Source: Minisyncoccia bacterium
GTDB lineage: Bacteria > Patescibacteriota > Minisyncoccia > Phycocordibacterales > GWA1-40-21
NCBI GenBank assembly: GCA_044346845.1
Contig: JBIIYK010000001.1
Location: 1-58,041, forward strand
Direction of reading: 5' to 3'
DNA: 58,041 bases
Part shown: positions 1 through 58,041 of the stretch, one piece after another
How positions within the stretch are numbered: position 1 is the first letter of the stretch
Layout: the number at the start of each line of letters is the position of its first letter
Notes under the pieces: generated by a model
What the model saw: the letters and a program-made list of their open reading frames with translations, nothing else
What the model was told of the DNA's origin: nothing
Databases searched by the model: none
Program-made: the position numbers and the translations under genes

Positions 1-655
1 TTGTGGCAGTAGATGTAGCTATCATCCAAGCTGGCAGTAACTTAGTTAGTTTATCTTTGTCTGTGAGGCCGTTATAAACCTTATCATTAATGACAATGGC
101 GGGGGTAGTCTTTTCTACTTTATATAACGAGATTAGGGTCTTGAGAGCTGGATTATCCAAGTTGTAATCAAAGGAGTAAATCCTTAAGTTGGGATATTGT
201 TCTCGTAAATAAGTTAAGACATAACCTTGTTGTTCACAAGCTGGGCAATCGGTAGAATAGAAATACAAGATGAATACTGGTTTAGTGCTACACTTGACGC
301 TTATTTTCTTCATTAAGAGGTAGTCCTTGATTTGGAGTAACGTGTAATAGGTTTTGAGTCTTTTTAGGTCAACACTATTCTGGCTTAAATTTGCTTCGGT
401 ATAAATTAGCTTTTGCGCTAGAGCATTAAGTTCCTGAGAAAGGATATCAGAAGAAAGGTCCTTACAGGAAGACTCGGCTAATAGGGCATATTGGGTCTCT
501 GATGACATAATATCAATAGAAATCTTATCTTCAATATCTCTTAGGCTGGCAATTTTTTTGTTATTAAAATAGTTACTAAGAATGATAGCGGTCGCAAATA
601 TAGCCACGGTAATCAGGAAGGTCCAAACATATTTTTTCCAGTTTAAATTTTTCAT
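1..655 (-). CDS. thioredoxin-fold membrane-anchored protein, 3' end runs off the window
   Basis: ATG at 655-653 on the minus strand. I translated the frame by hand and it stays open to position 2. It has an N-terminal TM segment (WTFLITVAIFATAIIL) and a CxxC redox motif (YFYSTDCPACEQQGY). It is absent from the supplied track because the window edge truncates it. Confidence 0.6.
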   Translation of the reverse strand, partial: MKNLNWKKYVWTFLITVAIFATAIILSNYFNNKKIASLRDIEDKISIDIMSSETQYALLAESSCKDLSSDILSQELNALAQKLIYTEANLSQNSVDLKRLKTYYTLLQIKDYLLMKKISVKCSTKPVFILYFYSTDCPACEQQGYVLTYLREQYPNLRIYSFDYNLDNPALKTLISLYKVEKTTPAIVINDKVYNGLTDKDKLTKLLPAWMIATSTAT

Positions 656-667
656 ATTTTTTAAGTA

Positions 668-1915
668 TTACCGCCAAGATGTTTTTTTTGATATTAACAC
701 GTTGTAAATAGATTTTGCCAACCAGGTAGGGTAGATAAAGGGGTAAATTATAAGAAAATAGAGTAAATCAATTTTAAGCTTAACTTTTCCCTCACTTATC
801 TTTCGGCCAGTAAGTATGAAGAATAACATTAAAGAAAAGCTGAGGATGGTCAGAAAGGTAATAACGCTGGTGTTCATATAAAACCATTCAAAGTTTAAAT
901 GAAATATATTTAGAGACTGCGGATTAAAATTTATAGCTTGCCAATTTAAAAACCAGGTTTTAATTTTTAAGGCTAAATTTAAAAGAAAAGAGCCTGAAAG
1001 CCAGAGGGTTGAGACAGCTGAAATCATCATGAGCGGTAAGATGAAAAAACCTAAATTGCCTTGGGTTTTATTAAAAAATAGTTCTCGATAATCTATAACG
1101 TTCTTAAAAAAACCGTAGGTCCAACGCAGGCGTTGGGTGAAAAGTTTTGAGAATTTATGTGGAGCAATGGTGTAAACAAAGGCGGTATGACAATTTCTTA
1201 TTTTATAACCATTTTTCTGTAGGCGCATAGCCATTTCCATGTCTTCTGTGTTGTGTGCTTCTTTATATGGTCCAAGATTTATAAATACTTCTCTGCGAAA
1301 AAAAGAAAACGGTCCTGGTGTGACGTATAGAGCATCCATAAAAGAGAGCATTTTTCTTAGGAAAATACCCCAATCGTATTCTACTTTTTGAACTTTTCTC
1401 AAAATATTATCTGGCTCGTGTATTTTGATGGATGGAATTACAGACATAATTTCTTTATCTGAAAAGTAAGAAACAATGTCTCTTAGTGCTTCTGGATTTA
1501 CAAAAGAGTCGGCGTCTAGACAGCCTATGATTTCGCTTGTTGATCGGCTGATGGCGTAATTTAGTGCGGTGTGTTTTCCACCATTCTCTTTTTTGTAAAG
1601 CTCTATCACGGGATTATCTTTGTATTTCTGAATTAAATTCCAGGTATTGTCTGTACTACCATCATCTATCACCATGATTTTAAGCTTGTCTTTAGGGTAA
1701 TCTAAGGCTAAGAGTGACTCAATAGTTCCAAAAATACTTTCTTCTTCATTAAAACAAGGTACTACAATAGTTGCGGTTAGAAAATTTGTGAATGGTAAGT
1801 CAGTTTTCTTCGCCATCATTCCTTTGTTCTCTAGGAACGTTATAAGTAGAAAAACCTCAAAAAAGAGTGAAATAAAAAGAAAGACACAAACTATGAGGTT
1901 TGGTAGCTCTAACAT
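668..1915 (-). CDS. family 2 glycosyltransferase, processive membrane-embedded type
   Basis: 415 aa. GT2 signatures VVPCFNEEESI, VIDDGSTD, CLDADSF and the QRLRW (QxxRW) motif, plus N- and C-terminal TM segments. Confidence 0.85.
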   Translation of the reverse strand: MLELPNLIVCVFLFISLFFEVFLLITFLENKGMMAKKTDLPFTNFLTATIVVPCFNEEESIFGTIESLLALDYPKDKLKIMVIDDGSTDNTWNLIQKYKDNPVIELYKKENGGKHTALNYAISRSTSEIIGCLDADSFVNPEALRDIVSYFSDKEIMSVIPSIKIHEPDNILRKVQKVEYDWGIFLRKMLSFMDALYVTPGPFSFFRREVFINLGPYKEAHNTEDMEMAMRLQKNGYKIRNCHTAFVYTIAPHKFSKLFTQRLRWTYGFFKNVIDYRELFFNKTQGNLGFFILPLMMISAVSTLWLSGSFLLNLALKIKTWFLNWQAINFNPQSLNIFHLNFEWFYMNTSVITFLTILSFSLMLFFILTGRKISEGKVKLKIDLLYFLIIYPFIYPTWLAKSIYNVLISKKTSWR

Positions 1916-1917
1916 GG

Positions 1918-2676
1918 TTAAATAGTATCATTTTTTAAGAGTTTTATCAACTTTACCTTGGTGTCTTCTGGATCGGCTACTTTAATAGTTTCTACCCCCA
2001 TTAGGAAGACCGGATAGTCGTTTCCATGCTCATAAACAGCATCACCAAAGAAAATAGCATCCTCCTTGTTAAGACTAAGATAATTTAAAAGCTTGGTCAT
2101 AGCGTAGGCTTTATCCATCCCTTTGGGAGTAATATCAATAGAGGTAGATCCACCAATTTTTACCTCAAATTTTGGTAATTTTTTCATCAATTTATCTTGG
2201 AGAGCTATTCTTTTTTTAAAATCTGGATCCCAGTTGTGTTTTTGGTCTACCGGAGCATCTACTCCTAAAGCGGCGTAGGTTATCTGCGATTCTCTGTCTT
2301 GAATTTCTCGGCCCTGGCTTACGTTGTCCCTTAATTCTAAGTCTTCTTGGTCGACTTCTTTGATTGCCTTAATTATCTCCTCTTTTTCTTCCAGCGTTAG
2401 AAGATGTGAAGAAATTTCTTTCCAGCTACCATCAAAAATCCATAGACTTCCACCGTTAGTGGGTAAGATGACAAGATTTTTATTAAAATCATTATTAAAT
2501 CCTATTTCGTCAAGAATTTGTTTCTTTATATCCAGGAAGGATTCACCAGAAATAATTCCAACTTTCTTTGTTGTTAGTAATTTTCTAATAATGTCAGCCA
2601 TTTCTGAATCTATTAAACTGCGGCTCTTTGTTAGAGTCTGATCTATATCAAAGGCAATTAATTTTTTCTCAATCAT
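1918..2676 (-). CDS. HAD-superfamily hydrolase, subfamily IIB (Cof/PMM-like phosphatase)
   Basis: DxDxT motif FDIDQTLT 10 aa after the Met at 2676, and a C-terminal GDAVYEHGNDYP motif. The track ORF extends to 2709, but that would overlap the promoter of the divergent giant gene. Confidence 0.75.
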   Translation of the reverse strand: MIEKKLIAFDIDQTLTKSRSLIDSEMADIIRKLLTTKKVGIISGESFLDIKKQILDEIGFNNDFNKNLVILPTNGGSLWIFDGSWKEISSHLLTLEEKEEIIKAIKEVDQEDLELRDNVSQGREIQDRESQITYAALGVDAPVDQKHNWDPDFKKRIALQDKLMKKLPKFEVKIGGSTSIDITPKGMDKAYAMTKLLNYLSLNKEDAIFFGDAVYEHGNDYPVFLMGVETIKVADPEDTKVKLIKLLKNDTI

Positions 2677-2708
2677 GGATATATTGTAGCACAAATTATT
2701 AATAATCA

Positions 2709-2717
2709 TGATATAAT
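2709..2717 (+). promoter_or_regulatory. extended -10 box TGATATAAT for the giant glucan synthase gene
   Basis: TGaTATAAT ends 10 nt before the ATG at 2728, with no SD in between. This implies a 5' UTR of only a few nt. Confidence 0.5.
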
Positions 2718-2727
2718 AGACCGTAAT

Positions 2728-5700
2728 ATGAATGCTTTAAAAGATGAGAATGGACTTTCCATTAAAATTAAGAAAAAAGCTCAAGACCTGGGGGAAAAGG
2801 TTCTGATAGTGTCTAAACCAGAAAAAGCCAAAAACTTTTTGTCTCTGATTAAAAGAGACGCTGTTCAAACTAAGAAAACATATAATAAGCTCATTGGTCA
2901 GGTTAAAATCTATAAGCACTTAACTCATGAGGTTGAAAGTATTTTTGATAATTATTATATAGTAGATAGCGCTATTTCTGATATCTTAAACACAGATGTT
3001 GGGAAAGGTTTTAAAAATCTAGTTCAGTTTGAAAAAAAACCAGATATTTTTATCCCTAGAATGCATTTTATTCTTTCTGAACTGCTAAAAGTAACTGAAT
3101 ATAAAATAGATCGTGAGTCATTATATTTGTTTTTACGTATTTATCAGACTAAGGCTCATATTTCTATCAGAGAATTAAGTTTTGTTCCTTTTTTTCTCAG
3201 GATTATTTTAACTGAGAATATTGAACGGACGATGTATAAAACCGTAGCTTCTCTTAATGATTTTAAAGAGGCGGAATACTGGTTTGGTCAGATAGTAAAA
3301 AGAGGGGATGATAAAGGAAAAGATTATTCTAAAATTACTTCAGATCTGACTTTAAAGTATGGCGTCGTTCCAATTAATTTGGGCTTCTATCTTCTTCAGA
3401 GACTTTCTCAGTATGGTCCAGATACTAGACCGATAGTGAAATGGTTAAAGCTTAACTTGCTTAAGCAGGGTATTGATATTTCAGACTTGGCAGAGATAGA
3501 AAATAAACGTCAAAATGATATTTCAAATCAAATTTTTAATACAATAAACAGTTTACGTTGGATAAATCAAGTCCGTTGGGATGATTTTGTTGTTGATGTA
3601 AATATTGTAGATTCGTTTTTAATAAAAGATCCAACTGGTATTTACGCTTCTCTTGATCAGGCTAGTCAGAGTGCGTATAGAAATGAAGTTGTTAAGATAA
3701 GTGATCAGGCGGGAATTTATGAATCAGAAGTGGTTAAGGTTGCTTTGCGTTTATGTCAGCAGTCTTTAGCAGATAATAAACTCACAGATAATCCAGAGAA
3801 TCATGTTGGGTTTTATTTGGTTGGTGGCGGACGCGCAGAACTTGAAAAGAAAATAGGTTATCAAAAACCATTTTTAGAAAAATTACAGTCATTTGTTATA
3901 AAGAATTCTTCAATGGTTTATGTTAGCACTATTTTCTCAATCAACTTTATTTTGACGTTTATTTTCTTTACTTCTTTTACTTTACTCATTAATCAAACTA
4001 CCGCATTTTTTGTTCTAATTTTTCTAGCTTTTATAATTAATTGTGACGTGGCCATTAATTTAGTCAACATATTTATAAGTTCACTTATTCCTGTTAGGGC
4101 TTTGTTTCGTCTGGACCTTTCTTCTGGTGTATCGTTAAAACAAGCCACGTTTGTGGTTATACCGTCTATGTTTCGTGGCGGTAATGATGCATCCGCGTTA
4201 CTTAGGCGTCTTGAGGTAAATTTTTTAGGCAATAATGCTGAAAATGTTTATTTTGCTCTGCTTATGGATTTTAAAGATTCCAAGACAGAAAAAACTGTTT
4301 TTGATCAAAATTTAATTGATCAAATTTGCCTTGGAATAGAAGAATTAAATAATAAATATCCTGGAACGGTAAAAAAGTTTTACCTATTTTTTCGAAAAAG
4401 AGTTTGGAATCCTCAAGAGAATGTATTTATGGGCTGGGAGAGAAAGAGAGGAAAGCTTCGTGAGTTTAATCTCTTTTTACGAAATAAAAGAGAGACTTCG
4501 TATGTTGGAAGCTTGCCGGTTGATTTACCACATATTAAATACGTTCTTACTATTGATGAAGATACACGGTTACCAAAGGATTCTGCCATAAAACTTATCG
4601 GCTGTATTGATCACCCACTTAATCGGCCAGTAATTGATCTTTCTTCTGGTAGGGTAAAAAGTGGCTATGGAATAATCCAACCAAGAATGACTACTAAATT
4701 TAGTCAGGCTGGTGCCACACTCTTTTCTCGTCTATTTTCTTCTGCCGCTGGAATAGATTCTTACTCTGGACCAGTGGCTGACGTTTATCAAGATTTGTTT
4801 AATAACAGCATATTTTATGGTAAAGGTATTTATGACGTTGATGTTATGGAGGTTGTGATCGGGGACAGAATCCCAGAAAATCAAGTTTTAAGTCACGACC
4901 TACTTGAGGGTTTATATACCAGAGTTGGTTTTGCGACGGACATCTCATTGTTTGAGGGTTTTCCTGAAAGTTACAGGGAATATATTCTTAGAATGAATCG
5001 TTGGATTCGTGGTGATTGGCAGATTATTGGTTGGCTTAGCAATAATATTTCAAGGGGTAAGGGTTTCTCTCTAAGTGATAAATGGAAGATTTTTGATAAT
5101 TTACGTCGAAGTATTTTACCAATTTTTATTGTTTGTTTTGTCTTGTTTTCTTATTTAGTCTTCCCTGATTTATCTTTCTCTCCTATATTTTATGCTTTAT
5201 TAATAGTTGGTTCCCCTTTTATTATTTCGTATCTATTTAAACTATTGGAGTGGCCGAAAGAGATGAGTTTGTTTATGAAAATTAATAGCATTTTTAGTAA
5301 CTTGGGTTCAGTTATCTGGCAGACTCTATTTCGTTTTATTTTCATTCTAGATCAAGCTGTGACTTCGTTTGGGGCTGTTAGTGTTTCTATGTTTAGAATG
5401 GTTTTTAGTCGGAAACATATGTTGCTCTGGCAAAATTCACATGAGGTTTCAAAGAGTTTACGTGGTTCGTTAGACGAGTTTATTTATATTATGTGGTCAA
5501 CGCAAATCATCTCACTGATTGGCTTGTTTGTTGTTTTTAATCCTGAAGGTTTTTTTCTTCACTTAACGTTAATTTTGTGGTTTTTTTCTCCTCTCTTTGC
5601 TTATGGAATAAGTCAAAAAGAAAAAGCATATCAGCACAAAGTTCATGATCTAAAACTTTTAAGAAAAATCGCCTGTCGTTCCTCTAGATTTTTTTTGGAA

Positions 5701-8700
5701 CTTTCCTCACGTGAGGGCAACCGTCTGATTCCTGATCATTATCAGGAGGAGCCGCTGATCAACTCTCCCGCTGCCACTTCACCTACGAATATTGGTATGC
5801 ATCTATTATCAAATTTTACTGCGTATGATTTAGGTTATATTAGTTTTTCTAATTTACTAGAACGGACTAGTGAGTTGTGTGAGAATTTAGATTCTCTTGA
5901 GCGTTTTAACGGGCATTTTTATAATTGGTATGATATACGTACCTTACAGCCCCTAGCTCCTAAATATGTTTCCAGTGTTGATAGCGCTAACTTGTTATTG
6001 GCAATAATAACTTTAAAACGTGGAATTTTGGATATTTTAGATAAACCGCTTATTAATAAATCCAGCCTTGAGGGATTTGTTGATGTACTCGCTGTTTTGG
6101 CAGAGGATGCTGATCTGATAAGTAAGGATTATTCCATCTCAAAATCAGAGAGAAGGTTGGCTCGTCATATTTATAATGAGACAGATTTTGTTCTAAATAA
6201 ATTTTTGTCTTTCCCGGCAGTCCCTTCCATTGATTATTTTACTAAAACGCTGAATATTTTCTCGGACTTCAATGAAAAAATAAAAAAAATAATCAGCAAT
6301 CTTAATTTGAGTTTAGATAAGGGTCTTTCAAATAATATTTTTTCTAGTGTTGAGCATTTTAATACTTTATTAAAGCAGCAAGTAGAAGAATTAAGTATCA
6401 ATATGTCCTATTATCAAAAACGCCGAACTCAACCAGCCGTTCGTAATGAAAAAAAGAATCAGCTGTTGATTGAAGCACTCAAGGATATTTCTTTAAAACT
6501 AGATCTTGTTCCATCACTTGAATATTTGTGCGGCAGTTTAAAAAAGGAGGTCGAAAACCTAAATCTTGTTTCCCTTATTCATTCTTCGGCACTGGACAAT
6601 AATGAAAAAGAAAACATGGAACATTGGTATCATCAGGTAATAAACGCTCTGTCTTTAGCGGAAAAACAAGCAGCCAAAAGTAAGGCTAAATATAGCCGTG
6701 TTATTCTTTCTCTAGATACTTTTTTTGATGAGACTGATTTTGCCTTTTTGTATAACAAGGAACGGGGTTTGTTTCATATTGGGTATAACGTTACTTATGG
6801 AAAAATTGATAATTCTTATTATGATTTTCTAGCCTCAGAAGCAAATTCTATTAGTTTTGTTTCAATCATAAAGAAACAGGTACCAGTAAAGCATTGGTTT
6901 TATCTTGGTCGCAAGTTGGTAAGGCTAGATATGAAAAATGTTTTGCTATCATCTTGGGGTGGTTCACTGTTTGAGTATTTAACTTCTCTGATTTTCTATA
7001 AGGTTCATAAGGAATCCTTGCTTGGTCATACAGCAAAGTTGGCTATTGAAAGTCATGTTAAATATGGGCAAAAGCACAAAGTGCCCTGGGGGATGGGGGA
7101 ATCAGCATACTCAGCGTTAGATTTAAATAATAATTATCAGTATCAGATTTTTGGTCACCCTTCTTTGGGTTTTAAGCGTGATCTGAAAGATTATTTAGTG
7201 GTGGCTCCTTATACTACTATTATGTCACTAGCTTTCAAGCCGAGAGCGGCTATTAGTAATTTAAGAAGAATGATTAAGTCAAAATTTATTGGTCGTTACG
7301 GTTTTTATGATGCTATAGATTATACGTCAACACTTTATAATTCAACTACTCCAAAAGATAATCAACCAGCTAAGATATATTATGCCCATCACCAAGGTTT
7401 TTCCCTTCAGGCGCTAAGCAATCAAATTAATAATGATAGAATACATTCTCTTTTTATTTCTGATCCACGAGTAGAATCACTGGATACTTTATTTGAGGAA
7501 AAAATACCGTCTTCAATTCCAGCTCGACCTATAGAAAATATTGAACGTCTCAAATCTGAGTATCTGGTTAACGGAGATTCTGATGTTGAAGTTAAGCAAT
7601 TTATACCGTTACACACTTCATACCCTAGACAGGCTTTTATATCTAACGGTTCCTATCGTGTGAATATTAGTAATTCCGGAGCTGGTGGAAGTAAGGTTGC
7701 TGATCTATCTTTAACTAGATTTAGGGAGGACACTGTAGCTGAAACCTTGGGGCAGTTTATTTATTTGCAAGACACTGTTAGTGGTGATATTTGGTCGCCA
7801 ACGACTTTGCCTTGTAATGTATCTTCCGGTAAAAATAAAATAGAATATTTTGAAAATAAGGCCAGATTTACCAAGATACATAATGATCTTGAGAGTTCTT
7901 TAACTGTAGCTGTTGCTCCAGATAGTGACGTTGAATTACGTTCTTTAACTGTGACCAATCATAGTAAAGATAAAAAAAGTTTTAAGGTTACTAGTTACGG
8001 TGAAGTTTCCTTATCTAGAGGTGATGAGGATTTACATCACCCTGCATTTGAAAAATTATTTATTAAATCTGAATTTTGGCCAAAGTATAATGCCTTGGTC
8101 TATACAAGACCCAATAAAACTAAGAGGGGTACAAATCTGTATTTTGTTCATAAAGTGTCTATATCTCCTGCAGCTGAGGTTGAACCTGTACACACTACTC
8201 TTCGGAGCGAGTTTGTGTCACGGGGTGGTTTTATGCGTCTTCCTGATGTGTTATTGTCTGATAATAAATATCTAAAATCGGGTGTGGGGCATAATTTAGA
8301 TCCCATTTTCTGTTTTCAAAATAAAATTGAATTAAAAAGCAATGAAACTGTAACAATTAATTACGTGAATATTTTTGGAGACTCAAAGGATGATCTTATT
8401 AGAAATTTAAGAAAGTATTCTGGTCAGAAAAATATCAATCAGGCTATAAAAAAATCTGATAAGCTTGGAATTGAAATTATAGATAGTATGGGTATATCCC
8501 GTGACCAAGCTTTAAATTACCAAGCTCTGGCCTCTAGGCTCTTAGCGCCCCATTATTCACTCCAAACTAAAAAGTTTGAAGCGGATACGGCTGAAGCTGC
8601 TGTACAAACTTTGTGGCGCTTGGGTGTTTCTGGTGATTTGCCAATTTTAGTTGTTCGTTTTTATGATATGAAAGATTTGGCGGTTGTGAAAAATATTCTT

Positions 8701-11493
8701 CTTTGTCATAAATATTTGAAATATAAAGGGGTGGCCCATGATTTAGTTCTTTTAAACGAATATCCTTCCAGTTACATAAAATCTTTTGAAGATGAGGTGG
8801 ATTTTCTAATTCGTTATAACCAATCAGCCGTCGGTAAAGTGGTGCGTGGTGGAATATTTCATATTAAAACCTCCCATATATCTCCATCTGATAGGGATAA
8901 GCTTATTTCTTTAGCAAAAATATTGCTTGATAGTAAACTAGGTACTATTGAACAACAGATTTTGTCAATTTTGCAATCAAGCACAAGGATGCCGCTTGCT
9001 CGGCTTAAACCAATCAAAAAAGTTATTTCATCTGGTAAGGATATTTTTCCCGATCTCAGTAAATTAAAATTCTTTAATGGGTTAGGAGGTTTTAATGAAG
9101 AAACTAACGAATATGTTTTGAATGTGAATTATAAAACATCCCTTTATACTCCTAGTCCATGGGTAAATATTATTGCAAACAAAAATATTGGTTTTGTAAT
9201 TACAGAAAGTGGCTCAATGTACACCTGGCTTTTTGATAGTTATGACAATCGTCTTACTAAAAGATTGGATGACCCTCTTCTTGATAGAAGTAGCGAGGTG
9301 TTTTATTTGAGAGATGAAGAGACTGGAGAATTCTGGAATCCTACCCCTTTGCCTATAAAAAGTTTGCATACATATACTGTTAAGCATGGTGTTGGATATA
9401 CAGAAATAGGACACCGAAGCCGAGGTATTAATCAAGTCATGCTGACTTATGTTCCCAAGACTGACGGTGTAAAAATAGTTAAATTTAAATTTACCAATAC
9501 AAGTAAGGTTTCTAAAAAACTATCACTCACAGGATTTTTTGAAATGTCTTTGGGCGGAGCTAATAGAGAATATGTAAGGGATTATTTAAAGACAGAGATA
9601 GATGAAAAAACTGGCGCAGTAATTGTTAGGAATATTTTTGGTGAATCATTCAAGAACACTCTCGCTTTTGTGGATTTAAACAATGGTAATAGTTTGGTTA
9701 CTAATGATCGTGATGAATTTCTTGGTAAAAATGGTGGAATAGATAATCCTGCCTGTTTACATCGTGATAAACTATCAAATCTTATTTATGAGGATGTAGA
9801 CCATTGTGTAGCTCTTCAGACGTTTTTTGATCTTGCACCTAGCGCGGAGGTAGAGATTACGGCGTTAATTGGCGGTGGTCATTCTGTTGCTGAGATTGAG
9901 GATCTTCTAGTGAAATATAGAAATATTTCCCAAACCGAGACTTCCTTAAAAGAAGTTAAGGGTGATTGGTTAGATGTTTTGAACAAAATTCAGATAAAGA
10001 CCCCTGATGAATCCTTGAATATTTTGTTTAATCAGAGATTGCTATATCAACTTATTTCCTCACGCCTCTTGGCTAGGACGGGTTATTATCAACCATCAGG
10101 TGCTTATGGTTTTCGTGATCAGCTACAGGACTCTCTGGCTTTAATTTGGAGCAAACCAGAGATGACAAGAGAAATCATTCTCAAAGCTAGTCGGCATCAA
10201 TTCCTAGAAGGTGATGGGCAAAATTGGTGGCACGAACATAATAATTTTGGTGTCCGTAACGCCTTTTCTGATCATCAATTGTGGTTAGCTTATGTAACCA
10301 GTTATTACTTAGAGATTACTGGTGATGTAAAAATTCTTGACGAAAAGGAATCTTATTTAAAGGCTCCTCTTCTAGATTTTATAAATAATCCACACTGGGC
10401 CGGCGTGCCTGAAGTTGATACTGAGAAATACGATCTTTATGATCATTGTCTGCGAGCGTTAGAGAAAACTTTTGTTTTTGGTAAAAATGGTTTACCCCTT
10501 ATTGGTAATGGTGATTGGAATGATGGTCTTAATAGAGTGGGGGAAAAAGGACTAGGCGAGAGCGTCTGGCTTGGCTGGTTTCTCTATACCGTGATTAATA
10601 AATTTATTCCCTATATTAAACATCGGGGTGATCATGAATTAGTGAAAAGATATGAAACTACCGCTCGGAACTTACAGGCGGCCCTAGAGAAAAAAGCTTG
10701 GGATGGTAAGTGGTATAAACGAGCTTTCTTTGATAATGGCGTTGCCCTAGGGTCACATTCTAATAGAGAGTTTAAAATTGATTCTATTTCCCAAAGTTGG
10801 TCAGTTATTTCACATGGCGCAAAAATAGATAGAAGTAAACAGGCTATGGCCTCAGTTAATAAATATTTGTTACAGGATAATAATTTGTTACTTCTTCTTT
10901 CTCCAGCGGTAAAAGACACCGAGATGGATCCTGGTTATATTAAGGACTATCCAGCTGGTGTGCGTGAAAACGGTGCTCAATACAATCATGCTGCTCTCTG
11001 GTCAGCCCAGGCTTTTGCTGAATTAAACGATCCTACTTCCATGATGAAGATTATAGACAGTGTTAATCCAATCAAAAGATCAGACGATAAAATTAAAGCT
11101 TCTTTATATAAAGTTGAGCCATATGTGGTAGCTTCTGATATCTATGCCAAGCCAGCGGAGGCGGGGAGAGGCGGTTGGACCTGGTATACTGGCTCAGCTG
11201 GGGTAATGTATAAAACTATTTTAGAGAATATTCTAGGTTTGAAAATTAAGGCAGATAAAATGGAAATTAATCCATGTATTCCAAAAACCTGGACGGATTT
11301 TTCTCTTATTTATAGTCATAAAAAAACTAAATACAATATCCAGGTTCTTAATAGTTCTAACTCTTTTGCTAATTTTCCTTCAAAGAAAAATGAGGTTACT
11401 AAGAAAATAAAAGTAGATGGAATTGTTTTGTCTCACCACATTATCCATTTATTGGATGATGGTGGGGAACACAAGATTGAAGTTGAATTATAG
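2728..11493 (+). CDS. ndvB: cyclic beta-1,2-glucan synthase-like giant protein (GT84 transferase + central domain + C-terminal GH94 phosphorylase)
   Basis: 2921 aa. TM cluster near aa 395-470. GT84-type motifs LTIDEDTRLPKDS, LSHDLLEG and RWIRGDWQ. C-terminal GH94-type motifs FRDQLQD and GNGDWNDGLN. Length and domain order match Cgs/NdvB/ChvB. Confidence 0.85.
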   Translation: MNALKDENGLSIKIKKKAQDLGEKVLIVSKPEKAKNFLSLIKRDAVQTKKTYNKLIGQVKIYKHLTHEVESIFDNYYIVDSAISDILNTDVGKGFKNLVQFEKKPDIFIPRMHFILSELLKVTEYKIDRESLYLFLRIYQTKAHISIRELSFVPFFLRIILTENIERTMYKTVASLNDFKEAEYWFGQIVKRGDDKGKDYSKITSDLTLKYGVVPINLGFYLLQRLSQYGPDTRPIVKWLKLNLLKQGIDISDLAEIENKRQNDISNQIFNTINSLRWINQVRWDDFVVDVNIVDSFLIKDPTGIYASLDQASQSAYRNEVVKISDQAGIYESEVVKVALRLCQQSLADNKLTDNPENHVGFYLVGGGRAELEKKIGYQKPFLEKLQSFVIKNSSMVYVSTIFSINFILTFIFFTSFTLLINQTTAFFVLIFLAFIINCDVAINLVNIFISSLIPVRALFRLDLSSGVSLKQATFVVIPSMFRGGNDASALLRRLEVNFLGNNAENVYFALLMDFKDSKTEKTVFDQNLIDQICLGIEELNNKYPGTVKKFYLFFRKRVWNPQENVFMGWERKRGKLREFNLFLRNKRETSYVGSLPVDLPHIKYVLTIDEDTRLPKDSAIKLIGCIDHPLNRPVIDLSSGRVKSGYGIIQPRMTTKFSQAGATLFSRLFSSAAGIDSYSGPVADVYQDLFNNSIFYGKGIYDVDVMEVVIGDRIPENQVLSHDLLEGLYTRVGFATDISLFEGFPESYREYILRMNRWIRGDWQIIGWLSNNISRGKGFSLSDKWKIFDNLRRSILPIFIVCFVLFSYLVFPDLSFSPIFYALLIVGSPFIISYLFKLLEWPKEMSLFMKINSIFSNLGSVIWQTLFRFIFILDQAVTSFGAVSVSMFRMVFSRKHMLLWQNSHEVSKSLRGSLDEFIYIMWSTQIISLIGLFVVFNPEGFFLHLTLILWFFSPLFAYGISQKEKAYQHKVHDLKLLRKIACRSSRFFLELSSREGNRLIPDHYQEEPLINSPAATSPTNIGMHLLSNFTAYDLGYISFSNLLERTSELCENLDSLERFNGHFYNWYDIRTLQPLAPKYVSSVDSANLLLAIITLKRGILDILDKPLINKSSLEGFVDVLAVLAEDADLISKDYSISKSERRLARHIYNETDFVLNKFLSFPAVPSIDYFTKTLNIFSDFNEKIKKIISNLNLSLDKGLSNNIFSSVEHFNTLLKQQVEELSINMSYYQKRRTQPAVRNEKKNQLLIEALKDISLKLDLVPSLEYLCGSLKKEVENLNLVSLIHSSALDNNEKENMEHWYHQVINALSLAEKQAAKSKAKYSRVILSLDTFFDETDFAFLYNKERGLFHIGYNVTYGKIDNSYYDFLASEANSISFVSIIKKQVPVKHWFYLGRKLVRLDMKNVLLSSWGGSLFEYLTSLIFYKVHKESLLGHTAKLAIESHVKYGQKHKVPWGMGESAYSALDLNNNYQYQIFGHPSLGFKRDLKDYLVVAPYTTIMSLAFKPRAAISNLRRMIKSKFIGRYGFYDAIDYTSTLYNSTTPKDNQPAKIYYAHHQGFSLQALSNQINNDRIHSLFISDPRVESLDTLFEEKIPSSIPARPIENIERLKSEYLVNGDSDVEVKQFIPLHTSYPRQAFISNGSYRVNISNSGAGGSKVADLSLTRFREDTVAETLGQFIYLQDTVSGDIWSPTTLPCNVSSGKNKIEYFENKARFTKIHNDLESSLTVAVAPDSDVELRSLTVTNHSKDKKSFKVTSYGEVSLSRGDEDLHHPAFEKLFIKSEFWPKYNALVYTRPNKTKRGTNLYFVHKVSISPAAEVEPVHTTLRSEFVSRGGFMRLPDVLLSDNKYLKSGVGHNLDPIFCFQNKIELKSNETVTINYVNIFGDSKDDLIRNLRKYSGQKNINQAIKKSDKLGIEIIDSMGISRDQALNYQALASRLLAPHYSLQTKKFEADTAEAAVQTLWRLGVSGDLPILVVRFYDMKDLAVVKNILLCHKYLKYKGVAHDLVLLNEYPSSYIKSFEDEVDFLIRYNQSAVGKVVRGGIFHIKTSHISPSDRDKLISLAKILLDSKLGTIEQQILSILQSSTRMPLARLKPIKKVISSGKDIFPDLSKLKFFNGLGGFNEETNEYVLNVNYKTSLYTPSPWVNIIANKNIGFVITESGSMYTWLFDSYDNRLTKRLDDPLLDRSSEVFYLRDEETGEFWNPTPLPIKSLHTYTVKHGVGYTEIGHRSRGINQVMLTYVPKTDGVKIVKFKFTNTSKVSKKLSLTGFFEMSLGGANREYVRDYLKTEIDEKTGAVIVRNIFGESFKNTLAFVDLNNGNSLVTNDRDEFLGKNGGIDNPACLHRDKLSNLIYEDVDHCVALQTFFDLAPSAEVEITALIGGGHSVAEIEDLLVKYRNISQTETSLKEVKGDWLDVLNKIQIKTPDESLNILFNQRLLYQLISSRLLARTGYYQPSGAYGFRDQLQDSLALIWSKPEMTREIILKASRHQFLEGDGQNWWHEHNNFGVRNAFSDHQLWLAYVTSYYLEITGDVKILDEKESYLKAPLLDFINNPHWAGVPEVDTEKYDLYDHCLRALEKTFVFGKNGLPLIGNGDWNDGLNRVGEKGLGESVWLGWFLYTVINKFIPYIKHRGDHELVKRYETTARNLQAALEKKAWDGKWYKRAFFDNGVALGSHSNREFKIDSISQSWSVISHGAKIDRSKQAMASVNKYLLQDNNLLLLLSPAVKDTEMDPGYIKDYPAGVRENGAQYNHAALWSAQAFAELNDPTSMMKIIDSVNPIKRSDDKIKASLYKVEPYVVASDIYAKPAEAGRGGWTWYTGSAGVMYKTILENILGLKIKADKMEINPCIPKTWTDFSLIYSHKKTKYNIQVLNSSNSFANFPSKKNEVTKKIKVDGIVLSHHIIHLLDDGGEHKIEVEL

Positions 11494-12090
11494 AACTAAG
11501 TCAGGCTTGTAAAGTATTTTTGCTTCGGGCACTACCTTATATTTAGGATTTCTGACCAGAGTAGGGACGCCGTCTTTTTCTATAACAAAATAGGCAAAGC
11601 CGTTCATTTTCTGAACTGCAGTATAATCTGCATGGCCAGGCATACCCACAGGGTCAACATCATCTGGATAAACAGGACTATCATCAGATGTGACAAGCCA
11701 GATTTTACCAGTATTAACTATTAAATGTCCTATTTCTGGTTCAATAAAGATTTTATCACCAGCATTAACCTTTAAAGCTTGGAAACTTTCTATTTCATCA
11801 TCAATAGGGTTATTACTGTCATCAATTTTTCTTTTCTGTAATAATAAAATTCCAGTACCTTGGATAATAGAATAAGTTTCTGAAATATCACCTACATGAT
11901 AATGGCCGTAAGTTTTAATGTATTCTTCTCCTATTTTTCCGCACTCCCAGACAGTGATATTGGTTTTATCTTTACCCCCACGAATCATGTAATAATGAAT
12001 TTCAGGAACGCCAGTTCCTGAGGCATCTGATGGGTTCATCAAAACCTCTTTCATTTTTTCGTTACTTCTCTCGGCAAATGGTTTAAACAT
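11488..12090 (-). CDS. cupin-type (archaeal-type) glucose-6-phosphate isomerase
   Basis: 200 aa. It carries the two cPGI signature motifs TYGHYHVGDISE (TxGHxH...E) and PEIGHLIVN (Px3Hx3N). Its stop overlaps the giant gene's stop by 6 nt, in convergent orientation. Confidence 0.75.
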   Translation of the reverse strand: MFKPFAERSNEKMKEVLMNPSDASGTGVPEIHYYMIRGGKDKTNITVWECGKIGEEYIKTYGHYHVGDISETYSIIQGTGILLLQKRKIDDSNNPIDDEIESFQALKVNAGDKIFIEPEIGHLIVNTGKIWLVTSDDSPVYPDDVDPVGMPGHADYTAVQKMNGFAYFVIEKDGVPTLVRNPKYKVVPEAKILYKPDLVL

Positions 12091-12138
12091 AGTTATATTA
12101 TACGTGTTTTTTAACCAAGAACAAGTTATAATGGGCGA

Positions 12139-15100
12139 GTGGACTTTACAGAAAGATATAAAAAGTTAAATAAGAATCAGAAAAAGGCGGTGGATGCTAT
12201 AGAGGGTCCAGTGCTTGTTGTGGCTGGTCCAGGTTCTGGAAAGACCGAGATTTTGAGCTTGCGGGTAGGTAAGATACTGCAAGAAAGCCAAATTTTAGCT
12301 TCTAATGTTTTGTGTCTAACGTTTACTGAGTCTGCCTCGGTGAATATGAGAAACAGACTTTCTGCTCTTATTGGCACCGAGGCCTACAGAGTTGCGATTC
12401 ACACTTTTCATAATTTTTGTGTAGATATAATTCAGAAATATCCAGAATTTTTTTATAGTGGGGCTTTTTTCTCACCCGCAGATGCGCTTACTCAGACACA
12501 GATAATGCAAGAAATTTTTGAAAGTTTGCCGCACAATCATATTCTTAAATCAGAACATCCAGATCAAGGCTTTGTCTATTTGAAGAGTGTTTTATCTACC
12601 ATTAGTTACCTAAAAAAAGCTGGTATTTTTCCAGATGAGTTTAGAAATATCATTTTACATAATCAAAAGTCTTCAAAAGAGATTGACCTTGTCTTGCAGG
12701 AAACTTTTTCTGACAGGGTGGGTAAGGGTAGTATTGAAAAAGCGTTTGGGGTGGTAGAAAAAATATTAAGGCTAGCTGGAAAGTCAAAAGTAGATTTTCC
12801 ATCACCTTATTTTAAAAGTTTGTCAGAAACCATTGCGGTCTCACTTAAAAAAGCTTGTGATGAAGCTTTGGCAGAAGATAGAGCTACCCCTTTATCAAAA
12901 TGGAAGCAGGACTGGATGAAGAAAAGTGATAATGGTGAAAGTATTTTGAAAGATAGTGTATATATAGACAAAATGTTTGCCGTTGCGGATTTATATGAAA
13001 AATACAAAGCAGAAATGCATAAGAGAGGTTTTTATGATTTTGATGACATGATTCTTGATGTTATTTCTGTATTGGAAAAATTTCCATCTGTTAGATATGA
13101 GATACAAGAGCAGTATCAATATGTTCTGGTGGATGAATTTCAGGACACCAACGAGGCTCAGATGCGGTTGTTAAAGCTTATAACTGATGCGCCGGTAAAT
13201 GAAGGTAAACCAAATATAATGGCCGTAGGAGATGATGATCAGGCGGTCTATAAGTTTCAAGGAGCCGAACTTTCAAATATTTTAAATTTCAAAAAGTTTT
13301 TCAAAGATGTGGAGGTTGTGACGATGACAGAAAATTACCGTTCTACGCAAGATATTTTGGACGTTGCCTCTCATATTATGAGAAAGGGTGAAGAAAGGCT
13401 CGAAAAGATATTACCGGAAATTAAAAAAGATTTGATAGCTTCCAATAAAGAGATTGGAAGTGGGGAAATAACCCACAGAGAATTTCCCACGCTGGCCCAC
13501 GAATATCATTTTGTCTCAAGGGAAATAAAAAAGAAAATTGATTCTGGTGAAAAGCCCGAAGAGATAGCAGTTATAGCCAGAAAACATTATCAACTGGAAA
13601 GTTTGGTCCCTTACTTGCAAGGTGTTTCTGTTCCAATCAGATATGAAAGAGAGCAGAATGTTTTTAAGGAACCGTATATTGCGCAGCTGATTATTATTGC
13701 CAGATTCGTTGCGTCACTTGCTGATAAGAGAAATGATGAAGCAGACGAATTTTTACCTAAGATTTTGAGTTTTCCATTTTGGAAAGTTGAAAGAGAAGAG
13801 ATATGGAAAGTCTCTTTGGCTTCTAGGAGAGACACAAATGAAGGAGCCGGTAAAAATTGGCTTGAAGTAATGCTTCAGTCTCCAGTAAAACAAGTAACTG
13901 AAATTGCCAATTTTTTGGTTGACCTTGGGTCACGTGCTCAGTATGAGCCACTTGAGAAAATCCTTGATGAAATTGTTGGAGCACATTTACCCGTGTCTTC
14001 AGAGTCAGAAGATTCTGAAGTGGATGATGAGGATGGAATTTCTTTAAAGAATAAAAAGACTAAAGATTTTATCTCACCATTTAAGGAATTTTATTTTAGC
14101 AAAGAAAAATTTAAGCACGCTCGAGCGGAATATCTGACTTTCCTTTCAAGCTTGCGTGTATTTATAAATGCTCTTAGGGAATATAAAGAAGGTGAAATTT
14201 TGTCTATGAGAGATCTGGTTAATTTTGTAGATCTGCATGAGAAAAATGATATCCCCCTAAATGATCAAAGTCCATTTGCCAAACTTGAGGGGGCGGTAAA
14301 TTTGTTGACCGCGCATAAAGCTAAAGGCCTTGAATTTAAGATTGTTTTTGTACTGTCTTGTCAGGATGATATTTGGGCCGGGAGAGGTGGGGGATCAAAA
14401 CTGGTTTTGCCTTCAAACCTACCTATAGAACCAGCTGGGGATACGGAAGATGACCAATTAAGACTGTTTTACGTGGCTATAACACGCGCTAAGAGGTTTT
14501 TATACCTAACATCATATATGACAGAGGAAGGTGGAAAAGAGGCTCAGAAACTCAGATTTTTGGTGGCTAAAGATGGTGAGGAAGAGGTGTTGAAAAGAGA
14601 AGCTTTGAAGAGGCTTTATTTTGGAAATGTAAAAATGGATGACGAAACTTTGCCGGAAGCCAGTGAGGTTTTAACTGCTTCATGGCTCAGATATCATACA
14701 CCACCTTTTATGGGCTCTGAAGACAAACTTCTAAAATCCCTTTTGTCAGAATATAAACTCTCGGTTACACATTTAAATAATTTTCTTAATGTCACAAAGG
14801 GGGGACCACAATATTTTCTTGAACAAAACTTACTCAGGTTTCCACAGTCAAAAAGTTCTTCTGGGGCCTATGGTTCAGCCATCCATTATACAATGGAAAA
14901 AGTTTCTTTATATCTGAAAAAAGAAAATAAAGTTCCAGAAGATAAAGAAATCTTAGACTGGTTTGTACAGTTTTTGAAAAAAGAAAGAATTTCTCCAGAT
15001 GATTATAAGAATTTTAGAGAAAAAGGTATAGTAGATTTATCAGTTTTTTTAAAAGAAAAAAAAGGTGGTCTTAACATAAAGGATATTGTTGAATTTAATT

Positions 15101-15552
15101 TTAAAGATCAGAGTGTGCTTGTGGGTGGAGCTATTTTGAATGGGAAAATAGATAGAATCGTAGATATTGGAAGTAATGAATTTGAGGTTAGGGACTATAA
15201 AACCGGTAAGCCAAAGGGTGATTGGCAGGGTAAAACTGATTATGAAAAAACCAAGCTTTATCAGTATGAAAGACAGCTTTTATTTTATAAACTACTGGTG
15301 GAAAATTCACGAGAGTTTATGGGGAAAAAGAAAGTAGTCAGAGGTGTTCTTGATTATATTGAACCCCAAAATGATGAAATTATTGATTTACCCATGACGA
15401 TGTCTAAAGAAAAAGTGGATAGATTAAAAAATCTGATTAGTATCGTCTACAAGAAAATAATTAATCTTGATTTTCCAGATACTTCAAAATATTCTCAGGA
15501 CCTAAAAGGGATTGTGCAGTTTGAGGAGGATTTATTAGCTGGTAGAATATAA
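12139..15552 (+). CDS. UvrD/PcrA/AddA-like ATP-dependent helicase with C-terminal PD-(D/E)xK (RecB-type) nuclease
   Basis: 1137 aa. Walker A AGPGSGKT, helicase motif II VLVDEFQDT, motif VI-like VAITRAK, and a C-terminal nuclease motif GKIDRI...EVRDYKTGK. GTG start. Confidence 0.85.
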   Translation: MDFTERYKKLNKNQKKAVDAIEGPVLVVAGPGSGKTEILSLRVGKILQESQILASNVLCLTFTESASVNMRNRLSALIGTEAYRVAIHTFHNFCVDIIQKYPEFFYSGAFFSPADALTQTQIMQEIFESLPHNHILKSEHPDQGFVYLKSVLSTISYLKKAGIFPDEFRNIILHNQKSSKEIDLVLQETFSDRVGKGSIEKAFGVVEKILRLAGKSKVDFPSPYFKSLSETIAVSLKKACDEALAEDRATPLSKWKQDWMKKSDNGESILKDSVYIDKMFAVADLYEKYKAEMHKRGFYDFDDMILDVISVLEKFPSVRYEIQEQYQYVLVDEFQDTNEAQMRLLKLITDAPVNEGKPNIMAVGDDDQAVYKFQGAELSNILNFKKFFKDVEVVTMTENYRSTQDILDVASHIMRKGEERLEKILPEIKKDLIASNKEIGSGEITHREFPTLAHEYHFVSREIKKKIDSGEKPEEIAVIARKHYQLESLVPYLQGVSVPIRYEREQNVFKEPYIAQLIIIARFVASLADKRNDEADEFLPKILSFPFWKVEREEIWKVSLASRRDTNEGAGKNWLEVMLQSPVKQVTEIANFLVDLGSRAQYEPLEKILDEIVGAHLPVSSESEDSEVDDEDGISLKNKKTKDFISPFKEFYFSKEKFKHARAEYLTFLSSLRVFINALREYKEGEILSMRDLVNFVDLHEKNDIPLNDQSPFAKLEGAVNLLTAHKAKGLEFKIVFVLSCQDDIWAGRGGGSKLVLPSNLPIEPAGDTEDDQLRLFYVAITRAKRFLYLTSYMTEEGGKEAQKLRFLVAKDGEEEVLKREALKRLYFGNVKMDDETLPEASEVLTASWLRYHTPPFMGSEDKLLKSLLSEYKLSVTHLNNFLNVTKGGPQYFLEQNLLRFPQSKSSSGAYGSAIHYTMEKVSLYLKKENKVPEDKEILDWFVQFLKKERISPDDYKNFREKGIVDLSVFLKEKKGGLNIKDIVEFNFKDQSVLVGGAILNGKIDRIVDIGSNEFEVRDYKTGKPKGDWQGKTDYEKTKLYQYERQLLFYKLLVENSREFMGKKKVVRGVLDYIEPQNDEIIDLPMTMSKEKVDRLKNLISIVYKKIINLDFPDTSKYSQDLKGIVQFEEDLLAGRI

Positions 15553-15560
15553 GTTATTTT

Positions 15561-16133
15561 TTACCCAAATAAGGTGTGGGTCATGGCGGACCTATTTTTA
15601 TCATCCCACTTTGAAGTGTCTAGTTTTATGTCTTTTATAACGCCGCCATCTTTTACTTTTAGTAAATTATTTTTTACAGCGTAGTCATAAACATCCTTAG
15701 TAATTCTAACATCTTCAATACAATATTCTATTACGTCATTGTATTTACCTTGCTTCCACCACTCCATAGCTTGTAAGCCGTGACTGGTTTTTTTACGTCC
15801 TAAAGTGGCTTCAGCTACGTAGTCTAACTTTACCCGTCTGCCAAAAGATTTTTTTATTTCATCTAATAAATCTAGGCTGCCTAATTTGGTCAAATCACCA
15901 GAGTAATATCTGTTTAAAATTGGAATATCAAAACTATCACTATTATAGCCAATCAGAAGATCAGCTTTTTCTAGGATCGGCCAAAGATCTTTTAACTGCT
16001 CCTGGGTGTAGCTAGAATATTTATCTGTTTCTGAATCATAAATACAAACTACATACATATTGGGAAAAACTTCTTTTCCGCCAATGTTAGTAATTATGCC
16101 ATCAGTTTCAATATCAAAAAATATTTTTCGCAT
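15561..16133 (-). CDS. DEDD-family 3'-5' exonuclease (RNase H-like fold)
   Basis: 190 aa. Exo motifs FFDIETDG, YNSDSFDIP and YCIEDV. Confidence 0.7.
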   Translation of the reverse strand: MRKIFFDIETDGIITNIGGKEVFPNMYVVCIYDSETDKYSSYTQEQLKDLWPILEKADLLIGYNSDSFDIPILNRYYSGDLTKLGSLDLLDEIKKSFGRRVKLDYVAEATLGRKKTSHGLQAMEWWKQGKYNDVIEYCIEDVRITKDVYDYAVKNNLLKVKDGGVIKDIKLDTSKWDDKNRSAMTHTLFG

Positions 16134-16164
16134 ATACGATTTTATTAGATTAACCTTGTTTTAT

Positions 16165-17460
16165 TTATAACAGATCAGTAATTTTATCTTCAGTCACTGT
16201 TTTTTCTTCACCAGTTTCTAGGTTTTTTAATTTAAATTGACCAGTCTTGATTTCATCTTCACCTATACAAATCACGTAGGGAATCTTTTGTTTACTAGCA
16301 GACTTTATTTGGTCACCAACTTTTTTATCAGTTAGGTTTACTGCTACATTTATGCCCCCAGCCCTTAAAGTTTGCGCTAGTTCGTTTGCAAATTCCTGGT
16401 ATTCTTTTTTAAGGGTACAGATATATAAGTTAGTTTTTGGCTTGTATTCTGGTATTAAATTAAGGGGCTCTAAAATATCTTTAATAACCACATCACCCAT
16501 CCCAAACCCGAAAGCGGGAACTTTTTCTCCACCAAAGATGGAGAGTAAATCATCATAACGTCCACCACCAAAGACTGATCTTCGACTTTCATTACCAAAC
16601 ACTTCAAAGACGATACCGGTATAATAGTCAAAACCACGCATCAGGGTTTGATCAAATATTACATTGGTAATTCCCAGTTTTTCCAGTTGAGCAATAACCT
16701 CTCTTATCTCATCTACTTTAGAAGACACTTCTAAAGTTTGTGGCAGGCGAGATATAAACTGTTCAAAATTTTGAGAGTTAATGAGAGTTAAAAATTCAGC
16801 CGTTTTTTCTGTTAATAATTCTTTAATAGAATCAGTAAAGACCTCTTCGGAAAGTTTGTTCTTCTTGTCTAGTAACTTGCATATCTTATATGAAGTTTCT
16901 TCATTTAAGGACATCAGATCGGTCATGATGTAATTCATGATTTTTCGGCTGTTTAGGCGAATCTGAAAATCAGTATCCTTCAAATTAAATTCTTTCATGA
17001 TGGCATAGGCCATGGAAAGTACTTCCACTTCGGCGGAAATGTCAGCAACACCAAATAGGTCTACATTTAATTGCCAATGTTCTCGCAAACGGCCTTTTTG
17101 AGGTTTTTCATATCTAAATAGATTTGGAATAGAATACCAGCGTAGAGGAAAAGATAACTCCTGTTTTCTAGCGGCTACCATACGGGCTAGAGTGGGGGTC
17201 ATCTCCGGTCTCAAGGTTACTTCTCGGTCACCACGGTCAGTGAAGGTGTATGTTTGTTCATTTATTATTTCTTCACCGCTTTTAGCCCGGTATAAATCAG
17301 CTGATTCTAAAATAGAAGCATCATATTCATTGTAGCCAAAGCTTTCCGCCACTTTACGCATTTTACTAAAGAGATACTTTTGAACAAACATATCTTCTGG
17401 ATAAAAGTCTCTAACTCCCTTATAGCTTTCAGTGCTTATTTTAATTGTTTTTTTCTCCAT
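16165..17460 (-). CDS. hisS: histidine--tRNA ligase
   Basis: Class II aaRS motif 2 FRYEKPQKGRLREHWQ and a C-terminal anticodon-binding domain. I chose the Met at 17460 (MEKKTIKIS...) because an extended -10 (TGATACAAT, minus strand, 17469-17477) sits 8 nt upstream. The track ORF extends to 17496. Confidence 0.9.
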   Translation of the reverse strand: MEKKTIKISTESYKGVRDFYPEDMFVQKYLFSKMRKVAESFGYNEYDASILESADLYRAKSGEEIINEQTYTFTDRGDREVTLRPEMTPTLARMVAARKQELSFPLRWYSIPNLFRYEKPQKGRLREHWQLNVDLFGVADISAEVEVLSMAYAIMKEFNLKDTDFQIRLNSRKIMNYIMTDLMSLNEETSYKICKLLDKKNKLSEEVFTDSIKELLTEKTAEFLTLINSQNFEQFISRLPQTLEVSSKVDEIREVIAQLEKLGITNVIFDQTLMRGFDYYTGIVFEVFGNESRRSVFGGGRYDDLLSIFGGEKVPAFGFGMGDVVIKDILEPLNLIPEYKPKTNLYICTLKKEYQEFANELAQTLRAGGINVAVNLTDKKVGDQIKSASKQKIPYVICIGEDEIKTGQFKLKNLETGEEKTVTEDKITDLL

Positions 17461-17481
17461 ATCAGAGTATTGTATCAAAAT

Positions 17482-18243
17482 ATGACCCAGAAACAAGTGG
17501 TTTTAAGATTAGATAAAAAGACTGGAGAGACTCCTCTGGAGTGCCTAAACAGATTTAAAACAGATAATCCGGAATATGCGGATGAGAAGATGACCTATGC
17601 GGGCCGGTTGGATCCTTTGGCCTCTGGAGTTCTCTTGGTCTTGGTGGGGGATGAGTGTAAGAAGAAAGAAAAATATTTAAATTTAGATAAAGAATATGAG
17701 TTGACTATCCTTTTCGGTTTTTCTACGGACAGTATGGATTTGTTAGGTTTGGTGGAGGACAAGAAAACTGGAGCTTTAGACTTCTTTGGCGGTTATAAAA
17801 AAAGTAATTTTGAGGAATTACTAAATAAATTTACCAAGACTTTTCTGCAAAAATATCCTCGGTTTTCTTCTAAAACTGTGGATGGCAAACCCCTATTTGA
17901 AATTGCTAAAGAGGAGGGAATAGAAGAAGATGATTTACCAACCAAAGAAGTAAAAATAAAAAAAATAGAATTTAAATCTTTTGGTCTTGTTTCAAAAAAA
18001 TATTTACATGATTTTGCTCTAGAATCTATTTTTTCCGTCAAAGGTAACTTTCGACAAAACATGAGCTGGGCTTTGTGGGAGAAAACTTTAGAAACTTTTC
18101 CGGATAAAAATTTTCCAACTTTAACCATAATAGTTTCCTGCACCAGCGGTACTTATATGCGAGCATTAGCCAAGTCCGTTGGGGCTGAAATCGGTTTTCC
18201 GGCTTTAGCTTTGAAAATAAAGCGTTTATCAATCGGGCGGTAA
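17482..18243 (+). CDS. truB: tRNA pseudouridine(55) synthase
   Basis: Catalytic motif YAGRLDPLASGVLLVLVG. Start taken at MTQKQVV (17482). The upstream part of the track ORF is antisense to hisS. Confidence 0.85.
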   Translation: MTQKQVVLRLDKKTGETPLECLNRFKTDNPEYADEKMTYAGRLDPLASGVLLVLVGDECKKKEKYLNLDKEYELTILFGFSTDSMDLLGLVEDKKTGALDFFGGYKKSNFEELLNKFTKTFLQKYPRFSSKTVDGKPLFEIAKEEGIEEDDLPTKEVKIKKIEFKSFGLVSKKYLHDFALESIFSVKGNFRQNMSWALWEKTLETFPDKNFPTLTIIVSCTSGTYMRALAKSVGAEIGFPALALKIKRLSIGR

Positions 18244-18245
18244 TC

Positions 18246-18309
18246 AGTAAAATATTTGCGCTTTACCCTTCCCGAATACGGGTGGGTCCTACGCGACGAA
18301 TATTTTACT
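18246..18309 (+). other. 64-nt hairpin immediately after the truB stop (terminator-like or regulatory)
   Basis: An 11-bp perfect lower stem AGTAAAATATT/AATATTTTACT encloses a GC-rich apical hairpin CCCG-AATA-CGGG. There is no clean T-run after it. Confidence 0.4.
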
Positions 18310-18425
18310 AATTACCGCCCTCGTGCTATACTCATCCTGTCGTAGATGTTCTCGGGGGTTTAAGCAAGTAAATTTCTTAGCCAAGGAGAGGGTCGCTCTA
18401 TCGATAAGTTTAACAAGAAAATACA

Positions 18426-18728
18426 ATGGCAAAGAAATTATATGTTGGTAACTTGTCTTATAACACCACTGATGCTTCACTTAAAGATGCTTTTGCACCT
18501 TTGGGAGAGGTTGAATCAGCAAATGTTATTACTGATAAGATGACCGGCCGTTCTAGAGGTTTTGGATTCGTTAATATGGTCAATGATGCGGAAGCAGAAG
18601 CGGCTATAGAAAAGATGAACGGAGCTGATATGGAAGGCAGAAAGCTTACTGTGAACGAGGCAAAACCTCTTTCAGAAAGGCCTCCAAAAAGAAATTTTGA
18701 CAACCGTTCTGGTGGTTCAAGATACTAG
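18426..18728 (+). CDS. RRM-type RNA-binding protein
   Basis: 100 aa. RNP2 LYVGNL and RNP1 RGFGFV motifs. It is preceded by TGCTATACT (18324-18332) and a 5' UTR of about 85 nt. Confidence 0.9.
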   Translation: MAKKLYVGNLSYNTTDASLKDAFAPLGEVESANVITDKMTGRSRGFGFVNMVNDAEAEAAIEKMNGADMEGRKLTVNEAKPLSERPPKRNFDNRSGGSRY

Positions 18729-18743
18729 TATCTAATACTTAAA

Positions 18744-18777
18744 CAAAAAAACAGAGAATTAATTCTCTGTTTTTTTG
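18744..18777. terminator. bidirectional intrinsic terminator between the RRM gene and typA
   Basis: Perfect 10-bp stem ACAGAGAATT/AATTCTCTGT, flanked by an A-run upstream and a T-run downstream. Confidence 0.8.
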
Positions 18778-18786
18778 TTTGTAATT

Positions 18787-20568
18787 TTATCTGATAGCTC
18801 TTGATCTATCAATCTTAGTTAAATACTTTTTTCTTAAACGAGTGTTAAGAGGTGTGACTTCCAAATAATCTTCACTGCCCATAATCTCTAAACCTTTTTC
18901 AATATCAATAGGCATAGATGGAGTTAAATATATAGCTTCATCAGAACTAGTTTTACGAACGTTGGTTAGATTTTTACCTTTGATTGGATTTACATCCATA
19001 TCTTCACCCTTGGTAACATTACCAATAAGCATTCCTTCATAAACTTCTGTTCCAGGATTAATATACAGCACACCTCTTTCCTGAAGATTCCAAAGGGCAA
19101 AAGCCAAGGCTTTACCATCCATCATAGAAACCATAGAACCAAATTCTTGTTTTTGTATATCACCGGCATATGGTTTGAAATCTAAGAAACGGCTACAAAG
19201 AATACCATTACCTCTAGTATCCACCACAAATTGACCCTTGAAGCCAAGTAGACCACGGGTAGGTACTTCATAAATCATTCGAACCTGGCCGTCTTTGGTT
19301 TTCATATCTTGCATAATACCTCGGCGTTTACCTAGTTTTTCAATTACCACTCCAGAACATTCTTCCGGTACATCAATAGTAACTTCCTCATATGGTTCAC
19401 TTTTAACCCCATCAATATCTTTAATAATCGCTTGAGGTTGAGAAACCTGTAATTCAAAACCTTCTCGGCGCATGTTTTCAATCAGGATAGCTATGTGTAA
19501 TTCACCTCGGCCATAAACCTTCATGGTGTCCTGGGTAAATTCAATTTTAAGACCAACGTTTATTTCCAATTCTCTTTCTAATCGCTCACGAATCTGACGG
19601 CCGGTTACAAATTTTCCTTCACGGCCGGCAAAAGGGCTGTCATTAACTAAAAAGTTTAGAGAAATTGTGGGTTCATCAATATTAATAGAAGGGAGAGTTT
19701 CTTGTTTATCATCTTCGCAAACAGTCTCTCCTATATAAGCATCTTCAAGTCCAGCAAAAAGGACAATGTCACCAGCAATCGCTTCGGTTACTTCTTTTCG
19801 GCTGATTCCTTCAAAAGTAAAAAGTTTGGTTATTTTAAAAGGTCTGGAAGCCCCTTCGTGGGTCTTGGAAAAAATCCTCTGTCCAGTTTTTAATGTGCCT
19901 TTGTAAATTCGGCAGATAGCCAGGCGGCCCATAAAATTATCATAAGCGAGGTTAAAAATCTGAGCGGTTAAAGGCAGTTTTTCATCTCCGGCATTGGCAG
20001 CAGCGGGGACCTTTTCTAAAATCAAATCCAAAAGTGGAGTTAAGTCTATTTGTTCATCGGTCGGTCTTTTCATGGCCACACCCTTTCGTCCCACGGCATA
20101 AATAGTAGGGAAGTCTAGCTGTTCATTATTAGCACCAAGCTCCATAAAAAGTTCTAGCACTGCTTCATGGCACCATTCTGGCTTAGCGGCATTTTTATCA
20201 ATTTTATTAATAATTACTATTGGTTTTAGGCCAAGCTCTAGAGATTTTTTTAAGACAAAGCGTGTCTGGGGCATAGGGCCTTCTTGAGCATCTACCACTA
20301 GAAGAACCGTATCAATAGAGCGTAAAACTCTTTCCACTTCAGAACCAAAATCAGCGTGACCGGGTGTGTCTACGATATTTATTTTAGTGCCTTTATAAGG
20401 AATAGAGGTGTTTTTGGCATAAATGGTAATACCACGCTCGAGCTCGAGTTTATTTGAATCCATAGAGACACCTTCTTTGGACATACCAGCTTGCTTCATA
20501 AGAGCATCTGTTAAGGTTGTCTTACCATGGTCCACGTGAGCAATAATTGCAATATTTCGTATTTCCAT
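18787..20568 (-). CDS. typA: translational GTPase TypA/BipA
   Basis: 593 aa. G1 AHVDHGKTT, DTPGHADF, NKIDK, and EF-G-like domains. Confidence 0.95.
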   Translation of the reverse strand: MEIRNIAIIAHVDHGKTTLTDALMKQAGMSKEGVSMDSNKLELERGITIYAKNTSIPYKGTKINIVDTPGHADFGSEVERVLRSIDTVLLVVDAQEGPMPQTRFVLKKSLELGLKPIVIINKIDKNAAKPEWCHEAVLELFMELGANNEQLDFPTIYAVGRKGVAMKRPTDEQIDLTPLLDLILEKVPAAANAGDEKLPLTAQIFNLAYDNFMGRLAICRIYKGTLKTGQRIFSKTHEGASRPFKITKLFTFEGISRKEVTEAIAGDIVLFAGLEDAYIGETVCEDDKQETLPSINIDEPTISLNFLVNDSPFAGREGKFVTGRQIRERLERELEINVGLKIEFTQDTMKVYGRGELHIAILIENMRREGFELQVSQPQAIIKDIDGVKSEPYEEVTIDVPEECSGVVIEKLGKRRGIMQDMKTKDGQVRMIYEVPTRGLLGFKGQFVVDTRGNGILCSRFLDFKPYAGDIQKQEFGSMVSMMDGKALAFALWNLQERGVLYINPGTEVYEGMLIGNVTKGEDMDVNPIKGKNLTNVRKTSSDEAIYLTPSMPIDIEKGLEIMGSEDYLEVTPLNTRLRKKYLTKIDRSRAIR

Positions 20569-20711
20569 TTTGTATAATTAAATAAAGCGCCGAAGCGCAG
20601 GTTTGATATCCAATTAAAGCATATATTTAATAAAATAGGAAGGGTAGGTAGAAACAATTTCTTTTCTATAACTTTTTAGGTTTTTTTATATAGCATAATT
20701 GTGTTCTCTTG

Positions 20712-20720
20712 TGGTATAAT
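20712..20720 (+). promoter_or_regulatory. extended -10 box TGGTATAAT for xfp
   Basis: TGgTATAAT ends 7 nt before the ATG at 20728, with no SD. This predicts a leaderless mRNA. Confidence 0.55.
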
Positions 20721-20727
20721 TTTCCTT

Positions 20728-23115
20728 ATGAATAATGAAATAGAAAAGATTAAGAAATTTGTGCGCGCCACAAATTATTTATCAGTTGGGCAAATTTATT
20801 TACAAAATAATTTTTTACTTAAAGACAAGCTAACTCTTGAGGATATTAAATCACGTTTACTTGGTCACTGGGGAACTTGTCCTGGTATTAACTTTGTTTA
20901 TGCCTGTTTGAATAATTTAATTATAAAGACTGACGCTAATATGATGTTTGTTTTAGGCCCAGGTCACGGCTTTCCAGCTCTTCAGTCTAATGTTTTCTTA
21001 GAAGGTACGCTTAGTAAATATTATAATGAGGCTCACATAAACGAAGCTGGTATTTCTTACATTACTAAAAATTTTAGCTGGCCATATGGTTTTCCAAGCC
21101 ATAGCAGCCCTATGACTCCGGGGGTTATTTTAGAGGGTGGGGAACTTGGTTATTCACTTTCTACCTCTTATGGGGCAGTTTTAGATAATCCAGATTTAAT
21201 CGTTGCTTGCCTCGTGGCAGATGGTGAAAATGAGACTGGAGCTTCTGCTACTGCTTGGCACCTTTCTAAATTTGTGGATCCGGCTAAAAATGGAGCGGTA
21301 TTACCTATTTTACATTTAAACGGTTACAAAATTTCTGGCCCAACTATTTTTGGTCGGATGAAAAATGCTGATCTCAAATCCTTGTTTAAGGGTTATGGTT
21401 ATGAACCAATTATTGTGGAAGGAAAGGGTGATAAGGTGTATGAAAAAATGGTAGAAGCCTTGGACATTGCTTATGCAGAGATCAGAAGAATTCAAAAAGA
21501 AGCTCGGGAGAATCCCAACAGAAAGCTTGATGATTATCTTAGATTTCCGATGATTATACTAAAAACCCCTAAGGGTTGGACAGGTCCAAAGTTTTTAAAA
21601 GGTTTTAAGATTGAGGGTAGTGGTGACAAAATAGAGGGTAACTGTTTATCACATCAAGTGGTGGGTAAAGAGGCTAAGACAGATAAAACTCAATTAAGAA
21701 TGGTGGAAAAATGGTTGCATTCATATAAATTTGAGGAACTTTTTGATACAGAAACTGGTTTTGTTAAAGATGTTTTAGACGTGGTACCTAGAGACGGTTT
21801 GCGAATGGGTGATAATCCTATTGCTCTAGGAATCAGAAAGGGTGATTTGAGTAGAAACTTGATTCTACCTAATGTTGAAAATTTTGAAACGAAAATGGAA
21901 AAAATGGGTGAGACGTCATTAGGGTCTATGAAAAGGATCGGAGAATATTTGGCGGAGGTTGTAAAACTTAATCAAGAAAAAAGAAATTTCCGTTTATTTT
22001 CACCAGATGAAACTTATTCTAATCGTCTGCAGGATATGTTCAAGGAGACTACCAGAGCTTTTGTAGGTAAGATAGAAGAGTGGGACAAGGATATGTCTCG
22101 TGACGGACGAATTATTGAGATGCTGTCTGAACAATCTTTGCAAGGTTTGGCACAAGGTTATATTTTGACCGGAAGATTTGCTATCTTTGTTTCCTATGAG
22201 GCGTTTATTCCAATAGTTTCTAGTATGGCTGATCAGTATAGTAAGTTTTTAAAAATCGCAAAGAAAACTGAATGGAGAGGGGATGTGCCATCATTTAATT
22301 ATATTTTAACTTCCACTGGTTGGCGTCAGGAACACAATGGCTTCTCTCATCAGAACCCAGGCTTTATGGATAGTTTACTACAAAAAGGCCACGATTTTAT
22401 TAATGTCTATTTTCCTGCCGACGCCAATGAAGCTGTCTTGATTATGGAAAAATGTTTGATTTCTAAAAATGAAATAAACGTAATTGTGGCTGAAAAAACC
22501 CTAGAGCCGGTTTGGCTTTCTTTGACAGAGGCCAAGAGAGAGGTAGAAGACGGTATTTCTATTTGGGGCTTTGCCAGTGATGATGACCCAGACGTTGTTT
22601 TTGCTGGTTGTGGACAGTATTTAGTAAAAGAATGTTTAGCCGCCATTAAATTAATTAAGGAAGAGGCGCCGGAGATAAAGGCGCGTTTTGTAAATATACT
22701 AGAGCTTTCTCCAAACACGGTTGGAAATAATAAATCTATAAGTGAAGCTAATTTTGAAAAATATTTTACTTTAGATAAACCAGTAATTTTAAATTTTCAT
22801 GGTTATCCAGATACTTTGGAGCAAACTTTATTCACCTATCAAAACGCTTTAGACAGGTTATCTATTCATGGCTACATGGAAAGCGGATCCACTACCACGC
22901 CACTTGATATTCATATTAGAAATAAAACTGACCGCTATAATTTATTCATTGAAGCTGTAAACAAAGTGGCCAAGGTGGGAGTAATTGGTTTAGAAAAAGC
23001 TAATACTTTGGTTAGGAAATATGAAAATAAGATTAAGGATCATAAGGATTATATTATGACTGTTGGTGACGATCCGGAAGAAATTTTGGATTGGAAATGG
23101 AACAATAATAAATAA
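20728..23115 (+). CDS. xfp: xylulose-5-phosphate/fructose-6-phosphate phosphoketolase
   Basis: About 795 aa. Phosphoketolase signatures GPGHG and EGGELGYS. Start placed at MNNEIEK, downstream of the -10 box. The track ORF begins at GTG 20701. Confidence 0.9.
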   Translation: MNNEIEKIKKFVRATNYLSVGQIYLQNNFLLKDKLTLEDIKSRLLGHWGTCPGINFVYACLNNLIIKTDANMMFVLGPGHGFPALQSNVFLEGTLSKYYNEAHINEAGISYITKNFSWPYGFPSHSSPMTPGVILEGGELGYSLSTSYGAVLDNPDLIVACLVADGENETGASATAWHLSKFVDPAKNGAVLPILHLNGYKISGPTIFGRMKNADLKSLFKGYGYEPIIVEGKGDKVYEKMVEALDIAYAEIRRIQKEARENPNRKLDDYLRFPMIILKTPKGWTGPKFLKGFKIEGSGDKIEGNCLSHQVVGKEAKTDKTQLRMVEKWLHSYKFEELFDTETGFVKDVLDVVPRDGLRMGDNPIALGIRKGDLSRNLILPNVENFETKMEKMGETSLGSMKRIGEYLAEVVKLNQEKRNFRLFSPDETYSNRLQDMFKETTRAFVGKIEEWDKDMSRDGRIIEMLSEQSLQGLAQGYILTGRFAIFVSYEAFIPIVSSMADQYSKFLKIAKKTEWRGDVPSFNYILTSTGWRQEHNGFSHQNPGFMDSLLQKGHDFINVYFPADANEAVLIMEKCLISKNEINVIVAEKTLEPVWLSLTEAKREVEDGISIWGFASDDDPDVVFAGCGQYLVKECLAAIKLIKEEAPEIKARFVNILELSPNTVGNNKSISEANFEKYFTLDKPVILNFHGYPDTLEQTLFTYQNALDRLSIHGYMESGSTTTPLDIHIRNKTDRYNLFIEAVNKVAKVGVIGLEKANTLVRKYENKIKDHKDYIMTVGDDPEEILDWKWNNNK

Positions 23116-23118
23116 ATT

Positions 23119-24300
23119 ATGAAATATTTAATTGTAAACCGGGGAAGTGCATCAGAGAAATACGCTATCTATACCAAAGAAGAATGCTTAGCGTTTTTGC
23201 ATTTGGAGAAAGCTGAAGCCGCTTCAGAATATACCAGTACTTTATTTATGGCTGGCAATAAGGAGGAAAATAGTATAACTAATAAGGAATTTGAAAAATC
23301 ATTGGATTATGCTCTGGCTGTCTTTATTAAACACGGAGTTATATCTACCAAGAATGATATTTCTGGTATTGGAATAAGAATAGTAGCCCCAGGTAAACAT
23401 TTTCAGGATGATAAAGTGATTGATGGTATTTATGAACAGGAGATAAGGAAAGTCTTGCGTGAGGCTCCGTTACATTTATTACCAACCTACGAAATGATTT
23501 TGTTACTCAAAAAAGTCTTTAGGGACATACCAATAGTGGGTATTTCAGACAGTGATTTTCACGACACAATTCCCAATTATGCTAAATATTATGCCTTACC
23601 GTTTGAGGATACTGAAAAACACCAGATAGAACGTTATGGTTATCACGGTATCTCTGTAGAATCTATTTTGAATAAACTAAAGGGCGAGGGTCCGTTACCA
23701 GACAAGATGATTATCTGTCATATTGGTAGCGGGGTTTCTGTGACGGCAGTAAAGGCGGGGAAGAGCATTGAAAACTCTATGGGCTTTACTCCGCTTGAAG
23801 GGGTAATGATGGCTACCAGGGGTGGGGATATTGATCCTGGAGTTGTGGCTATTATTGCTGATACTTTTGGACTTTTTAAAATTAGAAAACTAAAGGAGTA
23901 CTTAAATAAAAAATGCGGATTGCTAGGGGTTAGTGGTCAGAGTTCTGATGTTCGTAATTTAATTAAACTTGAAAATGGTGGAGATATGAGGTCTAAACTA
24001 GCCTTGGATATGTACGTCTATCGTCTGCAAAAATACATTGGCTCATATTTTGTTGCTCTTGGTGGTTTGGATGCTATTATTTTTACGGCTACCGTTGGGG
24101 AGAGATCTTTCATTATACGAGAGAGAATTTGTCAGGGGTTGGAGTCATTGGGGGTAAAAATTGATCAAGAGAAAAATAATCAGTCTGAGGGGGTAGATGC
24201 TCTCATTTCTCTCCCAGAGTCTAAGGTAAAAGTATTAGTCCGAAAGACAGATGAGATGGGGCAAATTGCTCGAGATACAATCAGTACTTTAAACTTTTAG
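23119..24300 (+). CDS. ackA: acetate kinase
   Basis: 393 aa. N-terminal LIVNRGSASEKY and the ERYGYHGIS motif. It begins 3 nt after the xfp stop, so it is in the same operon. Confidence 0.9.
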   Translation: MKYLIVNRGSASEKYAIYTKEECLAFLHLEKAEAASEYTSTLFMAGNKEENSITNKEFEKSLDYALAVFIKHGVISTKNDISGIGIRIVAPGKHFQDDKVIDGIYEQEIRKVLREAPLHLLPTYEMILLLKKVFRDIPIVGISDSDFHDTIPNYAKYYALPFEDTEKHQIERYGYHGISVESILNKLKGEGPLPDKMIICHIGSGVSVTAVKAGKSIENSMGFTPLEGVMMATRGGDIDPGVVAIIADTFGLFKIRKLKEYLNKKCGLLGVSGQSSDVRNLIKLENGGDMRSKLALDMYVYRLQKYIGSYFVALGGLDAIIFTATVGERSFIIRERICQGLESLGVKIDQEKNNQSEGVDALISLPESKVKVLVRKTDEMGQIARDTISTLNF

Positions 24301-24305
24301 TTTTT

Positions 24306-24602
24306 CTATAGTCTTTCTGTTAGGCTGTTTTCCACTTCTGAAATTTCTTTATCACTTAAACCATGTTTACTCTTGTTTTCTCTCATCCATTTTATTCTAG
24401 CTTCAATTTCTCCTTTTTCTAATCCCTTTGGGTGGGTGCTAGTAGGATGCATATTAAAGTCTGGAGCAAAGATTTCATCTACTTTAGATCTATCACGTCT
24501 ACTCAAACCCTCAGTGTACATCTCTGATTTAGCCTTCTTATATTCTTTTTGTGTGACGCGTGGTTTAGATGAACCACCAAATAAGATGTTAAAAATTCCC
24601 AT
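24306..24602 (-). CDS. hypothetical small basic protein
   Basis: 98-aa ORF with no recognisable motif. It is the only sizeable ORF in this gap. Confidence 0.4.
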   Translation of the reverse strand: MGIFNILFGGSSKPRVTQKEYKKAKSEMYTEGLSRRDRSKVDEIFAPDFNMHPTSTHPKGLEKGEIEARIKWMRENKSKHGLSDKEISEVENSLTERL

Positions 24603-24698
24603 AGTATTTTTTTATTTGCTAAAATTTTGCAAATTAATTAATCTAGTAAGACCTATATTATAGCATAAATAATTTTTATGTATTATAATGATATGTGT

Positions 24699-25565
24699 AT
24701 GAGAAAAAGTAATACTCTCTTATTTACTTTAATGTTGGTTCTGATTATGGCTTTTTTGGTGGCTATTAATTTCTTTAAAGATTCCCAGTATTTGATTGGT
24801 ATGGATAAATCAGCGGCGCAGATTATTTCTATTGCCTTGTTTGTTTTGATTATTTTATTATTTATTTATCGCGAGTTAGAAAATAAGAAAATCCAAAACG
24901 ATTTTATTGCTGTAGTGGCTCATAAATTTAGAACTCCTTTGACTGGTATACACTGGACTATAGACATGCTTCAGAAAGATATGACTTTGTTAGAAAAGAA
25001 AGACTTACTTTTAGAGATGCAGAAAGCTAATAACCGTCTTATGGAGATAGTAGATTTATTGGTGGACTTTGCCAAGTTTGATAAAAGGTTGATTTACGCT
25101 TCCGAAGTCGTTTCTCTAACGGATGTCGTAGCTACTTCTTTTAGTAAATATTCAGCAGCCATTAAGAATAAAAATATAAAATTTTCTGTGGATTCAACCA
25201 AGGAAGTACCAGAGATTATGGCTGATAAATCAAAGATTCAATTTGTAATAGATATGCTGATAGATAATGCTGTTAAATATACCCCCAAAGATGGTTCTGT
25301 CTCGGTTACGTTTGAAGCTGATAGTAAGACTGCTACGGTAAAGATAACGGATAGTGGTATTGGTATGAACTTCTTTGATAGCAAGAGAATATTCGGTTAT
25401 TTTTTCAGGGCTAAGAACGCGAAACTTATGGATACTGAAGGTTTAGGTCTTGGACTTTTTACTGCTCAAAATATTGTCGAGAGACATCAAGGTAAGATTT
25501 GGGCTTCATCACCTGGAGTGAATAAAGGCTCTACTTTCTTCGTTCGCCTGCCCATAAAAAGATAA
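24699..25565 (+). CDS. sensor histidine kinase (two TM segments, no obvious sensor domain)
   Basis: H-box VAHKFRTPLTGI and HATPase N/G boxes (DNAVKYTP, DSGIGM, GLGLGL). Start placed at MRKSNTLLF, 9 nt after TATAAT (24684-24689). The track ORF begins at 24678. Confidence 0.8.
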   Translation: MRKSNTLLFTLMLVLIMAFLVAINFFKDSQYLIGMDKSAAQIISIALFVLIILLFIYRELENKKIQNDFIAVVAHKFRTPLTGIHWTIDMLQKDMTLLEKKDLLLEMQKANNRLMEIVDLLVDFAKFDKRLIYASEVVSLTDVVATSFSKYSAAIKNKNIKFSVDSTKEVPEIMADKSKIQFVIDMLIDNAVKYTPKDGSVSVTFEADSKTATVKITDSGIGMNFFDSKRIFGYFFRAKNAKLMDTEGLGLGLFTAQNIVERHQGKIWASSPGVNKGSTFFVRLPIKR

Positions 25566-25630
25566 TTTTCTCACCCTTTATTTTTTAAAAGTTTTCTGTT
25601 AAGATGTGTTTTGTGGCGAAAGCCATTATA

Positions 25631-25756
25631 TTCCGTGGTAGTTGAGATGCGAACACTTGGAGCATCTCAAAGACGGAGCACGACGGTGCGAGTCGGGGTT
25701 GCGAAATTTTTCACCAGAAAAATATTTGTAACCAGCGGTTCCGCGAGCTACCACAA
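25631..25756 (+). ncRNA. GC-rich structured element E, closed by GTGGTAG/CTACCAC, with tRNA-Asn-like ends (family with 27538-27675 and 39742-39832)
   Basis: It begins with TCCGTGGTAG, identical to the tRNA-Asn 5' end. It contains three hairpins: TTGAGATGC/GCATCTCAA, GCAC-GACG-GTGC and GGTTGCGAAATTTTT/AAAAATATTTGTAACC. No ORF. Clearly GC-rich against the AT-rich flanks (not counted; the related insert at 27541-27600 counts 50%). Confidence 0.35.
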
Positions 25757-25771
25757 AAGAATATGCAATAT

Positions 25772-25846
25772 TCCGTGGTAGCTCAGCGGTAGAGCGATCG
25801 CCTGTTAAGCGATTGGTCGTAGGTTCGATCCCTACCCACGGAGCCA
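25772..25846 (+). tRNA. tRNA-Asn (GTT), CCA encoded
   Basis: Hand-folded cloverleaf TCCGTGG-TA-GCTC-AGCGGT-AGAGC-G-ATCGC-CTGTTAA-GCGAT-TGGTC-GTAGG-TTCGATC-CCTAC-CCACGGA-G-CCA. Confidence 0.9.
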
Positions 25847-26052
25847 TGTATATATTTGATATACATTTTTAATGGGGATGCCTAAATATAAATCGGGAGT
25901 AAAATATTTATTCTGGTATTTTTTGGTTATTGCATATTTTAGACCAGAAATTGCACCGGAATATGGCATTGAAAAAGAGGAGGGAGATTGAATTATATAA
26001 TTAGAAATGATATATTTAATGTATTGTTTTATTAATTTTAATTTGTAAGTGT

Positions 26053-26532
26053 ATGCAGGTAAAAGAGAAAATAATTTATTCATCGATAATCTTTCTGGCT
26101 TTTATAGCGGCTATCGTTATTCTTTTTAGTGTGTTTAATTTATACAAAACACTTGCTCCAAATTGGGGGATTGGTAATTCAATGTCTGATGCTCCTGGCT
26201 ATTATGCTTCTTGTCAAAAGTTTAAGAATAACTATGAAATAGGTGTTAATATAAATACTTATAATAAAGGGGTAGACAATGTTGTATTAGAGTTGGTCTC
26301 AAACGGTGGTATGACTTCAGATAAAGAAAAAATTGAAATTCCATTTATATCACAAAACTCCTCTGATATTGGAATATTTACTCTTACCGGCGAACCGACA
26401 AAAAGTTCTGTTATAAGGATAACTTACGTTATGAAAGGATTTTGGGGTCAGAAAAATTATTCATCAATAATTACACCAGGTCCAGATTGTTCAGTGACAG
26501 ACAATCCCGAACTTATGCCTAAACCGTATTAA
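26053..26532 (+). CDS. hypothetical signal-anchored or secreted protein (cassette 1)
   Basis: 159 aa. N-terminal TM segment IIYSSIIFLAFIAAIVILFSVF. No recognisable domain. Confidence 0.55.
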   Translation: MQVKEKIIYSSIIFLAFIAAIVILFSVFNLYKTLAPNWGIGNSMSDAPGYYASCQKFKNNYEIGVNINTYNKGVDNVVLELVSNGGMTSDKEKIEIPFISQNSSDIGIFTLTGEPTKSSVIRITYVMKGFWGQKNYSSIITPGPDCSVTDNPELMPKPY

Positions 26533-26542
26533 TTTATTATAG

Positions 26543-26639
26543 AAAACAATTTCTAACTCCATACACCAGATGGAGCAAAATTTCTAGCCTTATAAATCAT
26601 GGGTTATTTTTCTTACCCGTGATAGGATTCGAAACTATT
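26543..26639. repeat. junction element A: intact imperfect palindrome of about 97 bp between cassettes
   Basis: The left arm AACAATTTCTAACTCCAT (26545-26562) matches the reverse complement of the right arm ATAGGATTCGAAACTATT (26622-26639) at 12 of 18 positions. The left half recurs at 27437-27474 and 28419-28457, and the right half at 27728-27791. Confidence 0.6.
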
Positions 26640-26679
26640 ATTTTTTGTCATATATAGATTCTAATGTATAATCTTAAAT

Positions 26680-27408
26680 ATGAAAAAAAGTGCCTTAATC
26701 ATCTTAGATGGGACTATGAAAGGAGCATATACTGTTGGTATTTTGCGTGTTTTTTACGAAAAATTAGGTCTAAATTATTTTGATTCGATATATTCTTTTT
26801 CCGTGGGCATATTTGAGCAAGCATTTTTTGTTGCCAACCAGCCGGAAACAATGGAAAACACCTGGCGAAATTATGTCAGTGGAAGTAAATTGATTAACCC
26901 TTTTAATGTATTTAGAGGTAAGGCAATTTTAGATCTAGATTATCTTACTGGGTTATTTCAAACAGAAATGTCTTTGCTCAATATTAAACAAATGCTTATA
27001 TCTCCAATAAATATTTATTGTTTTGTTACAGATCATAGTACACGCTTACCTGTGATACTTAATCTAAAGGAAGGGGAAAATATCTTTGATATTATGCGTG
27101 CTTCTTGTGCTGTCCCTCTCTTATATCCTCCTGTGAAAATTGGGAACAAAAAATATATTGATGGGGTATTTGCATGTAAGAAAAAAATTATGATGGAGAT
27201 CAAACGAATTTGTGACCGGTTCGATGAGATTATTGTAATAAGTAATTCAGGTAGTATTAGATTTTTACCTACTAATCCAAAAATTAAATTACTTAGGCCT
27301 TCTGATATGCCATTGTGGCATCCTCTTGATACTAATCGTTCCAGAATTATTAAAACAATTGAACAAGGAAAGATGGATGCGTTAGAGTTTTTGCAAAATC
27401 AAGGATAG
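26680..27408 (+). CDS. patatin-like phospholipase (cassette 2)
   Basis: 242 aa. Oxyanion-region LDGTMKGAYTVG, nucleophile-elbow-like SFSVG, and catalytic Asp motif IDGVFA. It has its own promoter: TTGTCA-N16-TATAAT (26645-26672), 7 nt before the ATG. Confidence 0.7.
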   Translation: MKKSALIILDGTMKGAYTVGILRVFYEKLGLNYFDSIYSFSVGIFEQAFFVANQPETMENTWRNYVSGSKLINPFNVFRGKAILDLDYLTGLFQTEMSLLNIKQMLISPINIYCFVTDHSTRLPVILNLKEGENIFDIMRASCAVPLLYPPVKIGNKKYIDGVFACKKKIMMEIKRICDRFDEIIVISNSGSIRFLPTNPKIKLLRPSDMPLWHPLDTNRSRIIKTIEQGKMDALEFLQNQG

Positions 27409-27436
27409 GTGTTTGACTATGTGCAAACATAATCAG

Positions 27437-27474
27437 TAAAACAAGTTCTAACGTCCTCTAGCCAGTGGAGCAAA
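27437..27474. repeat. junction element B, left half
   Basis: TAAAACAAGTTCTAACGTCCTCTAGCCAGTGGAGCAAA aligns with the left half of A and with C (GTCCTCTAGCCAGTGGAGCAAA vs ATCCTCTAGTCACTGGAGTAAA, 19/22). Confidence 0.6.
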
Positions 27475-27727
27475 TGAAAACCCCTTGAAAAAGGGTGTTT
27501 TTATTTGCTCCGTGAGAAAGTGATATGTATCACTTTCGTGGTAGGCGATTAGAAAATCGAACCGAGAGGAGTCGAACGGCAGAGCGTTATGAGGTTAGCA
27601 GACCGAATCGCGAGCCAGTGCCCAGACAAAGTTTTTTGACGAAAAAACCCTAGTCGAGGGAGATATCCCTACCCATAGGACTGCGATTTAAACAAATTGA
27701 GTACAATTTAATAAATCGGGGGCCCAC
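27475..27727 (+). mobile_element. 253-bp GC-rich non-coding insert I splitting junction element B, flanked by direct GGAGCAA repeats
   Basis: Filled site versus empty site: A reads TGGAGCAAAATTTCTAGCC without interruption. B reads TGGAGCAAA[253 bp]GGAGCAAGTTTTCTAGCC. The insert carries a terminator-like hairpin (27467-27511), a 9-10 bp hairpin (27517-27538), a structured core (27538-27675) and fragments identical to the tRNA-Asn 3' end. Confidence 0.5.
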
Positions 27728-27791
27728 GGAGCAAGTTTTCTAGCCTTATAAATCAAAGGTTATTTTCCTTACCCCGAGGCTAAATTCAAAC
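27728..27791. repeat. junction element B, right half
   Basis: GGAGCAAGTTTTCTAGCCTTATAAATCAAAGGTTATTTTCCTTACCCCGAGGCTAAATTCAAAC aligns along its whole length with 26574-26635 of element A. Confidence 0.6.
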
Positions 27792-27794
27792 CTC

Positions 27795-27824
27795 TTGCAT
27801 AAGATTGTGATATTGTGATATAAT
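27795..27824 (+). promoter_or_regulatory. sigma70-type promoter TTGCAT-N18-TGATATAAT driving a tiny unit
   Basis: TTGCAT at 27795-27800 and TGaTATAAT at 27816-27824. A tandem ATTGTGAT ATTGTGAT repeat and the GTGATA/TATCAC inverted repeat overlap it. Confidence 0.5.
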
Positions 27825-27846
27825 ACTGTTATCACTATGAAAGAGA

Positions 27847-27885
27847 CCCTTGTGTAGATCTGTCTACACCGGGGGCTTTTTCTTT
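27847..27885 (+). terminator. intrinsic terminator of the tiny plus-strand unit, abutting the NYN gene stop
   Basis: CCCTTGTGTAGA-TCTG-TCTACACCGGG stem followed by GGCTTTTTCTTTT. Confidence 0.55.
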
Positions 27886-28373
27886 TAGGAAGAGACTTTA
27901 TTGGAAAATTTATGATAATGCTCGTTTAAAAAAGTAATTTCAATATTTTTATTTCGTAGTAAAAAAGAGCATTTCTTTTTATCAGGGGCAATAATTTGAC
28001 TCATGGATTTTTTCTCTTTCAAAAATTCTACCAAACAACCAAAATCACCATCGCCAGTAATTAAAATGCAAGAAGAAAATGATTTCTCATAAAAATCAGA
28101 CGTAGCTTTTAATACCAATTCAGCGTCACAGTTTCCTTTCACTTTCTCTCCAATAGAGACTGTTTGTTTAAAAACTAAAATATAGCCACAACTTTGTAAG
28201 TGTTCGTAAAACTTTACTCTTTCCGGTACTAAACCAATGAATAAATAGACAAAATTTGGATTGTATTTTTGACGAAGCCAGCCTCTAAATTTTTTATAAT
28301 CAATTTCAAAGCCGAGCTCTTTGGCTGATCGATATAAATTATTACCGTCGATGTAGATATTTATTTTATTCAC
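27885..28373 (-). CDS. NYN-domain (LabA/DUF88-like) putative ribonuclease (cassette 3)
   Basis: 162 aa. IYIDGNNLY and ITGDGDF acidic motifs. GTG start, 6 nt downstream of an extended -10 TGATATAAT (minus strand, 28380-28388). Confidence 0.7.
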   Translation of the reverse strand: MNKINIYIDGNNLYRSAKELGFEIDYKKFRGWLRQKYNPNFVYLFIGLVPERVKFYEHLQSCGYILVFKQTVSIGEKVKGNCDAELVLKATSDFYEKSFSSCILITGDGDFGCLVEFLKEKKSMSQIIAPDKKKCSFLLRNKNIEITFLNEHYHKFSNKVSS

Positions 28374-28418
28374 GCGGTGATTATATCATAAATATTTAAA
28401 ATAACGGTTAAATATATA

Positions 28419-28457
28419 GAAAATAGTTTCTAATATCCTCTAGTCACTGGAGTAAAA
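28419..28457. repeat. junction element C (left half only)
   Basis: GAAAATAGTTTCTAATATCCTCTAGTCACTGGAGTAAAA aligns with the left halves of A and B. Confidence 0.55.
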
Positions 28458-28458
28458 T

Positions 28459-28486
28459 AAAAGACCACCGTTTGGTGGTTTTTTTG
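28459..28486. terminator. terminator-like hairpin following junction element C
   Basis: ACCACC-GTTT-GGTGGT stem with a T-run after it and an A-rich run before it. Confidence 0.5.
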
Positions 28487-28616
28487 TTTAGTACAAAGTA
28501 TTGACAAAAAAGGTAATAAGTTATAAACTAAAATTAGAATTAGTGTGTTAGGAATAATAAAGCAGGCATAATGCAGGCTATTCCTAATATTGAAAATTGG
28601 TCAGAAGGGAGATAAA

Positions 28617-29075
28617 ATGAATATTTCGCGGAAAATATGGCTAGTAGCGGTGCATCTTTTGGTGGCGGGATTTATTATCGGATGCGAACAATCCGGAGAT
28701 GAGTCCGGATTTGCCCTGTCGACTTGTAAGACACAAGGATTCCCAAACTTTAGTGGTGCGGCATCTGCTGAGGGTTCGGCTCCCGGGAGCATGGTGTTCA
28801 ATTGTCTTGGGGTTACCATGGTTTCTCCCTCAACAATGTTTGTTTCGTTCCAATATCGGGCAAGCGCGAGCAGCACTTACGAGAAAGCGTCATTTGCCGT
28901 CTATATTAAGAACCACCTTGCGCAAAAAATGAGTTTTGCTAACCCGTCAGACAGCATGGGATCGTTTGTGGTTGCAATTCCGGCAGGATGCGCGCCAGAT
29001 GATGTCAGTTTCTGTGCTTACTCTGGCGATTGGGGGGTGTCAGTTCTTATCGACGAAATCTCTTTTCAGCAATAA
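28617..29075 (+). CDS. GC-rich lipoprotein of unknown function (cassette 4)
   Basis: 152 aa from ATG 28617, with SD AGGGA 7 nt upstream. Signal peptide with lipobox FIIGC. Hand counts give 48-50% GC at 28641-28760, against about 33% in the flanks. The track ORF starts at TTG 28590. Confidence 0.6.
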   Translation: MNISRKIWLVAVHLLVAGFIIGCEQSGDESGFALSTCKTQGFPNFSGAASAEGSAPGSMVFNCLGVTMVSPSTMFVSFQYRASASSTYEKASFAVYIKNHLAQKMSFANPSDSMGSFVVAIPAGCAPDDVSFCAYSGDWGVSVLIDEISFQQ

Positions 29076-29083
29076 TCGTTCAC

Positions 29084-29114
29084 ATGCCCCGCGGTAATAC
29101 CAAAGGGCATTTTT
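29084..29114 (+). terminator. intrinsic terminator of the lipoprotein gene
   Basis: ATGCCC...GGGCAT stem followed by TTTT. Confidence 0.55.
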
Positions 29115-29118
29115 AAAT

Positions 29119-29280
29119 ATGCACAACGGACCAGTAGAATTACTTATTTCTTTTTTAAACCTTTCTCATGTTTCAGAAATTTTGGATTTTTCTATAGCTA
29201 GTCTAATTACGGGGGCTATTATTGGTTTGATAATCGCTCTAATTTATAGACAGATAAAAAATAAAAAAGAAATTATTTAA
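29119..29280 (+). CDS. possible 53-aa single-TM peptide
   Basis: My own translation: MHNGPVELLISFLNLSHVSEILDFSIASLITGAIIGLIIALIYRQIKNKKEII. It is below the track cutoff and has no clear SD or promoter. Confidence 0.3.
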   Translation: MHNGPVELLISFLNLSHVSEILDFSIASLITGAIIGLIIALIYRQIKNKKEII

Positions 29281-29461
29281 TAATTTATACTAAACTCAAT
29301 AAATGAACCATTTCTTTATTATTTACCTCCAAATCTCCTATAGAATTACCCCAATCAAAAGTTCGAAAGCTGTCCCACCAAGAGAGCCCAATTTTTAATC
29401 ATATATTTGCATTCTTATATAGGAAGTCTATAATACAGAGTATATTAATTAAATAAAAAAT

Positions 29462-29848
29462 ATGGAAAAAATGACACCAGAAAGTAATCCTCAAGATAAT
29501 CTAAATCTAGCCCAAACACAATCAACTGAGTCGGCTGAATCAACACAATCAACCGAGTCAATACAACAAGATTTTAACGAGTTTAAGGAAATATTCCCTA
29601 TTGCTCAAGTTTACGATGATTATATATTCAGAATAGATACTTATCCAACCACAATGGAAGGTTCAAATGGTAATGGCATTAAAATATGGATTACTCCACT
29701 TTATGATAATACTTACAAGATCGAATATGAAGCACAAGCGGATTGGCAAATATCTATACCTAAAAAGACCGTTTCCGAAAAAATGTCAAAAAAGGACGTC
29801 CTGTATTACCTAGATAAAGCCCAAAATCTTCAAAAATTTAATAAATAA
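29462..29848 (+). CDS. hypothetical protein with N-terminal STES-rich low-complexity region
   Basis: 128-aa ORF. Upstream promoter TTGCAT-N16-TATAAT at about 29407-29434. Confidence 0.5.
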   Translation: MEKMTPESNPQDNLNLAQTQSTESAESTQSTESIQQDFNEFKEIFPIAQVYDDYIFRIDTYPTTMEGSNGNGIKIWITPLYDNTYKIEYEAQADWQISIPKKTVSEKMSKKDVLYYLDKAQNLQKFNK

Positions 29849-29880
29849 AATTTATTTGTATACGTGCATAAGGTATCCCC

Positions 29881-31101
29881 ATGAATAAAAAAAGATTATT
29901 CCAGTGGTCATTGTATGATTTTGCTAATTCTTTTGTTTTTATAAATTTTTTACTATATTTTTCCCAGTGGATGGTAATTGATGGCGGGCTATCTGATTTT
30001 TGTTATAACGCCATTTTTGCTATAACATCTATCTTGTTATTTTTGTCAGCTCCAACACTAGCTTCTTTTACAGATAAATATGGTGGTAGAAAATACTTAT
30101 TAAATTATGCCACCATAGGTACATTTTTAGGCTATGGCCTGGCTACAGTTTTTGCCTATCTGGGAACCCAATATATATTTATTGTTGCTATCTTTTTCTT
30201 GCTTGGACAATATTTTTATCAACTCTCTTTCGTTTTTTATAATACTTTGATTGAAGATGTAGCTGATGAAGAACACCGGGCCAGAGTTTCTGGAATCGGA
30301 CAGTTTTCTAATAGTATGGGTCAAGTAGCGGGCCTTTTAATTGCCTTACCATTATCCGCCACCAGATTACAGCCATTATTCCCATCACTGATTATTTTTA
30401 TTTTATTAGCTTTACCAATGATGATTTCTTTTGTTGATAGCAAACCGAAAAATAACAAACTTACCATAAAAGTTTTGCGAGAAGGTGAAAAAGAATATAT
30501 TAAAAAAATGGTAGCTTTCTTTTCTGTTTCAGTGGCAGTTCCATTACTCGTTGCTTTCTTCTTCTTTAATGACGCTCTCCTAACCTTGTCTAATAATTTT
30601 GCTATCTATATGGAGAGAGTTTTTGCTGTTTCTGACGATGTTAAAAATTATCTTTTATTAGCTATTCTTTTTATGGGTGGAATTGGAGCTTTTGTCGCTG
30701 GCTGGATAGCTGATAGATTTGGTGATTTAAAGATTTTAAAAATTATCTTGGCTTGCTGGGTGGTTCTAATTCCTGCTCTAGCTTTTTGCCAAGGAATGGT
30801 TTCTTTAACTATTTGCACTGTTCTTCTAGGTTTTTTAATGGGACCAATCTGGACTATTTCTCGGTCATATTTAAGTAAGACATTAGCTAAAGAAGACTTA
30901 ACTTACGGTTTTACTTTTTACACTTTAGCTGAAAGGTTTGCTACTTTATTTGGTCCGCTGACGTGGGGAGGTATTATTGCTGTTATGGGTATTGAAAGTA
31001 TAAATTATCGCATAGCAATGTTCACGATGGTTATCTATATCATTCTAGGTCTAGTTGTTTTATTAAAGTGGAAAAGAGAACCAAAAAATTTGCACTTGTA
31101 G
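29881..31101 (+). CDS. MFS transporter, UMF1 (Atg22-like) family
   Basis: 406 aa with about 12 TM segments. N-terminal WSLYDFANSF, typical of UMF1. Confidence 0.75.
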   Translation: MNKKRLFQWSLYDFANSFVFINFLLYFSQWMVIDGGLSDFCYNAIFAITSILLFLSAPTLASFTDKYGGRKYLLNYATIGTFLGYGLATVFAYLGTQYIFIVAIFFLLGQYFYQLSFVFYNTLIEDVADEEHRARVSGIGQFSNSMGQVAGLLIALPLSATRLQPLFPSLIIFILLALPMMISFVDSKPKNNKLTIKVLREGEKEYIKKMVAFFSVSVAVPLLVAFFFFNDALLTLSNNFAIYMERVFAVSDDVKNYLLLAILFMGGIGAFVAGWIADRFGDLKILKIILACWVVLIPALAFCQGMVSLTICTVLLGFLMGPIWTISRSYLSKTLAKEDLTYGFTFYTLAERFATLFGPLTWGGIIAVMGIESINYRIAMFTMVIYIILGLVVLLKWKREPKNLHL

Positions 31102-31171
31102 ATAGGATTTTCTTTGCTATACTTAAGGTATACAAAAAGTAGTCACCTGTATATAATTCATCATAAATAAA

Positions 31172-31570
31172 ATGAACAATGCATATAATTGGTATTCAAC
31201 TTTAATAAAACCATCTTGGGCGCCACCCTCCTGGCTATTTGGACCAGTGTGGACGGTGCTCTATGTTATTATCGCGGTGACATATGGAACGGTGTTTTAT
31301 AAAACTTTTACCGGTAAACTGTCTTGGGTGATTGCTCTACCTTTTGTGCTTAATTTAATTTTCAACTTTGCTTTTACTCCTTTGCAGTTTGGCTTGAAAA
31401 ATAATTTATTTGCAGCAGTAGATATTATTCTAGTGCTTGGAACACTCATCTGGGCACTCATAGCTATTTGGCCGCACTTTCGTTTTATCGCCTTAGCAAA
31501 CATCCCATATCTTGTTTGGGTGTCTTTTGCTACTATTCTTCAGTTAACAATAACTTGGATAAATAGGTAA
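31172..31570 (+). CDS. tspO: TspO/MBR tryptophan-rich sensory protein
   Basis: 132 aa, five TM segments, and the motif KPSWAPPSWLFGPVWTVLY. Confidence 0.8.
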   Translation: MNNAYNWYSTLIKPSWAPPSWLFGPVWTVLYVIIAVTYGTVFYKTFTGKLSWVIALPFVLNLIFNFAFTPLQFGLKNNLFAAVDIILVLGTLIWALIAIWPHFRFIALANIPYLVWVSFATILQLTITWINR

Positions 31571-31576
31571 AATAAT

Positions 31577-31915
31577 ATGCGGGTATGGGATATAAATCCA
31601 AAATATTTGTGTCGAAAACATTTACTTGCCGAACACCGTGAGCTTCATGGACTTTGGAATATTTTAACTAAACACAAAGGTAAGGGTGGATATTCAAGAC
31701 ATCCTGAAACTTTACGTTGGGTTGGTAAAACTTTCGCTCTATATGAGCGTCACGAAGCTCTAATACGAGAATTTAAAAAACGTGAATACAATCATCATAC
31801 CCCACTAGATAAGCATTTAGCTTGTGGAGATAAAAAACAAAAAGTTCTTATTAATACTATAGCTGAACAGAAGGTCATACTCTACAATAAACCCTGCGAA
31901 TGTTTTAGAGATTGA
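31577..31915 (+). CDS. pyrimidine dimer DNA glycosylase (endonuclease V/DenV-like, Pyr_excise family)
   Basis: 112 aa. MRVWDINPKYLCRKHLLAEHRELHGLWNIL is typical of this family. Confidence 0.65.
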   Translation: MRVWDINPKYLCRKHLLAEHRELHGLWNILTKHKGKGGYSRHPETLRWVGKTFALYERHEALIREFKKREYNHHTPLDKHLACGDKKQKVLINTIAEQKVILYNKPCECFRD

Positions 31916-32011
31916 TTTTTTGATAATGCAGTTTATAAATCCTTGCATTTTGAATAAAAAAGAATTAATGTAATGTCTGACATAAGTTCCTAACCCAAGG
32001 AGATCCAACGC

Positions 32012-32215
32012 ATGCCGGAATATACTCTTAGTTATTATAACCGCGATACCCAGCTCGCGCCTGGGGCTAAGCCAGGTGCTGATACATCCACTCATCTCAA
32101 GCACTCATTTGATGCGCCAGATGATGTTGCGGCCCGTGAACATGTCCGCAAGTTCGTTTCGGGGAAATCTCATTTCCCCATCTCCCTCTCCAAGGAGGTC
32201 AGCTTGAAAGACTAA
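32012..32215 (+). CDS. GC-rich 67-aa protein of unknown function
   Basis: SD AAGGAG 8 nt upstream of the ATG. It has its own strong terminator. Its composition is clearly GC-rich relative to the flanks. Confidence 0.45.
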   Translation: MPEYTLSYYNRDTQLAPGAKPGADTSTHLKHSFDAPDDVAAREHVRKFVSGKSHFPISLSKEVSLKD

Positions 32216-32254
32216 TCACTTGATTAGCCAGTAAGTTATCAGCGCTTTCTAACC

Positions 32255-32284
32255 CCAACCCCTTTCCGCTGGGGTTGGTTTTTT
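32255..32284 (+). terminator. intrinsic terminator of the 67-aa gene
   Basis: Perfect 8-bp GC stem CCAACCCC/GGGGTTGG plus TTTTTT. Confidence 0.8.
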
Positions 32285-32304
32285 AAATACAAATTATAAT
32301 TTTG

Positions 32305-32313
32305 TGATATAAT
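32305..32313 (+). promoter_or_regulatory. extended -10 box TGATATAAT upstream of the second kinase
   Basis: It ends 7 nt before the ATG at 32321. Confidence 0.5.
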
Positions 32314-32320
32314 GGGACGC

Positions 32321-32362
32321 ATGGCGCTTCAGTGTATTATTTTATTAATTATTATCCTATGA
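32321..32362 (+). CDS. possible leaderless 13-aa hydrophobic uORF (MALQCIILLIIIL) coupled to the kinase
   Basis: The ATG lies 7 nt after the -10 box. Its TGA stop (32360-32362) overlaps the kinase ATG (32359-32361) as ATGA. Confidence 0.3.
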   Translation: MALQCIILLIIIL

Positions 32363-33915
32363 CCAGAGAATTCAAGCAGAAGACATCGTTAAAATATAAA
32401 TTACTTTTAGGTTTTATTCCGGTTGTTATATTTTTATGTTTATTTGTTTTTTACGCCATATCTTTAAACAACAATATAAATTCTTCTTTTTCAAGAATAA
32501 ATAACAGTTTCAACCATCTTACAGATATTTCAAACTTGAGTAATACTGTAAAGAGCCTTTCTGAAGTTGCTAAAGCTTATGTAAACACTAATGATTCAGG
32601 TTGGGAAAAGCAATATAATGATCTTTTGTTTATTTTAAACAAATCATTAGAGGAGTCCCTTGCCTCAGAGAGTTCTAAGGAGGGCAGGTCGGCTTTAGAG
32701 GAATTTAAGAAGATAACAAATAGCACACAAAAAACTGAACTCTCGGCCATTCAAGGGGTTAAAACCGGAGATTCTAATGGAGCAAAATATCTTTTTGATT
32801 CTAGATATGCTAATGATATCCTCTTATCTTCCAAATTACTTTATACTTTTATAAATGCGGAAAGTGATAATGTTTCTCATGAGATTGGTATAAATCAAAA
32901 TTATTTAGTTATACAGATTGTGTTGTTTATTTCTTTTGCTGTTTTATTTTTATTTATCACTCTCCTTATCATAGTTAGATTGCTAAACGGAAATATTTTA
33001 CAACCGCTAGAAAAATTAGCTGAGACAGCTAAAGTCATTGCTGATGGGAATATGTCTTCACGTGCGGAAATTGTTAATTTGGATGAAGTGGGAAGTCTTG
33101 CCAATGATTTTAATGTTATGGTTGCCAGGCTTGAATCCTCACACGCGGTTCTTAGTATGACGGTAGATGACTTGAGTAAGGCCAATAAAGAATTGAAAAA
33201 AATAGATAAGATGAAGTCTGATTTTGTTACTATAGCCGCTCATCAGCTAAGAACCCCTTTGACGGGTATAAAGTGGTCTCTGACGGCTATATTAAATGGT
33301 GACATGGGACCAATTGGTGATAACCAAAAAGAATACTTGAAAGGGGCGGTAGAAAGCAATGAGAGAATGATAAATACCGTAGAGCAGATTTTAAAAATGG
33401 ATAATCTCCAGGCTGGTATTATAGAAATTAAAGATGATTATACGGATTTAGTAATTACTTTGAACAGCGTTCTTTTTGATATTTACCCGCAAGCTGCCAG
33501 AAAAAAAATAAAATTAAATTTAAATTTTGATAAAAAGGAAAAATTAATGGTTAATATAGATCAAGAATCATTAAGAGTGGTGCTGCAAAATTTACTTGAA
33601 AATAGTGTGTTGTATTCAAATGAAAAAGAAAATATTAATGTTACTCTTAAGAAGGAGGAGGGGAGAGTTATATTTTCAGTTTCAGACTTTGGTATCGGGA
33701 TTCCCGAGGGTGAGAAGAAAAATATTTTTACTAAATTTTTCAGAGCCACTAATGCCATCAAATATTATGCCAACGGTTCTGGTCTTGGGCTCGTTGTTTC
33801 TAAAAATATTGTAGATAGGCATGGAGGAAAAATGTGGTTTGAGAGTAAAGAGGGGGCGGGAACCACGTTTTTTGTCTCTTTGCCAACGGAAGAATGGGTC
33901 AAGCCAAAAAAGTGA
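32359..33915 (+). CDS. sensor histidine kinase with extracytoplasmic region, HAMP linker and HisKA/HATPase core
   Basis: Two TM segments, a HAMP-like region, H-box AAHQLRTPLTGI, and N/G boxes NSVLYSN, DFGIGI and GSGLGL. A GTG at 32332 is an alternative start. Confidence 0.8.
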   Translation: MTREFKQKTSLKYKLLLGFIPVVIFLCLFVFYAISLNNNINSSFSRINNSFNHLTDISNLSNTVKSLSEVAKAYVNTNDSGWEKQYNDLLFILNKSLEESLASESSKEGRSALEEFKKITNSTQKTELSAIQGVKTGDSNGAKYLFDSRYANDILLSSKLLYTFINAESDNVSHEIGINQNYLVIQIVLFISFAVLFLFITLLIIVRLLNGNILQPLEKLAETAKVIADGNMSSRAEIVNLDEVGSLANDFNVMVARLESSHAVLSMTVDDLSKANKELKKIDKMKSDFVTIAAHQLRTPLTGIKWSLTAILNGDMGPIGDNQKEYLKGAVESNERMINTVEQILKMDNLQAGIIEIKDDYTDLVITLNSVLFDIYPQAARKKIKLNLNFDKKEKLMVNIDQESLRVVLQNLLENSVLYSNEKENINVTLKKEEGRVIFSVSDFGIGIPEGEKKNIFTKFFRATNAIKYYANGSGLGLVVSKNIVDRHGGKMWFESKEGAGTTFFVSLPTEEWVKPKK

Positions 33916-33931
33916 TTGCCTGCTTCAGCTA

Positions 33932-33959
33932 TTGACTTTCCAGTATTATTTGCTATAGT
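33932..33959 (+). promoter_or_regulatory. sigma70 promoter TTGACT-N16-TGCTATAGT of the GC-rich two-gene operon
   Basis: TTGACT at 33932-33937 and TGcTATAGT at 33951-33959. Confidence 0.6.
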
Positions 33960-33975
33960 TTTAAGAGAAACGGAA

Positions 33976-33997
33976 GGAGGTAAGTAACCTCCTTTTT
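33976..33997 (+). promoter_or_regulatory. leader hairpin plus T-run (attenuator-like) just downstream of the promoter
   Basis: GGAGGT-AAGTA-ACCTCC followed by TTTTT. The stem buries an SD-like GGAGG. Confidence 0.45.
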
Positions 33998-34031
33998 GGT
34001 TGGTTTTTGACAACAGAGAAAGGAAAGTGTT

Positions 34032-34409
34032 ATGAAGAGTACTGAAAACGGTAGTGTGAAGCAGGTGGTTTGGGGTATCTCTATTTTGTTTGTGGTATTT
34101 TTTGGGTCACTTTTTGCGCTTGAGGTTTGCGTTAAGGTGGATCCGTTACCGCCCGATACAGTTACTAAAACTGTGGCGGTCACGAACCAGGTCGCAAATA
34201 CGAATGGTTTGGATGAGGTGGTTCACCGGAATACTGCTTCGGGGTATCAAGGTGGCCGGGTGATGGTCATAGCCGATCTATCTTCAGCCTTAAATTTAGC
34301 CAAGAGGAAATCCTCGGAGGCTGATCGAAGGGCGAGGAATGGAGAAGGTGATGATGCTTTTAATTTCAAAACAGAGGAGGTGTTCTCAAGTTCAAGTACG
34401 AATCAGTAA
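34032..34409 (+). CDS. GC-rich signal-anchored protein of unknown function
   Basis: 125 aa. TM segment VVWGISILFVVFFGSLFAL. Purine-rich SD-like AAAGGAAAG upstream. Confidence 0.5.
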   Translation: MKSTENGSVKQVVWGISILFVVFFGSLFALEVCVKVDPLPPDTVTKTVAVTNQVANTNGLDEVVHRNTASGYQGGRVMVIADLSSALNLAKRKSSEADRRARNGEGDDAFNFKTEEVFSSSSTNQ

Positions 34410-34465
34410 TGGGTTGGGGTGGAAAGATTTAGAATGGAAGATTAAAAAAACAAAGGGAGATACGA

Positions 34466-35488
34466 ATGAAGAAGATTGTGATGGCGATGCTGTTGGTTCT
34501 TGGTTTGGTTCAAGCGGGCCTGGCCCTGACGGAAGAACAGCGCTATCGGCGCTACGTGGTGTCCGCGATCGAGGAGGTCATTAACGGTGGTGCCTTGAAG
34601 GGGCAAATCTACGAATCAATCCCGGGCCAGAACTGGCCTCAGGAACCGAAGATGATCTCCTTCGGTGACTACTTCAAGAACGGGAGGGCCCAGGCTTTGA
34701 TGGACTGCGATGTGAGCTGGTATCAAGGTTGGGCGACTTGGAATAATTTGTCCAACGTACGGCTTTTTAGAAGTCAGTACATGGAGCAAACCTACATTAG
34801 CGCCGGCCTGCAAACAATGCCATTCATTATGAAGGTTGAGTCCGCTCGACTGATGAAGTTGAATGTACAAGGAGCTCTTCTTAATGATGGTGATGAACTT
34901 TGGTTTAACGGTGCGCGAGTTTATCAGAACGAAGCGGGCATCTGGCAGGTCTATGCCTACAAACCCTGGAACCTCATTGGCGCGGAAGTTGAAGTGGTTT
35001 GGACTGGGCGCGGTGGCTGGAGGATTCAAATGGATGAAAATTCATTTAGCGGGGTCATTAACTTGAATACCGCCCTCATGGATCAGACCCTCTTGGCCCC
35101 GACCAAGCTCAAGGCCATTTCATTCCTTGCCGAAGGTTCGGAATTGGAAGAAGGATTGGTGCGGTATACCGGCCGATCCTATGATGCGGATCTGGGATGT
35201 ACGGTGCTGAACTTGCAGTCCTTGTTCGATAAGGACATGAAGGAATTCACTTTGGTCCTGCGTGGTTTGGATGAACAATCCGGCCAGATGGTGAACTACT
35301 ACACCGTCTGCCTGCAGGATGTGGGCGATGACTTCATGGTGCCCTTGGGCGATACATATATTCGCCCGTGGACCGAAGTGAAGGTTTACCTCATGGATCC
35401 CCGGACTGGCGACTACATGCAGAAACGGCTGGATGCCCAGGATCTGTGGCGGGACGTGCCGGTGAACGTTGTGACCCCCATGAAGTAA
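34466..35488 (+). CDS. GC-rich secreted protein of unknown function
   Basis: 340 aa. Cleavable-type signal peptide MKKIVMAMLLVLGLVQAGLA. SD AGGGAG 7 nt upstream. Hand count gives 62% GC at 34501-34560. Confidence 0.7.
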   Translation: MKKIVMAMLLVLGLVQAGLALTEEQRYRRYVVSAIEEVINGGALKGQIYESIPGQNWPQEPKMISFGDYFKNGRAQALMDCDVSWYQGWATWNNLSNVRLFRSQYMEQTYISAGLQTMPFIMKVESARLMKLNVQGALLNDGDELWFNGARVYQNEAGIWQVYAYKPWNLIGAEVEVVWTGRGGWRIQMDENSFSGVINLNTALMDQTLLAPTKLKAISFLAEGSELEEGLVRYTGRSYDADLGCTVLNLQSLFDKDMKEFTLVLRGLDEQSGQMVNYYTVCLQDVGDDFMVPLGDTYIRPWTEVKVYLMDPRTGDYMQKRLDAQDLWRDVPVNVVTPMK

Positions 35489-35522
35489 CGTCCTTTCTCG
35501 ATGAGTTGAACAGAAGCAGTGT

Positions 35523-35562
35523 GACGGTCGGGGATTTGTGAGATCCCTGGCCGTCTTTTTTT
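35523..35562 (+). terminator. intrinsic terminator of the GC-rich operon
   Basis: 13-bp stem GACGGTCGGGGAT/GATCCCTGGCCGTC followed by TTTTTTT. Confidence 0.8.
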
Positions 35563-35577
35563 GTCTAAATTTTAAGG

Positions 35578-35606
35578 TTGCAAAATAATCAGTTTTGTAT
35601 TATACT
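35578..35606 (+). promoter_or_regulatory. sigma70 promoter TTGCAA-N17-TATACT for rpmG
   Basis: Consensus-like hexamers at optimal spacing. Confidence 0.55.
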
Positions 35607-35657
35607 CTCTGCACGTTTGGGAATTTCATATTTTCAGATTTAATATAAATTTAAACC

Positions 35658-35816
35658 ATGTCACAAGTACAATTAATCAAATTAGCCTGCAAAACCTGCA
35701 AGAGAACTAATTATTATTCTAGAAAGAATAAAAAGAAAGTTGAACGCAAGATCGAGCTTAAAAAATTCTGTAAATGGTGTAAGAAAAATACCGTTCATAA
35801 GGAATCTAAGAAATAA
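35658..35816 (+). CDS. rpmG: 50S ribosomal protein L33
   Basis: My own translation: MSQVQLIKLACKTCKRTNYYSRKNKKKVERKIELKKFCKWCKKNTVHKESKK (52 aa, below the track cutoff). It has the CxxC...CxxC zinc ribbon typical of L33. Confidence 0.85.
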   Translation: MSQVQLIKLACKTCKRTNYYSRKNKKKVERKIELKKFCKWCKKNTVHKESKK

Positions 35817-35859
35817 CTAAAAATAAAAATCCTCAATTCGAGGGTTTTTATTTTATCGG

Positions 35860-35930
35860 CGGGGGATGTAGGAATCGAACCTACACTAAAGCGTTTGGAG
35901 TGCCTTGTGATACCATTTCACTAATCCCCC
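35860..35930 (-). tRNA. tRNA-Trp (CCA), CCA end not encoded
   Basis: Reverse complement folds as GGGGGAT-TA-GTGA-AATGGTA-TCAC-A-AGGCA-CTCCAAA-CGCTT-TAGT-GTAGG-TTCGATT-CCTAC-ATCCCCC-G. Confidence 0.85.
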
Positions 35931-35979
35931 TACTTGGAAAATACTAGCATAAATTAAGTTTTTAATAAACCTCTTAAGA

Positions 35980-36915
35980 TTACACTAGAAATTTAGTTAC
36001 TGCTTTTGAGATTTTTACCAGACTAGATTTATGAAGGGGGTTAAACCAAATTATGGCTTTATCAGTCTGTTTATTTAAATGGTTACGTCTAAACCAGGTT
36101 TTTTGTCTTCTGGCATATTGCCAGATTTTATTATTCAGCTCAATGATCATTTGATCCAAAGAAATTTTTCCTGATAAATGACGTGACATGTAACGATATT
36201 CTAAACCCAAATTCTCCATTCTCTGCCAGCTGATACATTGTTTATGAAGTTTGAGCCCCTCCTTTAACATTCCCAGGTCAATTCTTTTTAGTAATCTTAT
36301 TTTTATTCTCTCCTTTAGGAGTGTGTCAGGGAGTATGAGGCCTATCTCCATGGTGTTATAAAGTGGTTCAGATTTTATTGCTGGGACAGAACCTAAGGCG
36401 GTGGCTATTTCTATGGCGCGGATTACTTTCCTTTTATTTTGTTTATCTATTTTATCAGCTGAATTAGTATCTAGTTTCTTCAGAATTTTTAATAATTCCT
36501 CACAATCTTTTTTTTCTAGTTTTTCTCTTAATTTAAGATTAGGCAGAACGTCTGGCAGGGTAGTATTATTTACCAAGGCATCAATGTAAAAACCGGTACC
36601 GCCACAGATGATAGGTAATTTATTTCTTTTTAAAATATCGGTAATTATTTTCTGGGCCTTAACTTTATATTTTGAAACATTAAAAATAGAATTTGGTTTT
36701 ACGATGTCTAACATGTAATGCGGGACACCCCTCATCTCTTCCTTGGTAATTTTCCCCGTGCCTAAATCCATACCTTTATAAACCTGCCTAGAGTCAGCTG
36801 AAACCACTTCACCATTATATTTTAGGGCCATTTCTACCGCTAAGTCACTTTTGCCAGTGGAAGTGGGACCAAGAATTACCAACACTTTTGGTTTAGTGTT
36901 TAGAATATTTTTCAT
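35980..36915 (-). CDS. miaA: tRNA dimethylallyltransferase
   Basis: 311 aa. P-loop GPTSTGKS and DSRQVYKGMDLGT. Confidence 0.9.
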   Translation of the reverse strand: MKNILNTKPKVLVILGPTSTGKSDLAVEMALKYNGEVVSADSRQVYKGMDLGTGKITKEEMRGVPHYMLDIVKPNSIFNVSKYKVKAQKIITDILKRNKLPIICGGTGFYIDALVNNTTLPDVLPNLKLREKLEKKDCEELLKILKKLDTNSADKIDKQNKRKVIRAIEIATALGSVPAIKSEPLYNTMEIGLILPDTLLKERIKIRLLKRIDLGMLKEGLKLHKQCISWQRMENLGLEYRYMSRHLSGKISLDQMIIELNNKIWQYARRQKTWFRRNHLNKQTDKAIIWFNPLHKSSLVKISKAVTKFLV

Positions 36916-36916
36916 G

Positions 36917-36997
36917 TGCCGGAGGAGAGACTTGAACTCTCACCCCTTACGAGACACGATTTTGAGTCGTGCGCGTCTACCATTCCGCCACTCCGGC
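36917..36997 (-). tRNA. tRNA-Leu (CAA), long variable arm, CCA end not encoded
   Basis: Reverse complement folds as GCCGGAG-TG-GCGG-AATGGTAG-ACGC-G-CACGA-CTCAAAA-TCGTG-TCTCGTAAGGGGT-GAGAG-TTCAAGT-CTCTC-CTCCGGC-A. It abuts the miaA start codon. Confidence 0.85.
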
Positions 36998-37108
36998 ATG
37001 TAAGGATGATTCTAGCTTATTTTCTTTAAAAAATAAAGGAGTTGTTCTTTCTAAAAAAGGAATTTATATGTTAGAATGGACTAACTTAATAATAATTTTA
37101 AAATACAT

Positions 37109-38125
37109 ATGAGCCAATTTTTCAGTGATTCCATATTTTGGGTAGAGATAGGTAAAGTTCACCCTAACCCTTTTCAGCCTAGAAAAGAGTTTGAAGAGAG
37201 CAAGTTGAAAGATTTGGCAGATTCTATTCGTCAATATGGTATTTTACAGCCAATGGTGGTGACTAGAAAGGAGGTGGTCAAGGAGGATGGTGGTCTGACT
37301 ACAGAATATGAACTTATCTCCGGTGAAAGACGTTTACGTGCTTCTAAAATTGCCGGCCTATCACAAGTCCCAGTTTTGATTCGTGATCAAGAAGAGAGTG
37401 ATCAGTTAAAATTAGAATTAGCTATTATTGAAAATCTACAAAGAGAAGACTTGAATGCTGTTGATCGAGCTAAAGCCTTTCAACAATTAGTTGATCTATT
37501 TCACTTTAAACACGCTGATGTGGCTAGACGGGTTGGTAAGAGTAGGGAGTATGTTTCTAATAGTTTAAGAATCTTGTTATTACCTCCAGAAATGCTTACT
37601 GCTTTGTCTGAAGGTAAGATTTCTGAGGGCCATACCAGACCTTTGCTTATGTTGACTGATCGAAAAGAGGAACAGCTGGTGTTGTTTAAAGAAATGCTTT
37701 ATCGAAAAATGTCTGTACGTGAAGCTGAAATGACAGCTAGAAAAATAGCCGTAGAGCGAGTCAGAAAGTTTGAACTTCTACCAGATCCAGAGATATCAGA
37801 ATTAGAGGAAAAATTAGCTAATACTTTTGGTGCCCGCGTGCACATTGAAAGAAAAGAAAGAGGCGGAAAAATTATGATTGATTTCTTTTCTAATGATGAT
37901 CTTCGCTCTATCCTTGAGGTGGTATCCAAGTCTAATAAACAGGATTTAGGGGCCAATAGTCTATTAAATAGGCACATTGCTAAAAATGAGGGAGGTTTAG
38001 ACACTGAAAAAACAGATTTAACAACGCAGATAGAGGAACCAGCATTACTCGATGATCGGTCTCAGGAAGAAAAAAAAGAGGAGGAAGAACAAGATCTTTA
38101 TTCAGTAGATAACTTTACTGTTTAG
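37109..38125 (+). CDS. parB: ParB/Spo0J chromosome partitioning protein
   Basis: 338 aa. ParB box GILQPMVV, ELISGERRLRAS, an HTH region, and an acidic C-terminal tail. No parA is adjacent. Confidence 0.85.
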   Translation: MSQFFSDSIFWVEIGKVHPNPFQPRKEFEESKLKDLADSIRQYGILQPMVVTRKEVVKEDGGLTTEYELISGERRLRASKIAGLSQVPVLIRDQEESDQLKLELAIIENLQREDLNAVDRAKAFQQLVDLFHFKHADVARRVGKSREYVSNSLRILLLPPEMLTALSEGKISEGHTRPLLMLTDRKEEQLVLFKEMLYRKMSVREAEMTARKIAVERVRKFELLPDPEISELEEKLANTFGARVHIERKERGGKIMIDFFSNDDLRSILEVVSKSNKQDLGANSLLNRHIAKNEGGLDTEKTDLTTQIEEPALLDDRSQEEKKEEEEQDLYSVDNFTV

Positions 38126-38126
38126 T

Positions 38127-39620
38127 TTACTCAGTTTTGATATTAAGTGCTTGCTTAATAAATTTTTTGGCCATGCCAGTCTTGGCGTATTCCAGCCATT
38201 TTCTATTTGGTTTGGCTGATTTTTTGGTGATAATTTCTACTTGATCACCATTTTTTAATTCCGCATGAAGAGGGGAGATTTTATTATTTACCATAGCACT
38301 AGAAATGTGATTACCAATGTCCGAGTGGATAGCGTAGGCAAAATCAATTACAGATGAGCCAATGGGTAGATCCATCACATCTCCTTTGGGTGTAAAGATA
38401 AAAATCCTTTGTCCAAAAAAATCTGTTTTTAAGTCTTGAAGCATTTCTGTGCCATCGGAATTCTTTTGGGATTCAGCTAGATCTTTCATCCAAGCCGGAG
38501 CACTTTGATTGGCGCTTTGACTCTGGAAAAAATTATTCAAGGATTTAGGTAAGAATTGACTAAACCAATTCATTTCTTTATTTTCGTTATTTTTTGAATC
38601 TTTGTAGGAAAGATGAGAGGCAATACCGTACTCAGCTTGTTTGTGCATTTCATGGGTACGAATCTGAACCTCTACTACGGAGCCATCACCGGTAAAAACA
38701 GTGGTGTGAATGCTCTGATAACCATTTAGCTTTGGCATGGCAATATAGTCTTTTATTCGTCCTGGTATTGGCCGGTATTTATTATGAATTATACCCAAGG
38801 CTTTGTAACAATCAGCTACGTTATTTGTAAAAATTCGTAGTGCTAAAATATCATAAATGTTTTCAATATCTCCATCTTTTTTTATAATTTTCTTGCTTAG
38901 ACTATAAAGACCTTTTTGACGGTAGTCAGTATTGATATCAGTCAGTCCGTTTTCGGCCAAAGCCCTCTTTACTGATTTCATGAATTTTTCTAATCTAGGC
39001 AAAGTCTCTTCCTTTTTCTGTTTCATTAATTCTTTTACCTCAGCATATTCTTTAGGGTAGACATAAGGAAAAGAAAGGTCTTCTAATTCGCGAGATAATT
39101 TACGTATAGAGAGGCGGTAGGCAAGTGGAGCAAAAATTTCCAAAGTTTCCAAGGCAATTCTCTTCTGTTTATCTGGACGTACGTATTCTAGAGTGCGCAT
39201 GTTATGCAGACGATCACAAAGCTTGATAATGATGACGCGGATATCTTGGGCTGAAGCCACAAACAGTTTGCGAAGACTTTCAATGTGTCTTTCTGCACCG
39301 CGGTATTTTAACTTACCCAGTTTAGTTACGCCGTTCACTAGGAATAGTATCTCGTCTCCAAATTCTGCTTTAATTTTTTCTTCTGTTAATACACCATCTT
39401 CAATTGAGTCATGTAAAAGGCCGGCTGAGATAGCCATGGGGTCCATTTTAAATTCTGCTAAAATTTTAGCTGTTTCAAAAACGTGATTAAAATATGGCTC
39501 ACCAGATTTTCTGGTGACTCCACTGTGTGCTTCCTCTGCCATATTATAAGCCTTAGTAATTAAGGCTATATCTTCCGGTGTGGGGGAATCTATTAGGTCT
39601 GTGATGTCTTTAACGGTCAT
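38127..39620 (-). CDS. relA: bifunctional (p)ppGpp synthetase/hydrolase, RelA/SpoT homolog
   Basis: 497 aa. HD hydrolase motif LLHDSIEDG, synthetase motif DYIAMPKLNGYQSIHT, and a C-terminal TGS domain. Confidence 0.9.
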   Translation of the reverse strand: MTVKDITDLIDSPTPEDIALITKAYNMAEEAHSGVTRKSGEPYFNHVFETAKILAEFKMDPMAISAGLLHDSIEDGVLTEEKIKAEFGDEILFLVNGVTKLGKLKYRGAERHIESLRKLFVASAQDIRVIIIKLCDRLHNMRTLEYVRPDKQKRIALETLEIFAPLAYRLSIRKLSRELEDLSFPYVYPKEYAEVKELMKQKKEETLPRLEKFMKSVKRALAENGLTDINTDYRQKGLYSLSKKIIKKDGDIENIYDILALRIFTNNVADCYKALGIIHNKYRPIPGRIKDYIAMPKLNGYQSIHTTVFTGDGSVVEVQIRTHEMHKQAEYGIASHLSYKDSKNNENKEMNWFSQFLPKSLNNFFQSQSANQSAPAWMKDLAESQKNSDGTEMLQDLKTDFFGQRIFIFTPKGDVMDLPIGSSVIDFAYAIHSDIGNHISSAMVNNKISPLHAELKNGDQVEIITKKSAKPNRKWLEYAKTGMAKKFIKQALNIKTE

Positions 39621-39741
39621 AATAACAGTATAGACCCTACTTTCAGTTTCAGCAAATAAAAATATTTAAGAGATTTTAGCTATTTTATCTGGTCTGTGGT
39701 TTGGGCAGGTTTTAACTGAACATCTTTCGGGGATAGTTTTA

Positions 39742-39832
39742 GGTCATGAATAATTCTTCGTCGTCACTCAGAATTTTCTCGACCCCGGCTCGCGATTCGG
39801 CCTGCTGACCTCATAACGCTCCGCCTCACAAA
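39742..39832 (-). ncRNA. GC-rich structured element D (same family as E and I) between topA and relA
   Basis: The 39-mer at 39787-39825 is the reverse complement of 27578-27616 with 3 mismatches. The conserved GCGAGCCGGGGTCGAG is followed by the hairpin AATTCT...AGAATT. Confidence 0.4.
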
Positions 39833-39841
39833 AACAATTGT

Positions 39842-42016
39842 TTACTTTAGTTTACCTAGCTTATGGGGGTTATGCATTTCACATGTCTTATTTGAACATC
39901 GCTCCGGGATAGTTTTTGTGCCTTCCATCATGAGAGCGCCACATATAGAGCAGAGATTACCAGTTGGTTTGGCTTTGATGGCGTTTTTGCATTTAGGATA
40001 ATTTGAACAGCTGTAAAAGACTCCAAAACGCCCGCGTTTTTCTGTCATTAAACCATCTTTACAAGTGGGGCAAGTTACGCCAGTACTATTTTGTTTTTCT
40101 AGCTCTGCATCTTTTTTAATATATTTACATTTAGGATAATTGGAGCAAGAGATAAAACGACCAAATTTTCCTTCACGTTCTACTAATTTTCCATCCTTAC
40201 ATTCCGGGCATTTTTCACCCGTTTCTTTTGGTCCAGCCATTTCTTCACCAGTTATTTTTCTTGCTCCAGTACAGTCTGGGTATTTAGCACAACTTAAAAA
40301 TTTACCATTTTTACCAAGTTTGATTATCATTGGTCCACCACAGATAGGGCAGATATGTTTAACGTCAGCTTCACCAAAGTTATTTACTTTATCAATTTTA
40401 TCCTTTGATTTTACTTCTTTTAAGAATGGTCCGTAAAAATCTTTTAGGGTTTTTAAATACTCAGCTTTGCCTTCCGCAATTAGGTCTAACTTGTCCTCCA
40501 TCTCAGCGGTAAAAGTGTCACTGATATAATTAGCAAAATTATTTTCCAGGAATGAACTAACTACATCACCGGTGTCAGTGGGAACTAGGGCTTTATTTAT
40601 TTTTTCGACATAACCACGGTCTTCAATTGTTTTTATAATTGAGGCATAAGTAGATGGACGGCCAATATCTCTCTTTTCCAATTCTTTAATCAAACCAGCT
40701 TCTGAATAACGGCCAGGTGGTTCTGTTTGTTTACCCTCGGAACTAATATCAAGTAGTTTAAGTTCTTCACCAACGGAGACTTGAGGTAGAATAACATCAT
40801 CACCAGTCCCTTCTTCGTCCGCAGCTAGCCAGCCCGGGAAAAGTAAACGGGAACCATTAGCCCAGAATTCAGGAATGGTTTCATCATTACCTACTTGCAC
40901 AAAAATCTTGGTGCGCATTATTTTGGCATCAGTCATTTGAGAAGCTACTGTTCTCTGCCAGATTAGGCGGTAGAGTTTTTGTTGCTCGTCGTTCATGCCA
41001 GCGCTTAATTTAGAAATATCAGTTGGACGGACAGCTTCATGTGCTTCCTGAGCATTTTTACTTTTGGCAGTAAAAGTGTGGGGTTGTAAATATTCTTTAC
41101 CATATTTTTTCTCCACTATATTGTAAATCTGCGCCAGAGCTACTTGACTTAAATTAACACTGTCTGTTCGCATATAAGAAATATAACCGGCCTCATAAAG
41201 TTTTTGCGCAATACCCATAGTGCGGGATGGAGCAAAACCCAGACGGGAACTGGCAGTTTGTTGTAAGGTGGAGGTGGTGAAAGGGGCTTTGGCTGAACGC
41301 TTGGTTTCTGTTTCAGAAACATTTTTTACCAGCCACTTGGATTTTTTACCAGCTTCTAAAATATTGTTAACTACTTTTTCATCTCTCGGTTCTTCAGAAC
41401 AGGTAAGTTGTAAATCTTGTTTAGTTTTAGTCTGAGTGAGAGCTGTGATTACCCAAAAGTTTTCTGGTATAAAAGCTCGGATCTCTCGTTCACGTTCCAT
41501 GATTATTCTAAGCGCGGGGGATTGGACTCGGCCGGCAGATAAACCGTAACGGACTTTCTTCCAAATCAAACCAGACAAATCATAACCCACTAAACGGTCT
41601 AATACTCGACGAGCTTCTTGAGCTTGTTTTAAATTATCATCTATTTCTCTAGGATGCTTCATGGCCTCCTGTACAGCATCTTTGGTAATTTCATAAAACA
41701 CTACGCGTTTAGGATTTTTTAAACCGACGGCTTCTTTTATATGCCAGGCAATAGCTTCACCTTCACGGTCAGGGTCAGTCGCTAAAAGTATTTCCTCGGC
41801 TTTTTTAGCCAAGGTTCTGATCTCTGTGACTACTTTTTCTTTACCAGGAGAAATTTCATAATGAGGAATAAAACCACCTTCTATATCAATGGCTTTTTTG
41901 TTACTTTTTGGTAGATCACGAATATGCCCTACGCTCGCGCGCACTTCGTATTTACCATCCAAATATTTGGAAATAGTTTTGGCTTTTGACGGGGACTCAA
42001 CAATTAATAATTTCAT
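39842..42016 (-). CDS. topA: DNA topoisomerase I with four C-terminal zinc ribbons
   Basis: Toprim LLIVESPSKAK, active-site YISYMRTDS, and repeated CPxC...C..C zinc-ribbon modules. Start placed at MKLLIVESP. The track ORF extends to 42055. Confidence 0.9.
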   Translation of the reverse strand: MKLLIVESPSKAKTISKYLDGKYEVRASVGHIRDLPKSNKKAIDIEGGFIPHYEISPGKEKVVTEIRTLAKKAEEILLATDPDREGEAIAWHIKEAVGLKNPKRVVFYEITKDAVQEAMKHPREIDDNLKQAQEARRVLDRLVGYDLSGLIWKKVRYGLSAGRVQSPALRIIMEREREIRAFIPENFWVITALTQTKTKQDLQLTCSEEPRDEKVVNNILEAGKKSKWLVKNVSETETKRSAKAPFTTSTLQQTASSRLGFAPSRTMGIAQKLYEAGYISYMRTDSVNLSQVALAQIYNIVEKKYGKEYLQPHTFTAKSKNAQEAHEAVRPTDISKLSAGMNDEQQKLYRLIWQRTVASQMTDAKIMRTKIFVQVGNDETIPEFWANGSRLLFPGWLAADEEGTGDDVILPQVSVGEELKLLDISSEGKQTEPPGRYSEAGLIKELEKRDIGRPSTYASIIKTIEDRGYVEKINKALVPTDTGDVVSSFLENNFANYISDTFTAEMEDKLDLIAEGKAEYLKTLKDFYGPFLKEVKSKDKIDKVNNFGEADVKHICPICGGPMIIKLGKNGKFLSCAKYPDCTGARKITGEEMAGPKETGEKCPECKDGKLVEREGKFGRFISCSNYPKCKYIKKDAELEKQNSTGVTCPTCKDGLMTEKRGRFGVFYSCSNYPKCKNAIKAKPTGNLCSICGALMMEGTKTIPERCSNKTCEMHNPHKLGKLK

Positions 42017-42099
42017 CTTATTTTCTAGTATGGCACAAAATATTTTTTTTACCAAATTTGTATATATATTATTAAATCAAATCTCGTAATTAGTAGTAC

Positions 42100-42115
42100 A
42101 TTCACCATGGTGTAT
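42100..42115. promoter_or_regulatory. operator-like palindrome copy 1 (ATTCACCATGGTGTAT) over the -35 region
   Basis: It matches the perfect palindrome at 42552-42567 at 15 of 16 positions. Both copies are preceded by TAGTAG. Confidence 0.5.
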
Positions 42116-42127
42116 CTAATTAAATAG

Positions 42128-42136
42128 TGATATGAT
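42128..42136 (+). promoter_or_regulatory. extended -10 box TGATATGAT
   Basis: It ends 6 nt before the ATG at 42143. Confidence 0.5.
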
Positions 42137-42142
42137 GAATAC

Positions 42143-42529
42143 ATGGGTGGATTATTATTTAAACATAAAAAGATGAAGGTTAATATCTCAGGATTGCTGG
42201 TGCTTAATTCTGATAAGAGAGAAAAGCCGGCACGAACGCCAAAAAGGAATTACTCATTTAATAAGTGTTTTTATCATAACTTTTCTAACAAAGCGCCAAA
42301 GGATTTGATAGTGATGTATGATATTCCCGCTGATAAGAGAAAGGAGAGGGATTGGCTTAGAAGACATTTGCAAAGATTTGATTATATCATGATTCAGAAA
42401 AGCGTCTGGGTCGGACCGTCACCGCTACCTGGAGGGTTTCTTGAATATTTGAAATCAATTGGCCTATTATCTAAATTAAGAACCTTAAAATTAGCTAAAC
42501 CCTACTCAAAAGATATTTTAAATATGTAA
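42143..42529 (+). CDS. small Cas2-fold / PaaX C-terminal-like protein
   Basis: 128 aa. The core LIVMYDIPADKRKERDWLRRHLQRFDYIMIQKSVWVG matches the beta-alpha-beta pattern of Cas2/PaaX_C-like proteins that are common in CPR genomes. Confidence 0.45.
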   Translation: MGGLLFKHKKMKVNISGLLVLNSDKREKPARTPKRNYSFNKCFYHNFSNKAPKDLIVMYDIPADKRKERDWLRRHLQRFDYIMIQKSVWVGPSPLPGGFLEYLKSIGLLSKLRTLKLAKPYSKDILNM

Positions 42530-42551
42530 ATTATCCTATCACTAATAGTAG

Positions 42552-42567
42552 ATTCACCATGGTGAAT
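42552..42567. promoter_or_regulatory. operator-like perfect 16-bp palindrome copy 2 (ATTCACCATGGTGAAT)
   Basis: Perfect dyad located 23 nt after the stop of the Cas2-fold gene. Confidence 0.5.
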
Positions 42568-42612
42568 GTTGGATTATAATTTTTAGTTATTGTTAATAAA
42601 TTTTAATAAAGG

Positions 42613-42648
42613 AAAAACCTGCCAAAGCAAGTTATCCTTGCAGGCAGG
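42613..42648 (-). terminator. intrinsic terminator of the 90-aa gene
   Basis: On the minus strand: CCTGCC...GGCAGG stem followed by TTTTT. Confidence 0.6.
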
Positions 42649-42657
42649 TATCAATCT

Positions 42658-42930
42658 CTATCTTTTAATAACCGGTCTTTCAACAGCAGCTAGATGAGAA
42701 CCTCGAGGTGGAATATTTACTCCTTTTACTTTGTGTGATTTTTGTGGTGCAGGTTCGTATTTTGAACAATTATCAAGTGATAATTTGAAGCCGATCTTTG
42801 GCGTACTGAATATTTTGGGGTCAATACGGCTATCATGACTGTTTCCACCAAACATATGGCTTGCTCTTGGCCAGCCACAATTTATACAAGGAACTCTACC
42901 AGCTTTTACTGAAAGCACTTTAATTTTCAT
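42658..42930 (-). CDS. hypothetical 90-aa protein
   Basis: Good SD (AAGGAG 9 nt upstream) and its own terminator. No recognisable domain; CINCGW is the only Cys pair. Confidence 0.5.
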   Translation of the reverse strand: MKIKVLSVKAGRVPCINCGWPRASHMFGGNSHDSRIDPKIFSTPKIGFKLSLDNCSKYEPAPQKSHKVKGVNIPPRGSHLAAVERPVIKR

Positions 42931-42997
42931 TAGCTATTACTCCTTAAGTATTAATTTTGGAACATCTTTCTAAGTATGATACTAATACTATTTAATT

Positions 42998-43909
42998 TTA
43001 TGTCAAATGCACTTCGCCGAGTTTTTCGGAGATGAGGCCTTTGAGCTCCATGACAGAGAGGACGGCATTGGCTTGGCCTATAGGCATATCCAGGGCGCGG
43101 AGGAGATCATCTTTTGGCATTGGTTCACGAAGAGCTTTGATGACGGCTTTTTCTTCCGGACTACATTCATTGTATTCAAGCTCTAAGTTTCTTGGGGCTG
43201 AATCTTTACTTTCAAAACCGAGAGCTAATAGCAATTCCTCAGGTTTGGTGATAGGTGTGGCGCCTAGGCGTATTAGTAAGTGCGGGCCACCGGAAGTTTT
43301 AGAAAAGATATTACCCGGAACAGTGAGGACGTCTTTATTATAATCGGTGGCCATTCTCGAAGTAATCATGGTGCCACTTTTTGTTTCGGCTTCAATAATA
43401 AGGACGGCACAGGAAAGTCCAGCCATAATTCTATTTCTTTGAGGAAAACTATAACGAGTAGCTTTAAAATTTGATTCAAATTCGGAGAGCATGCCGCCAT
43501 TATTTTCTAAAATTTTTTTCATTAAGCCCAGATGAGCAATGGGATGTAGGGAGTCCACACCAAGTCCTGAACCAGGTACGGCAATGGTTTTTAATCCGGT
43601 ATTCATAGCGGCTTCATGCGCAATACCATCAATACCAATGGCTAGACCGGAAACAATAGCTATATCATAACCGCGCAGACCAGCAATTAGTTTTTCACAA
43701 GCCTCCTTGCCGTAATTTGTATAACGTCTAGAGCCTACGACACAAAGTAGTTTGGTATTTGGTCCAGGTAGATTACCTCGGAGGAAAAGTCTTTCTGGTT
43801 TTTGGGGAATCTCTAGGAGTTGTTCTGGGAATTCCTTCTTTTTTAATTCACGAATGGGAAAATCTCTATCAATTGGGTGAATTATTTTCATGATTGTAAA
43901 TTCTAACAT
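42998..43909 (-). CDS. dprA: DNA processing protein DprA/Smf
   Basis: 303 aa. Rossmann-like core SGLAIGIDGIAHEAA and a C-terminal winged-helix-like domain. Confidence 0.85.
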   Translation of the reverse strand: MLEFTIMKIIHPIDRDFPIRELKKKEFPEQLLEIPQKPERLFLRGNLPGPNTKLLCVVGSRRYTNYGKEACEKLIAGLRGYDIAIVSGLAIGIDGIAHEAAMNTGLKTIAVPGSGLGVDSLHPIAHLGLMKKILENNGGMLSEFESNFKATRYSFPQRNRIMAGLSCAVLIIEAETKSGTMITSRMATDYNKDVLTVPGNIFSKTSGGPHLLIRLGATPITKPEELLLALGFESKDSAPRNLELEYNECSPEEKAVIKALREPMPKDDLLRALDMPIGQANAVLSVMELKGLISEKLGEVHLT

Positions 43910-43956
43910 TAATTGTTACTATATAATAATAAAAAGGGGGATAATTAATTAATAAT

Positions 43957-45237
43957 ATGCTTGATATAAAATTCATCAAAGATAACCGAGACATCATAGA
44001 GGCGGCTATAACTAACAAGAGATCCAAGGCTGTTAACCTTGATGAACTTTTATCTCTCTATGAGGAAAGAAAAAAATTAAAAGGTGAACTTGATGAAATA
44101 AATCAAAAAAGAAATGTGGCGGCTCAAAACCGAGCTATAGAAGAGGGAATTGCTCTCAAAAAAGAATCAGCAATAATTGAAGCTAAATTGCCGGATTTAG
44201 AGAAAAAGTTTATGGCCTTGATGATTGCTTTACCAAACATTCCATCAGCTGATACTCCAATTGGAAAAGATGATACTGAGAATAAAATTTTACGAGCAGT
44301 AGGAGAAATTCCTAAGTTTGATTTTAAGCCTAAGGAGCATTGGGAGCTTGGTGCAGAACTTGATTTGATTGATAATGAAAGAGCGGGTAATATTTCTGGC
44401 CCCAGATTTACTTATTTAAAGGGTGACTTGGCCTTGATGCAGTTTGCTCTTATACAATTTACTTTGGGTGCCTTAACCAGTGAAGACACTTTAGAGAAAA
44501 TTAAAAATGATTCAGGAATCCAGATTACTACCAAGCCTTTTACCCCAATTGTTCCTCCAGTTTTCATCAAGCCGGCTGTTCTAAACAGAATGGCTAGATT
44601 AGAGCCTAGAGATGAAAGGTATCATACTGAGGCGGACGATCTTTATTTGATAGGTAGCGCTGAACATACTCTCGGACCGATGCATATGGATGAAGTTATC
44701 TCTGAAGAAAAATTACCAATTAGATATGTTGGTTACTCTACTTCATTTAGACGAGAGGCCGGAGCGGCCGGTAAAGATACCAGAGGAATACTTCGCATGC
44801 ATCAATTTGATAAATTAGAAATGGAAACTTTTTGTTTACCAGAAAATTGTTATAAAGAGCAAGATTTTCTAGTGGCTATCCAGGAATATCTGATGTCTTC
44901 TCTTGGTCTGCCTTACCGTATTGTTATTTGTTGTACCGGTGATATGGGTGACCCAGATCATCGTCATATGGATTTGGAGACTTGGATGCCGGGACAAGAT
45001 AAATATCGTGAGACACATAGCGCTGACCTCATGACCTCATACCAATCCAGAAGATTAAATACAAGATTTAAGAGAGGAGATGATAAGCCTGATTTTGTTC
45101 ATATGAATGATGCCACTGCTATTGCTATTGGCCGAACCCTGATTGCTATTATGGAAAATTATCAGCAAGCTGATGGCTCCATTAAAATCCCTGAAGTGTT
45201 GCAGAAATATATGGGAAAGAGTGTGATTTCAAAATAG
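43957..45237 (+). CDS. serS: serine--tRNA ligase
   Basis: 426 aa. N-terminal coiled-coil arm and class II motif 2 FRREAGAAGKDTRGILRMHQF. Confidence 0.95.
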   Translation: MLDIKFIKDNRDIIEAAITNKRSKAVNLDELLSLYEERKKLKGELDEINQKRNVAAQNRAIEEGIALKKESAIIEAKLPDLEKKFMALMIALPNIPSADTPIGKDDTENKILRAVGEIPKFDFKPKEHWELGAELDLIDNERAGNISGPRFTYLKGDLALMQFALIQFTLGALTSEDTLEKIKNDSGIQITTKPFTPIVPPVFIKPAVLNRMARLEPRDERYHTEADDLYLIGSAEHTLGPMHMDEVISEEKLPIRYVGYSTSFRREAGAAGKDTRGILRMHQFDKLEMETFCLPENCYKEQDFLVAIQEYLMSSLGLPYRIVICCTGDMGDPDHRHMDLETWMPGQDKYRETHSADLMTSYQSRRLNTRFKRGDDKPDFVHMNDATAIAIGRTLIAIMENYQQADGSIKIPEVLQKYMGKSVISK

Positions 45238-45242
45238 GAATT

Positions 45243-45358
45243 CTTGCCGACCGAAAACATTAAAATTTTTTGAGTCTGGTTTTGATCCAGTCTTACTGGA
45301 AATAAAGACTGGCAAAAGACGCGAGGACCAAAAAATTTGAATAGTTTTTGGGAGGCAG
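45243..45358 (+). other. imperfect long hairpin of about 115 nt between serS and ftsQ-like
   Basis: The outer arms 45243-45271 and 45330-45358 are complementary at about 22 of 29 positions. There is an inner perfect 8-bp hairpin CCAGTCTT/AAGACTGG (45287-45312). No T-run. Confidence 0.35.
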
Positions 45359-45382
45359 ATAGAAACTTTTAAAACAAAGATT

Positions 45383-46234
45383 ATGTCTGCTACCAGAAAT
45401 CCAAACCTTGCCCCGTCACAGATGCGTATAAGAAGGAGAAGGCAGCTTTTTATCCGACTTTATATTGTATTATTTTTCTTGGCGGTGATTGTTTTAGGTC
45501 TGGCTATCTTTTCTGGCTATAAAAAAGTAGTAATTCAAACTATAATAATTTCTGGTAATGCAGCAGTAACAAGTGATGATGTTTTGGCTATTGTAAATCA
45601 GGATCTCTCTGGACGTTATTTTTATTTATTTTCTAGAGGCAATTCTATGATTTTTCCTAGATCTAGAATTAAAGCAGATCTTTTGGAACAAATTAAAACC
45701 ATCAAGGACCTGGATATTTCCTGGGATAATTGGCAGCAAATATCCATCATATTGACCGAAAGGAAACCCCATTCTGTCTGGTGTGGTAAAGATATCTCGA
45801 ACCCAGCTCCTACTTGTTATTTTATGGATAGAGATGGCTATGTTTATAAGGAGACTGGTTTTACTGGCACCATCTTTGTTAAAAATTATGGACCACTCCT
45901 ACTGGGGCAAATAAATAGTGAAAATGAGGAAAATCCTGTCGGCAGTTATTTCCTATCAAAACAAATGTATTTGCAGATTTTTAGTCTGATAGATAAGTTG
46001 AGTGAATATGGTCTACGAGTATCTGCCGTTTCTTTTGATGAAACTGATTTTAAATTTGTTTTAGAAATAGGTCCAACAATTATTTTTAATGATGAGGCTA
46101 GTTTTGATACGTCTTTTTCTAATCTTCTTGTGGCTTTAGAGACAAAAAATTTGGATCTAATAAATGAAGCTAAAACTATCAATTATATTGATTTACGTTA
46201 TGATAGTAAGATTGTGATTGGCAGGAAGAAATAA
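45383..46234 (+). CDS. FtsQ/DivIB-like cell division protein
   Basis: 283 aa. Basic N-terminus, a single TM segment, then a POTRA-like region. The assignment rests on architecture only. Confidence 0.5.
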   Translation: MSATRNPNLAPSQMRIRRRRQLFIRLYIVLFFLAVIVLGLAIFSGYKKVVIQTIIISGNAAVTSDDVLAIVNQDLSGRYFYLFSRGNSMIFPRSRIKADLLEQIKTIKDLDISWDNWQQISIILTERKPHSVWCGKDISNPAPTCYFMDRDGYVYKETGFTGTIFVKNYGPLLLGQINSENEENPVGSYFLSKQMYLQIFSLIDKLSEYGLRVSAVSFDETDFKFVLEIGPTIIFNDEASFDTSFSNLLVALETKNLDLINEAKTINYIDLRYDSKIVIGRKK

Positions 46235-46235
46235 T

Positions 46236-47213
46236 ATGATTAATAACTTTTGGAAAAAAATAAAGAAGCCATTTTTCTGTTTGGCCCCTATGGCTGATGT
46301 TACGGATCCCGCTTTCCGTTATATGTTAGCAAAATATGGTAAAAATGTTGAAAATAAAAATCAAGTGGTTTTTTGGACAGAATTTGTCTCGGCGGACGGG
46401 CTGTGTCATAAGGAGGGGAGAAAAAAACTCCTTGGAATTTTGAAATTTTCTAAAATTGAAAAGCCGATAGTAGCTCAGATTTTTGGAGCCAAGCCGGAGA
46501 ATATAAAAAAGGCCTGTCAGCTTATATCCAAATTAGGATTTGACGGAATTGATATTAATATGGGCTGTCCGGATAAAAGTGTTATCAAACAAGGTGCTGG
46601 TTCAGCTTTGATTAAAACTCCCAAGCTGGCCAGGGATATTATTCAGGCCGCTATTTCTGGCGCAAACGGTCTACCAATATCAGTGAAGACACGTTTGGGT
46701 TTTAATACCATGGAATATCAAACTTGGTTACCGGAATTATTAAAAGAAAACATTTCAGCCCTCACTGTTCACTTTAGAACAAAAAAAGAAATGTCTAAAG
46801 TTAAGGCTCATTACGAATTAGCGCAGGAGGTGGTGAAGATTGTGCGAGCTGTAAATAAAGATGTAAAACTAATTGCCAATGGAGATATTCTTTCTACTGA
46901 AGAAGGAATAGAGAAGATGGTGGAATATGGTTTTGATGGAGTGATGATTGGGCGTGGGGTATTTGGTAACCCAGAGTTTTTTGCTGGTAATAATATTTTG
47001 AGTTTAGAAAAGAAATTAAAATATTTACTTGAGCATACAAAATTATTTGAAAAATTATTGAGAACTAAAAAAGCTGATAGCAGAAGCTTTGATGTGATGA
47101 AGAAACATTTTAAAGCCTACGTGAACGGCTTTGATGGCGCTAAAGAATTACGTGTTAAACTAATGACTACTGAAAATTCTAAGCAAGTTGCTGAAATTAT
47201 AAAAAACCTTTAA
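46236..47213 (+). CDS. dus: tRNA-dihydrouridine synthase
   Basis: LAPMADVTD, a FMN-binding TIM barrel, and catalytic INMGCP. ATG at 46236. The track ORF begins at TTG 46218. Confidence 0.85.
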   Translation: MINNFWKKIKKPFFCLAPMADVTDPAFRYMLAKYGKNVENKNQVVFWTEFVSADGLCHKEGRKKLLGILKFSKIEKPIVAQIFGAKPENIKKACQLISKLGFDGIDINMGCPDKSVIKQGAGSALIKTPKLARDIIQAAISGANGLPISVKTRLGFNTMEYQTWLPELLKENISALTVHFRTKKEMSKVKAHYELAQEVVKIVRAVNKDVKLIANGDILSTEEGIEKMVEYGFDGVMIGRGVFGNPEFFAGNNILSLEKKLKYLLEHTKLFEKLLRTKKADSRSFDVMKKHFKAYVNGFDGAKELRVKLMTTENSKQVAEIIKNL

Positions 47214-47237
47214 AGCTTTACTTATTTGGGATACCTA

Positions 47238-47246
47238 TGATATAGT
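47238..47246 (+). promoter_or_regulatory. extended -10 box TGATATAGT of ncRNA unit 1
   Basis: No ORF follows it. It is paralogous to the box at 47581-47589. Confidence 0.5.
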
Positions 47247-47252
47247 GGTGGC

Positions 47253-47560
47253 TCGTTGATCAGTACCTATTTTATAGGACGGGCTGATATCAGTTCACAG
47301 AAGATGTTTATCTAATCTACATTGGCTCCTCACCACCCCGATGAGCCTTTGGAGAACAGGGTAGAAAAGGATGCGGATTTGCTCGGTAAGGCTTTCCGCG
47401 GGTCATACCTGGACCAAGTAAGAATAGACGATGATGCAGTAGTCATGTCTTACTTTCCCACCATCGGCGTAACCTAATCCCGCCGGATTCTCGTCTTTTT
47501 CTCCCGGAAGACGATGGATTATAAGGGGGGTGGGCTGCAGTAAAATGCAGCCTATTTTTA
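47253..47560 (+). ncRNA. RNase P RNA-like ncRNA, compact paralog (unit 1)
   Basis: No credible ORF. By-eye matches to RNase P CR-II (47356-47391), CR-III (47408-47428) and CR-IV/V (47425-47453). P2-like pairing GGTGG (47247-47251) / CCACC (47458-47462) and a P3-like 5' hairpin. Terminator GGCTGCA/TGCAGCC plus T-run at 47533-47560. Confidence 0.45.
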
Positions 47561-47580
47561 TTTACATTTTTTTACCATTA

Positions 47581-47589
47581 TGATAGAGT
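47581..47589 (+). promoter_or_regulatory. extended -10 box TGATAGAGT of ncRNA unit 2
   Basis: Paralogous to 47238-47246. It is followed by the shared 42-nt module. Confidence 0.5.
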
Positions 47590-47595
47590 GATGTT

Positions 47596-48139
47596 TCATT
47601 GGTCAGCACCTATTTTATGGGACGAGCTGATATCAGTTCTAAAAACGGCTTCAAAGAGAGGAAAGACATGAGGGTTAACAGCACTGGACCTCCGAGTTTT
47701 GGACGATAAACCAAGGGACCACCGAGTTCGGAAAACAGGAAAGGGGGATGATCCAATGCCTTTTTGCTGACATGTTAGCGCTTTGCTACATTTCGGCTTT
47801 AGCCAACAATTGGCGGATAAGGAGTTATTGCAAAACTCCACTCATTAACGGGTTTCTTTTTCCTGGCCTACGCGAAGAGACGTTGTCTACTTAGAGACGT
47901 ATCACGTATTGGTCGTTGGTTTGCCCGTTAGGCACCGCTCACGTCCACGTCTCAGGGGTTTCCTGAATGCACCAACCACGTGACGATACCTGTTTTTAAA
48001 GTCGCCCGACTGACCTTCCTGCCTGTTCTTTGTTCCAGGTAAGGATGTGTCAATATACCAGGACGTTCTGACTCGAATCTCTTCGTCCTTGGGATATCTA
48101 CTCACGCGCGACAGGGTCCTACCCCCTGCCGCGCTTTTT
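47596..48139 (+). ncRNA. rnpB: RNase P RNA-like ncRNA, expanded paralog with canonical CR-I (best rnpB candidate) plus a 3' extension of about 115 nt
   Basis: GAGGAAAGACATG (47658-47670) resembles CR-I. CCTGAATGCACCAACCACGTGACGATACCTGTTTTTA (47962-47998) resembles CR-IV/V. GGTCAG (47601-47606) pairs with CTGACC (48010-48015), closing the molecule. Strong terminator GCGCGACAGGG/CCCTGCCGCGC plus TTTTT at 48106-48139. Hand count gives 48% GC at 47941-48000. Confidence 0.5.
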
Positions 48140-48183
48140 CTTACCCACTTTTTTGATTTTATCTTTGCAAAGGGAAAATGGAT

Positions 48184-48192
48184 TGCTATACT
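48184..48192 (+). promoter_or_regulatory. extended -10 box TGCTATACT for dnaX
   Basis: It ends 6 nt before the ATG at 48199. TTGCAA lies 16 nt upstream. Confidence 0.5.
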
Positions 48193-48198
48193 ATCCCC

Positions 48199-49227
48199 AT
48201 GTCACTTACTGCTTTATATCGTAAATATCGCCCACAAACTTTTAAGGAGGTTTTAGGTCAGGATCATATTGTAAAAGTTTTAGAATCATCCATAGAGCTT
48301 GACCGCCTTTCCCATGCTTATATTTTTTCTGGTTCTCGTGGAACAGGTAAGACTTCCGTCGCCCGTATTTTTGCTAAAGAAATAGGCACTACCGCAAATG
48401 ATATTACAGAGATTGATGCTGCTTCTAATAACGGCGTAGATGAAATCCGCGCTTTGAATGAAAGTGTGAATACAATTCCTTTTGAATCCAAATACAAAGT
48501 TTATATTTTAGATGAAGCCCATATGCTTTCTAAAAGTGCCTGGAATGCTTTACTTAAAACCTTAGAAGAACCACCAAAGCATGTGATTTTTATTTTAGCC
48601 ACTACAGAATTTGATAAGATTCCAGAGACAGTCATTTCTCGTTGCCAAACTTTTTCTTTTAAAAAACCTACCCAGAAAATTTTAAAGGATGTAATAACTG
48701 TTATTGCTAAAAAAGAAGGTTTTAGTTTGGAGCCAGCTTCAGCAGATCTTATTGCGCTTCTTGGTGACGGCTCTTTCCGTGATGCCCAAAGTATTTTTCA
48801 GAAAGTTATAGGCGCCTCAAAAGATAAAAAGATTTCTCTAGCTGAAGTGGTTTTGGTCACTGGAGCACCAAGAGGGGAAATGATAAACGATTTTATCCGA
48901 GCGATAGATGAAAATAATTTAGAACTTGGTCTTACTTCCATTTCTCAGGCTACGGAGTCAAACATTGACCTACTTCTATACTACAAACTTGTTTTACATA
49001 AAATGCGGGCTATTTTATTACTTCGCAATTTACCTTCTTCTGCTCTGAAGCTACAGGAAGAGATGACTGATACGGATTATCAATTCTTAAAAGCTTTATC
49101 TGATAAAAAGGGTGGTAAAATAAATTCTGAAACCTTGTTGGTATTGTTAAATCATTATGATTTGGTCTCTAAAGCCTATTTGCCAGAGATGGTTTTGGAA
49201 ATAATTTTAGGTAAGCTAATTTCCTAA
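48199..49227 (+). CDS. dnaX: DNA polymerase III subunit gamma/tau (short form)
   Basis: Walker A GSRGTGKTS, DEAH-like ILDEAHML, and sensor SRCQ. Start placed at MSLTALYRKYRP, after the -10 box. The track ORF begins at 48178. Confidence 0.9.
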   Translation: MSLTALYRKYRPQTFKEVLGQDHIVKVLESSIELDRLSHAYIFSGSRGTGKTSVARIFAKEIGTTANDITEIDAASNNGVDEIRALNESVNTIPFESKYKVYILDEAHMLSKSAWNALLKTLEEPPKHVIFILATTEFDKIPETVISRCQTFSFKKPTQKILKDVITVIAKKEGFSLEPASADLIALLGDGSFRDAQSIFQKVIGASKDKKISLAEVVLVTGAPRGEMINDFIRAIDENNLELGLTSISQATESNIDLLLYYKLVLHKMRAILLLRNLPSSALKLQEEMTDTDYQFLKALSDKKGGKINSETLLVLLNHYDLVSKAYLPEMVLEIILGKLIS

Positions 49228-49285
49228 GGCTTGAAAAAGTCTTGTTTTTAAAGTATTCTACTGTTGTAGCTTTCGTACATAGAGC

Positions 49286-49356
49286 TGGGGGATCGTCTAA
49301 TGGTCGGACACGCCCCTTTGAAGGGTGGAATTTTGGTTCGATTCCAAGTCCCCCAG
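49286..49356 (+). tRNA. tRNA-Gln (TTG), CCA end not encoded
   Basis: TGGGGGA-TC-GTCT-AATGGTC-GGAC-A-CGCCC-CTTTGAA-GGGTG-GAAT-TTTGG-TTCGATT-CCAAG-TCCCCCA-G. Confidence 0.85.
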
Positions 49357-49381
49357 CTGTGTGTAGGAGAGCTTAGATATT

Positions 49382-49909
49382 ATGCTAACAATAATTTTTG
49401 AGGCACATGGAACGACATTTGATAACGAGGCTCATCTATCCTCCGGGTGGAATGACGTGGCACTTTCACCTTTGGGTGAAAAGCAATCCGTAGAAATGGG
49501 TGAGAGATACAAAGATGATTACTTTGATGCTATTTTTGTATCAGATTTACAACGGGCGGTAAAAAGTGCAGAAATTGGCTTTGGTAATAAATGGCCGATC
49601 ATAAAAGATGAAAGGCTACGAGAATGTAACTATGGTGACTTTACTCAGAAACCAAGTGAGCAGGTAGATGTTCAGAAACCACTTAGAATTAACGAACCGT
49701 TTCCGAACGGTGAAAGTTATATGCAGACCACTGAGAGAATGAAATCTTTTTTAGATGATTTGAAGAAAAATTATGATGGTAAGAGGGTGATGATAATTGG
49801 TCATCGGGCCACTCAGTATGGCTTGGATAACTTGATAAAAGGTGTATCTCTTGAAACACTCACTACCTCACATTTCAAATGGCAGCCGGGGTGGAAGTAT
49901 GAATTTTGA
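49382..49909 (+). CDS. histidine phosphatase family protein (phosphoglycerate mutase-like)
   Basis: 175 aa. N-terminal FEAHGTT sits in place of the RHG motif, and there is a later IGHRATQ histidine. Confidence 0.6.
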   Translation: MLTIIFEAHGTTFDNEAHLSSGWNDVALSPLGEKQSVEMGERYKDDYFDAIFVSDLQRAVKSAEIGFGNKWPIIKDERLRECNYGDFTQKPSEQVDVQKPLRINEPFPNGESYMQTTERMKSFLDDLKKNYDGKRVMIIGHRATQYGLDNLIKGVSLETLTTSHFKWQPGWKYEF

Positions 49910-49927
49910 CCAATAAACTAGATAAAA

Positions 49928-50488
49928 ATGTTTTTATCACATCAAACAATAGAAAAATACATAGATGACGGTAAGATTATTATTCAACCGGAATTTAACA
50001 AGAAAAATATTAGACCTGTGGGTTTGCGTATTCACCTAGCAAAAGATATTCTGATTCCAGAAGATGGGCAGACTGTTGAAATAGGTAGCCCAACAGAAAT
50101 TAAGTATAAAGAAGTTGATTTAACTAAAGAAGAGTTCTATTTAGAACCCGGGAATTTTATTTTAGGTGCCACTTACGAAGCAATACAAACTCCTCCCAAT
50201 GTGTTAGCTTTTTTGGACGGTAGAAGTACTATTGCTCGTCTTGGATTGACAACACATATTACTGCCTCCGTTGCTGATGGAACATTTGAAAAACCTCATG
50301 TAATAGTGTTAGAAATGAAAAATGTTGGTAATTTTAGAATTAAACTAAAATTTAAAGATCCAATAGCGATGGTGATATTTGCCGAACTTACAGAACCAGT
50401 AGTTCAGAAGATTCAAAGTCAATATGGTGCAGGGCAAAATAAGGTAACACCACCAAATCTTAATTTTAAAACAGGATTAGATCAGTAA
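49928..50488 (+). CDS. dcd: dCTP deaminase
   Basis: 186 aa, a housekeeping-sized single-domain protein. Motifs GRSTIARLGL and VLEMKN. Confidence 0.8.
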   Translation: MFLSHQTIEKYIDDGKIIIQPEFNKKNIRPVGLRIHLAKDILIPEDGQTVEIGSPTEIKYKEVDLTKEEFYLEPGNFILGATYEAIQTPPNVLAFLDGRSTIARLGLTTHITASVADGTFEKPHVIVLEMKNVGNFRIKLKFKDPIAMVIFAELTEPVVQKIQSQYGAGQNKVTPPNLNFKTGLDQ

Positions 50489-50553
50489 GGGTGGTTTCAA
50501 CTTTATACCACACAGCCATCTGAATTTTTATGATGAAGTGATATAATACTGCT

Positions 50554-50799
50554 ATGTATTTTACTTACGTATTGGAATGCGCTGATAAATCTCTATATGT
50601 CGGCTGTACAAATAATCTGGAAAAGAGATTAGAGCAACATAATAATTCAAAATGTGGTGCACATTACACCAAGATCCGTCGACCGGTGAGTTTGAAATAT
50701 TCTGAAATATATCCTACACTTAACGAGGCAAGGAAAAGAGAGTGCGAGATAAAGAGGTGGAAGAGAGAAAGGAAACTAGATTTGATAAGTAAAAAATAA
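50554..50799 (+). CDS. GIY-YIG nuclease family protein (UPF0213-like)
   Basis: 81 aa. YFTYVLEC...LYVGCTNNLEKRLEQHN. Confidence 0.8.
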   Translation: MYFTYVLECADKSLYVGCTNNLEKRLEQHNNSKCGAHYTKIRRPVSLKYSEIYPTLNEARKRECEIKRWKRERKLDLISKK

Positions 50800-50809
50800 T
50801 TTTAAGCTT

Positions 50810-51394
50810 ATGGCGCAGGAAATTGAAGCAAAAATATTAAATGTAGATGTTCAGAAACTAGAGGAAAAACTCTTGTCTTTTGGCGCAGAAAGAAAGAGTG
50901 AGAAATTATTCAGAGCAATGGCTTTTGATTACCCGGGATATCCAATGGATAAAGAGGCGGCTTGGGTACGTCTCAGAGATGAAGGTGACAAGATAACCAT
51001 GGCTTACAAAAAGAGGCTAGGTGTAAAAGATATAAATAAAGGTACAAATGATTCTGGTATGGAGGAAATTGAAGTGTCGGTAAGTGATTATGATTTAGCT
51101 AAAGAATTTTTGCTAAAATTAGGAATGGTTGTAAAATTTTATCAAGAGAAAAAGAGGATTACCTGGCAGAAAGGTCCGGTTACCTATGATATTGATACTT
51201 GGCCTCAATTGGAGCCATATTTAGAAGTTGAGGGTGAAACTTGGGAAATTGTTGATTCGGCTATTCTTGAATTAGGTTATGATTTAAAGGATAAAATCAT
51301 TTGTTCAGCTACACAGATATATGAAATGAATGGTATCAGAGATAAGGATTATATTAAGATGACCTTTGCTGAATTTGTTAAGAGGGAGTTATAA
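50810..51394 (+). CDS. CYTH-domain protein (triphosphate tunnel metalloenzyme / class IV adenylate cyclase-like)
   Basis: 194 aa. N-terminal EIEAKI motif (ExExK) and alternating charged beta-strands. Confidence 0.7.
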   Translation: MAQEIEAKILNVDVQKLEEKLLSFGAERKSEKLFRAMAFDYPGYPMDKEAAWVRLRDEGDKITMAYKKRLGVKDINKGTNDSGMEEIEVSVSDYDLAKEFLLKLGMVVKFYQEKKRITWQKGPVTYDIDTWPQLEPYLEVEGETWEIVDSAILELGYDLKDKIICSATQIYEMNGIRDKDYIKMTFAEFVKREL

Positions 51395-52450
51395 AACTTT
51401 AGTCACTTTGTAGTTATCAAATTGGACATCAATAAAGTCTGTACGAATACCTGCGTATCCTTCATCAAGAATCGCCTTTCCTCCATGGCTTTCGCCATCA
51501 TCCTTTCCTTGAGCGGCTAAAATCCAGTTACCCGTTCCATCTTTATCGATATAAAGTTTTATGGTTACGGTATTGTCTGAATTGGTGTTTATTTCACTCC
51601 TAAGTCCAAACCACTTTTGTTCCGGAATCAAATTTGGATTTGTCTCTCTGCTGTATGTTTCATTCTTGTAAAATTGTTTAAGGGCCAGGTCATAATAAAC
51701 ACCTTTATATTTCTTTTTAATAACAGCGGCTCCATCAACACGAATTCCGCTGTAATATAAGTTATTTTCATCTTGAAAACGATTGAAAAAGAAAACACCA
51801 TTAGAAGAATTACGATTCCAGCTTTTACTCAAATTACTATTTATAATTTTAAAACTTAATTCTTGTTGAAAATTCAACCATTTATGTCTCAATAAGACCA
51901 GACGAAAAATGTTTTGCGGATAATATCCATCATCAGTATCTTCTGGATTTGAAGTTGAATATGTTTTACGCCAAAGGTTTTTTGCATCAAGTGGTCCTAA
52001 TATTGTACTGCTAATACCATCAGTACTATAGAAATACGCCCCAGAACCTAACCACCAGCCAGGGCTGGTACTGTCTACCATGCTTTCTGATTCAACTACA
52101 GAATAATTGGTTGAAAAATTTTCAAGAAAAACAGTATCATCATTTGTAGGCACTTTTGTTTTAGGTTTTTCTTCAGGGGTAGGGATTGGGGTGATTTTAG
52201 GAAGTACCACCTGAGGAACGGGTTTTACTGGTATGATAGGGGACGATGTTGCCGTGAGTTTAGGTGGCGTCATTTCTCTGGCGGTGTTTTTGCTAGGGTT
52301 GATATTTTCTTGGTAAACCAATAGCTCCGTTTTATGTATTTTAAAATACAACATAAAAATTGCCACAAGCATCATCATTGCCATAAATATAATAATTTTC
52401 TTTGTATTCTGAATGTTCTGCATGTTTTTTATTTTTAGGTTTGACATCAT
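51389..52450 (-). CDS. hypothetical signal-anchored protein with Pro-rich linker
   Basis: 353 aa. TM segment IIIFMAMMMLVAIFMLYF, then a P/T/K-rich spacer, then a beta-rich C-terminal domain. Confidence 0.55.
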   Translation of the reverse strand: MMSNLKIKNMQNIQNTKKIIIFMAMMMLVAIFMLYFKIHKTELLVYQENINPSKNTAREMTPPKLTATSSPIIPVKPVPQVVLPKITPIPTPEEKPKTKVPTNDDTVFLENFSTNYSVVESESMVDSTSPGWWLGSGAYFYSTDGISSTILGPLDAKNLWRKTYSTSNPEDTDDGYYPQNIFRLVLLRHKWLNFQQELSFKIINSNLSKSWNRNSSNGVFFFNRFQDENNLYYSGIRVDGAAVIKKKYKGVYYDLALKQFYKNETYSRETNPNLIPEQKWFGLRSEINTNSDNTVTIKLYIDKDGTGNWILAAQGKDDGESHGGKAILDEGYAGIRTDFIDVQFDNYKVTKVL

Positions 52451-52577
52451 AATGATACTGCTGTTTAAATTTTAAAACAATATAGAATTAATACTCTTCT
52501 TCATCTTATTTTAATAAGTAAATATTAATATTATATTGTTGGATATCAAGCTATAATTAATATATAATAGTATTATC

Positions 52578-53204
52578 ATGAAATTATTTTTAGCATCATC
52601 TTTTGATCAGAGCGTATCATTATTTCAGAAAATCTTTGGTTCCAAGAAGGGCCGAAAGGTTATTTTTATTGCCAATGCGGCTGATAATCATAAAGGTGAT
52701 AAATGGTGGGTGAAAAGTGACCGGGACGCTTTTCTAAAACTAGGTTGTAAAGTCACAGATGTTGATTTGAGAAGTATAACTAAAAAAGATCTAGCTAAAC
52801 TTTTAAAGGAGTCAGACATCATTCACTTTTGTGGCGGAAGTGTTATCTATTTGATTTGTATTATAAAGGAACGCGGTTTTGTTAAATTAATAAATGAGGC
52901 CGTGAGAAAGGGTGGGGTGATTTATACTGGTACTAGTGCGGGATCAATGATTGTTGCTGAAGACTTGACCATTAATGCTTATGATCCGGAAGAAAAAGAA
53001 TTTGTGGCTAGGATGAAAGATAATTCTGGTTTAGGTCTGGTTAATTTTCTAATTATTCCTCATACTAATAGTAAGGACTTTGCCAAAGGAAATGCCAAGA
53101 TGGTATCAGAACTGCCAGAAATCAAATCCAGTCAGCCGTTAATCTTTATTTATGATGGCCAGGCGGTGTTGGTAGATGATGGAAAAATTAAATTAATTAA
53201 ATAG
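52578..53204 (+). CDS. peptidase S51 (dipeptidase E-like) family protein
   Basis: 208 aa. Nucleophile motif GTSAGSMI. Confidence 0.7.
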   Translation: MKLFLASSFDQSVSLFQKIFGSKKGRKVIFIANAADNHKGDKWWVKSDRDAFLKLGCKVTDVDLRSITKKDLAKLLKESDIIHFCGGSVIYLICIIKERGFVKLINEAVRKGGVIYTGTSAGSMIVAEDLTINAYDPEEKEFVARMKDNSGLGLVNFLIIPHTNSKDFAKGNAKMVSELPEIKSSQPLIFIYDGQAVLVDDGKIKLIK

Positions 53205-53388
53205 AATTTTAATAATCTGGATTGGGTTATATTTGACATAATACTCTCATGTGATATAATCTAAAAAGAGTTTTAAACGAACCAAAGGTTCAAAATAAGT
53301 CACAAAGCCAATAGATTTGAGAGGAGATAGGAATGCAAGCGTACAAACCGGTTGTGTGAATCTTTGTATATAGTATAATACATACATT

Positions 53389-54003
53389 ATGTTTAAGAAA
53401 ATAAAATCTCCAGGCTTCACTTTAATAGAACTTTTGGTAGTTATAGCTATCATTGCTTTATTGGCTGGTATTGTTTTGTCCGCCTTAAATTCTGCCAGAG
53501 AAAAAGGAAAGATCACCGCTAGAACTAGAACTGTGGCTGAATTCAAAAATGCTCTAGCAATGTATTATTCTGACTTTGGTTATTATCCTAAGGCAAGTAA
53601 TTTGACGGCGGGTCTAATTAATGGATCAAAAAAATATATTTCTACTATTCCCAAAGAACTTGCTGCAAATGAAATTACTTATGTGGCCATAAAAGCTGAT
53701 GGTGTCACAGTTTGTAATGATAGTGATGTAAATTGTACTTTTTTTCAAATCTGGTTAAAGGAAGAAGCGAGTACTTACACCTGGGCTAATGCTATTAGTA
53801 CTTGCCAAAAACAAGGAGCAAAATTACCAAGTATTACTGAGCTGCTGTTGGCTAGGGAGGCCATTCATTTTACCTATCCTGCCTATTGGTCTTTGACTGA
53901 TACTGAGGGTAATTCTGCTAATGCTCAAATATATGTGGCGGCATCTGGTTTACAATATTCCAACCCTAAGAGCGGCCAAGTTAATGTTTATTGTATCTTC
54001 TAG
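53389..54003 (+). CDS. type IV pilin-like protein with C-terminal DUF1566/Lcl-like domain
   Basis: Prepilin leader MFKKIKSPG/FTLIELLVVIAIIALLAGIVL. The C-terminal WANAISTCQKQGAKLPSITELL resembles DUF1566. Confidence 0.75.
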   Translation: MFKKIKSPGFTLIELLVVIAIIALLAGIVLSALNSAREKGKITARTRTVAEFKNALAMYYSDFGYYPKASNLTAGLINGSKKYISTIPKELAANEITYVAIKADGVTVCNDSDVNCTFFQIWLKEEASTYTWANAISTCQKQGAKLPSITELLLAREAIHFTYPAYWSLTDTEGNSANAQIYVAASGLQYSNPKSGQVNVYCIF

Positions 54004-54077
54004 ATTTTTTAGTTAATTCCATGAAGAAACTTTAGGTAAACTAACAAAATATCCAGTAATCTGCTATGATATGAAAT

Positions 54078-54473
54078 ATGGAAGAGAAAAACCTATCTAA
54101 AGAAAAAAGATTTTCTCTGGTTAAGAGAGCCGAGAGTTTTACTCATGCCGGACGGGGTCTCTGGGTTTTCTTTAAATATACGCATAATGCGTGGATTCAC
54201 CTTATTGTTTTTGTTTGTGTCTTTGTGTTAGGAATTTATTTTAATATAACTAAAGTGGAGTGGATGATGATAGTTTTTGCAACTGGCTTTGTTTTTGTCT
54301 CAGAGGCCTTTAATACTGCCATTGAGATTGATATTGATCTAACCTCTCCTAATTATCATCCTTATGCCAGAGACACAAAAGATGTGGCCGCTGGCGCGGT
54401 TCTGATTTCCGCCATAACAGCGGTGATTATTGGCTTGATTATATTTTTACCTTATTTGATTATAATTATATGA
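54078..54473 (+). CDS. dgkA: diacylglycerol/undecaprenol kinase family protein
   Basis: 131 aa, three TM segments, and the motif SEAFNTAIE. Confidence 0.75.
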   Translation: MEEKNLSKEKRFSLVKRAESFTHAGRGLWVFFKYTHNAWIHLIVFVCVFVLGIYFNITKVEWMMIVFATGFVFVSEAFNTAIEIDIDLTSPNYHPYARDTKDVAAGAVLISAITAVIIGLIIFLPYLIIII

Positions 54474-55042
54474 AAATAAAAAGCGCTGAATTTATGCGGG
54501 GCATAACTGGTACCAATCCAATCTTGTATGACGGTCTGCCTCAGGTGGCTTTTGTTGGTCGCTCCAATGTTGGTAAATCAAGTGTTATTAATTTTTTAGT
54601 AAATAGAAAGGAGTTAGTTAAAGTCGGTAAAAAACCCGGTAAAACTACCGAGCTAAATTTTTTCTTAATAAATAATAATTTATATTTTGTAGATTTACCT
54701 GGTTATGGTTTTGCCAAGGCCGATATTGTGAAGCAAGAAAAGATTAGAAAATTAATTCTCTGGTATTTGATGTACTCAGAAGTTAAACCGCACTTAGTTG
54801 TTATGATTTTAGATATCAAGGCAGGCTTTACAGAGTATGATAAGGACATTATTTCCGTTCTTCGGGATCAGGGTCATCCGTATGTGATTGTGGCTAATAA
54901 AATTGATAAACTAAATCAAAAAGATTTAAATATTGCTTTGGCGGAAATAAAAAAAGTATCCAGCGAAGCAGAAATAATCCCTTTTTCCACTGTTGGGGAT
55001 AAAAGGAGTGGTGATTTGTTGGGTAGAATATTAAGTATGTAA
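54470..55042 (+). CDS. engB: ribosome biogenesis GTPase EngB/YsxC/YihA
   Basis: 190 aa. G1 GRSNVGKSS, DLPGYG and NKIDK. Its start overlaps the dgkA stop. Confidence 0.85.
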   Translation: MKIKSAEFMRGITGTNPILYDGLPQVAFVGRSNVGKSSVINFLVNRKELVKVGKKPGKTTELNFFLINNNLYFVDLPGYGFAKADIVKQEKIRKLILWYLMYSEVKPHLVVMILDIKAGFTEYDKDIISVLRDQGHPYVIVANKIDKLNQKDLNIALAEIKKVSSEAEIIPFSTVGDKRSGDLLGRILSM

Positions 55043-55052
55043 CTTTAATAAT

Positions 55053-55088
55053 AAAAAAAGCCCGTCCTTGTGGGGACGGGCTTTTTTT
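55053..55088. terminator. bidirectional intrinsic terminator
   Basis: AGCCCGTCC/GGACGGGCT stem flanked by an A-run and a T-run. Confidence 0.85.
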
Positions 55089-55096
55089 ATTTAAGC

Positions 55097-55159
55097 TTAT
55101 TTCTTAGCCTTCTTGGGTTTTTTTGCTTCTTTCTTGTGAGAGTTATTTCCTTTAGCCAT
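55097..55159 (-). CDS. possible 20-aa lysine-rich micro-protein (MAKGNNSHKKEAKKPKKAKK)
   Basis: My own translation. It ends just before the bidirectional terminator. No other support. Confidence 0.2.
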   Translation of the reverse strand: MAKGNNSHKKEAKKPKKAKK

Positions 55160-55243
55160 AATTATATTTATTTTTATTAATAAGTAATATTTCGACCATT
55201 TTTATTTCAACATTGTATCATATTGTATATAAAAGAGTAGAAG

Positions 55244-55252
55244 TGGTATAAT
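55244..55252 (+). promoter_or_regulatory. extended -10 box TGGTATAAT for the M14 pair
   Basis: It ends 7 nt before the ATG at 55260. Confidence 0.5.
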
Positions 55253-55259
55253 AGGTATT

Positions 55260-56168
55260 ATGAAAAAAGTAATAATTGCAATCATAGTTATTGCACTCGT
55301 GGGTGTTGGTTTGTATTTTTTATTAAGCAGTACGTCTAATAAAGAGGTAATTTTTAATAATCAGAATATTTCTACCAGTACAGTTCAGGTAGGGGAAAAT
55401 GCTACCACTACTAAGCCGGAGAATAAATCTGAGACAGTTATTGGTAAGTCTGTTAAAGGACTTGATATAACCGCCTATCATTATGGAGTTGGCGAGACAG
55501 AGATTTTGTTCATTGGCGGTATTCATGGTGGTTATGAATGGAATACAGTCCTTCTGGCTTATGAGATGATGGATTATTTAAAAGCTAATCCAAGTGCCAT
55601 ATCGGCAAATGAAAGAATAACGGTAATTCCAGTCTTAAATCCAGATGGTCTAAATAAGACTGTTGGTACCGCTGGGCGCTTTACTTTGGCCGATGTCCCA
55701 GCTTCCTCAGCTGCTACGGTAGCTGGACGTTTTAATGCTGATAATGTAGATCTTAATCGTAACTTTGATTGTAATTGGCAGACTTCTGGTACTTGGCAGA
55801 ATAAAACTGTGAGTGGTGGTAGTTCCGCTTTCTCAGAACCTGAGTCTCAAGCTTTGAAAGTTTATGTAGAGGCAAACAAACCTAGTGCCGTGGTAGCCTT
55901 TTACAGTGCTGCTGGTGGGGTCTATTCTTCTAGCTGTAATACCGGTGTTTCTGCTAAGACTAAAACTTTGACAAATACTTATGCTAAAGCTTCTGGTTAT
56001 CCGGCTTATGAAGAATTTACTTCTTATGAGACCACTGGTGATATGACAAATTGGTTAGCCAAGATAAATATTCCTACCATTAGCGTTCTTCTGACAAATC
56101 ACACTGATACAGAATGGACTAAAAACTTGGCTGGTATAAAAGCGGTTCTTAAATCTTATTCTAAATAA
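55260..56168 (+). CDS. M14 carboxypeptidase-like protein, predicted inactive paralog
   Basis: Signal anchor. It has the HxxE zinc motif (IHGGYEW) and DLNRNF. At the positions where the downstream paralog has His and Glu (FWHSQ, TVELATHE), this copy has FYSAA and SVLLTNH. Confidence 0.7.
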   Translation: MKKVIIAIIVIALVGVGLYFLLSSTSNKEVIFNNQNISTSTVQVGENATTTKPENKSETVIGKSVKGLDITAYHYGVGETEILFIGGIHGGYEWNTVLLAYEMMDYLKANPSAISANERITVIPVLNPDGLNKTVGTAGRFTLADVPASSAATVAGRFNADNVDLNRNFDCNWQTSGTWQNKTVSGGSSAFSEPESQALKVYVEANKPSAVVAFYSAAGGVYSSSCNTGVSAKTKTLTNTYAKASGYPAYEEFTSYETTGDMTNWLAKINIPTISVLLTNHTDTEWTKNLAGIKAVLKSYSK

Positions 56169-57052
56169 TGCAAACCGTTTCTCTTAAGAAAGTTATTATC
56201 ATAATTGTTATAATTATGTTGGTTTTGGTGGCCGTTGGTTATGTTATCTGGCATTATAAAGCACAGCCAGTAAGTACTTTGCCAGAGAAAAAGCTAGATG
56301 TTGTGAGGGAATTTGTTATTGGTAAATCTGTAGAAGGACGTGATATCACAGCTTACACCTTTGGCCAAGGAGAAAAACACTTAAATTTCATTGGCGGTAT
56401 TCATGGTGGTTATGAATGGAATAGTGTTTTATTGGCTTACCAATTTATTGATTATTTAACCGCTAATCCGGATTTTATTCCCAAGGATTTGACGGTCACA
56501 GTCATTCCTTCTGTTAATCCAGATGGGGTATATAAGGTAGTAGAAAAAGAAGGGAGATTTACAGTGGCAGATGTTAAAACAAATTTACCAGCTGGTACAG
56601 GACGTTTTAACACTGATAAGGTAGATCTAAATAGAAACTTTGATTGTAATTGGCAAGCTACTAGTACTTGGAGAAGCAATCTTGTTAGTGCTGGTACTAG
56701 TGCCTTTTCTGAGCCAGAAGTCATGGCGCTGAAGAATTTTATTTTGCAGGACAAACCGGTGGCCGCTATTTTCTGGCATAGTCAGTCTAACGCCGTCTAT
56801 GCCTCAGCTTGTAATAATGGTATTTTACCAGAGACACTTAATATTATGACGGTATATGCTCAGGCTTCTGGTTATCCAGCCGTCAAAACCTTTGATAGTT
56901 ATGTTATTACTGGTGATGCTGAGGGTTGGTTGGCTTCTGTTAATATTCCGGCTATTACAGTTGAATTAGCCACTCATGAGACAATCGAATGGGATCGTAA
57001 TTTGGCTGGTGTGAAAGCACTTTTTGATTATTTTAAAAAACCTCAAATATAA
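56168..57052 (+). CDS. M14 zinc carboxypeptidase-like protein (gamma-D-glutamyl-DAP peptidase-like), motifs intact
   Basis: IHGGYEW (HxxE), DLNRNF, FWHSQ (third zinc ligand) and ITVELATHE (catalytic Glu). Confidence 0.75.
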   Translation: MQTVSLKKVIIIIVIIMLVLVAVGYVIWHYKAQPVSTLPEKKLDVVREFVIGKSVEGRDITAYTFGQGEKHLNFIGGIHGGYEWNSVLLAYQFIDYLTANPDFIPKDLTVTVIPSVNPDGVYKVVEKEGRFTVADVKTNLPAGTGRFNTDKVDLNRNFDCNWQATSTWRSNLVSAGTSAFSEPEVMALKNFILQDKPVAAIFWHSQSNAVYASACNNGILPETLNIMTVYAQASGYPAVKTFDSYVITGDAEGWLASVNIPAITVELATHETIEWDRNLAGVKALFDYFKKPQI

Positions 57053-57118
57053 AGTTTAATGTTAATTTAATCTTTCTTAGTTTATTATCAGTAGTATATA
57101 GGCTTAATTAAAAAAAAT

Positions 57119-57685
57119 ATGATATACGAAATAAAAAAATATGAAAGTTTATTGGGGTTGCCTGGTATAAGTGATGTTGTACTCAAGAATCATTTCAGTT
57201 TATATGAGGGATATGTAAAGAATGTAAACAAACTTCTAGAATTACTTGACACTAAAGAACCTGGAACTGTGGAATATTCTGAATTACAAAGGCATTTTGG
57301 TTGGGAATTTGATGGTATGCGTTTACACGAGTTATATTTTGAAAATATGACGAAAGAAAAATCAGATTTTAATCCGGAATCTAATATAGGCATGCTAATT
57401 AATAAGGTTTATGGCAGTTTTGAAAATTGGAAGAAAAACTTTACAGCTGTTGGAGCAATGAGGGGAACTGGTTGGGCAGTTTTGTATTATGATACTGCTA
57501 GTAAAGAATTATTTAACATTTGGGTTGGTGAACATGATGGAGGCCATCTCGTTGGTTGTGTGCCACTTTTAGTCATGGATGTTTGGGAACACGCCTATAT
57601 GATTGACTATGGTGTGAAGCGAGCAGACTATATTGATAAATTTATCCCCCTTATTGATTGGAGAGTGGTGGAAAGCCGATATTAA
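57119..57685 (+). CDS. sodA: Fe/Mn superoxide dismutase
   Basis: 188 aa. The C-terminal metal-binding motif DVWEHAYMIDY. Confidence 0.85.
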   Translation: MIYEIKKYESLLGLPGISDVVLKNHFSLYEGYVKNVNKLLELLDTKEPGTVEYSELQRHFGWEFDGMRLHELYFENMTKEKSDFNPESNIGMLINKVYGSFENWKKNFTAVGAMRGTGWAVLYYDTASKELFNIWVGEHDGGHLVGCVPLLVMDVWEHAYMIDYGVKRADYIDKFIPLIDWRVVESRY

Positions 57686-57714
57686 CTTTTATGATTAATA
57701 ATGCACAATAGTTT

Positions 57715-58041
57715 ATGGTTATACTAGCTTCACTTGGGGTAATAGTTTTGATTTTCATTATCAATGTGATTCCGGTTTTTATGCCGCCTACTTGGGCTCT
57801 GATTTCTTTAATTAGCTTTAATTTTCCTCTGTCTAATCTGGGTCTGGCTCTCTTGTCACTGGGTGCGGCTTTAGCCTCTAGTTCAGGCCGGGCGGTGTTG
57901 GCAATATTTTCTGAGAAAATTTTGCGTAATAAATTTATCAGGCCGGAGACTAGGAAAAATCTAGATTTCTTAAAAGAAAGAGTAGAAAGAAAGAGGGTCT
58001 TAACTTTCGGCTTTTTTCTAGCTTTTGCTTTTTCTCCTTTA
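57715..58041 (+). CDS. DedA/VTT-like membrane protein, 3' end runs off the window
   Basis: My own translation from ATG 57715: MVILASLGVIVLIFIINVIPVFMPPTWALISLISF... The frame is open to the window end. Confidence 0.5.
   Translation, partial: MVILASLGVIVLIFIINVIPVFMPPTWALISLISFNFPLSNLGLALLSLGAALASSSGRAVLAIFSEKILRNKFIRPETRKNLDFLKERVERKRVLTFGFFLAFAFSPL

Follow-up and report, generated by a model that had tools for sequence, protein, structure and literature searches.

Integrase-less CIMEs and islands accrete in tandem at the 3' ends of tRNA genes or other conserved genes, as seen for ICESt1/CIME at fda in Streptococcus thermophilus. In Prochlorococcus, hypervariable islands flanked by tRNA genes contain internal partial-tRNA repeats. 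The locus studied here lies in a 58,041-nt stretch of DNA (the window) from a CPR bacterium with a tiny genome (Candidatus Taylorbacteria). As in CIME accretion, the 3' end of a tRNA gene anchors an array whose units each lie between direct repeats related to the tRNA end, and the locus is a hotspot that varies between strains. The units carry no recombinase of their own so that, like CIMEs, they would need one supplied in trans. Unlike CIMEs, the units are of single-gene size (0.26–0.93 kb) rather than several kilobases, the host is a CPR bacterium, and the boundary sites, instead of copying the tRNA end exactly, form a conserved family of their own in which a tRNA mimic is joined to a copy of the tRNA's downstream flank. 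The block of identity also spans no more than about 7 nt, and an integrase-bearing element cognate to the units is not known. We hold with about even confidence that this stretch is an accretion array of five self-contained, head-to-tail units placed directly after the tRNA.

The array also shares features with integrons. Its cassettes are arranged head-to-tail, hold mostly single genes, are separated by a family of imperfectly palindromic sites of ~100 bp, and are present, absent or replaced exactly at these sites. One fixed anchor site heads the array and, when unoccupied, this native site is predicted to fold as single-stranded DNA into one long imperfect hairpin (z-score -5.8). By contrast with integrons, the array has no intI, attI or Pc, and the cassettes have their own promoters and terminators. 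There are 0 R'' RYYYAAC / R' GTTRRRY boxes in the array, which agrees with the initial annotation that the repeats are not canonical attC. Unlike attC, the intact 97-bp junction folds into local hairpins only, and the crossover would be mid-site (34 nt left, 60 nt right) instead of at one edge. The initial annotation had likened the layout to an integron array or to serial tRNA-targeted integrations. This likeness is supported, as far as the data reach, by the checks proposed along with it (dispersal of the repeat, variation among relatives and position of the breakpoints, described below), and serial integration at the tRNA end fits better than an integron proper because of the missing R''/R' boxes, the cassettes' own promoters and the tRNA anchor. 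Small cargo modules without a recombinase, placed between copies of a recombination site, are likewise found in Xer-dependent systems (pdif modules of Acinetobacter plasmids and Xer-exploiting integrative elements), where a housekeeping recombinase serves the sites in trans. The array differs from these in that no 11-6-11 dif-like site was recognised, short of a formal search, and its sites are all direct and tied to a tRNA end rather than alternating in XerC/XerD orientation on plasmids. The array points to a compact means of accessory-gene collection that is akin to an integron.

The anchor is a tRNA-Asn(GTT) gene on the + strand (25772..25846) recognised by both ARAGORN and Rfam (71.5 bits). 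The earlier description of single genes and repeats 3' of tRNA-Asn is confirmed. The window and the related loci L015 and L013/L014 are the same through ...CCCACGGAGC of this gene and all differ from the next base onward. The putative recombination core here, ACGGAGC, has its last base at 25844. The tRNA is followed by 146 nt of lineage-specific filler (25847..25992, + strand), where alignment with L015 breaks at 25846/25847 and restarts at 25993. The filler has a terminator-like hairpin (GTATAT-ATTTG-ATATAC, then TTTTT) and stands where L015 has a 62-nt native right half of the junction repeat. tRNA-Asn is an insertion hotspot in other relatives, some of which have a large serine recombinase element there. 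Still others have a restriction-modification island after the kinase, with no tRNA-Asn detected in that locus.

Four of the five units hold protein genes (0.72–0.93 kb) and the remaining one, of 261 nt, encodes a structured RNA that resembles a tRNA. Unit 1 (25993..26576, + strand) comprises an upstream region, a gene for a 159-aa membrane-anchored hypothetical protein (26053-26532) with no match to a Pfam, PHROG or PADLOC family, and the left junction half JL1 (26543-26576), ending in GGAGC. Unit 2 (26577..27471, + strand) has a right junction half, JR (26577-26639), a promoter (TTGTCA-16-TATAAT, 26645-26672), a leaderless patatin-like phospholipase gene (26680-27408; PF01734, E 1e-13) and JL2 (27438-27471). 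Unit 4 (27733..28453) opens with JR (27733-27794), next to which lies an orphan promoter of the extended -10 type (27795-27824). It also has a bidirectional terminator (about 27840-27884), a NYN ribonuclease-like gene on the - strand (27885-28373; PF01936, E 6e-16) with its own TGATATAAT 6 nt from a GTG start, and JL3 (28420-28453), ending in GGAGT. In unit 5 (28454..29387, + strand), a terminator left over from the right half's first hairpin (28459-28485) is followed by a promoter (TTGACA-17-TAAACT, 28501-28529), a lipoprotein gene with a lipobox (28617-29075, + strand), a 53-aa membrane peptide (29119-29280) and JL4 (29357-29387), ending in AGAGC. The end of unit 5 is tentative because JL4 matches the junction profile at only E 0.21. 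Its best alignment is with the left half of a relative, and the weak copy reported near 29357 is real but marginal. Beyond it, 29388..29848 (+ strand) contains a promoter (29406-29434) and a gene for a 128-aa hypothetical protein, and may be either a last unit or chromosomal flank; the right boundary of the array cannot be fixed because relatives do not share the synteny around the MFS transporter gene.

These genes are those listed by the initial annotation: the 159-aa hypothetical, the patatin, the NYN gene on the minus strand and the GC-rich lipoprotein. Its statement that several cassettes bring their own TGnTATAAT 6–7 nt before the start is correct for the patatin and NYN genes only, and not for the lipoprotein gene, which has a Shine-Dalgarno leader. 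The cargo looks foreign or sporadic, with a GC content of 0.48 in the lipoprotein gene compared with 0.36 for the window, and with the nearest patatin homologues outside the lineage at most 49% identical.

The left half of the junction repeat (JL, ~34 nt) reads TTCTAAY-hairpin-GGAGC and is a degenerate mimic of the T-arm/T-loop and acceptor 3' end of tRNA-Asn; the likeness to the tRNA 3' end noted earlier extends upstream to the T-loop. The right half (JR, ~60 nt) is homologous to native DNA 3' of tRNA-Asn in L015, a relative with an "empty" site. It opens most units and consists of a terminator hairpin and a T-arm-like hairpin, with the unit's own promoter next. We found three left-half copies (43 nt, 63–77% identity) and two right-half copies (89% over 47 nt, BLAST E 2.7e-10), which bears out the proposed repeat family. 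The pattern TTCTAAY-N(8-24)-TGGAGYAAA occurs three times compared with 0.01 expected, all in the array and on the + strand, a count that mainly shows that the window has no further copy because the pattern was derived from these same copies. Within the 58 kb, about 40 related loci, and viral, phage and plasmid collections, the repeat is confined to the array rather than dispersed. All junctions have the strand and orientation of tRNA-Asn, and their cores vary (ACGGAGC, ATGGAGC, GTGGAGC, CTGGAGT, GAGAGC). The "97-bp repeat" is a hybrid junction because the JL of one unit joins the JR of the next, and it is equivalent to the unoccupied site (tRNA 3' end plus native flank). What had been called a split copy (27437-27474 plus 27728-27791) does contain both halves, but is better read as two junction halves around a separate 261-nt unit. 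The JL3 copy (28420) retains the right half's first hairpin, which acts as a terminator.

All comparators were metagenome assemblies. Among them the locus varies by gain, loss and replacement of units, and breakpoints fall at the repeats with single-base precision, directly after GGAGC. L015 and L014 share 99.89% identity across 2636 nt upstream, yet differ by an indel of a 3.25-kb segment with ACGGAGC at both edges. This segment consists of an RNA unit and a unit with genes of 59, 275 and 528 aa, whose products have no match to a recombinase family. At the far side of the segment, the left half departs from the tRNA by a 5-nt insertion and several substitutions, and over 192 nt the right half next to it, together with the beginning of gene 1, matches L015 at ~95% identity; this places the crossover at GGAGC and not in the T-loop. 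L013 matches L014 at all but 1 of 9060 nt and then diverges from it totally right after the GGAGC following gene 1. Unit 1 is present in L013, L014 and L015, and after its closing GGAGC three continuations were seen: a CYTH-like gene in L013, a tRNA-like RNA unit in L014 and the patatin gene in the window. The NYN unit occurs inverted in L060 (94% identical in protein, 85% in DNA), where homology ends inside JL3 with a different neighbour beyond. L060 is from a more distant species, and the kinase flanking its NYN unit is only 70% identical. The unit may be old and, instead of being transferred, vertically inherited, because its 85% DNA identity compares with 66–79% for neighbouring genes and 84% for a 140-nt stretch near an RRM gene. 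Two contigs end at the core, L061 at ...CCGGAGCC and L049 at ...GGGGGCCCA.

The tRNA-like left halves could also come from a graveyard of classical tRNA-integrating islands or prophages that had their own integrases and shrank to one gene, the left halves being displaced, decaying tRNA 3' ends. Internal partial tRNA repeats are known to mark tRNA-linked islands (for example Prochlorococcus islands and tandem island accretion), and the large serine recombinase element sits at the same tRNA-Asn in relatives. However, the left halves are more like each other than like tRNA-Asn, with AAAACARTTTCTAAC and a 5-nt insertion in common, the units are uniformly complete (each with promoter, gene and terminator), and the recent 3.25-kb indel separates nearly identical strains with no integrase in it. 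The mutual likeness of the left halves and the indel, whose left half is far from the tRNA and whose right half is close to L015, indicate that left halves are carried by the elements rather than displaced from the tRNA. We regard a graveyard as rather improbable.

Neither the cassettes nor any other scanned ORF in the 58-kb window encodes a member of a recombinase family, consistent with the initial annotation, and no recombinase was identified on the relatives' contigs. We see an even chance that the array arose as one unit after another recombined site-specifically at the tRNA end, through a recombinase supplied in trans. Units would be inserted, excised and exchanged by conservative recombination, with crossover inside a ~7-nt core, (A/T/G)(C/T)GGAGC. 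The partner sites would be the tRNA-end site and a ~100-bp JL-core-JR site on a presumably circular cassette. The enzyme would most likely be a tyrosine recombinase whose gene lies in another part of the genome or on a helper element. If true, this would be a variant of tRNA-linked island accretion and integron-like capture. Against it, no circular cassette or excision junction was seen, and the core is short and varies between copies, with no evident inverted recombinase-binding arms around it. In addition, haplotype breakpoints mark the ends of homology, and homologous recombination in conserved flanks would give the same pattern.

That process, or homology-facilitated illegitimate recombination, could follow natural transformation. 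tRNA-Asn, which is conserved, and the semi-conserved junction halves would then be mere homology anchors, and neither a dedicated recombinase nor a defined crossover site would be involved. Genes for DprA and a type IV pilin-like protein in the window indicate that a competence toolkit is present, and flank-anchored replacement would leave breakpoints at the conserved tRNA end. Divergence is greater on the right side of the 3.25-kb indel (95% identity) than on the left (99.9%), which suggests imported DNA, and the duplications of 16 to 58 nt at insertions of core-1, an RNA motif of unit 3, look homology-driven rather than like a fixed target duplication. We nevertheless find this account unlikely: the same GGAGC ends every unit after a conserved ~30-nt hairpin site, the junction halves (35–60 nt, 60–89% alike) are poor RecA substrates, and the direct repeat around the recent indel is only 7 nt.

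The hairpins could instead be subterminal recognition hairpins for single-strand transposition 3' of GGAGC, catalysed in trans by an HUH/Y1 enzyme of the IS200/IS605, PATE or RAYT type. Insertion is orientation-specific and in every case lies directly 3' of GGAGC, the hairpin before each terminal GGAGC has G-T wobble pairs that favour the + strand, and the native site forms the long single-strand hairpin given above. This is very improbable in our view, as the window has no Y1 or HUH transposase, other GGAGC sites in it have no copies, and the similarity between target and element junction covers about 100 nt, which transposition does not need.

Unit 3 ('B'; 27472..27732, + strand; 261 nt) has a fold z-score of -5.5 and a covariance-model match of 96 bits, and its homologue in L013/L014 stands directly after tRNA-Asn. 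It begins with a terminator hairpin at 27477-27502 and the 5' strand TTTGCTCCGTG at 27504-27514, whose pairing partner is the 3' end. Next come a further hairpin at 27515-27537, GTGGTAGG at 27538-27545, which resembles a T-stem, the core-1 motif at 27570-27664 and GGGAGATATCCCTACCC at 27658-27674, which resembles a T-arm. The unit closes with CCCACGGAGC at 27723-27732, identical to the end of tRNA-Asn. As in the tRNA-like domain of tmRNA and in YrlA/Y-RNA mimics, unit 3 has a large non-tRNA insert within an acceptor-like closing helix and a T-stem-like helix, and the 3' end is that of a genuine tRNA, followed by CCA in L014. Unlike these RNAs, unit 3 is assigned by ARAGORN and Rfam to no tmRNA, Y RNA or other family, it has neither a G3-U70 pair nor a tag reading frame, and its helices match whichever tRNA is nearby (Asn here, Arg in L030).

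Core-1 is a structured RNA motif of ~95 nt, absent from Rfam, that was found in passing; its insertions elsewhere bear the duplications mentioned above. Peripheral to the array, a structured insert of ~140 nt, element 'A' (25628..25767, + strand; fold z-score -5.4), lies 5' of tRNA-Asn. It is missing in relatives with 66% histidine-kinase identity, where the gap between the kinase region and the tRNA is just 17 bp. Copies of a 14-nt direct repeat, ATATTCCGTGGTAG, bound element 'A' at 25628-25641 and at 25768-25781; the latter is the 5' end of tRNA-Asn. The element contains a weak copy of core-1 at 25664-25736 (covariance model, 25.6 bits, E about 1e-3).

The array is anchored by a tRNA-Asn(GTT) gene at 25772-25846, and the genes that the initial annotation had placed behind this tRNA were all recovered. 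These are a gene for a 159-aa hypothetical protein (26053-26532), a patatin-like gene (26680-27408; PF01734, E 1e-13), an NYN gene on the minus strand (27885-28373; PF01936, E 6e-16) and a lipoprotein gene (28617-29075) with a GC content of 48%, where the window has 36%. Genes for a 53-aa membrane peptide and a 128-aa hypothetical protein also lie downstream of the tRNA. With the repeats read as described below, the array divides into five units, each closing on GGAGC: a 732-nt unit with the 159-aa hypothetical gene (25845-26576), an 895-nt unit with patatin (26577-27471), a 261-nt RNA unit that we call unit B (27472-27732), a 721-nt unit with the NYN gene (27733-28453), and a 934-nt unit with the lipoprotein gene and the 53-aa peptide (28454-29387). 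The initial annotation had taken unit B for an insertion in a split repeat copy; the segment is present, but is better described as a unit in its own right. Similarly, the promoters that had been placed next to the start codons were found for patatin and NYN, but the lipoprotein gene has a Shine-Dalgarno leader instead. There is also a strong extended –10 promoter (TTGCAT...TGTGATATAAT) in the interval 27795-27884. All that comes after it is a reading frame of 6 codons and a bidirectional terminator, and the NYN gene behind it points the opposite way. This promoter may be left over from a cassette gene that was lost or inverted.

Contigs that are nearly identical to the window (99.9%) and have the same gene order occur in ENA, Logan and JGI samples, and the window also matches a 61-kb contig of assembly GCA_041443065.1 (also JGI sample 3300059473). 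Because the named homologues of the histidine kinase gene upstream of tRNA-Asn are from Candidatus Taylorbacteria and Paceibacterota, the host is a CPR/Patescibacteria bacterium. Orthologues of the MFS transporter could not be used to fix the right boundary of the array because synteny is not conserved among them. Homologues of the patatin were likewise uninformative about cassette mobility, the nearest being at most 49% identical and in unrelated contexts.

The repeat between the units is a real sequence family. In the window, the three copies of its left half are 63-77% identical over 43 nt and the two copies of its right half are 89% identical over 47 nt (BLAST E 2.7e-10). The pattern TTCTAAY-N(8-24)-TGGAGYAAA, itself derived from the three array copies, occurs three times in the window, always on the plus strand and within the array, where 0.01 occurrences are expected. 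A profile of complete junctions matched the window at array positions only. It also detected the fourth, weaker left-half copy of the initial annotation, at 29356-29407, with a weak score (E 0.21). Copies found by profile and BLAST were confined to the array, within the 58 kb, and to the orthologous arrays of relatives. Within this range, we reject a generic dispersed repeat of the REP or terminator type. A right-half 18-mer gave only chance matches of 18-22 nt in species-representative genomes, a collection that does not hold the source genome.

What the repeat is can be settled from L013, L014 and L015, three contigs with approximately 92% identity to the window. In L015, tRNA-Asn is followed directly by ACAAAAAGACCATATAAATCAATGGTCTTTTTT...GGGTGGTTCGAACCTAC and then by the 159-aa gene. 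This native flank consists of a terminator hairpin and a T-arm-like hairpin and is homologous to the right halves in the window. The left halves can be aligned to tRNA-Asn across its T-loop, T-stem and acceptor 3′ strand, so the resemblance to the tRNA 3′ end pointed out previously covers the T-arm as well as the acceptor end, in degenerate copies. All end in GGAGC, apart from one copy with GGAGT. They have in common AAAACARTTTCTAAC, a 5-nt insertion and a local hairpin, all absent from the tRNA, and they therefore form a family of their own. Since the left half resembles the tRNA end and the right half the native flank, the 97-bp element is a hybrid junction made of the left half of one unit and the right half of the next. 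By the same comparison it corresponds to the unoccupied site, in which the tRNA 3′ end is followed by the native flank.

The window and all three of these relatives have an intact tRNA-Asn, and variable DNA begins at or after its ...CCCACGGAGC. Three different continuations follow the tRNA, one in the window, one in L015 and one in L013/L014; the sequences agree as far as ...CCCACGGAGC and part at the base after it. L015 and L014 are 99.89% identical over 2636 nt upstream, but L014 has an extra 3.25 kb with ACGGAGC on both flanks. This DNA carries a homologue of unit B and a unit with genes of 59, 275 and 528 aa, the last encoding a protein that resembles a secreted PsbP/Ig-like protein. The left half on the far side of this indel is clearly unlike the tRNA end, and the adjoining right half plus the start of the 159-aa gene are approximately 95% identical to L015 over 192 nt. 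This puts the exchange point at the GGAGC core rather than in the T-loop. In the classical integrase model crossover occurs in the T-loop. We reject this for the recent indel because its far-side left half does not reproduce the end of the resident tRNA.

L013 and L014 differ by 1 base in 9060 nt and then diverge completely right after the GGAGC behind the 159-aa gene. After this GGAGC, L013 has a stretch resembling the right half and a CYTH-like gene, L014 has another tRNA-like RNA unit, and the window has a right half and patatin. In a more distant species (L060; kinase 70% identical at the protein level), the NYN unit is 94% identical in protein and 85% in DNA and is inverted relative to the kinase. 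Homology with the window stops inside the left half of this unit, beyond which L060 has a Schlafen/AlbA_2 gene and the window the lipoprotein unit. Breakpoints directly after GGAGC were found at three junctions and in several haplotypes. Two contigs (L061 and L049) terminate exactly at the core, as expected if assembly graphs branch there. These comparisons establish both the anatomy of the array and its polymorphism: the locus varies among relatives, and its cassettes differ exactly at the repeats, by indel, by replacement and by a different neighbor beside the NYN unit.

For serial site-specific recombination at the tRNA end by a trans-acting recombinase, we judge the chances to be about even. 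Under this model, conservative recombination would take place between the tRNA-end site and a cassette-borne site composed of left half, core and right half, with crossover within the core of approximately 7 nt that ends in GGAGC. The enzyme would act in trans and would probably be of the tyrosine type. Conservative recombination is favored because both partners share approximately 100 nt of site similarity, because the exchange point is fixed and the orientation uniform, and because recent events move DNA without an encoded recombinase. From these features we infer the enzyme, a circular intermediate and the direction of insertion. An alternative is homologous or illegitimate recombination anchored in the flanks after transformation. 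The window encodes DprA (42998-43909), which counts for this alternative, and a second protein (53389-54003) that carries the N-terminal methylation motif of type IV pilins. Both genes would fit a naturally competent cell, and competence has a bearing on the way in which cassettes might arrive. We regard flank-anchored recombination as unlikely.

No member of the tyrosine, serine or HUH recombinase families was found in any scanned ORF of the 58-kb window, including unannotated ORFs, in agreement with the initial annotation. The 59-, 275- and 528-aa proteins of the extra DNA in L014 had no match to these families. A cryptic recombinase was also sought among window proteins of 283, 353, 340 and 125 aa and in the extra L014 cassette, again with no match. 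No cognate integrase-bearing element was found in the window, the relatives' contigs or viral contigs. There are two further explanations. The first, which we consider quite improbable, is that the units are decayed remnants of classical integrase-borne islands. The second, to which we give very little weight, is single-strand transposition of the HUH type 3′ of GGAGC. With regard to the IS200/IS605 type (PATE, RAYT), hairpins and a fixed GGAGC target were seen in the array and no Y1/HUH protein in the window.

As in integrons, cassettes of the array are gained and lost exactly at the sites. By contrast with integrons, there is no IntI-type gene in the window, the array is headed by a tRNA gene rather than attI/Pc, and the cassettes carry their own promoters whereas integron cassettes are promoterless. 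Also, no pair of R″ (RYYYAAC) and R′ (GTTRRRY) boxes occurs on either strand between 25800 and 29500, although 13 chance pairs occur in the whole window; the repeats are thus not canonical attC sites, as had been noted from the outset. Given the lack of these boxes in the array and of intI in the window, together with the cassettes' own promoters, we reject membership of the integrons. When folded as single-stranded DNA, the unoccupied L015 site forms a single long imperfect hairpin, with a z-score of –5.8 for either strand. Such folding is weak in the L014 junction, and the intact 97-bp junction of the window forms local hairpins only (z-score –2.7). Unlike MITEs and DDE transposons, the units have no terminal inverted repeats, and the cores at the two ends of a unit are unequal (for example, GTGGAGC versus ACGGAGC) and are preceded by a conserved site of approximately 30 nt. 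Around the core, nothing palindromic of the 28-bp 11-6-11 form of Xer/dif sites is visible. As in tRNA islands and CIMEs, insertion is at the tRNA 3′ end and leaves the tRNA intact, and direct repeats derived from this end, sharing the terminal GGAGC, lie at unit boundaries, although they are degenerate and form their own family. All features of such islands are present except the integrase. Overall, the locus works both like an integron array and like an accretion of integrase-less elements at a tRNA gene. Our literature search found no description of such arrays or of the motif.

More distant relatives have different DNA at this position. In L016-L021, whose kinase is 66% identical, the same tRNA-Asn is followed by a gene for a large serine recombinase (553 aa; L017 2917-4611) on a mobile element that carries SNF2, RhuM and methylase genes; no gene was called in the 1.8 kb that L016 and L020 have at this place. 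This element has no junction repeat in common with the array. In another lineage with 66% kinase identity (L022), the kinase is followed at 10868-20867 by a restriction-modification/defense island with DpnI, two methylases, an AlwI-type enzyme and DUF4365, and no tRNA-Asn was detected after the kinase. Because its occupants vary in this way, the locus downstream of the kinase is a general hotspot.

CPR/Patescibacteria have very small genomes with few recognizable mobile elements, so that the acquisition and shuffling of their accessory genes are poorly understood. Here, single-gene units are gained, lost and replaced at the strain level at one exact tRNA-end motif with no linked recombinase. 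The cargo ranges over a phospholipase, an NYN nuclease, surface proteins and lipoproteins, a Schlafen/AlbA gene (L060) and an RNA gene. Should there be a dedicated trans-acting enzyme, the locus would represent a compact system for gene capture, integron-like in its working, that evolved on a tRNA anchor, and the two sites would provide a defined pair with which to seek that enzyme. A broader idea is that CPR bacteria (Paceibacteria) have their own gene-capture platform, in which the tRNA end is the acceptor, tRNA-mimic cassette sites of approximately 100 bp serve as attC, and the machinery is unlinked. This is tentative, and we think it rather unlikely. In such a platform, the tRNA-like RNA family of unit B may be part of the machinery. 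In this family, the conserved core of approximately 95 nt is enclosed by helices matching the neighboring tRNA, and its members themselves lie at the ends of genes, where the target is duplicated.

In order, unit B comprises a terminator hairpin, 11 nt that form a helix with its own 3′ end, a hairpin, a T-stem-like GTGGTAGG, a core of approximately 95 nt, a T-arm-like GGGAGATATCCCTACCC and a terminal CCCACGGAGC identical to the tRNA-Asn end. Its hairpin differs in sequence from that of the L014 homologue with pairing kept. The core is a structured motif, core-1, at 27570-27664 on the plus strand. A second copy lies on the minus strand at 39739-39833, after the topA stop codon. A weak copy (25664-25736, plus strand) lies within a 140-nt structured insert upstream of tRNA-Asn (25628-25781), which lies between direct 14-nt copies of the tRNA 5′ end (ATATTCCGTGGTAG) and is missing from the relatives with 66% kinase identity. 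Core-1 has an invariant 33-mer of the form GCGTTATGAG-hairpin-CGAATCGCGAGCC, which a metagenome scan found in 11 CPR contigs. The motif occurs there, across several CPR lineages, after tRNA-Thr, tRNA-Arg and topA and within a tRNA-Lys cluster (L028, L029, L030, L031, L032, L035, L036 and L038).

The predicted structure of core-1 has two domains, the first a stem with a tandem G-A internal loop plus a hairpin with compensatory changes, and the second a long hairpin with a GACG loop. In an alignment that was fitted to this model, 99% of cells are paired and 19 of 21 pairs have compensatory changes, a result reached by none of 500 shuffles; shifted-pairing controls score far lower. These data support the two-domain model. 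With Rfam 15, unit B and core-1 matched only tRNAs, whether hits were taken at the gathering threshold or with E as high as 10 or 1, and ARAGORN found no tmRNA. For unit B we reject the identities tmRNA, intron-containing tRNA, hammerhead and Y RNA, none of which either program supports. Core-1 does contain a hammerhead-like string (UUAUGAG-stem-CGAAU), but with changes at C3 and G5, and there is pairing between the flanking strands. Covariation gives good support to the tRNA-like RNA and its core-1, which are absent from Rfam and are a separate lead for CPR RNA biology.

Several copies of core-1 directly precede a second version of the upstream gene's 3′ end. The duplicates comprise 16 nt of tRNA-Thr (L028 6255-6271) and 33 and 58 nt of topA (window 39625-39738 versus 39834-39960, both minus strand; L038 815-928 versus 1024-1150). 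For each, none of 500 shuffles scored as high, and the duplicates are decaying. A gene-end duplicate trailing core-1 is the mark left by an insertion that carried in, or copied, the end of its target. L030 and L031 have enclosing helices that fit different tRNA-like sequences, in L030 that of Arg. The same tRNA-like shell, made up of a complement to the neighboring tRNA's 3′ end, a hairpin and T-stem halves, also holds another core that is unrelated to the first (…TTCTCCCATATTTTTGA..AATTCTTAT…AATGGGAAACCTATACTGT; L030 1662-2060, L014 9064-9185 and 5340-5375). L030 has two such units in tandem after tRNA-Arg, with remnants of core-1 3′ ends. Searches of viral contigs with left-half, right-half, core-1 (strict and relaxed) and core-2 patterns returned nothing or chance matches, and in phage and plasmid collections the sole match was tRNA-Asn itself.

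Elsewhere in the window, a 128-aa protein (42143-42529) matches the Cas2-like PaaX_M and CRISPR_Cas2 families; the window has neither a tandem repeat array nor a CRISPR array. One open reading frame of 2921 aa spans 2728-11493. Two adjacent genes (125 and 340 aa) at 34032-35488, approximately 0.4 kb from tRNA-Trp, have a GC content of approximately 50% compared with 36% for the genome and no Pfam or PHROG match; this is probably another acquired patch.

Follow-up and report, generated by a model that had tools for sequence, protein, structure and literature searches.

A folded, protein-less insert framed by both ends of tRNA-Asn, and its probable family in a Minisyncoccia bacterium and related CPR bacteria

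The 253-bp insert at 27475-27727 of the window (the whole 58,041-nt stretch of Minisyncoccia bacterium DNA analysed here) is probably one copy of an undescribed, protein-less, strongly folded element family built on the two ends of tRNA-Asn. Sequence comparison indicates that the family sits just after tRNA-Asn-type 3' ends in related CPR bacteria and that the insert is not a one-off, since relatives carry homologous units at the same place by a conserved NYN gene. The two acceptor strands of the unit are predicted to pair, closing it into a tRNA-like multi-arm fold. The best reading is a structured element that derives from tRNA-Asn and is inserted or duplicated at ...GGAGC ends.

Two junction elements in the window offer an empty and a filled state. 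Element A (26541-26618, plus strand; repeat search D3/D6, nhmmer left-motif match at 26541-26579, sequence) is the 'empty' site, in which a tRNA-3'-like left motif ending in GGAGCAAA is joined directly to a terminator-like hairpin, TAGCCTTATAAATCATGGGTTATTTTT. In element B, the left motif AAGTTCTAACGTCCTCTAGCCAGTGGAGCAAA (27437-27475, plus strand; nhmmer 1.2e-08) and the right half, a terminator-like hairpin TAGCCTTATAAATCAAAGGTTATTTT plus spacer (27728-27797, plus strand; repeat D3, alignment A4), are split by the 253 nt of 27475-27727, with GGAGCAA at each junction. Because the repeat pairs (26543-26579 against 27438-27474, 73%; 26572-26618 against 27728-27774, 89%) place the abutting halves of A either side of 27475-27727, A is contiguous and B is split. 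With the insert removed and its halves joined, element B aligns end to end with element A. Repeat search and sequence thus agree with the earlier note, which described A as uninterrupted and B as carrying a 253-bp insert between GGAGCAA copies. An empty form of element B would read ...GGAGCAA joined straight to GTTTTCTAGCC, with 27474 next to 27728.

The left-half motif TTCTAAY-N10-16-TGGAGYAA occurs three times in the window (26551, 27446 and 28428) against an expectation of 0.01. Element C (28418-28486, plus strand; nhmmer, terminator scan), a left motif and terminator beyond the NYN gene, is conserved at the related loci L094 and L095. The left motif of element B sits where L155 and L134 have the 3' end of tRNA-Asn (positional equivalence: L134), and the best-preserved left motif, upstream of NYN in L094, resembles the tRNA-Asn 3' end to a degree that none of 2000 shuffles attained. 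The terminator in the right half of element B is homologous to the one that follows a real tRNA-Asn in L151. The insert has no ORF, as stated earlier, and the longest stop-free stretch in 27409-27884 runs to 48 codons. An earlier count of 50% GC holds for 27541-27600, and the core (27537-27675) has 51%, but the whole 253 nt average 44.7%, against 36% in the window.

The template for the unit's frame is tRNA-Asn (GTT) at 25772-25846 on the plus strand (ARAGORN; Rfam tRNA, 71.5 bits). Maximal exact direct matches to this gene run colinear along the insert: CGTGGTAG at 27537 (tRNA positions 3-10), the 11-mer ATCCCTACCCA at 27665 (positions 57-67) and CCCACGGAGC at 27723. Exact matches of at least 8 nt contain 29 bases, a level reached in 0 of 1000 shuffles. 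Two of the tRNA fragments reported in the earlier note are real, that at 27666-27675 being 1 nt longer than described (11 nt from 27665) and that at 27723 matching tRNA-Asn exactly. They form a single tRNA 3' segment, TCCCTACCCACGGAGC, which is split by a 47-nt hairpin in the window and unsplit in L094 and L173. The remaining fragment had been taken for an inverted T-arm/acceptor copy reaching 27568, a reading dropped on the strength of the exact matches for a direct copy of the tRNA-Asn 5' end. Only the 8-mer ATCGAACC (27556-27563) matches the T-loop in inverted orientation; alone it is not significant, and the stretch stops at 27563.

The window unit spans approximately 27472 to 27732, with a folded part at 27503-27738, and its parts lie on the plus strand. 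The terminator hairpin comes first, then a strand that copies the 5' acceptor strand of tRNA-Asn, then a 9-bp hairpin (Hp) and CGTGGTAGG; next come a variable structured interior, a 5-bp hairpin (H3) followed by AGAT, and the T-stem/acceptor 3' strand. Measured against the order of parts in the family (CGTGGTAGG-type 5' frame, CCCTRCC...CGGAGC 3' frame), the window unit has all of them, in order. The terminator hairpin T1 (27467-27511; inverted repeat I1, 18 nt, 89%) has the outer stem GGAGCAAA/TTTGCTCC, and a terminator scan marks 27482-27495 plus a T run. T1 is 94% identical in L094/L159 despite an unrelated upstream gene, and so goes with the unit, not with whichever gene lies upstream. Because its descending arm doubles as the 5' strand of the closing stem, T1 and the closing stem are mutually exclusive. 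That strand, the acceptor-like TTGCTCCGTG (27505-27514; inverted repeat I4, 10 nt), is 100% complementary to 27725-27734 and includes TCCGTG, positions 1-6 of tRNA-Asn. Hp (27516-27537; inverted repeat I5, covariation) is a palindromic hairpin of 9-10 bp, GAAAGTGATA/TATCACTTTC. The 5' frame (27537-27545), the exact match at tRNA positions 3-10, is conserved in L094, L173, L134 and L155.

The GC-rich interior (27546-27647) folds, and its hairpins include CGATT/AATCG (27546-27559) and a U/A hairpin, GTTTTTT-GACG-AAAAAAC (27631-27648). H3 (27648-27652/27656-27660), which with AGAT occupies 27648-27664, aligns without gaps to L094, L173 and L155. In the window, four of its five pairs form and the minimum free energy (MFE) structure favours an alternative hairpin, AGGGA/TCCCT. 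By analogy, GGTAGG of the 5' frame could pair with CCTACC at 27668-27673; the window MFE contains neither this pairing nor H3, both of which are drawn by analogy. Part 1 of the 3' frame (27665-27675) is the exact 11-mer. It is followed by the AT-rich 47-nt arm (27676-27722; folds, inverted repeat I3), which splits the acceptor 3' strand, is flanked by CCCA, and has a 29-nt counterpart at the equivalent point in L155. Part 2, CCCACGGAGCAA (27723-27734; tRNA positions 64-73; inverted repeat, exact match), provides the closing stem with its 3' strand and also forms the right-hand GGAGCAA. The 47-nt arm and the Hp palindrome were also considered as copies of dispersed mini-repeats, and neither recurs within the window.

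The segment 27503-27738 folds into a closed, multi-arm structure with an MFE of -81.2 kcal/mol (z = -5.93; 0/200 shuffles), and its minus strand gives -76.8 (z = -5.1). A 12-bp acceptor-like stem closes the predicted fold. Compared with a tRNA acceptor stem (7 bp plus discriminator), 27505-27514 and 27725-27734 pair perfectly, with TCCGTG/CACGGA plus G as in tRNA-Asn. Covariation, drawn from 4-5 distinct sequences, supports the arms. Seven of the ten Hp pairs have changed on both sides and 94% are paired across five distinct units including that of the window; slid-alignment controls gave 0-2 double changes. All five H3 pairs covary (95% paired; window, L094, L173 and L155, gap-free). For a long hairpin, H2, together with H3, comparison of L094 with L173 finds 11/26 pairs doubly changed (slid controls 0-2), and five units give 16/26 in an alignment that had been fitted to the model. 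G-U pairs conserved in H2 point to the tRNA-sense strand. Because all Hp changes run from Watson-Crick to Watson-Crick, Hp might instead be a DNA hairpin or an operator-like palindrome. At L134:7643-7760, GGCAGG/CCTGCC replaces GGTAGG/CCTAC, which keeps the pairing.

With L094 and L173 as its source, a covariance model matches L173:1-100, L134:7643-7760 and L134:14069-14180 with E values of 1e-11 to 1e-22. The window interior cannot be aligned with the L094, L173 or L134 interiors, and covariance models R1 and R2 of the L094/L173 type miss the window unit (14 bits at E = 1, then nothing), a negative search that rejects an L094/L173-type interior for it. Because the interior model misses it, only its frame, Hp and H3 place the window unit in the family. 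The structured element at 25634-25762, upstream of tRNA-Asn, was rejected as a paralogue after nhmmer returned no significant similarity. The two have a common architecture and a few motifs in common, for which homology is not claimed.

Four other lineage types have homologous units at the orthologous site next to NYN, with filled sites in L094/L159, L173 and L155. Between the left motif and the NYN promoter, L094/L159 is colinear with the window but has a different interior of 83 nt and a contiguous TCCCTACCCACGGAGCC, and the L173 unit is of the same type. L155 reads tRNA-Asn, terminator, TTTCCGGAGGAG, hairpin, CGTCAGGG, interior, GAGATCCCTGCCTC, the 29-nt arm, CTCCGGAGCCA and NYN promoter; its unit is predicted to form a four-way junction, and, as in the window, an additional hairpin arm interrupts its acceptor 3' strand. 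L134 holds a tandem array straight after its tRNA-Asn, to which the unit at 14069-14180 belongs, plus a distant copy. Besides element A, empty-site alleles exist at L095-97, where the left motif at the orthologous NYN-adjacent site leads to the terminator via a 33-nt hairpin, and at L151, where a real tRNA-Asn and the homologous terminator precede the NYN module. L151 and L155 form an empty and filled pair at a real tRNA-Asn. The earlier note had proposed a search for additional copies and empty sites, and both exist (copies in L173 and L134; empty sites at L095-97 and L151).

One copy is present in the 58-kb window, two in L173 and at least four in L134, all diverged. The filled state is common to several lineages and is thus old instead of the product of a recent event. 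All three same-species contigs are filled, so the site is without within-population polymorphism. The contigs of two close NYN homologues, L182 and L183, stop just beyond NYN, before the unit position. Other window genes did not lead to further junctions: the best relative of the histidine kinase (24678-25565) in the genome collection is 34% identical and not syntenic, and patatin homologues (49% identity, Nomurabacteria) were rejected as junction relatives because they lie in another context and have no junction motifs.

Units measure 110-260 nt, start after GGAGC and end in GGAGC. In L155 and L134 they begin directly after the end of a real tRNA-Asn; in L094, L173 and the window they begin after a degenerate tRNA-3'-like left motif, which in the window lies 1.6 kb from tRNA-Asn. 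The frame follows each contig's own tRNA-Asn, reading TCCGTG / CCCTACCCACGGAGC in the window, TCCGGAG / CCCTGCCTCCGGAGC in L155 and TCCGCGG / CCTACCCGCGGAGC in L134. As boundary repeats, copies of GATCCCTGCCTCCGGAGC flank the L155 unit on both sides, with the hairpin splitting the second, and L134 repeats CCTACCCGCGGAGC. The window boundaries share GGAGCAA only, and the right one holds a 17-nt tRNA segment in two pieces. GGAGCAA is not a target-site duplication: its right copy is the acceptor 3' end of the unit, and the left one lies at the end of a degenerate motif resembling a tRNA 3' end.

The cloverleaf of a tRNA gene, with D, anticodon and T arms, is missing from the window unit (ARAGORN, Rfam RF00005). 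ARAGORN and Rfam find only the tRNA-Asn at 25772-25846; with E relaxed to 10, 27475-27735 still returns nothing. No Rfam 15 family reaches its gathering threshold on the window unit or on the units of L094, L173, L118 and L151 with their flanks, and permissive Rfam thresholds across the window and five loci yield nothing for the units. ARAGORN finds no tmRNA in the window, and the unit is without a T-loop. Comparison of L094 and L173 reveals no conserved reading frame among units. No integrase, transposase or recombinase domain was detected in the 39 ORFs of the window or in 12 ORFs of L134, L173 and L094, and the tested ORFs of these four include no Y1 transposase or TnpB. The window unit has an inverted repeat, but not the terminal inverted repeats and variable target-site duplication of a MITE: the flanking GGAGC does not vary between copies and belongs to the tRNA-like end. 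The hallmarks of an integron attC cassette are likewise missing: no integrase is present, and the TCTAAC of the left motif is followed by no inverse core. A literature search on tRNA-like RNAs or tRNA-linked islands in CPR found nothing specific.

The neighbouring gene (27885-28373, minus strand) belongs to the NYN/LabA family (Pfam PF01936, 5.8e-16), whose homologues form more than 1000 clusters and are 79-96% identical among the matches listed. A promoter-like TTGCAT-18-TGATATAAT and a predicted short hairpin transcript (27795-27895, plus strand; sequence) converge on its 3' end. This promoter/hairpin module also lies beside NYN in L094-L099, with a covarying hairpin, and the NYN-module pattern recurs at 81 metagenome loci, with no match in the viral collection. 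tRNA-Asn is repeatedly linked to the module (L151, L118/166/175, L140 and L155). In the window, single genes (159 aa, patatin and NYN) are each followed by a hairpin-bearing motif of approximately 40 nt, beside a fixed anchor.

These associations invite the explanation that the unit is a vertically inherited tRNA-like small RNA gene, not mobile, that acts together with the NYN/antisense-hairpin module, serving the NYN nuclease, for instance, as substrate, decoy or regulator, with copies and arrays arising by ordinary local duplication. The conserved structure fits this explanation, as do the recurrent link between tRNA-Asn and the module and the position of the units in the window, L094/L159, L173 and L155, where they adjoin the NYN promoter/hairpin module. 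It is nonetheless rather unlikely: approximately 5 of roughly 60-70 distinct NYN loci have a unit, units remain in L173 and L134 where NYN is truncated, some lie 3-9 kb from the module in the array behind tRNA-Asn, and the orthologous site is empty in L095-97 although the NYN there is 95% identical to that of the window. An inert scar, in which a tRNA-Asn pseudogene or att remnant of old island integrations and deletions surrounds a junk interior of incidental structure, is an equally improbable account. In its favour, integrase and promoter are absent, the window has a single copy, and the interior differs wholly between the window and L094 while the flanks are 84-94% identical; asn-tRNA hot spots are classic places for direct repeats of the tRNA 3' end together with modules that have no integrase (PMC2801613). 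Yet Hp, H2 and H3 stay paired across lineages through compensatory changes, as does the doubly substituted pairing at L134:7643-7760, the 5' acceptor copy is complementary to the 3' strand with both tracking the tRNA-Asn of their own contig, and the extra arm occupies the identical position in the window and L155. The earlier note's view of a scar or small mobile element survives in part. A discrete non-coding unit, tRNA-Asn-3'-derived repeat bounds and filled and empty junctions all stand, whereas three covarying helices and the closed tRNA-like multi-arm fold contradict an unstructured scar.

The same note also entertained a native cassette end, whereby 27467-27511 would correspond to the arrangement at 28419-28486, nothing was inserted, and A and B only resemble empty and filled sites. 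Left motif and hairpin do form a recurring junction, element C shows the same left motif and then a terminator, and the filled arrangement in L094 and L173 is old. Empty junctions already weaken this account, however, because the left motif joins the right-half terminator without a unit in element A and L095-97 and because L151 and L155 form their pair at a real tRNA-Asn; the hairpin, moreover, is conserved alongside the unit and not the upstream gene (94% in L094), leaving the account very doubtful. Still less probable is a non-autonomous single-stranded DNA hairpin element, IS200/IS605-derived or REP-like, inserted 3' of a fixed GGAGC without target duplication by a Y1 transposase encoded elsewhere. 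Such an element would explain the GGAGC before and at the end of every unit, the hairpins near both ends (terminator on the left; H3 or the extra arm on the right), the strand-specific placement, the size of 110-260 nt, and the pairing of the left flank GGAGCAAA with the internal TTTGCTCC. It sits poorly with the lack of Y1 transposase or TnpB among the tested ORFs, with copies that are few and diverged instead of many and near-identical, and with a 10-12 nt tRNA-specific frame that tracks the contig's tRNA-Asn and is foreign to the IS200/IS605/REP family.

Under the preferred reading of a tRNA-Asn-derived structured element, units would be gained and lost through recombination at the common GGAGC(AA) end, for which either an enzyme from another locus or crossing-over (short-homology or unequal) would be responsible. 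Several findings weigh against this reading: the window has one such unit, the same-species contigs are all filled, the tested ORFs include no integrase or transposase, and all but approximately 5 of roughly 60-70 distinct NYN loci are without a unit. Because no recombinase was found among the tested ORFs, the earlier proposal of a vehicle of site-specific recombination is inferred and not observed. Structural selection probably acts on the tRNA-sense strand, most simply on an RNA that would arise by read-through of the tRNA or of the upstream gene. Transcription of the unit is putative because a terminator precedes it and a sequence scan reveals no evident promoter between the terminator hairpin and the unit. 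RNase P, RNase Z and the CCA-adding enzyme recognise an acceptor-type helix of this kind, and the tRNA-like acceptor helix of such an RNA would offer a substrate to tRNA end-processing enzymes. A bolder version, distinctly unlikely, holds that this is a protein-less CPR mobile element that homes to tRNA-Asn-type 3' ends by carrying both acceptor/T-stem strands. Its target would be chosen by base-pairing within the folded RNA or single-stranded DNA of the element, catalysis would come from an enzyme acting in trans, for which the neighbouring NYN nuclease, unusually conserved, is a conceivable candidate, and the segments between tRNA-3'-like motifs (159-aa ORF, patatin, NYN) would be cassettes captured in the same way.

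Several known systems share features with the units. The tRNA-like domain of tmRNA, viral tRNA-like structures and mascRNA place tRNA ends around a foreign interior. As in these RNAs, the 5' and 3' ends of the units form the acceptor-type helix of a specific tRNA around an interior of other helices, but the units have no T-loop, D-arm, anticodon arm or tag frame, escape ARAGORN and Rfam, are multi-copy, lie at recombination junctions and are known here from sequence. REP/BIME repeats and IS200/IS605-derived palindrome-associated elements are short, protein-less, hairpin-rich and strand-specific and occur at gene ends; the units share all of these properties and likewise have no classic target-site duplication, whereas they are low-copy, change frame with the contig's tRNA-Asn and have no cognate transposase in view. 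Integron cassettes rely on the IntI integrase and on attC sites with RYYYAAC...GTTRRRY cores. The single genes of the window, each with its motif of approximately 40 nt in one orientation beside a fixed anchor, recall such cassettes, but there is no IntI and no RYYYAAC...GTTRRRY pair, NYN lies on the opposite strand, and the anchor is a tRNA gene.

At the asn-tRNA hot spot that holds the Yersinia-type high-pathogenicity island of Enterobacter hormaechei, islands are arranged in tandem, and integrase-less modules lie between 17-bp repeats of the tRNA 3' end (PMC2801613). There, too, the 3' end of tRNA-Asn is the site, copies of that end lie at every junction, one tRNA has several modules stacked behind it, and some modules are integrase-less or inverted (PMC2801613). 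In contrast, the units here are 110-260 nt long, non-coding and highly structured, reside in a CPR host, and also hold the 5' acceptor strand in pairing position with no integrase nearby; the left repeat of the window is a degenerate motif, with GGAGCAA alone in common.

The small genomes of CPR/Patescibacteria are poorly charted for non-coding RNA and mobile-element content. This locus presents a structured family outside Rfam that unites tRNA-integration-type junction repeats with a conserved, covarying tRNA-like fold, two features usually seen apart. The covariance model and the sequence frame can now be used to search complete genomes and metatranscriptomes. If transcribed, the unit would be a new RNA that mimics a tRNA, with a frame co-evolving with tRNA-Asn; if mobile, it would be unusually small for an integrative unit and would mark a cassette-like hot spot behind tRNA-Asn. 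In both cases, the unit accounts for the frequent assembly breaks beside the NYN gene in these organisms.

The 253-bp non-coding insert at 27475-27727 is a unit of a family of structured elements framed by pieces of tRNA-Asn. Junction element A (26541-26618) is contiguous and junction element B (27437-27797) is split by the insert, because both halves of A match the separated halves of B: a repeat finder pairs 26543-26579 with 27438-27474 on the left (73% match) and 26572-26618 with 27728-27774 on the right (89% match). GGAGCAA is present at both joints, and the left-half motif has three occurrences in the window and no others. These matches bear out the split described in an earlier note, and the tRNA-Asn-derived fragments reported there stand after correction. 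The insert and tRNA-Asn have three exact words in common, CGTGGTAG, ATCCCTACCCA, and CCCACGGAGC (tRNA positions 3-10, 57-67, and 64-73), in colinear order, a result reached by 0 of 1000 shuffles. The longest open frame in the insert region is at most 48 codons, in agreement with the claim that the insert holds no ORF. The GC content of 50% once given for it fits the core (51% at 27537-27675), while all 253 nt average 44.7% against 36% for the window. ARAGORN and Rfam call no tRNA and no Rfam family in the insert.

The window, low in GC, is a bacterial chromosome segment with housekeeping genes for HisRS, TruB, BipA, phosphoketolase, acetate kinase, MiaA, ParB, RelA/SpoT, topoisomerase I, DprA, and SerRS. 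It belongs to a CPR/Patescibacteria genome, since the closest named relatives of its proteins are from Candidatus Nomurabacteria, Paceibacterota, and Parcubacteria. The locus runs from a histidine kinase gene (24678-25565) through a structured element of ~130 nt (25634-25762, +), tRNA-Asn (25772-25846), a 159-aa ORF, element A, a patatin-like gene (26680-27408), element B with the insert, and an NYN/LabA gene (27885-28373, -) to junction element C (28418-28486). Elsewhere in the window, one 2921-aa ORF spans 2728-11493 (+), and two ORFs without a Pfam match (125 and 340 aa) lie at 34000-35500, just ahead of tRNA-Trp, with local GC rising to 43-48% over them.

The NYN gene is a useful anchor for finding relatives of the insert site. 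All same-species contigs (L081-L083, 99.9% identical) carry the insert. In the related loci L094 and L159, NYN is 94% identical to that of the window, phosphoketolase, acetate kinase, and histidine kinase are syntenic, and the stretch that begins at the left motif and reaches the NYN promoter runs colinear with that of the window. The left motif is followed there by a terminator hairpin as in the window (94% identical), TTTGCTTCGTGAG, a 9-bp palindromic hairpin of different sequence, CGTGGTAGG, an 83-nt interior that differs from the window's, an unsplit TCCCTACCCACGGAGCC, and a terminator with homology to element B's right half. Because the genes upstream of the window and L094 units are mutually unrelated and the hairpin is 94% identical, the terminator hairpin is part of the unit and not of the patatin gene, which argues against the earlier alternative that the left half and this hairpin are a native cassette end. 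L173 has a unit of the L094 type at the orthologous site. In L155, tRNA-Asn is followed by a terminator, TTTCCGGAGGAG, a hairpin, CGTCAGGG, a GC-rich interior of ~95 nt, GAGATCCCTGCCTC, a 29-nt hairpin, CTCCGGAGCCA, and the NYN promoter; this unit has the window's architecture, split 3' strand included, and its predicted fold is a four-way junction. Empty sites, for which a search had been proposed, are found as well. L151 has a real tRNA-Asn exactly where the unit would sit, then the homologous terminator and the NYN module, and in L095-97 (NYN 95% identical) the left motif is joined to the right-half terminator via 33 nt, with no unit. Filled and empty states can thus be compared both inside the window, as B against A, and from one genome to another (L094/L159, L173, and L155 versus L151 and L095-97).

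Additional copies, likewise sought in relatives, were recovered with a covariance model for which L094 and L173 were the source. On the L173 contig, it detects another unit at the contig edge; a further copy, at L134:7643-7760, has a left motif, terminator, and hairpin ahead of it; a third, at L134:14069-14180, lies immediately behind that contig's tRNA-Asn. This last copy is part of a ~680-nt array in which degenerate units follow one another in tandem, and several of them, though not all, have CCTACCCGCGGAGC or a variant at their end. Directly upstream of the tRNA-Asn heading this array, a small ORF of GIY-YIG endonuclease type (L134 14314-14685, -) ends. At L134:7880, the left motif stands exactly where, in the array, the GGAGC end of the preceding unit stands, and what follows downstream is almost the same sequence. 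The best-preserved left motif, upstream of NYN in L094, is similar to the tRNA-Asn 3' end (0 of 2000 shuffles); the similarity of the other six copies is not significant one by one. We take the motif to be a 3' end of tRNA type that has degenerated.

The frame of the unit tracks the tRNA-Asn of its own contig in the window, L155, and L134, both in the 5' acceptor copy (TCCGTG, TCCGGAG, and TCCGCGG, respectively) and in the 3' end (CCCTACCCACGGAGC, CCCTGCCTCCGGAGC, and CCTACCCGCGGAGC). The frame of the L134:7643-7760 unit is closer to an L155-type tRNA than to the tRNA on its own contig. This unit has GGCAGG / CCTGCC where others have GGTAGG / CCTAC, so that the pairing is kept through change on both sides.

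In the window unit, 27505-27514 is perfectly complementary to 27725-27734, and 27503-27738 has a predicted fold of -81.2 kcal/mol (z = -5.93), slightly weaker on the minus strand. A 12-bp closing stem, the palindromic hairpin Hp (27516-27537), a U/A hairpin (27631-27648), and a 47-nt arm appear in both the MFE and the centroid. Covariation supports the helices. Across five distinct units including the window's, 7 of 10 Hp pairs changed on both sides (94% of cells paired; slid controls 0-2), as did all 5 pairs of the small hairpin H3 (27648-27660) across the window, L155, L094, and L173 (95%; 0-2). For H3 together with H2, the long interior hairpin of L094/L173-type units, the count is 11 of 26 between L094 and L173 (90%; 0-2) and 16 of 26 over five units in an alignment fitted to the model (86%; 1-6). 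H2 holds conserved G-U pairs at several positions; read on the opposite strand, they would become A-C mismatches, which points to the tRNA-sense strand as the one whose structure is constrained. By analogy, we infer that the GGTAGG/CCTACC and H3 pairings form in the window unit, whose MFE uses alternatives to them. In the window and L134, not in L155, a single sequence serves as descending arm in the terminator hairpin and as 5' strand in the closing stem, making the two structures mutually exclusive.

The multi-helix element at 25634-25762 (MFE z = -6.3), with tRNA-Asn directly downstream on the same strand, has an architecture like the insert's, without significant sequence similarity to it and without an Rfam match. 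At the 5' end, it duplicates the leader of the tRNA together with positions 1-14; at the 3' end, it has GAGCTACCAC, which matches the reverse complement of tRNA positions 4-13 exactly. L118/L166/L175 carry a homologue ahead of their tRNA-Asn, in which 5 of 38 pairs show compensatory change and the 5' copy mirrors that tRNA's change from CCGTGG to CCGGGG.

The NYN protein (162 aa) has more than 1000 homologue clusters at 90% identity in CPR-type metagenomes, and the 120 matches listed are 79-96% identical. CPR proteins are not usually conserved to this degree, which suggests that the module is mobile or under strong selection. Beside the NYN 3' end (window 27795-27895, +) lies a promoter-like site that is conserved, TTGCAT-18-TGATATAAT, and a predicted hairpin transcript of ~55 nt (ATCACTATGAAAGAGACCCTT-hairpin-CGGGGGCTTTTTCTTT) converges on that end. 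A pattern for this promoter-hairpin module matches 81 metagenome loci (L101-L181), and its hairpin covaries in L098 and L099. Because the module is kept where NYN is a C-terminal remnant (L173, L134) or missing (L118), it might be an independent unit, antisense or small-RNA in nature and possibly of toxin-antitoxin type. In L176, the NYN module occurs twice in tandem ~900 nt apart (1446-1500 and 2344-2398, -), with an NYN ~48% identical to the window's.

NYN neighbours vary among the loci fetched. tRNA-Asn lies within ~1 kb of the NYN module, in either orientation, in L151, L155, L118/L166/L175, L140, and the window, a linkage far above chance; in L098, tRNA-Asp and tRNA-Met take its place. 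The tRNA-Asn of L140 adjoins the NYN module and is split in its anticodon loop by a group I intron (12733-13022, +; Rfam RF00028, 67 bits), its halves lying at about 12.7 and 13.05 kb by BLAST. Direct copies of the left motif flank NYN in the window and L094. Single, mutually unrelated genes stand between left motifs or units: the 159-aa ORF and patatin gene in the window (25847-28486), a 438-aa ORF in L173 (1-1740), and a 232-aa ORF in L094 (4919-5853). With the histidine kinase as reference, the whole motif-unit-NYN-motif block of L094 and L173 has the opposite orientation to that of the window. In its behaviour, the region behind tRNA-Asn resembles a cassette-style hot spot. Contigs with close NYN homologues (L182, L183, L083, and many pattern loci) often stop within ~50-200 nt of the NYN terminator or at the unit edge, L083 at window position 27726. 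This fits assembly breaks in a region that is repeated or varies between strains.

Among genomic systems, the closest analogue is the integration hot spot at asn-tRNA in enterobacteria, where stacked islands and integrase-less modules, some inverted, are delimited by six 17-bp copies of the tRNA 3' end (PMC2801613). The closest structural analogues would be RNAs that keep tRNA ends round a foreign interior. The unit does not qualify as a tRNA or tmRNA, as a member of any Rfam family, as a MITE whose target duplications vary, or as an integron attC, and its match to a tRNA-targeting integrative module is partial.

Units have one short tRNA-type end in common at their boundaries: a unit sits 3' of a GGAGC end and itself ends in GGAGC. 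They occur as absent, single, or tandem states, and copies multiply in tandem behind tRNA-Asn. Between lineages, the frame, Hp, and H3 are homologous and the interior turns over; in the window and L155, the interior is larger and GC-rich and an additional arm is present, and in L094, L173, and L134 the interior is shorter and can be aligned among these three. Units are probably gained and lost by recombination across the common GGAGC(AA) end, either through a trans-acting enzyme with site specificity, such as operates at other tRNA hot spots, or through unequal or short-homology crossing-over. The earlier observation is confirmed, and its interpretation as a recombination scar or mobile element at tRNA-Asn is partly supported: the unit is discrete, with tRNA-type ends and filled and empty sites, but scans of 39 window ORFs and of 12 ORFs from relatives show no recombinase domain.

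Compensatory change, G-U pairs included, keeps the helices, suggesting that the tRNA-sense strand is of importance in its folded form. No promoter is apparent ahead of the window unit. The simplest reading would be an RNA made by read-through past a leaky terminator hairpin, and the acceptor-like helix of such a putative RNA would offer determinants used by tRNA end-processing enzymes. The chief rival to this RNA reading, on the same data, is a role in recombination as single-stranded DNA. With comparative support from a handful of lineages, the unit is a new variant on tRNA-linked junction repeats and tRNA-like RNAs.

Follow-up and report, generated by a model that had tools for sequence, protein, structure and literature searches.

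Why should two adjacent genes of elevated GC content, each preceded by a Shine-Dalgarno (SD) motif, stand in the genome of a CPR bacterium whose other genes are mostly AT-rich and mostly lack such motifs? The question arises at positions 33,932 to 35,562 (+) of the window, by which we mean the whole stretch of 58,041 nucleotides of a Minisyncoccia bacterium that was analyzed (its genome is denoted G000; other G-numbers denote the genomes of relatives). In the initial annotation, the islet was read as a recent gain from an organism of higher GC, for which the host was one candidate, and chimeric assembly was raised as a possibility. As described below, the islet appears instead to be a long-standing operon, complete with its own signals, that encodes a secreted protein and a membrane partner and is kept beside the L33 gene (rpmG) in most related CPR bacteria. 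Its codons are GC-rich and its ribosome-binding sites are retained, although the 16S rRNA of the lineage appears to have no anti-SD.

The jump in composition is genuine, although the figures first given for it need correction. GC content is 0.490 across the islet (33,932–35,562) and 36.8% in the 592-kb assembly; the ORFs are at 46%–52% rather than 55%–60%, and the genome is not at 33%. The values are 0.46 for ORF1 (GC3 0.46) and 0.52 for ORF2 (GC1 0.55, GC2 0.36, GC3 0.66), and a hand count of 62% GC at 34,501–34,560 agrees with the computed 0.617. The 1500-bp segment with the highest GC of the entire assembly falls in the islet (0.498, compared with a mean of 0.368 and a standard deviation of 0.025), ORF2 ranks second among 525 ORFs for GC3 (genome mean 0.316, standard deviation 0.064), and the genes immediately adjacent are 29%–33% GC. 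The excess is limited to coding DNA, as the promoter (0.29), leader (0.38), and spacer (0.38) do not share it, and it rides on non-optimal GC-ending codons. Translational optimization was ruled out as its cause, given that EF-Tu, EF-G, RpoC, and enolase have GC3 values of 0.28–0.36 (0.36 for EF-Tu and 0.28 for RpoC). Nor are genes for secreted proteins generally GC3-rich: ORFs with signal- or anchor-like segments have a mean GC3 of 0.301, versus 0.319 for ORFs without a hydrophobic segment.

As judged from sequence signals, the islet is bracketed by its own promoter and its own terminator. The consensus-like promoter reported initially is found at 33,932–33,959 (+), where TTGACT, a 16-nt spacer, and an extended −10 element (TGcTATAGT) match at 10 of 12 positions, and a nearly identical promoter precedes every related cassette (cTATTGACTTTTT...TTTGCTATAcT). 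It is followed by a conserved 5′ leader (33,961–34,029, +), which our covariance model R1 matches over exactly these positions. The order of elements on this strand is a TAGAG-like box, a hairpin (33,972–33,996), a T-run, a TTGACAAC box (34,007–34,014), and AGGAAAG (34,021–34,027). The hairpin is terminator-like, with an A-tract/GGAGG arm that pairs with a CCUCCUUUU arm, and it folds in all eight leaders tested. Covariation is evident: 89% of alignment cells are paired, four of the eight pairs have changed on both sides, and none of 500 shuffles reaches the score. No matching family was found in Rfam, and inspection revealed no alternative pairing. The hairpin does bury GGAGG, as first described, but this motif lies ~50 nt upstream of the ORF1 start and thus is not the ribosome-binding site of ORF1. 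Because the leader occurs once in G000, a dispersed promoter–leader repeat was ruled out for that genome. The unit closes, as the initial annotation had it, with a GC-containing intrinsic terminator (35,523–35,562, +), in which a 15-pair stem (35,523–35,555) with eight G-C pairs is followed by a T-run. The terminators of related cassettes, whichever of two protein types they encode, have the same CGG..GGGG...CCC..CCG design.

The leader hairpin probably gates or stabilizes the transcript. Because it has the anatomy of a terminator (A-tract, stem, and U-run), it could attenuate rather than stabilize, and we lean slightly toward a role as attenuator or insulator over one as a 5′ stabilizer. The corresponding feature is present, in that a conserved, covarying hairpin and U-run separate the promoter from the first start codon.

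ORF1 (34,032–34,409, +) encodes 125 amino acids, in which an N-terminal signal anchor is followed by a linker of variable sequence and, at the C terminus, by a conserved motif (..ADL..AL..AK..EA..A..G..FNF..E). ORF2 (34,466–35,488, +) encodes 340 amino acids with a predicted signal peptide, and its mature product (36.7 kDa, pI 4.7) contains 11 Trp and 17 Tyr. Cleavage of the signal peptide is predicted at ..AGLA|LTEE... The hydrophobic anchor of the one and the signal-peptide-like segment of the other agree with the earlier predictions, and both products look exported or surface-located, in line with the suggestion that they are surface or secreted candidates. No domain had been recognized in either protein by eye, and Pfam and NCBIfam likewise yielded none, hence no SLH, CWB2, or similar anchoring or lattice domain. 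The predicted structure of ORF2 comprises an N-terminal helix and two β-sandwich domains (pLDDT 67, medium confidence). A Foldseek search of PDB and BFVD with this model returned only generic Ig/FN3/macroglobulin-like matches (TM ≤ 0.21). Matches to parvovirus capsids in a PDB sequence-profile search reached only ~20 bits and were treated as chance. Given the signal peptide and a medium-confidence model with generic fold matches, ORF2 would leave the cell via Sec and may serve at the cell surface as an acidic tandem β-sandwich protein, in binding, adhesion, or coat formation. ORF1 could be an N-in/C-out membrane anchor, the conserved extracellular C-terminal helix of which would hold or assemble ORF2. 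The traits of an S-layer or major surface protein gene fit ORF2 (signal peptide, pI of 4.7, 43%–55% identity between species, and unrelated types at one site).

The neighbors of the islet are genes for a histidine kinase, rpmG, tRNA-Trp, miaA, and parB. The left-hand flank is variable, and the HAMP/HisKA/HATPase histidine kinase found there (32,332–33,915, +; 33% GC) is not an orthologous neighbor of the cassette in most relatives. The right-hand anchor, consisting of the rpmG promoter (TTGCAA-17-TATACT) and rpmG (35,578–35,816, +), is kept in all relatives, including at the empty site of G028. At least 12 of 16 species of the genus, as well as both genomes of a second genus (g4), have a filled slot upstream of rpmG, and the unit found in it consists of a promoter, the leader, a small ORF with a transmembrane (TM) segment, an ORF for a secreted protein of ~340 amino acids, and a terminator. 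The succession of small ORF, ~340-amino-acid ORF, L33, and miaA/parB is seen on contigs at 77%, 47%, and 43% identity, as well as in G041 and G037. In 10 of the 16 genomes of the genus and in both of genus g4, the leader covariance model identifies a single site per genome. Where the matches fall outside the training set (G044, G027, G034, G033, and G040), they are followed by one or more small TM ORFs and a GC-rich secreted ORF of 325–369 amino acids; matches in G007, G025, and G050 have neither promoter nor cassette and were treated as false. The region upstream of rpmG is also GC-rich in G030 and G039. The closest species by MiaA (G028) has a clean empty site, the sole clearly empty one among the rpmG-upstream sites that could be read. 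The cassette is single-copy per genome and at the same site wherever its context is visible, and the ORF2 family proper is found in just four of the 16 members of the genus. Two other kinds of variable locus were considered and rejected. The islet is not the target of a diversity-generating retroelement, as there is no template repeat and a blastn search of the whole assembly with the islet returns the islet alone. It is also not an integron-type gene cassette, as no integrase is nearby and the conserved ends are promoter/leader and terminator rather than attC-like imperfect palindromes.

Between these conserved signals, the coding part of the cassette is hypervariable, with two protein types that have no detectable sequence homology; hhalign comparisons between them gave probabilities of 3%, 0.3%, 1.8%, and 17.5%, and thus did not show homology. 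Both types are found on each side of the single well-supported split in the MiaA tree. Terminal branches of type 1 are approximately three times longer than those of the neighboring MiaA, and ORF2 identity between species (0.43–0.55) is decoupled from that of MiaA (0.58–0.75), all interspecies ORF2 pairs being ≤55% identical, save one at 77%. Despite this divergence, the composition persists. GC3 is 0.48–0.70 in every member of the ORF2 family versus 0.28–0.34 in flanking ORFs, and across cassettes it is 0.58–0.70, independent of the GC3 of the flanks (0.30–0.54); over all units of this kind in the two genera, the range is 0.48–0.71. Fourfold sites between ORF2 orthologs are saturated (identity of 0.23–0.41 versus 0.25–0.29 by chance), and GC4 is still 0.6–0.78 in most lineages. 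Cassettes of both protein types and from different lineages also have a codon dialect in common, in which A3 is 0.10–0.20, CGG accounts for 35%–50% of Arg codons, and TTA and AGA are avoided.

The SD sites reported for both ORFs are present: AGGAAAG precedes the ATG of ORF1 (34,021–34,027, +) and AGGGAG (34,454–34,459, +) lies 6 nt before that of ORF2. In every cassette (15 of 15), an equivalent purine-rich motif stands before the large ORF. Core genes of G000 have no SD, and the contrast that the initial annotation drew between the SD-led islet and SD-less native genes extends genome-wide: an SD-like motif, position-specific in its placement, precedes 22 of 33 GC3-high ORFs versus 52 of 492 other ORFs. 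This dichotomy is not repeated in G027, a GC-richer genome (mean GC3 0.49) with just two outlier ORFs, both SD-led. The 16S rRNA genes of G027 and G028, the only two recovered in the genus, end after helix 45 without the CCUCC anti-SD. The 16S rRNA gene is missing from the G000 assembly, and we infer from these congeners that the anti-SD is lost in G000 as well. A gene for uL1 was not found in G000. No CsrA gene was found either, and CsrA was therefore rejected as a reader of GGA motifs. A subgroup of Parcubacteria that lacks both the anti-SD and uL1 has been published (Tsurumaki et al. 2022, RNA 28:1041; PMC9297842), and the sequences examined here resemble it in the 16S rRNA of the congeners without CCUCC, the uL1 not found in G000, and the core genes without SD. 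The passages of that publication consulted here describe the anti-SD as lost and are silent on any minority of genes that has stayed GC-rich and SD-led; the islet is an example of such a minority.

Retention of GC-rich third positions and SD-like motifs, despite saturated synonymous divergence and without tracking of host genome GC, is the observation that any account of the islet must accommodate. If a fragment of a GC-richer organism had been wrongly joined into a CPR contig, the sharp compositional boundaries would be explained, but nothing else. Five independent contigs from five samples, generated by three pipelines (ENA, Logan, and JGI), are colinear with the window without gaps at ≥99.95% identity, three of them span both junctions, and the same architecture occurs in more than 10 other genomes, so that an assembly artifact has practically no probability. 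A recent horizontal gain of DNA from the host or another GC-richer donor, with amelioration yet to occur, could account for the jump in composition, the SD-led starts, the self-contained promoter and terminator, and the lack of the cassette in the closest species. However, homologs at 43%–48% amino acid identity are equally GC-rich at the same locus in low-GC relatives, with saturated synonymous sites, and the slot is filled in most congeners and in a second genus. The finding of the same high GC at this locus in low-GC relatives was named beforehand as one that refutes recent acquisition, which is thus refuted. Its taxonomic distribution points the same way: a search of ~15 billion proteins, together with 400 further genomes of the class and with phages, plasmids, and viral contigs, found no homolog outside this bacterial family, and all family representatives with visible context (15 + 4) are in low-GC CPR contigs. 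There is also no integrase or transposase in the 20-kb neighborhood, and repeats flanking the islet, whether direct or att-like, are short and at chance level. Overall, we consider recent import very improbable.

Exchange within the bacterial family deserves more weight. The islet could belong to a pool of traveling cassettes, mobile units without a recombinase that land repeatedly upstream of rpmG; their GC-rich, SD-led make-up would then reflect an equilibrium reached in the pool, or in a reservoir yet to be sampled, rather than in any one host. The patchy presence and clean empty site in G028, the two unrelated protein types on either side of the MiaA split, the decoupling of ORF2 divergence from that of the flanks, the independence of composition from host GC, and the variable cargo between conserved ends are all consistent with such a pool, as is the report that horizontal transfer in Patescibacteria is mostly intra-phylum (PMC12455944). 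Indeed, the occurrence of both types on either side of the MiaA split and the decoupling from MiaA suit cassette exchange at least as well as they suit strict residency. On the other hand, no genome has more than one copy, that copy is invariably at this site wherever its context can be seen, neither flanking direct repeats nor a recombinase were found, there are no near-identical copies between species, and no reservoir emerged in any collection searched. The ORF2 tree is a star that does not reject vertical descent (AU p = 0.21), and exchange is accordingly not demonstrable via tree incongruence. In addition, a pool limited to AT-rich hosts without an anti-SD would still need a force that keeps GC3 and SD. 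We therefore regard a traveling pool as possible, but not probable. GC-biased gene conversion at a recombination hot spot, in which biased repair locally lifts GC3 at a hypervariable surface-antigen locus, is unlikely. It is consistent with the hypervariability and type polymorphism, and GC3 excess via non-optimal GC-ending codons is described for recombining bacterial genes (PMC4450053). The excess, however, ends sharply at coding boundaries, with promoter, leader, and spacer at genome-like GC, and approximately +35 GC3 points seems large for such a mechanism, in our own judgment rather than by reference to published effect sizes. Moreover, gene conversion leaves unexplained ~30 dispersed ORFs with the same dialect and SD motifs, and no SNPs were found within the islet among the five samples. 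A further proposal takes the operon and ~20–30 other GC-rich ORFs to be long-term residents that use a separately maintained second expression dialect. In this case, the SD-like motif would have a reader other than the canonical 16S rRNA tail, be it a variant rRNA that is specialized or was not assembled, a protein, or the CCUCCUUU arm of the leader itself in the role of a switch, and the dialect would gate synthesis of variable surface proteins; we hold this to be rather doubtful.

The explanation that we favor, with modest confidence, takes the islet to be a resident operon, specific to the lineage and self-contained, that occupies a fixed “expression slot” immediately before the rpmG promoter. 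It would be one of the accessory cassettes, GC-rich and SD-led, that form a class in Parcubacteria without an anti-SD, and its composition would be a maintained property of that class, upheld by selection on the mRNA or its start signals and/or by exchange within the clade, rather than the trace of a recent import. Some observations count against residency. The distribution is patchy, and the closest species (G028) has no cassette; no force has been identified that would hold GC3 at ~0.65, the expression proxies not being GC3-rich. Also, we know of no reader for an SD motif in a cell that lacks the anti-SD.

CPR bacteria (Patescibacteria) live attached to other cells, and their surface proteins are, to our knowledge, almost entirely uncharacterized. 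The slot is a candidate surface module of these ultra-small bacteria, as it is genus-wide, predicted to encode exported products, and fast-evolving, with defined promoter, leader, and terminator parts that can be tested in reporters. It is important to note that atypical GC and SD sites alone do not indicate recent transfer, and that a class of genes can keep a compositional set-point ~35 GC3 points above that of the genome even where divergence is saturated. Conservation of SD-like motifs is seen here alongside 16S rRNA tails, published and observed, that cannot pair with them, and thus translation start in anti-SD-less bacteria can be tested on a small set of genes.

Several known systems bear comparison. 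Genomic islands of Patescibacteria have been described as the result of transfers that are mostly within Patescibacteria and not recent (Gios et al. 2025, mSystems; PMC12455944). The islet is likewise an accessory stretch of a CPR genome that deviates in composition, but it has no donor, mobility gene, or att repeat, and its position is conserved; the term “Shine-Dalgarno” was not found in the text of that study. The present islet can also be set beside phage “morons” (the Hendrix/Juhala concept), which are autonomous accessory transcription units. Like them, it is a self-contained promoter–gene–terminator unit of distinct composition wedged between host genes. It is, however, outside any prophage (the neighbors are chromosomal and there is no phage match), occupies a fixed chromosomal site genus-wide, combines two genes with a conserved leader, and is an old feature, not a recent addition. 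O-antigen and capsule clusters are hypervariable surface-antigen loci at fixed sites, with atypical GC between conserved flanks. The islet shares with these the conserved position and flanking signals, an unusual composition, types that are unrelated even between close relatives, and products exposed at the surface (predicted here). It differs in that it has two small genes and no biosynthetic cluster, is GC-richer rather than AT-richer than the genome, and has no demonstrated exchange between lineages (AU p = 0.21). Stem-loops at the 5′ ends of mRNAs for abundant secreted or surface proteins are familiar from the aprE and hag leaders of B. subtilis and the 5′ UTRs of S-layer genes. The hairpin of the islet differs from these in its terminator anatomy, but in both cases a strong promoter is followed by a stable hairpin within ~10 nt of the start (inferred here) and by a gene for an exported protein (predicted here).

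The window is contig C9 of the assembly (G000; 591,824 bp in 54 contigs, 36.8% GC). Within it, the two-gene islet (33932-35562, forward strand), a cassette of promoter, leader, ORF1, ORF2 and terminator, has a GC content of 49.0%. The 55-60% given in the initial annotation is overstated, as ORF1 (34032-34409; 125 aa) and ORF2 (34466-35488; 340 aa) are 46% and 52% GC, respectively. However, the compositional jump is extreme: the most GC-rich 1.5-kb window of the entire assembly sits in the islet (0.498; mean 0.368, SD 0.025), and a stretch counted by hand as 62% GC (34501-34560) was measured at 61.7%. GC at the three codon positions of ORF2 is 0.55, 0.36 and 0.66, and its GC3 (0.659) ranks second among 525 ORFs of at least 100 aa (mean 0.316, SD 0.064); the GC excess of ORF2 is synonymous. 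In the islet as a whole, the excess is limited to coding DNA (promoter 0.29, leader 0.38, ORF1-ORF2 spacer 0.38, terminator to rpmG 0.24). A consensus scan recovered a promoter (TTGACT-16-TATAGT with TG; 10/12), a leader hairpin (33972-33996) and a closing terminator with a 15-pair stem (35523-35555). The neighbors are a HAMP histidine kinase, rpmG (L33), tRNA-Trp, miaA, tRNA-Leu and parB. No second islet copy was found in the genome by a blast-type search.

Such a jump could reflect a misassembly or a recent import, and both had been raised. Chimerism was checked using five contigs with identical ORF2 that derive from five samples in ENA, Logan or JGI. Each is gapless and colinear with the window at an identity of at least 99.95%, three of the five span both islet boundaries, and there are no SNPs in the islet across the five samples. 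The islet is not an assembly artifact. The proposal of recent acquisition from a GC-richer donor, possibly the host, fares no better, given that equally GC-rich homologs occupy the same locus in low-GC relatives. The ORF2 family is small (five clusters among 5.8 billion; 15 representatives among 1.84 billion). Wherever DNA context is visible, a small TM-anchored ORF precedes the homolog, rpmG/miaA/parB adjoin, and the homolog is GC-rich in AT-rich flanks (GC3 0.48-0.70 vs. 0.28-0.34). Pairwise identity among the homologs is just 41-55%. At conserved residues, fourfold-degenerate sites are 0.23-0.41 identical, close to the 0.25-0.29 expected for independent draws, so third positions have fully turned over, and GC4 is still 0.6-0.78 in most lineages of the family. 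Homologs were absent from 400 further genomes sampled over the class and from IMG/VR viral contigs, GenBank phages and PLSDB plasmids. Equally GC-rich homologs at this locus were the outcome that, by the initial annotation's own criterion, would overturn a recent acquisition; judged by these sequence comparisons, recent horizontal transfer from the host is refuted.

Two genomes of the genus without the ORF2 family (G032 and G029) have the same site upstream of rpmG filled with a small TM-anchored ORF and a signal-peptide protein of 344-353 aa, at a GC content of about 0.54 and GC3 of 0.63-0.70. These type 2 large proteins form a separate small family for which homology to ORF2 (type 1) was not detected by hhalign (probabilities of 3%, 0.3% and 1.8%, and 17.5% with a six-member type 2 profile). 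With a covariance model of the cassette leader (R1), a single site was found in each of 10 genomes out of the 16 in the genus, and likewise in each of the two genomes of a second genus (g4). Five matches (G044, G027, G034, G033 and G040) lie outside the training set; each has the same promoter ahead of it, and after it come one or two small TM ORFs and then a secreted ORF of 325-369 aa with GC3 of 0.58-0.71 and an aromatic/Gly-rich C-terminal tail. In G030 and G039, GC-rich DNA ending in a GC-rich terminator lies directly upstream of the rpmG promoter. The site is cleanly empty in G028 (GC 0.30-0.35), with rpsU, ybeY, ftsA and ftsZ upstream of rpmG.

The left flank of the slot is variable, and the histidine kinase is not an orthologous neighbor in most genomes. 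In G041 (L009/L035, 4247-5364; JGI contig of P0003), the genes directly ahead of the cassette encode a histidine kinase and a stand-alone receiver domain, and the kinase differs from that of G000; these kinases may hint at two-component control, or be coincidence. A G037-like contig (L039, 237-584) has a third GC-rich ORF ahead of the pair, 115 aa long with a signal peptide and a GC3 of 0.79, and in G034 the large ORF is preceded by two small TM ORFs; thus, the slot is able to hold extra small genes. G032 has a second GC-rich block (L029, 2308-4020; 0.50-0.62) about 1 kb upstream of its cassette, with a low-GC 162-aa ORF in between. The block codes for a secreted ORF of 135 aa and for one of 387 aa that by eye resembles a calcineurin-type phosphoesterase.

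The upstream control region of the cassette is kept in both protein types and both genera. It consists of a promoter (cTATTGACTTTTT-N12-TTTGCTATAcT), a TAGAG-like box, a 7-10-bp hairpin (5' arm A-tract/purine, 3' arm pyrimidine/U-tract), a T-run, a TTGACAACTCAA...AAGAAA box and an SD-like motif followed by the start codon. The hairpin shows covariation, with 89% of cells paired, both-sided changes in four of eight pairs and none of 500 shuffles reaching the observed score, in an alignment with two sequences out of register owing to differing loop lengths. The G000 hairpin has a GGAGGU 5' arm, and its 3' arm (ACCUCCUUU) is a match to the anti-SD tail of canonical bacterial 16S rRNA; the purine-rich and pyrimidine-rich arms of relatives are less SD-like. 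The 3' ends of cassettes are also conserved, with a CGG..GGGG...CCC..CCG terminator and then the rpmG promoter. Between stop codon and terminator, type 1 cassettes have the motif TTTCTYGWTGA..GTTGAA in common (35489-35522 and the equivalent 3' UTRs of L002, L035 and L036).

The coding sequences share a dialect that sets them apart from the genome. In ORF2, AAG accounts for 87% of Lys codons (genome 31%), TTA for 0% of Leu (34%), CGG for 35% of Arg (6%) and TTC for 70% of Phe (17%). All lineages and both types have a common third-position profile (A3 0.10-0.20, TTA and AGA avoided, CGG 35-50% of Arg), and cassette GC3 (0.58-0.70) is unrelated to host flank GC3 (0.30-0.54). CGG reaches 35-50% of Arg in nearly all cassettes; in G000, ARAGORN found only tct and gcg tRNA-Arg (31 tRNAs, 90%-complete assembly). 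Translational optimization was rejected as the cause (GC3 of EF-Tu, EF-G, RpoC and enolase is just 0.28-0.36), as was a class property of secreted proteins.

The contrast that had been drawn between SD-led islet genes and native genes without SD sites holds, and extends genome-wide. AGGAAAG, AGGGAG or AAGGAG precedes ORF1, ORF2 and two other GC-rich cassette genes in the window, whereas regions upstream of core genes are plain A/T-rich. An SD-like motif at canonical spacing is found in 22 of 33 ORFs with GC3 > 0.44 vs. 52 of 492 others (odds ratio 17, p = 6e-13). Its occurrence depends on position: 40% of GC3-high ORFs have the motif at -16 to -5, compared with 0-10% at the remaining upstream offsets. 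Among ordinary ORFs, the -16 to -5 interval is depleted of it (2% vs. 4-9% elsewhere). All 15 cassettes, of both types, have it 5-10 nt ahead of the large ORF. About 30 further G000 ORFs have GC3 > 0.44, most with canonical SD-like motifs (C24:3572-4165, C13:2450-3028, C14:3956-4375, C23:10189-10566, C53:5662-6174, C54:13512-14993, C43:796-1236 and others). By eye, they include HIT-like, NUDIX-like and several small TM or secreted proteins. They are a dispersed class of GC-rich, SD-led genes.

Only two 16S genes are assembled in the genus, in G027 (which has a cassette; L068, G027:C2, 3093-3141) and in G028, the closest species to G000 by MiaA (L069, G028:C3, about 4013-4070); that of G000 is not. 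Both end in ...GTCGTAACAAGGCACGGGTAGCGGAAGCTGYTCGTGGAWTTTTCAAATTG, the tail after helix 45 reads GGAWTTTTCAAATTG, and the CCUCC anti-SD is absent from both. The helix-45 anchor of G028 is located about 1 kb past the point where the Rfam match stops, suggesting that a large insertion sits close to the 16S 3' end. According to one published account, the anti-SD was lost in a Parcubacteria subgroup overlapping the uL1-less group (PMC9297842). Ribosomal protein uL1 (PF00687) was not found in the G000 assembly, and this, with SD depletion in ordinary ORFs, fits that subgroup and makes G000 a probable Parcubacterium, although congeners (L035, L036) are labeled Candidatus Saccharibacteria at NCBI. 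A search for a CsrA gene in G000 was negative.

As the initial annotation anticipated, neither protein had a Pfam or NCBIfam match, and the second has a Sec-type signal peptide. ORF1 homologs share an N-terminal TM anchor, a variable linker and a conserved C-terminal motif, and Lys residues ahead of the anchor point to N-in/C-out topology (positive-inside rule). Mature ORF2 is 36.7 kDa with pI 4.7, 11 Trp and 17 Tyr. Certain Trp, Gly and Pro positions are invariant across the ORF2 family, whose members usually end in ...LWY...GG(K/R)G. In both types, an aromatic stretch is usually followed by a Gly-rich tail with Lys/Arg (..LWY..GGKG, ..DYYGxGKG), although ORF2 of G000 differs (..VVTPMK). The tail may be a sorting or attachment signal. 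An AlphaFold2 model of ORF2 from eight sequences (pLDDT 67, pTM 0.54; block means mostly 72-90 for residues 21-210) has an N-terminal helix and two beta-sandwich domains, and Foldseek returned only generic Ig/FN3/macroglobulin-like neighbors (TM <= 0.21). From these features, we infer an extracellular binding or coat function for ORF2, with ORF1 as its putative membrane partner.

The cassette could be resident or travelling. The MiaA tree has one fully supported split (100/100), with both cassette types on each side. When genomes are compared, identity in ORF2 (0.43-0.55) fails to track identity in MiaA (0.58-0.75), and the closest MiaA pair is the most distant ORF2 pair. Cassette exchange within the clade is a serious rival to residency, with which it is compatible. 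The ORF2 tree does not resolve beyond a star and its terminal branches are about threefold longer than those of MiaA, the flank topology was not rejected for ORF2 (AU test, p = 0.21), and no flanking direct repeats or recombinase were found around the islet. The better-supported history is one of long residency, in which the cassette diverged rapidly and was occasionally lost or replaced. The islet is an old, self-contained, hypervariable operon for predicted surface proteins, in a fixed slot beside rpmG, with a GC3/SD dialect held against the genome.

In the published literature, we found neither a conserved slot of this type nor SD-led GC-rich genes in anti-SD-less genomes described. Horizontal transfer in Patescibacteria is reported to be abundant, mostly intra-phylum and not recent (PMC12455944), and the gBGC signature described for recombining genes is raised GC3 carried by non-optimal codons (PMC4450053).
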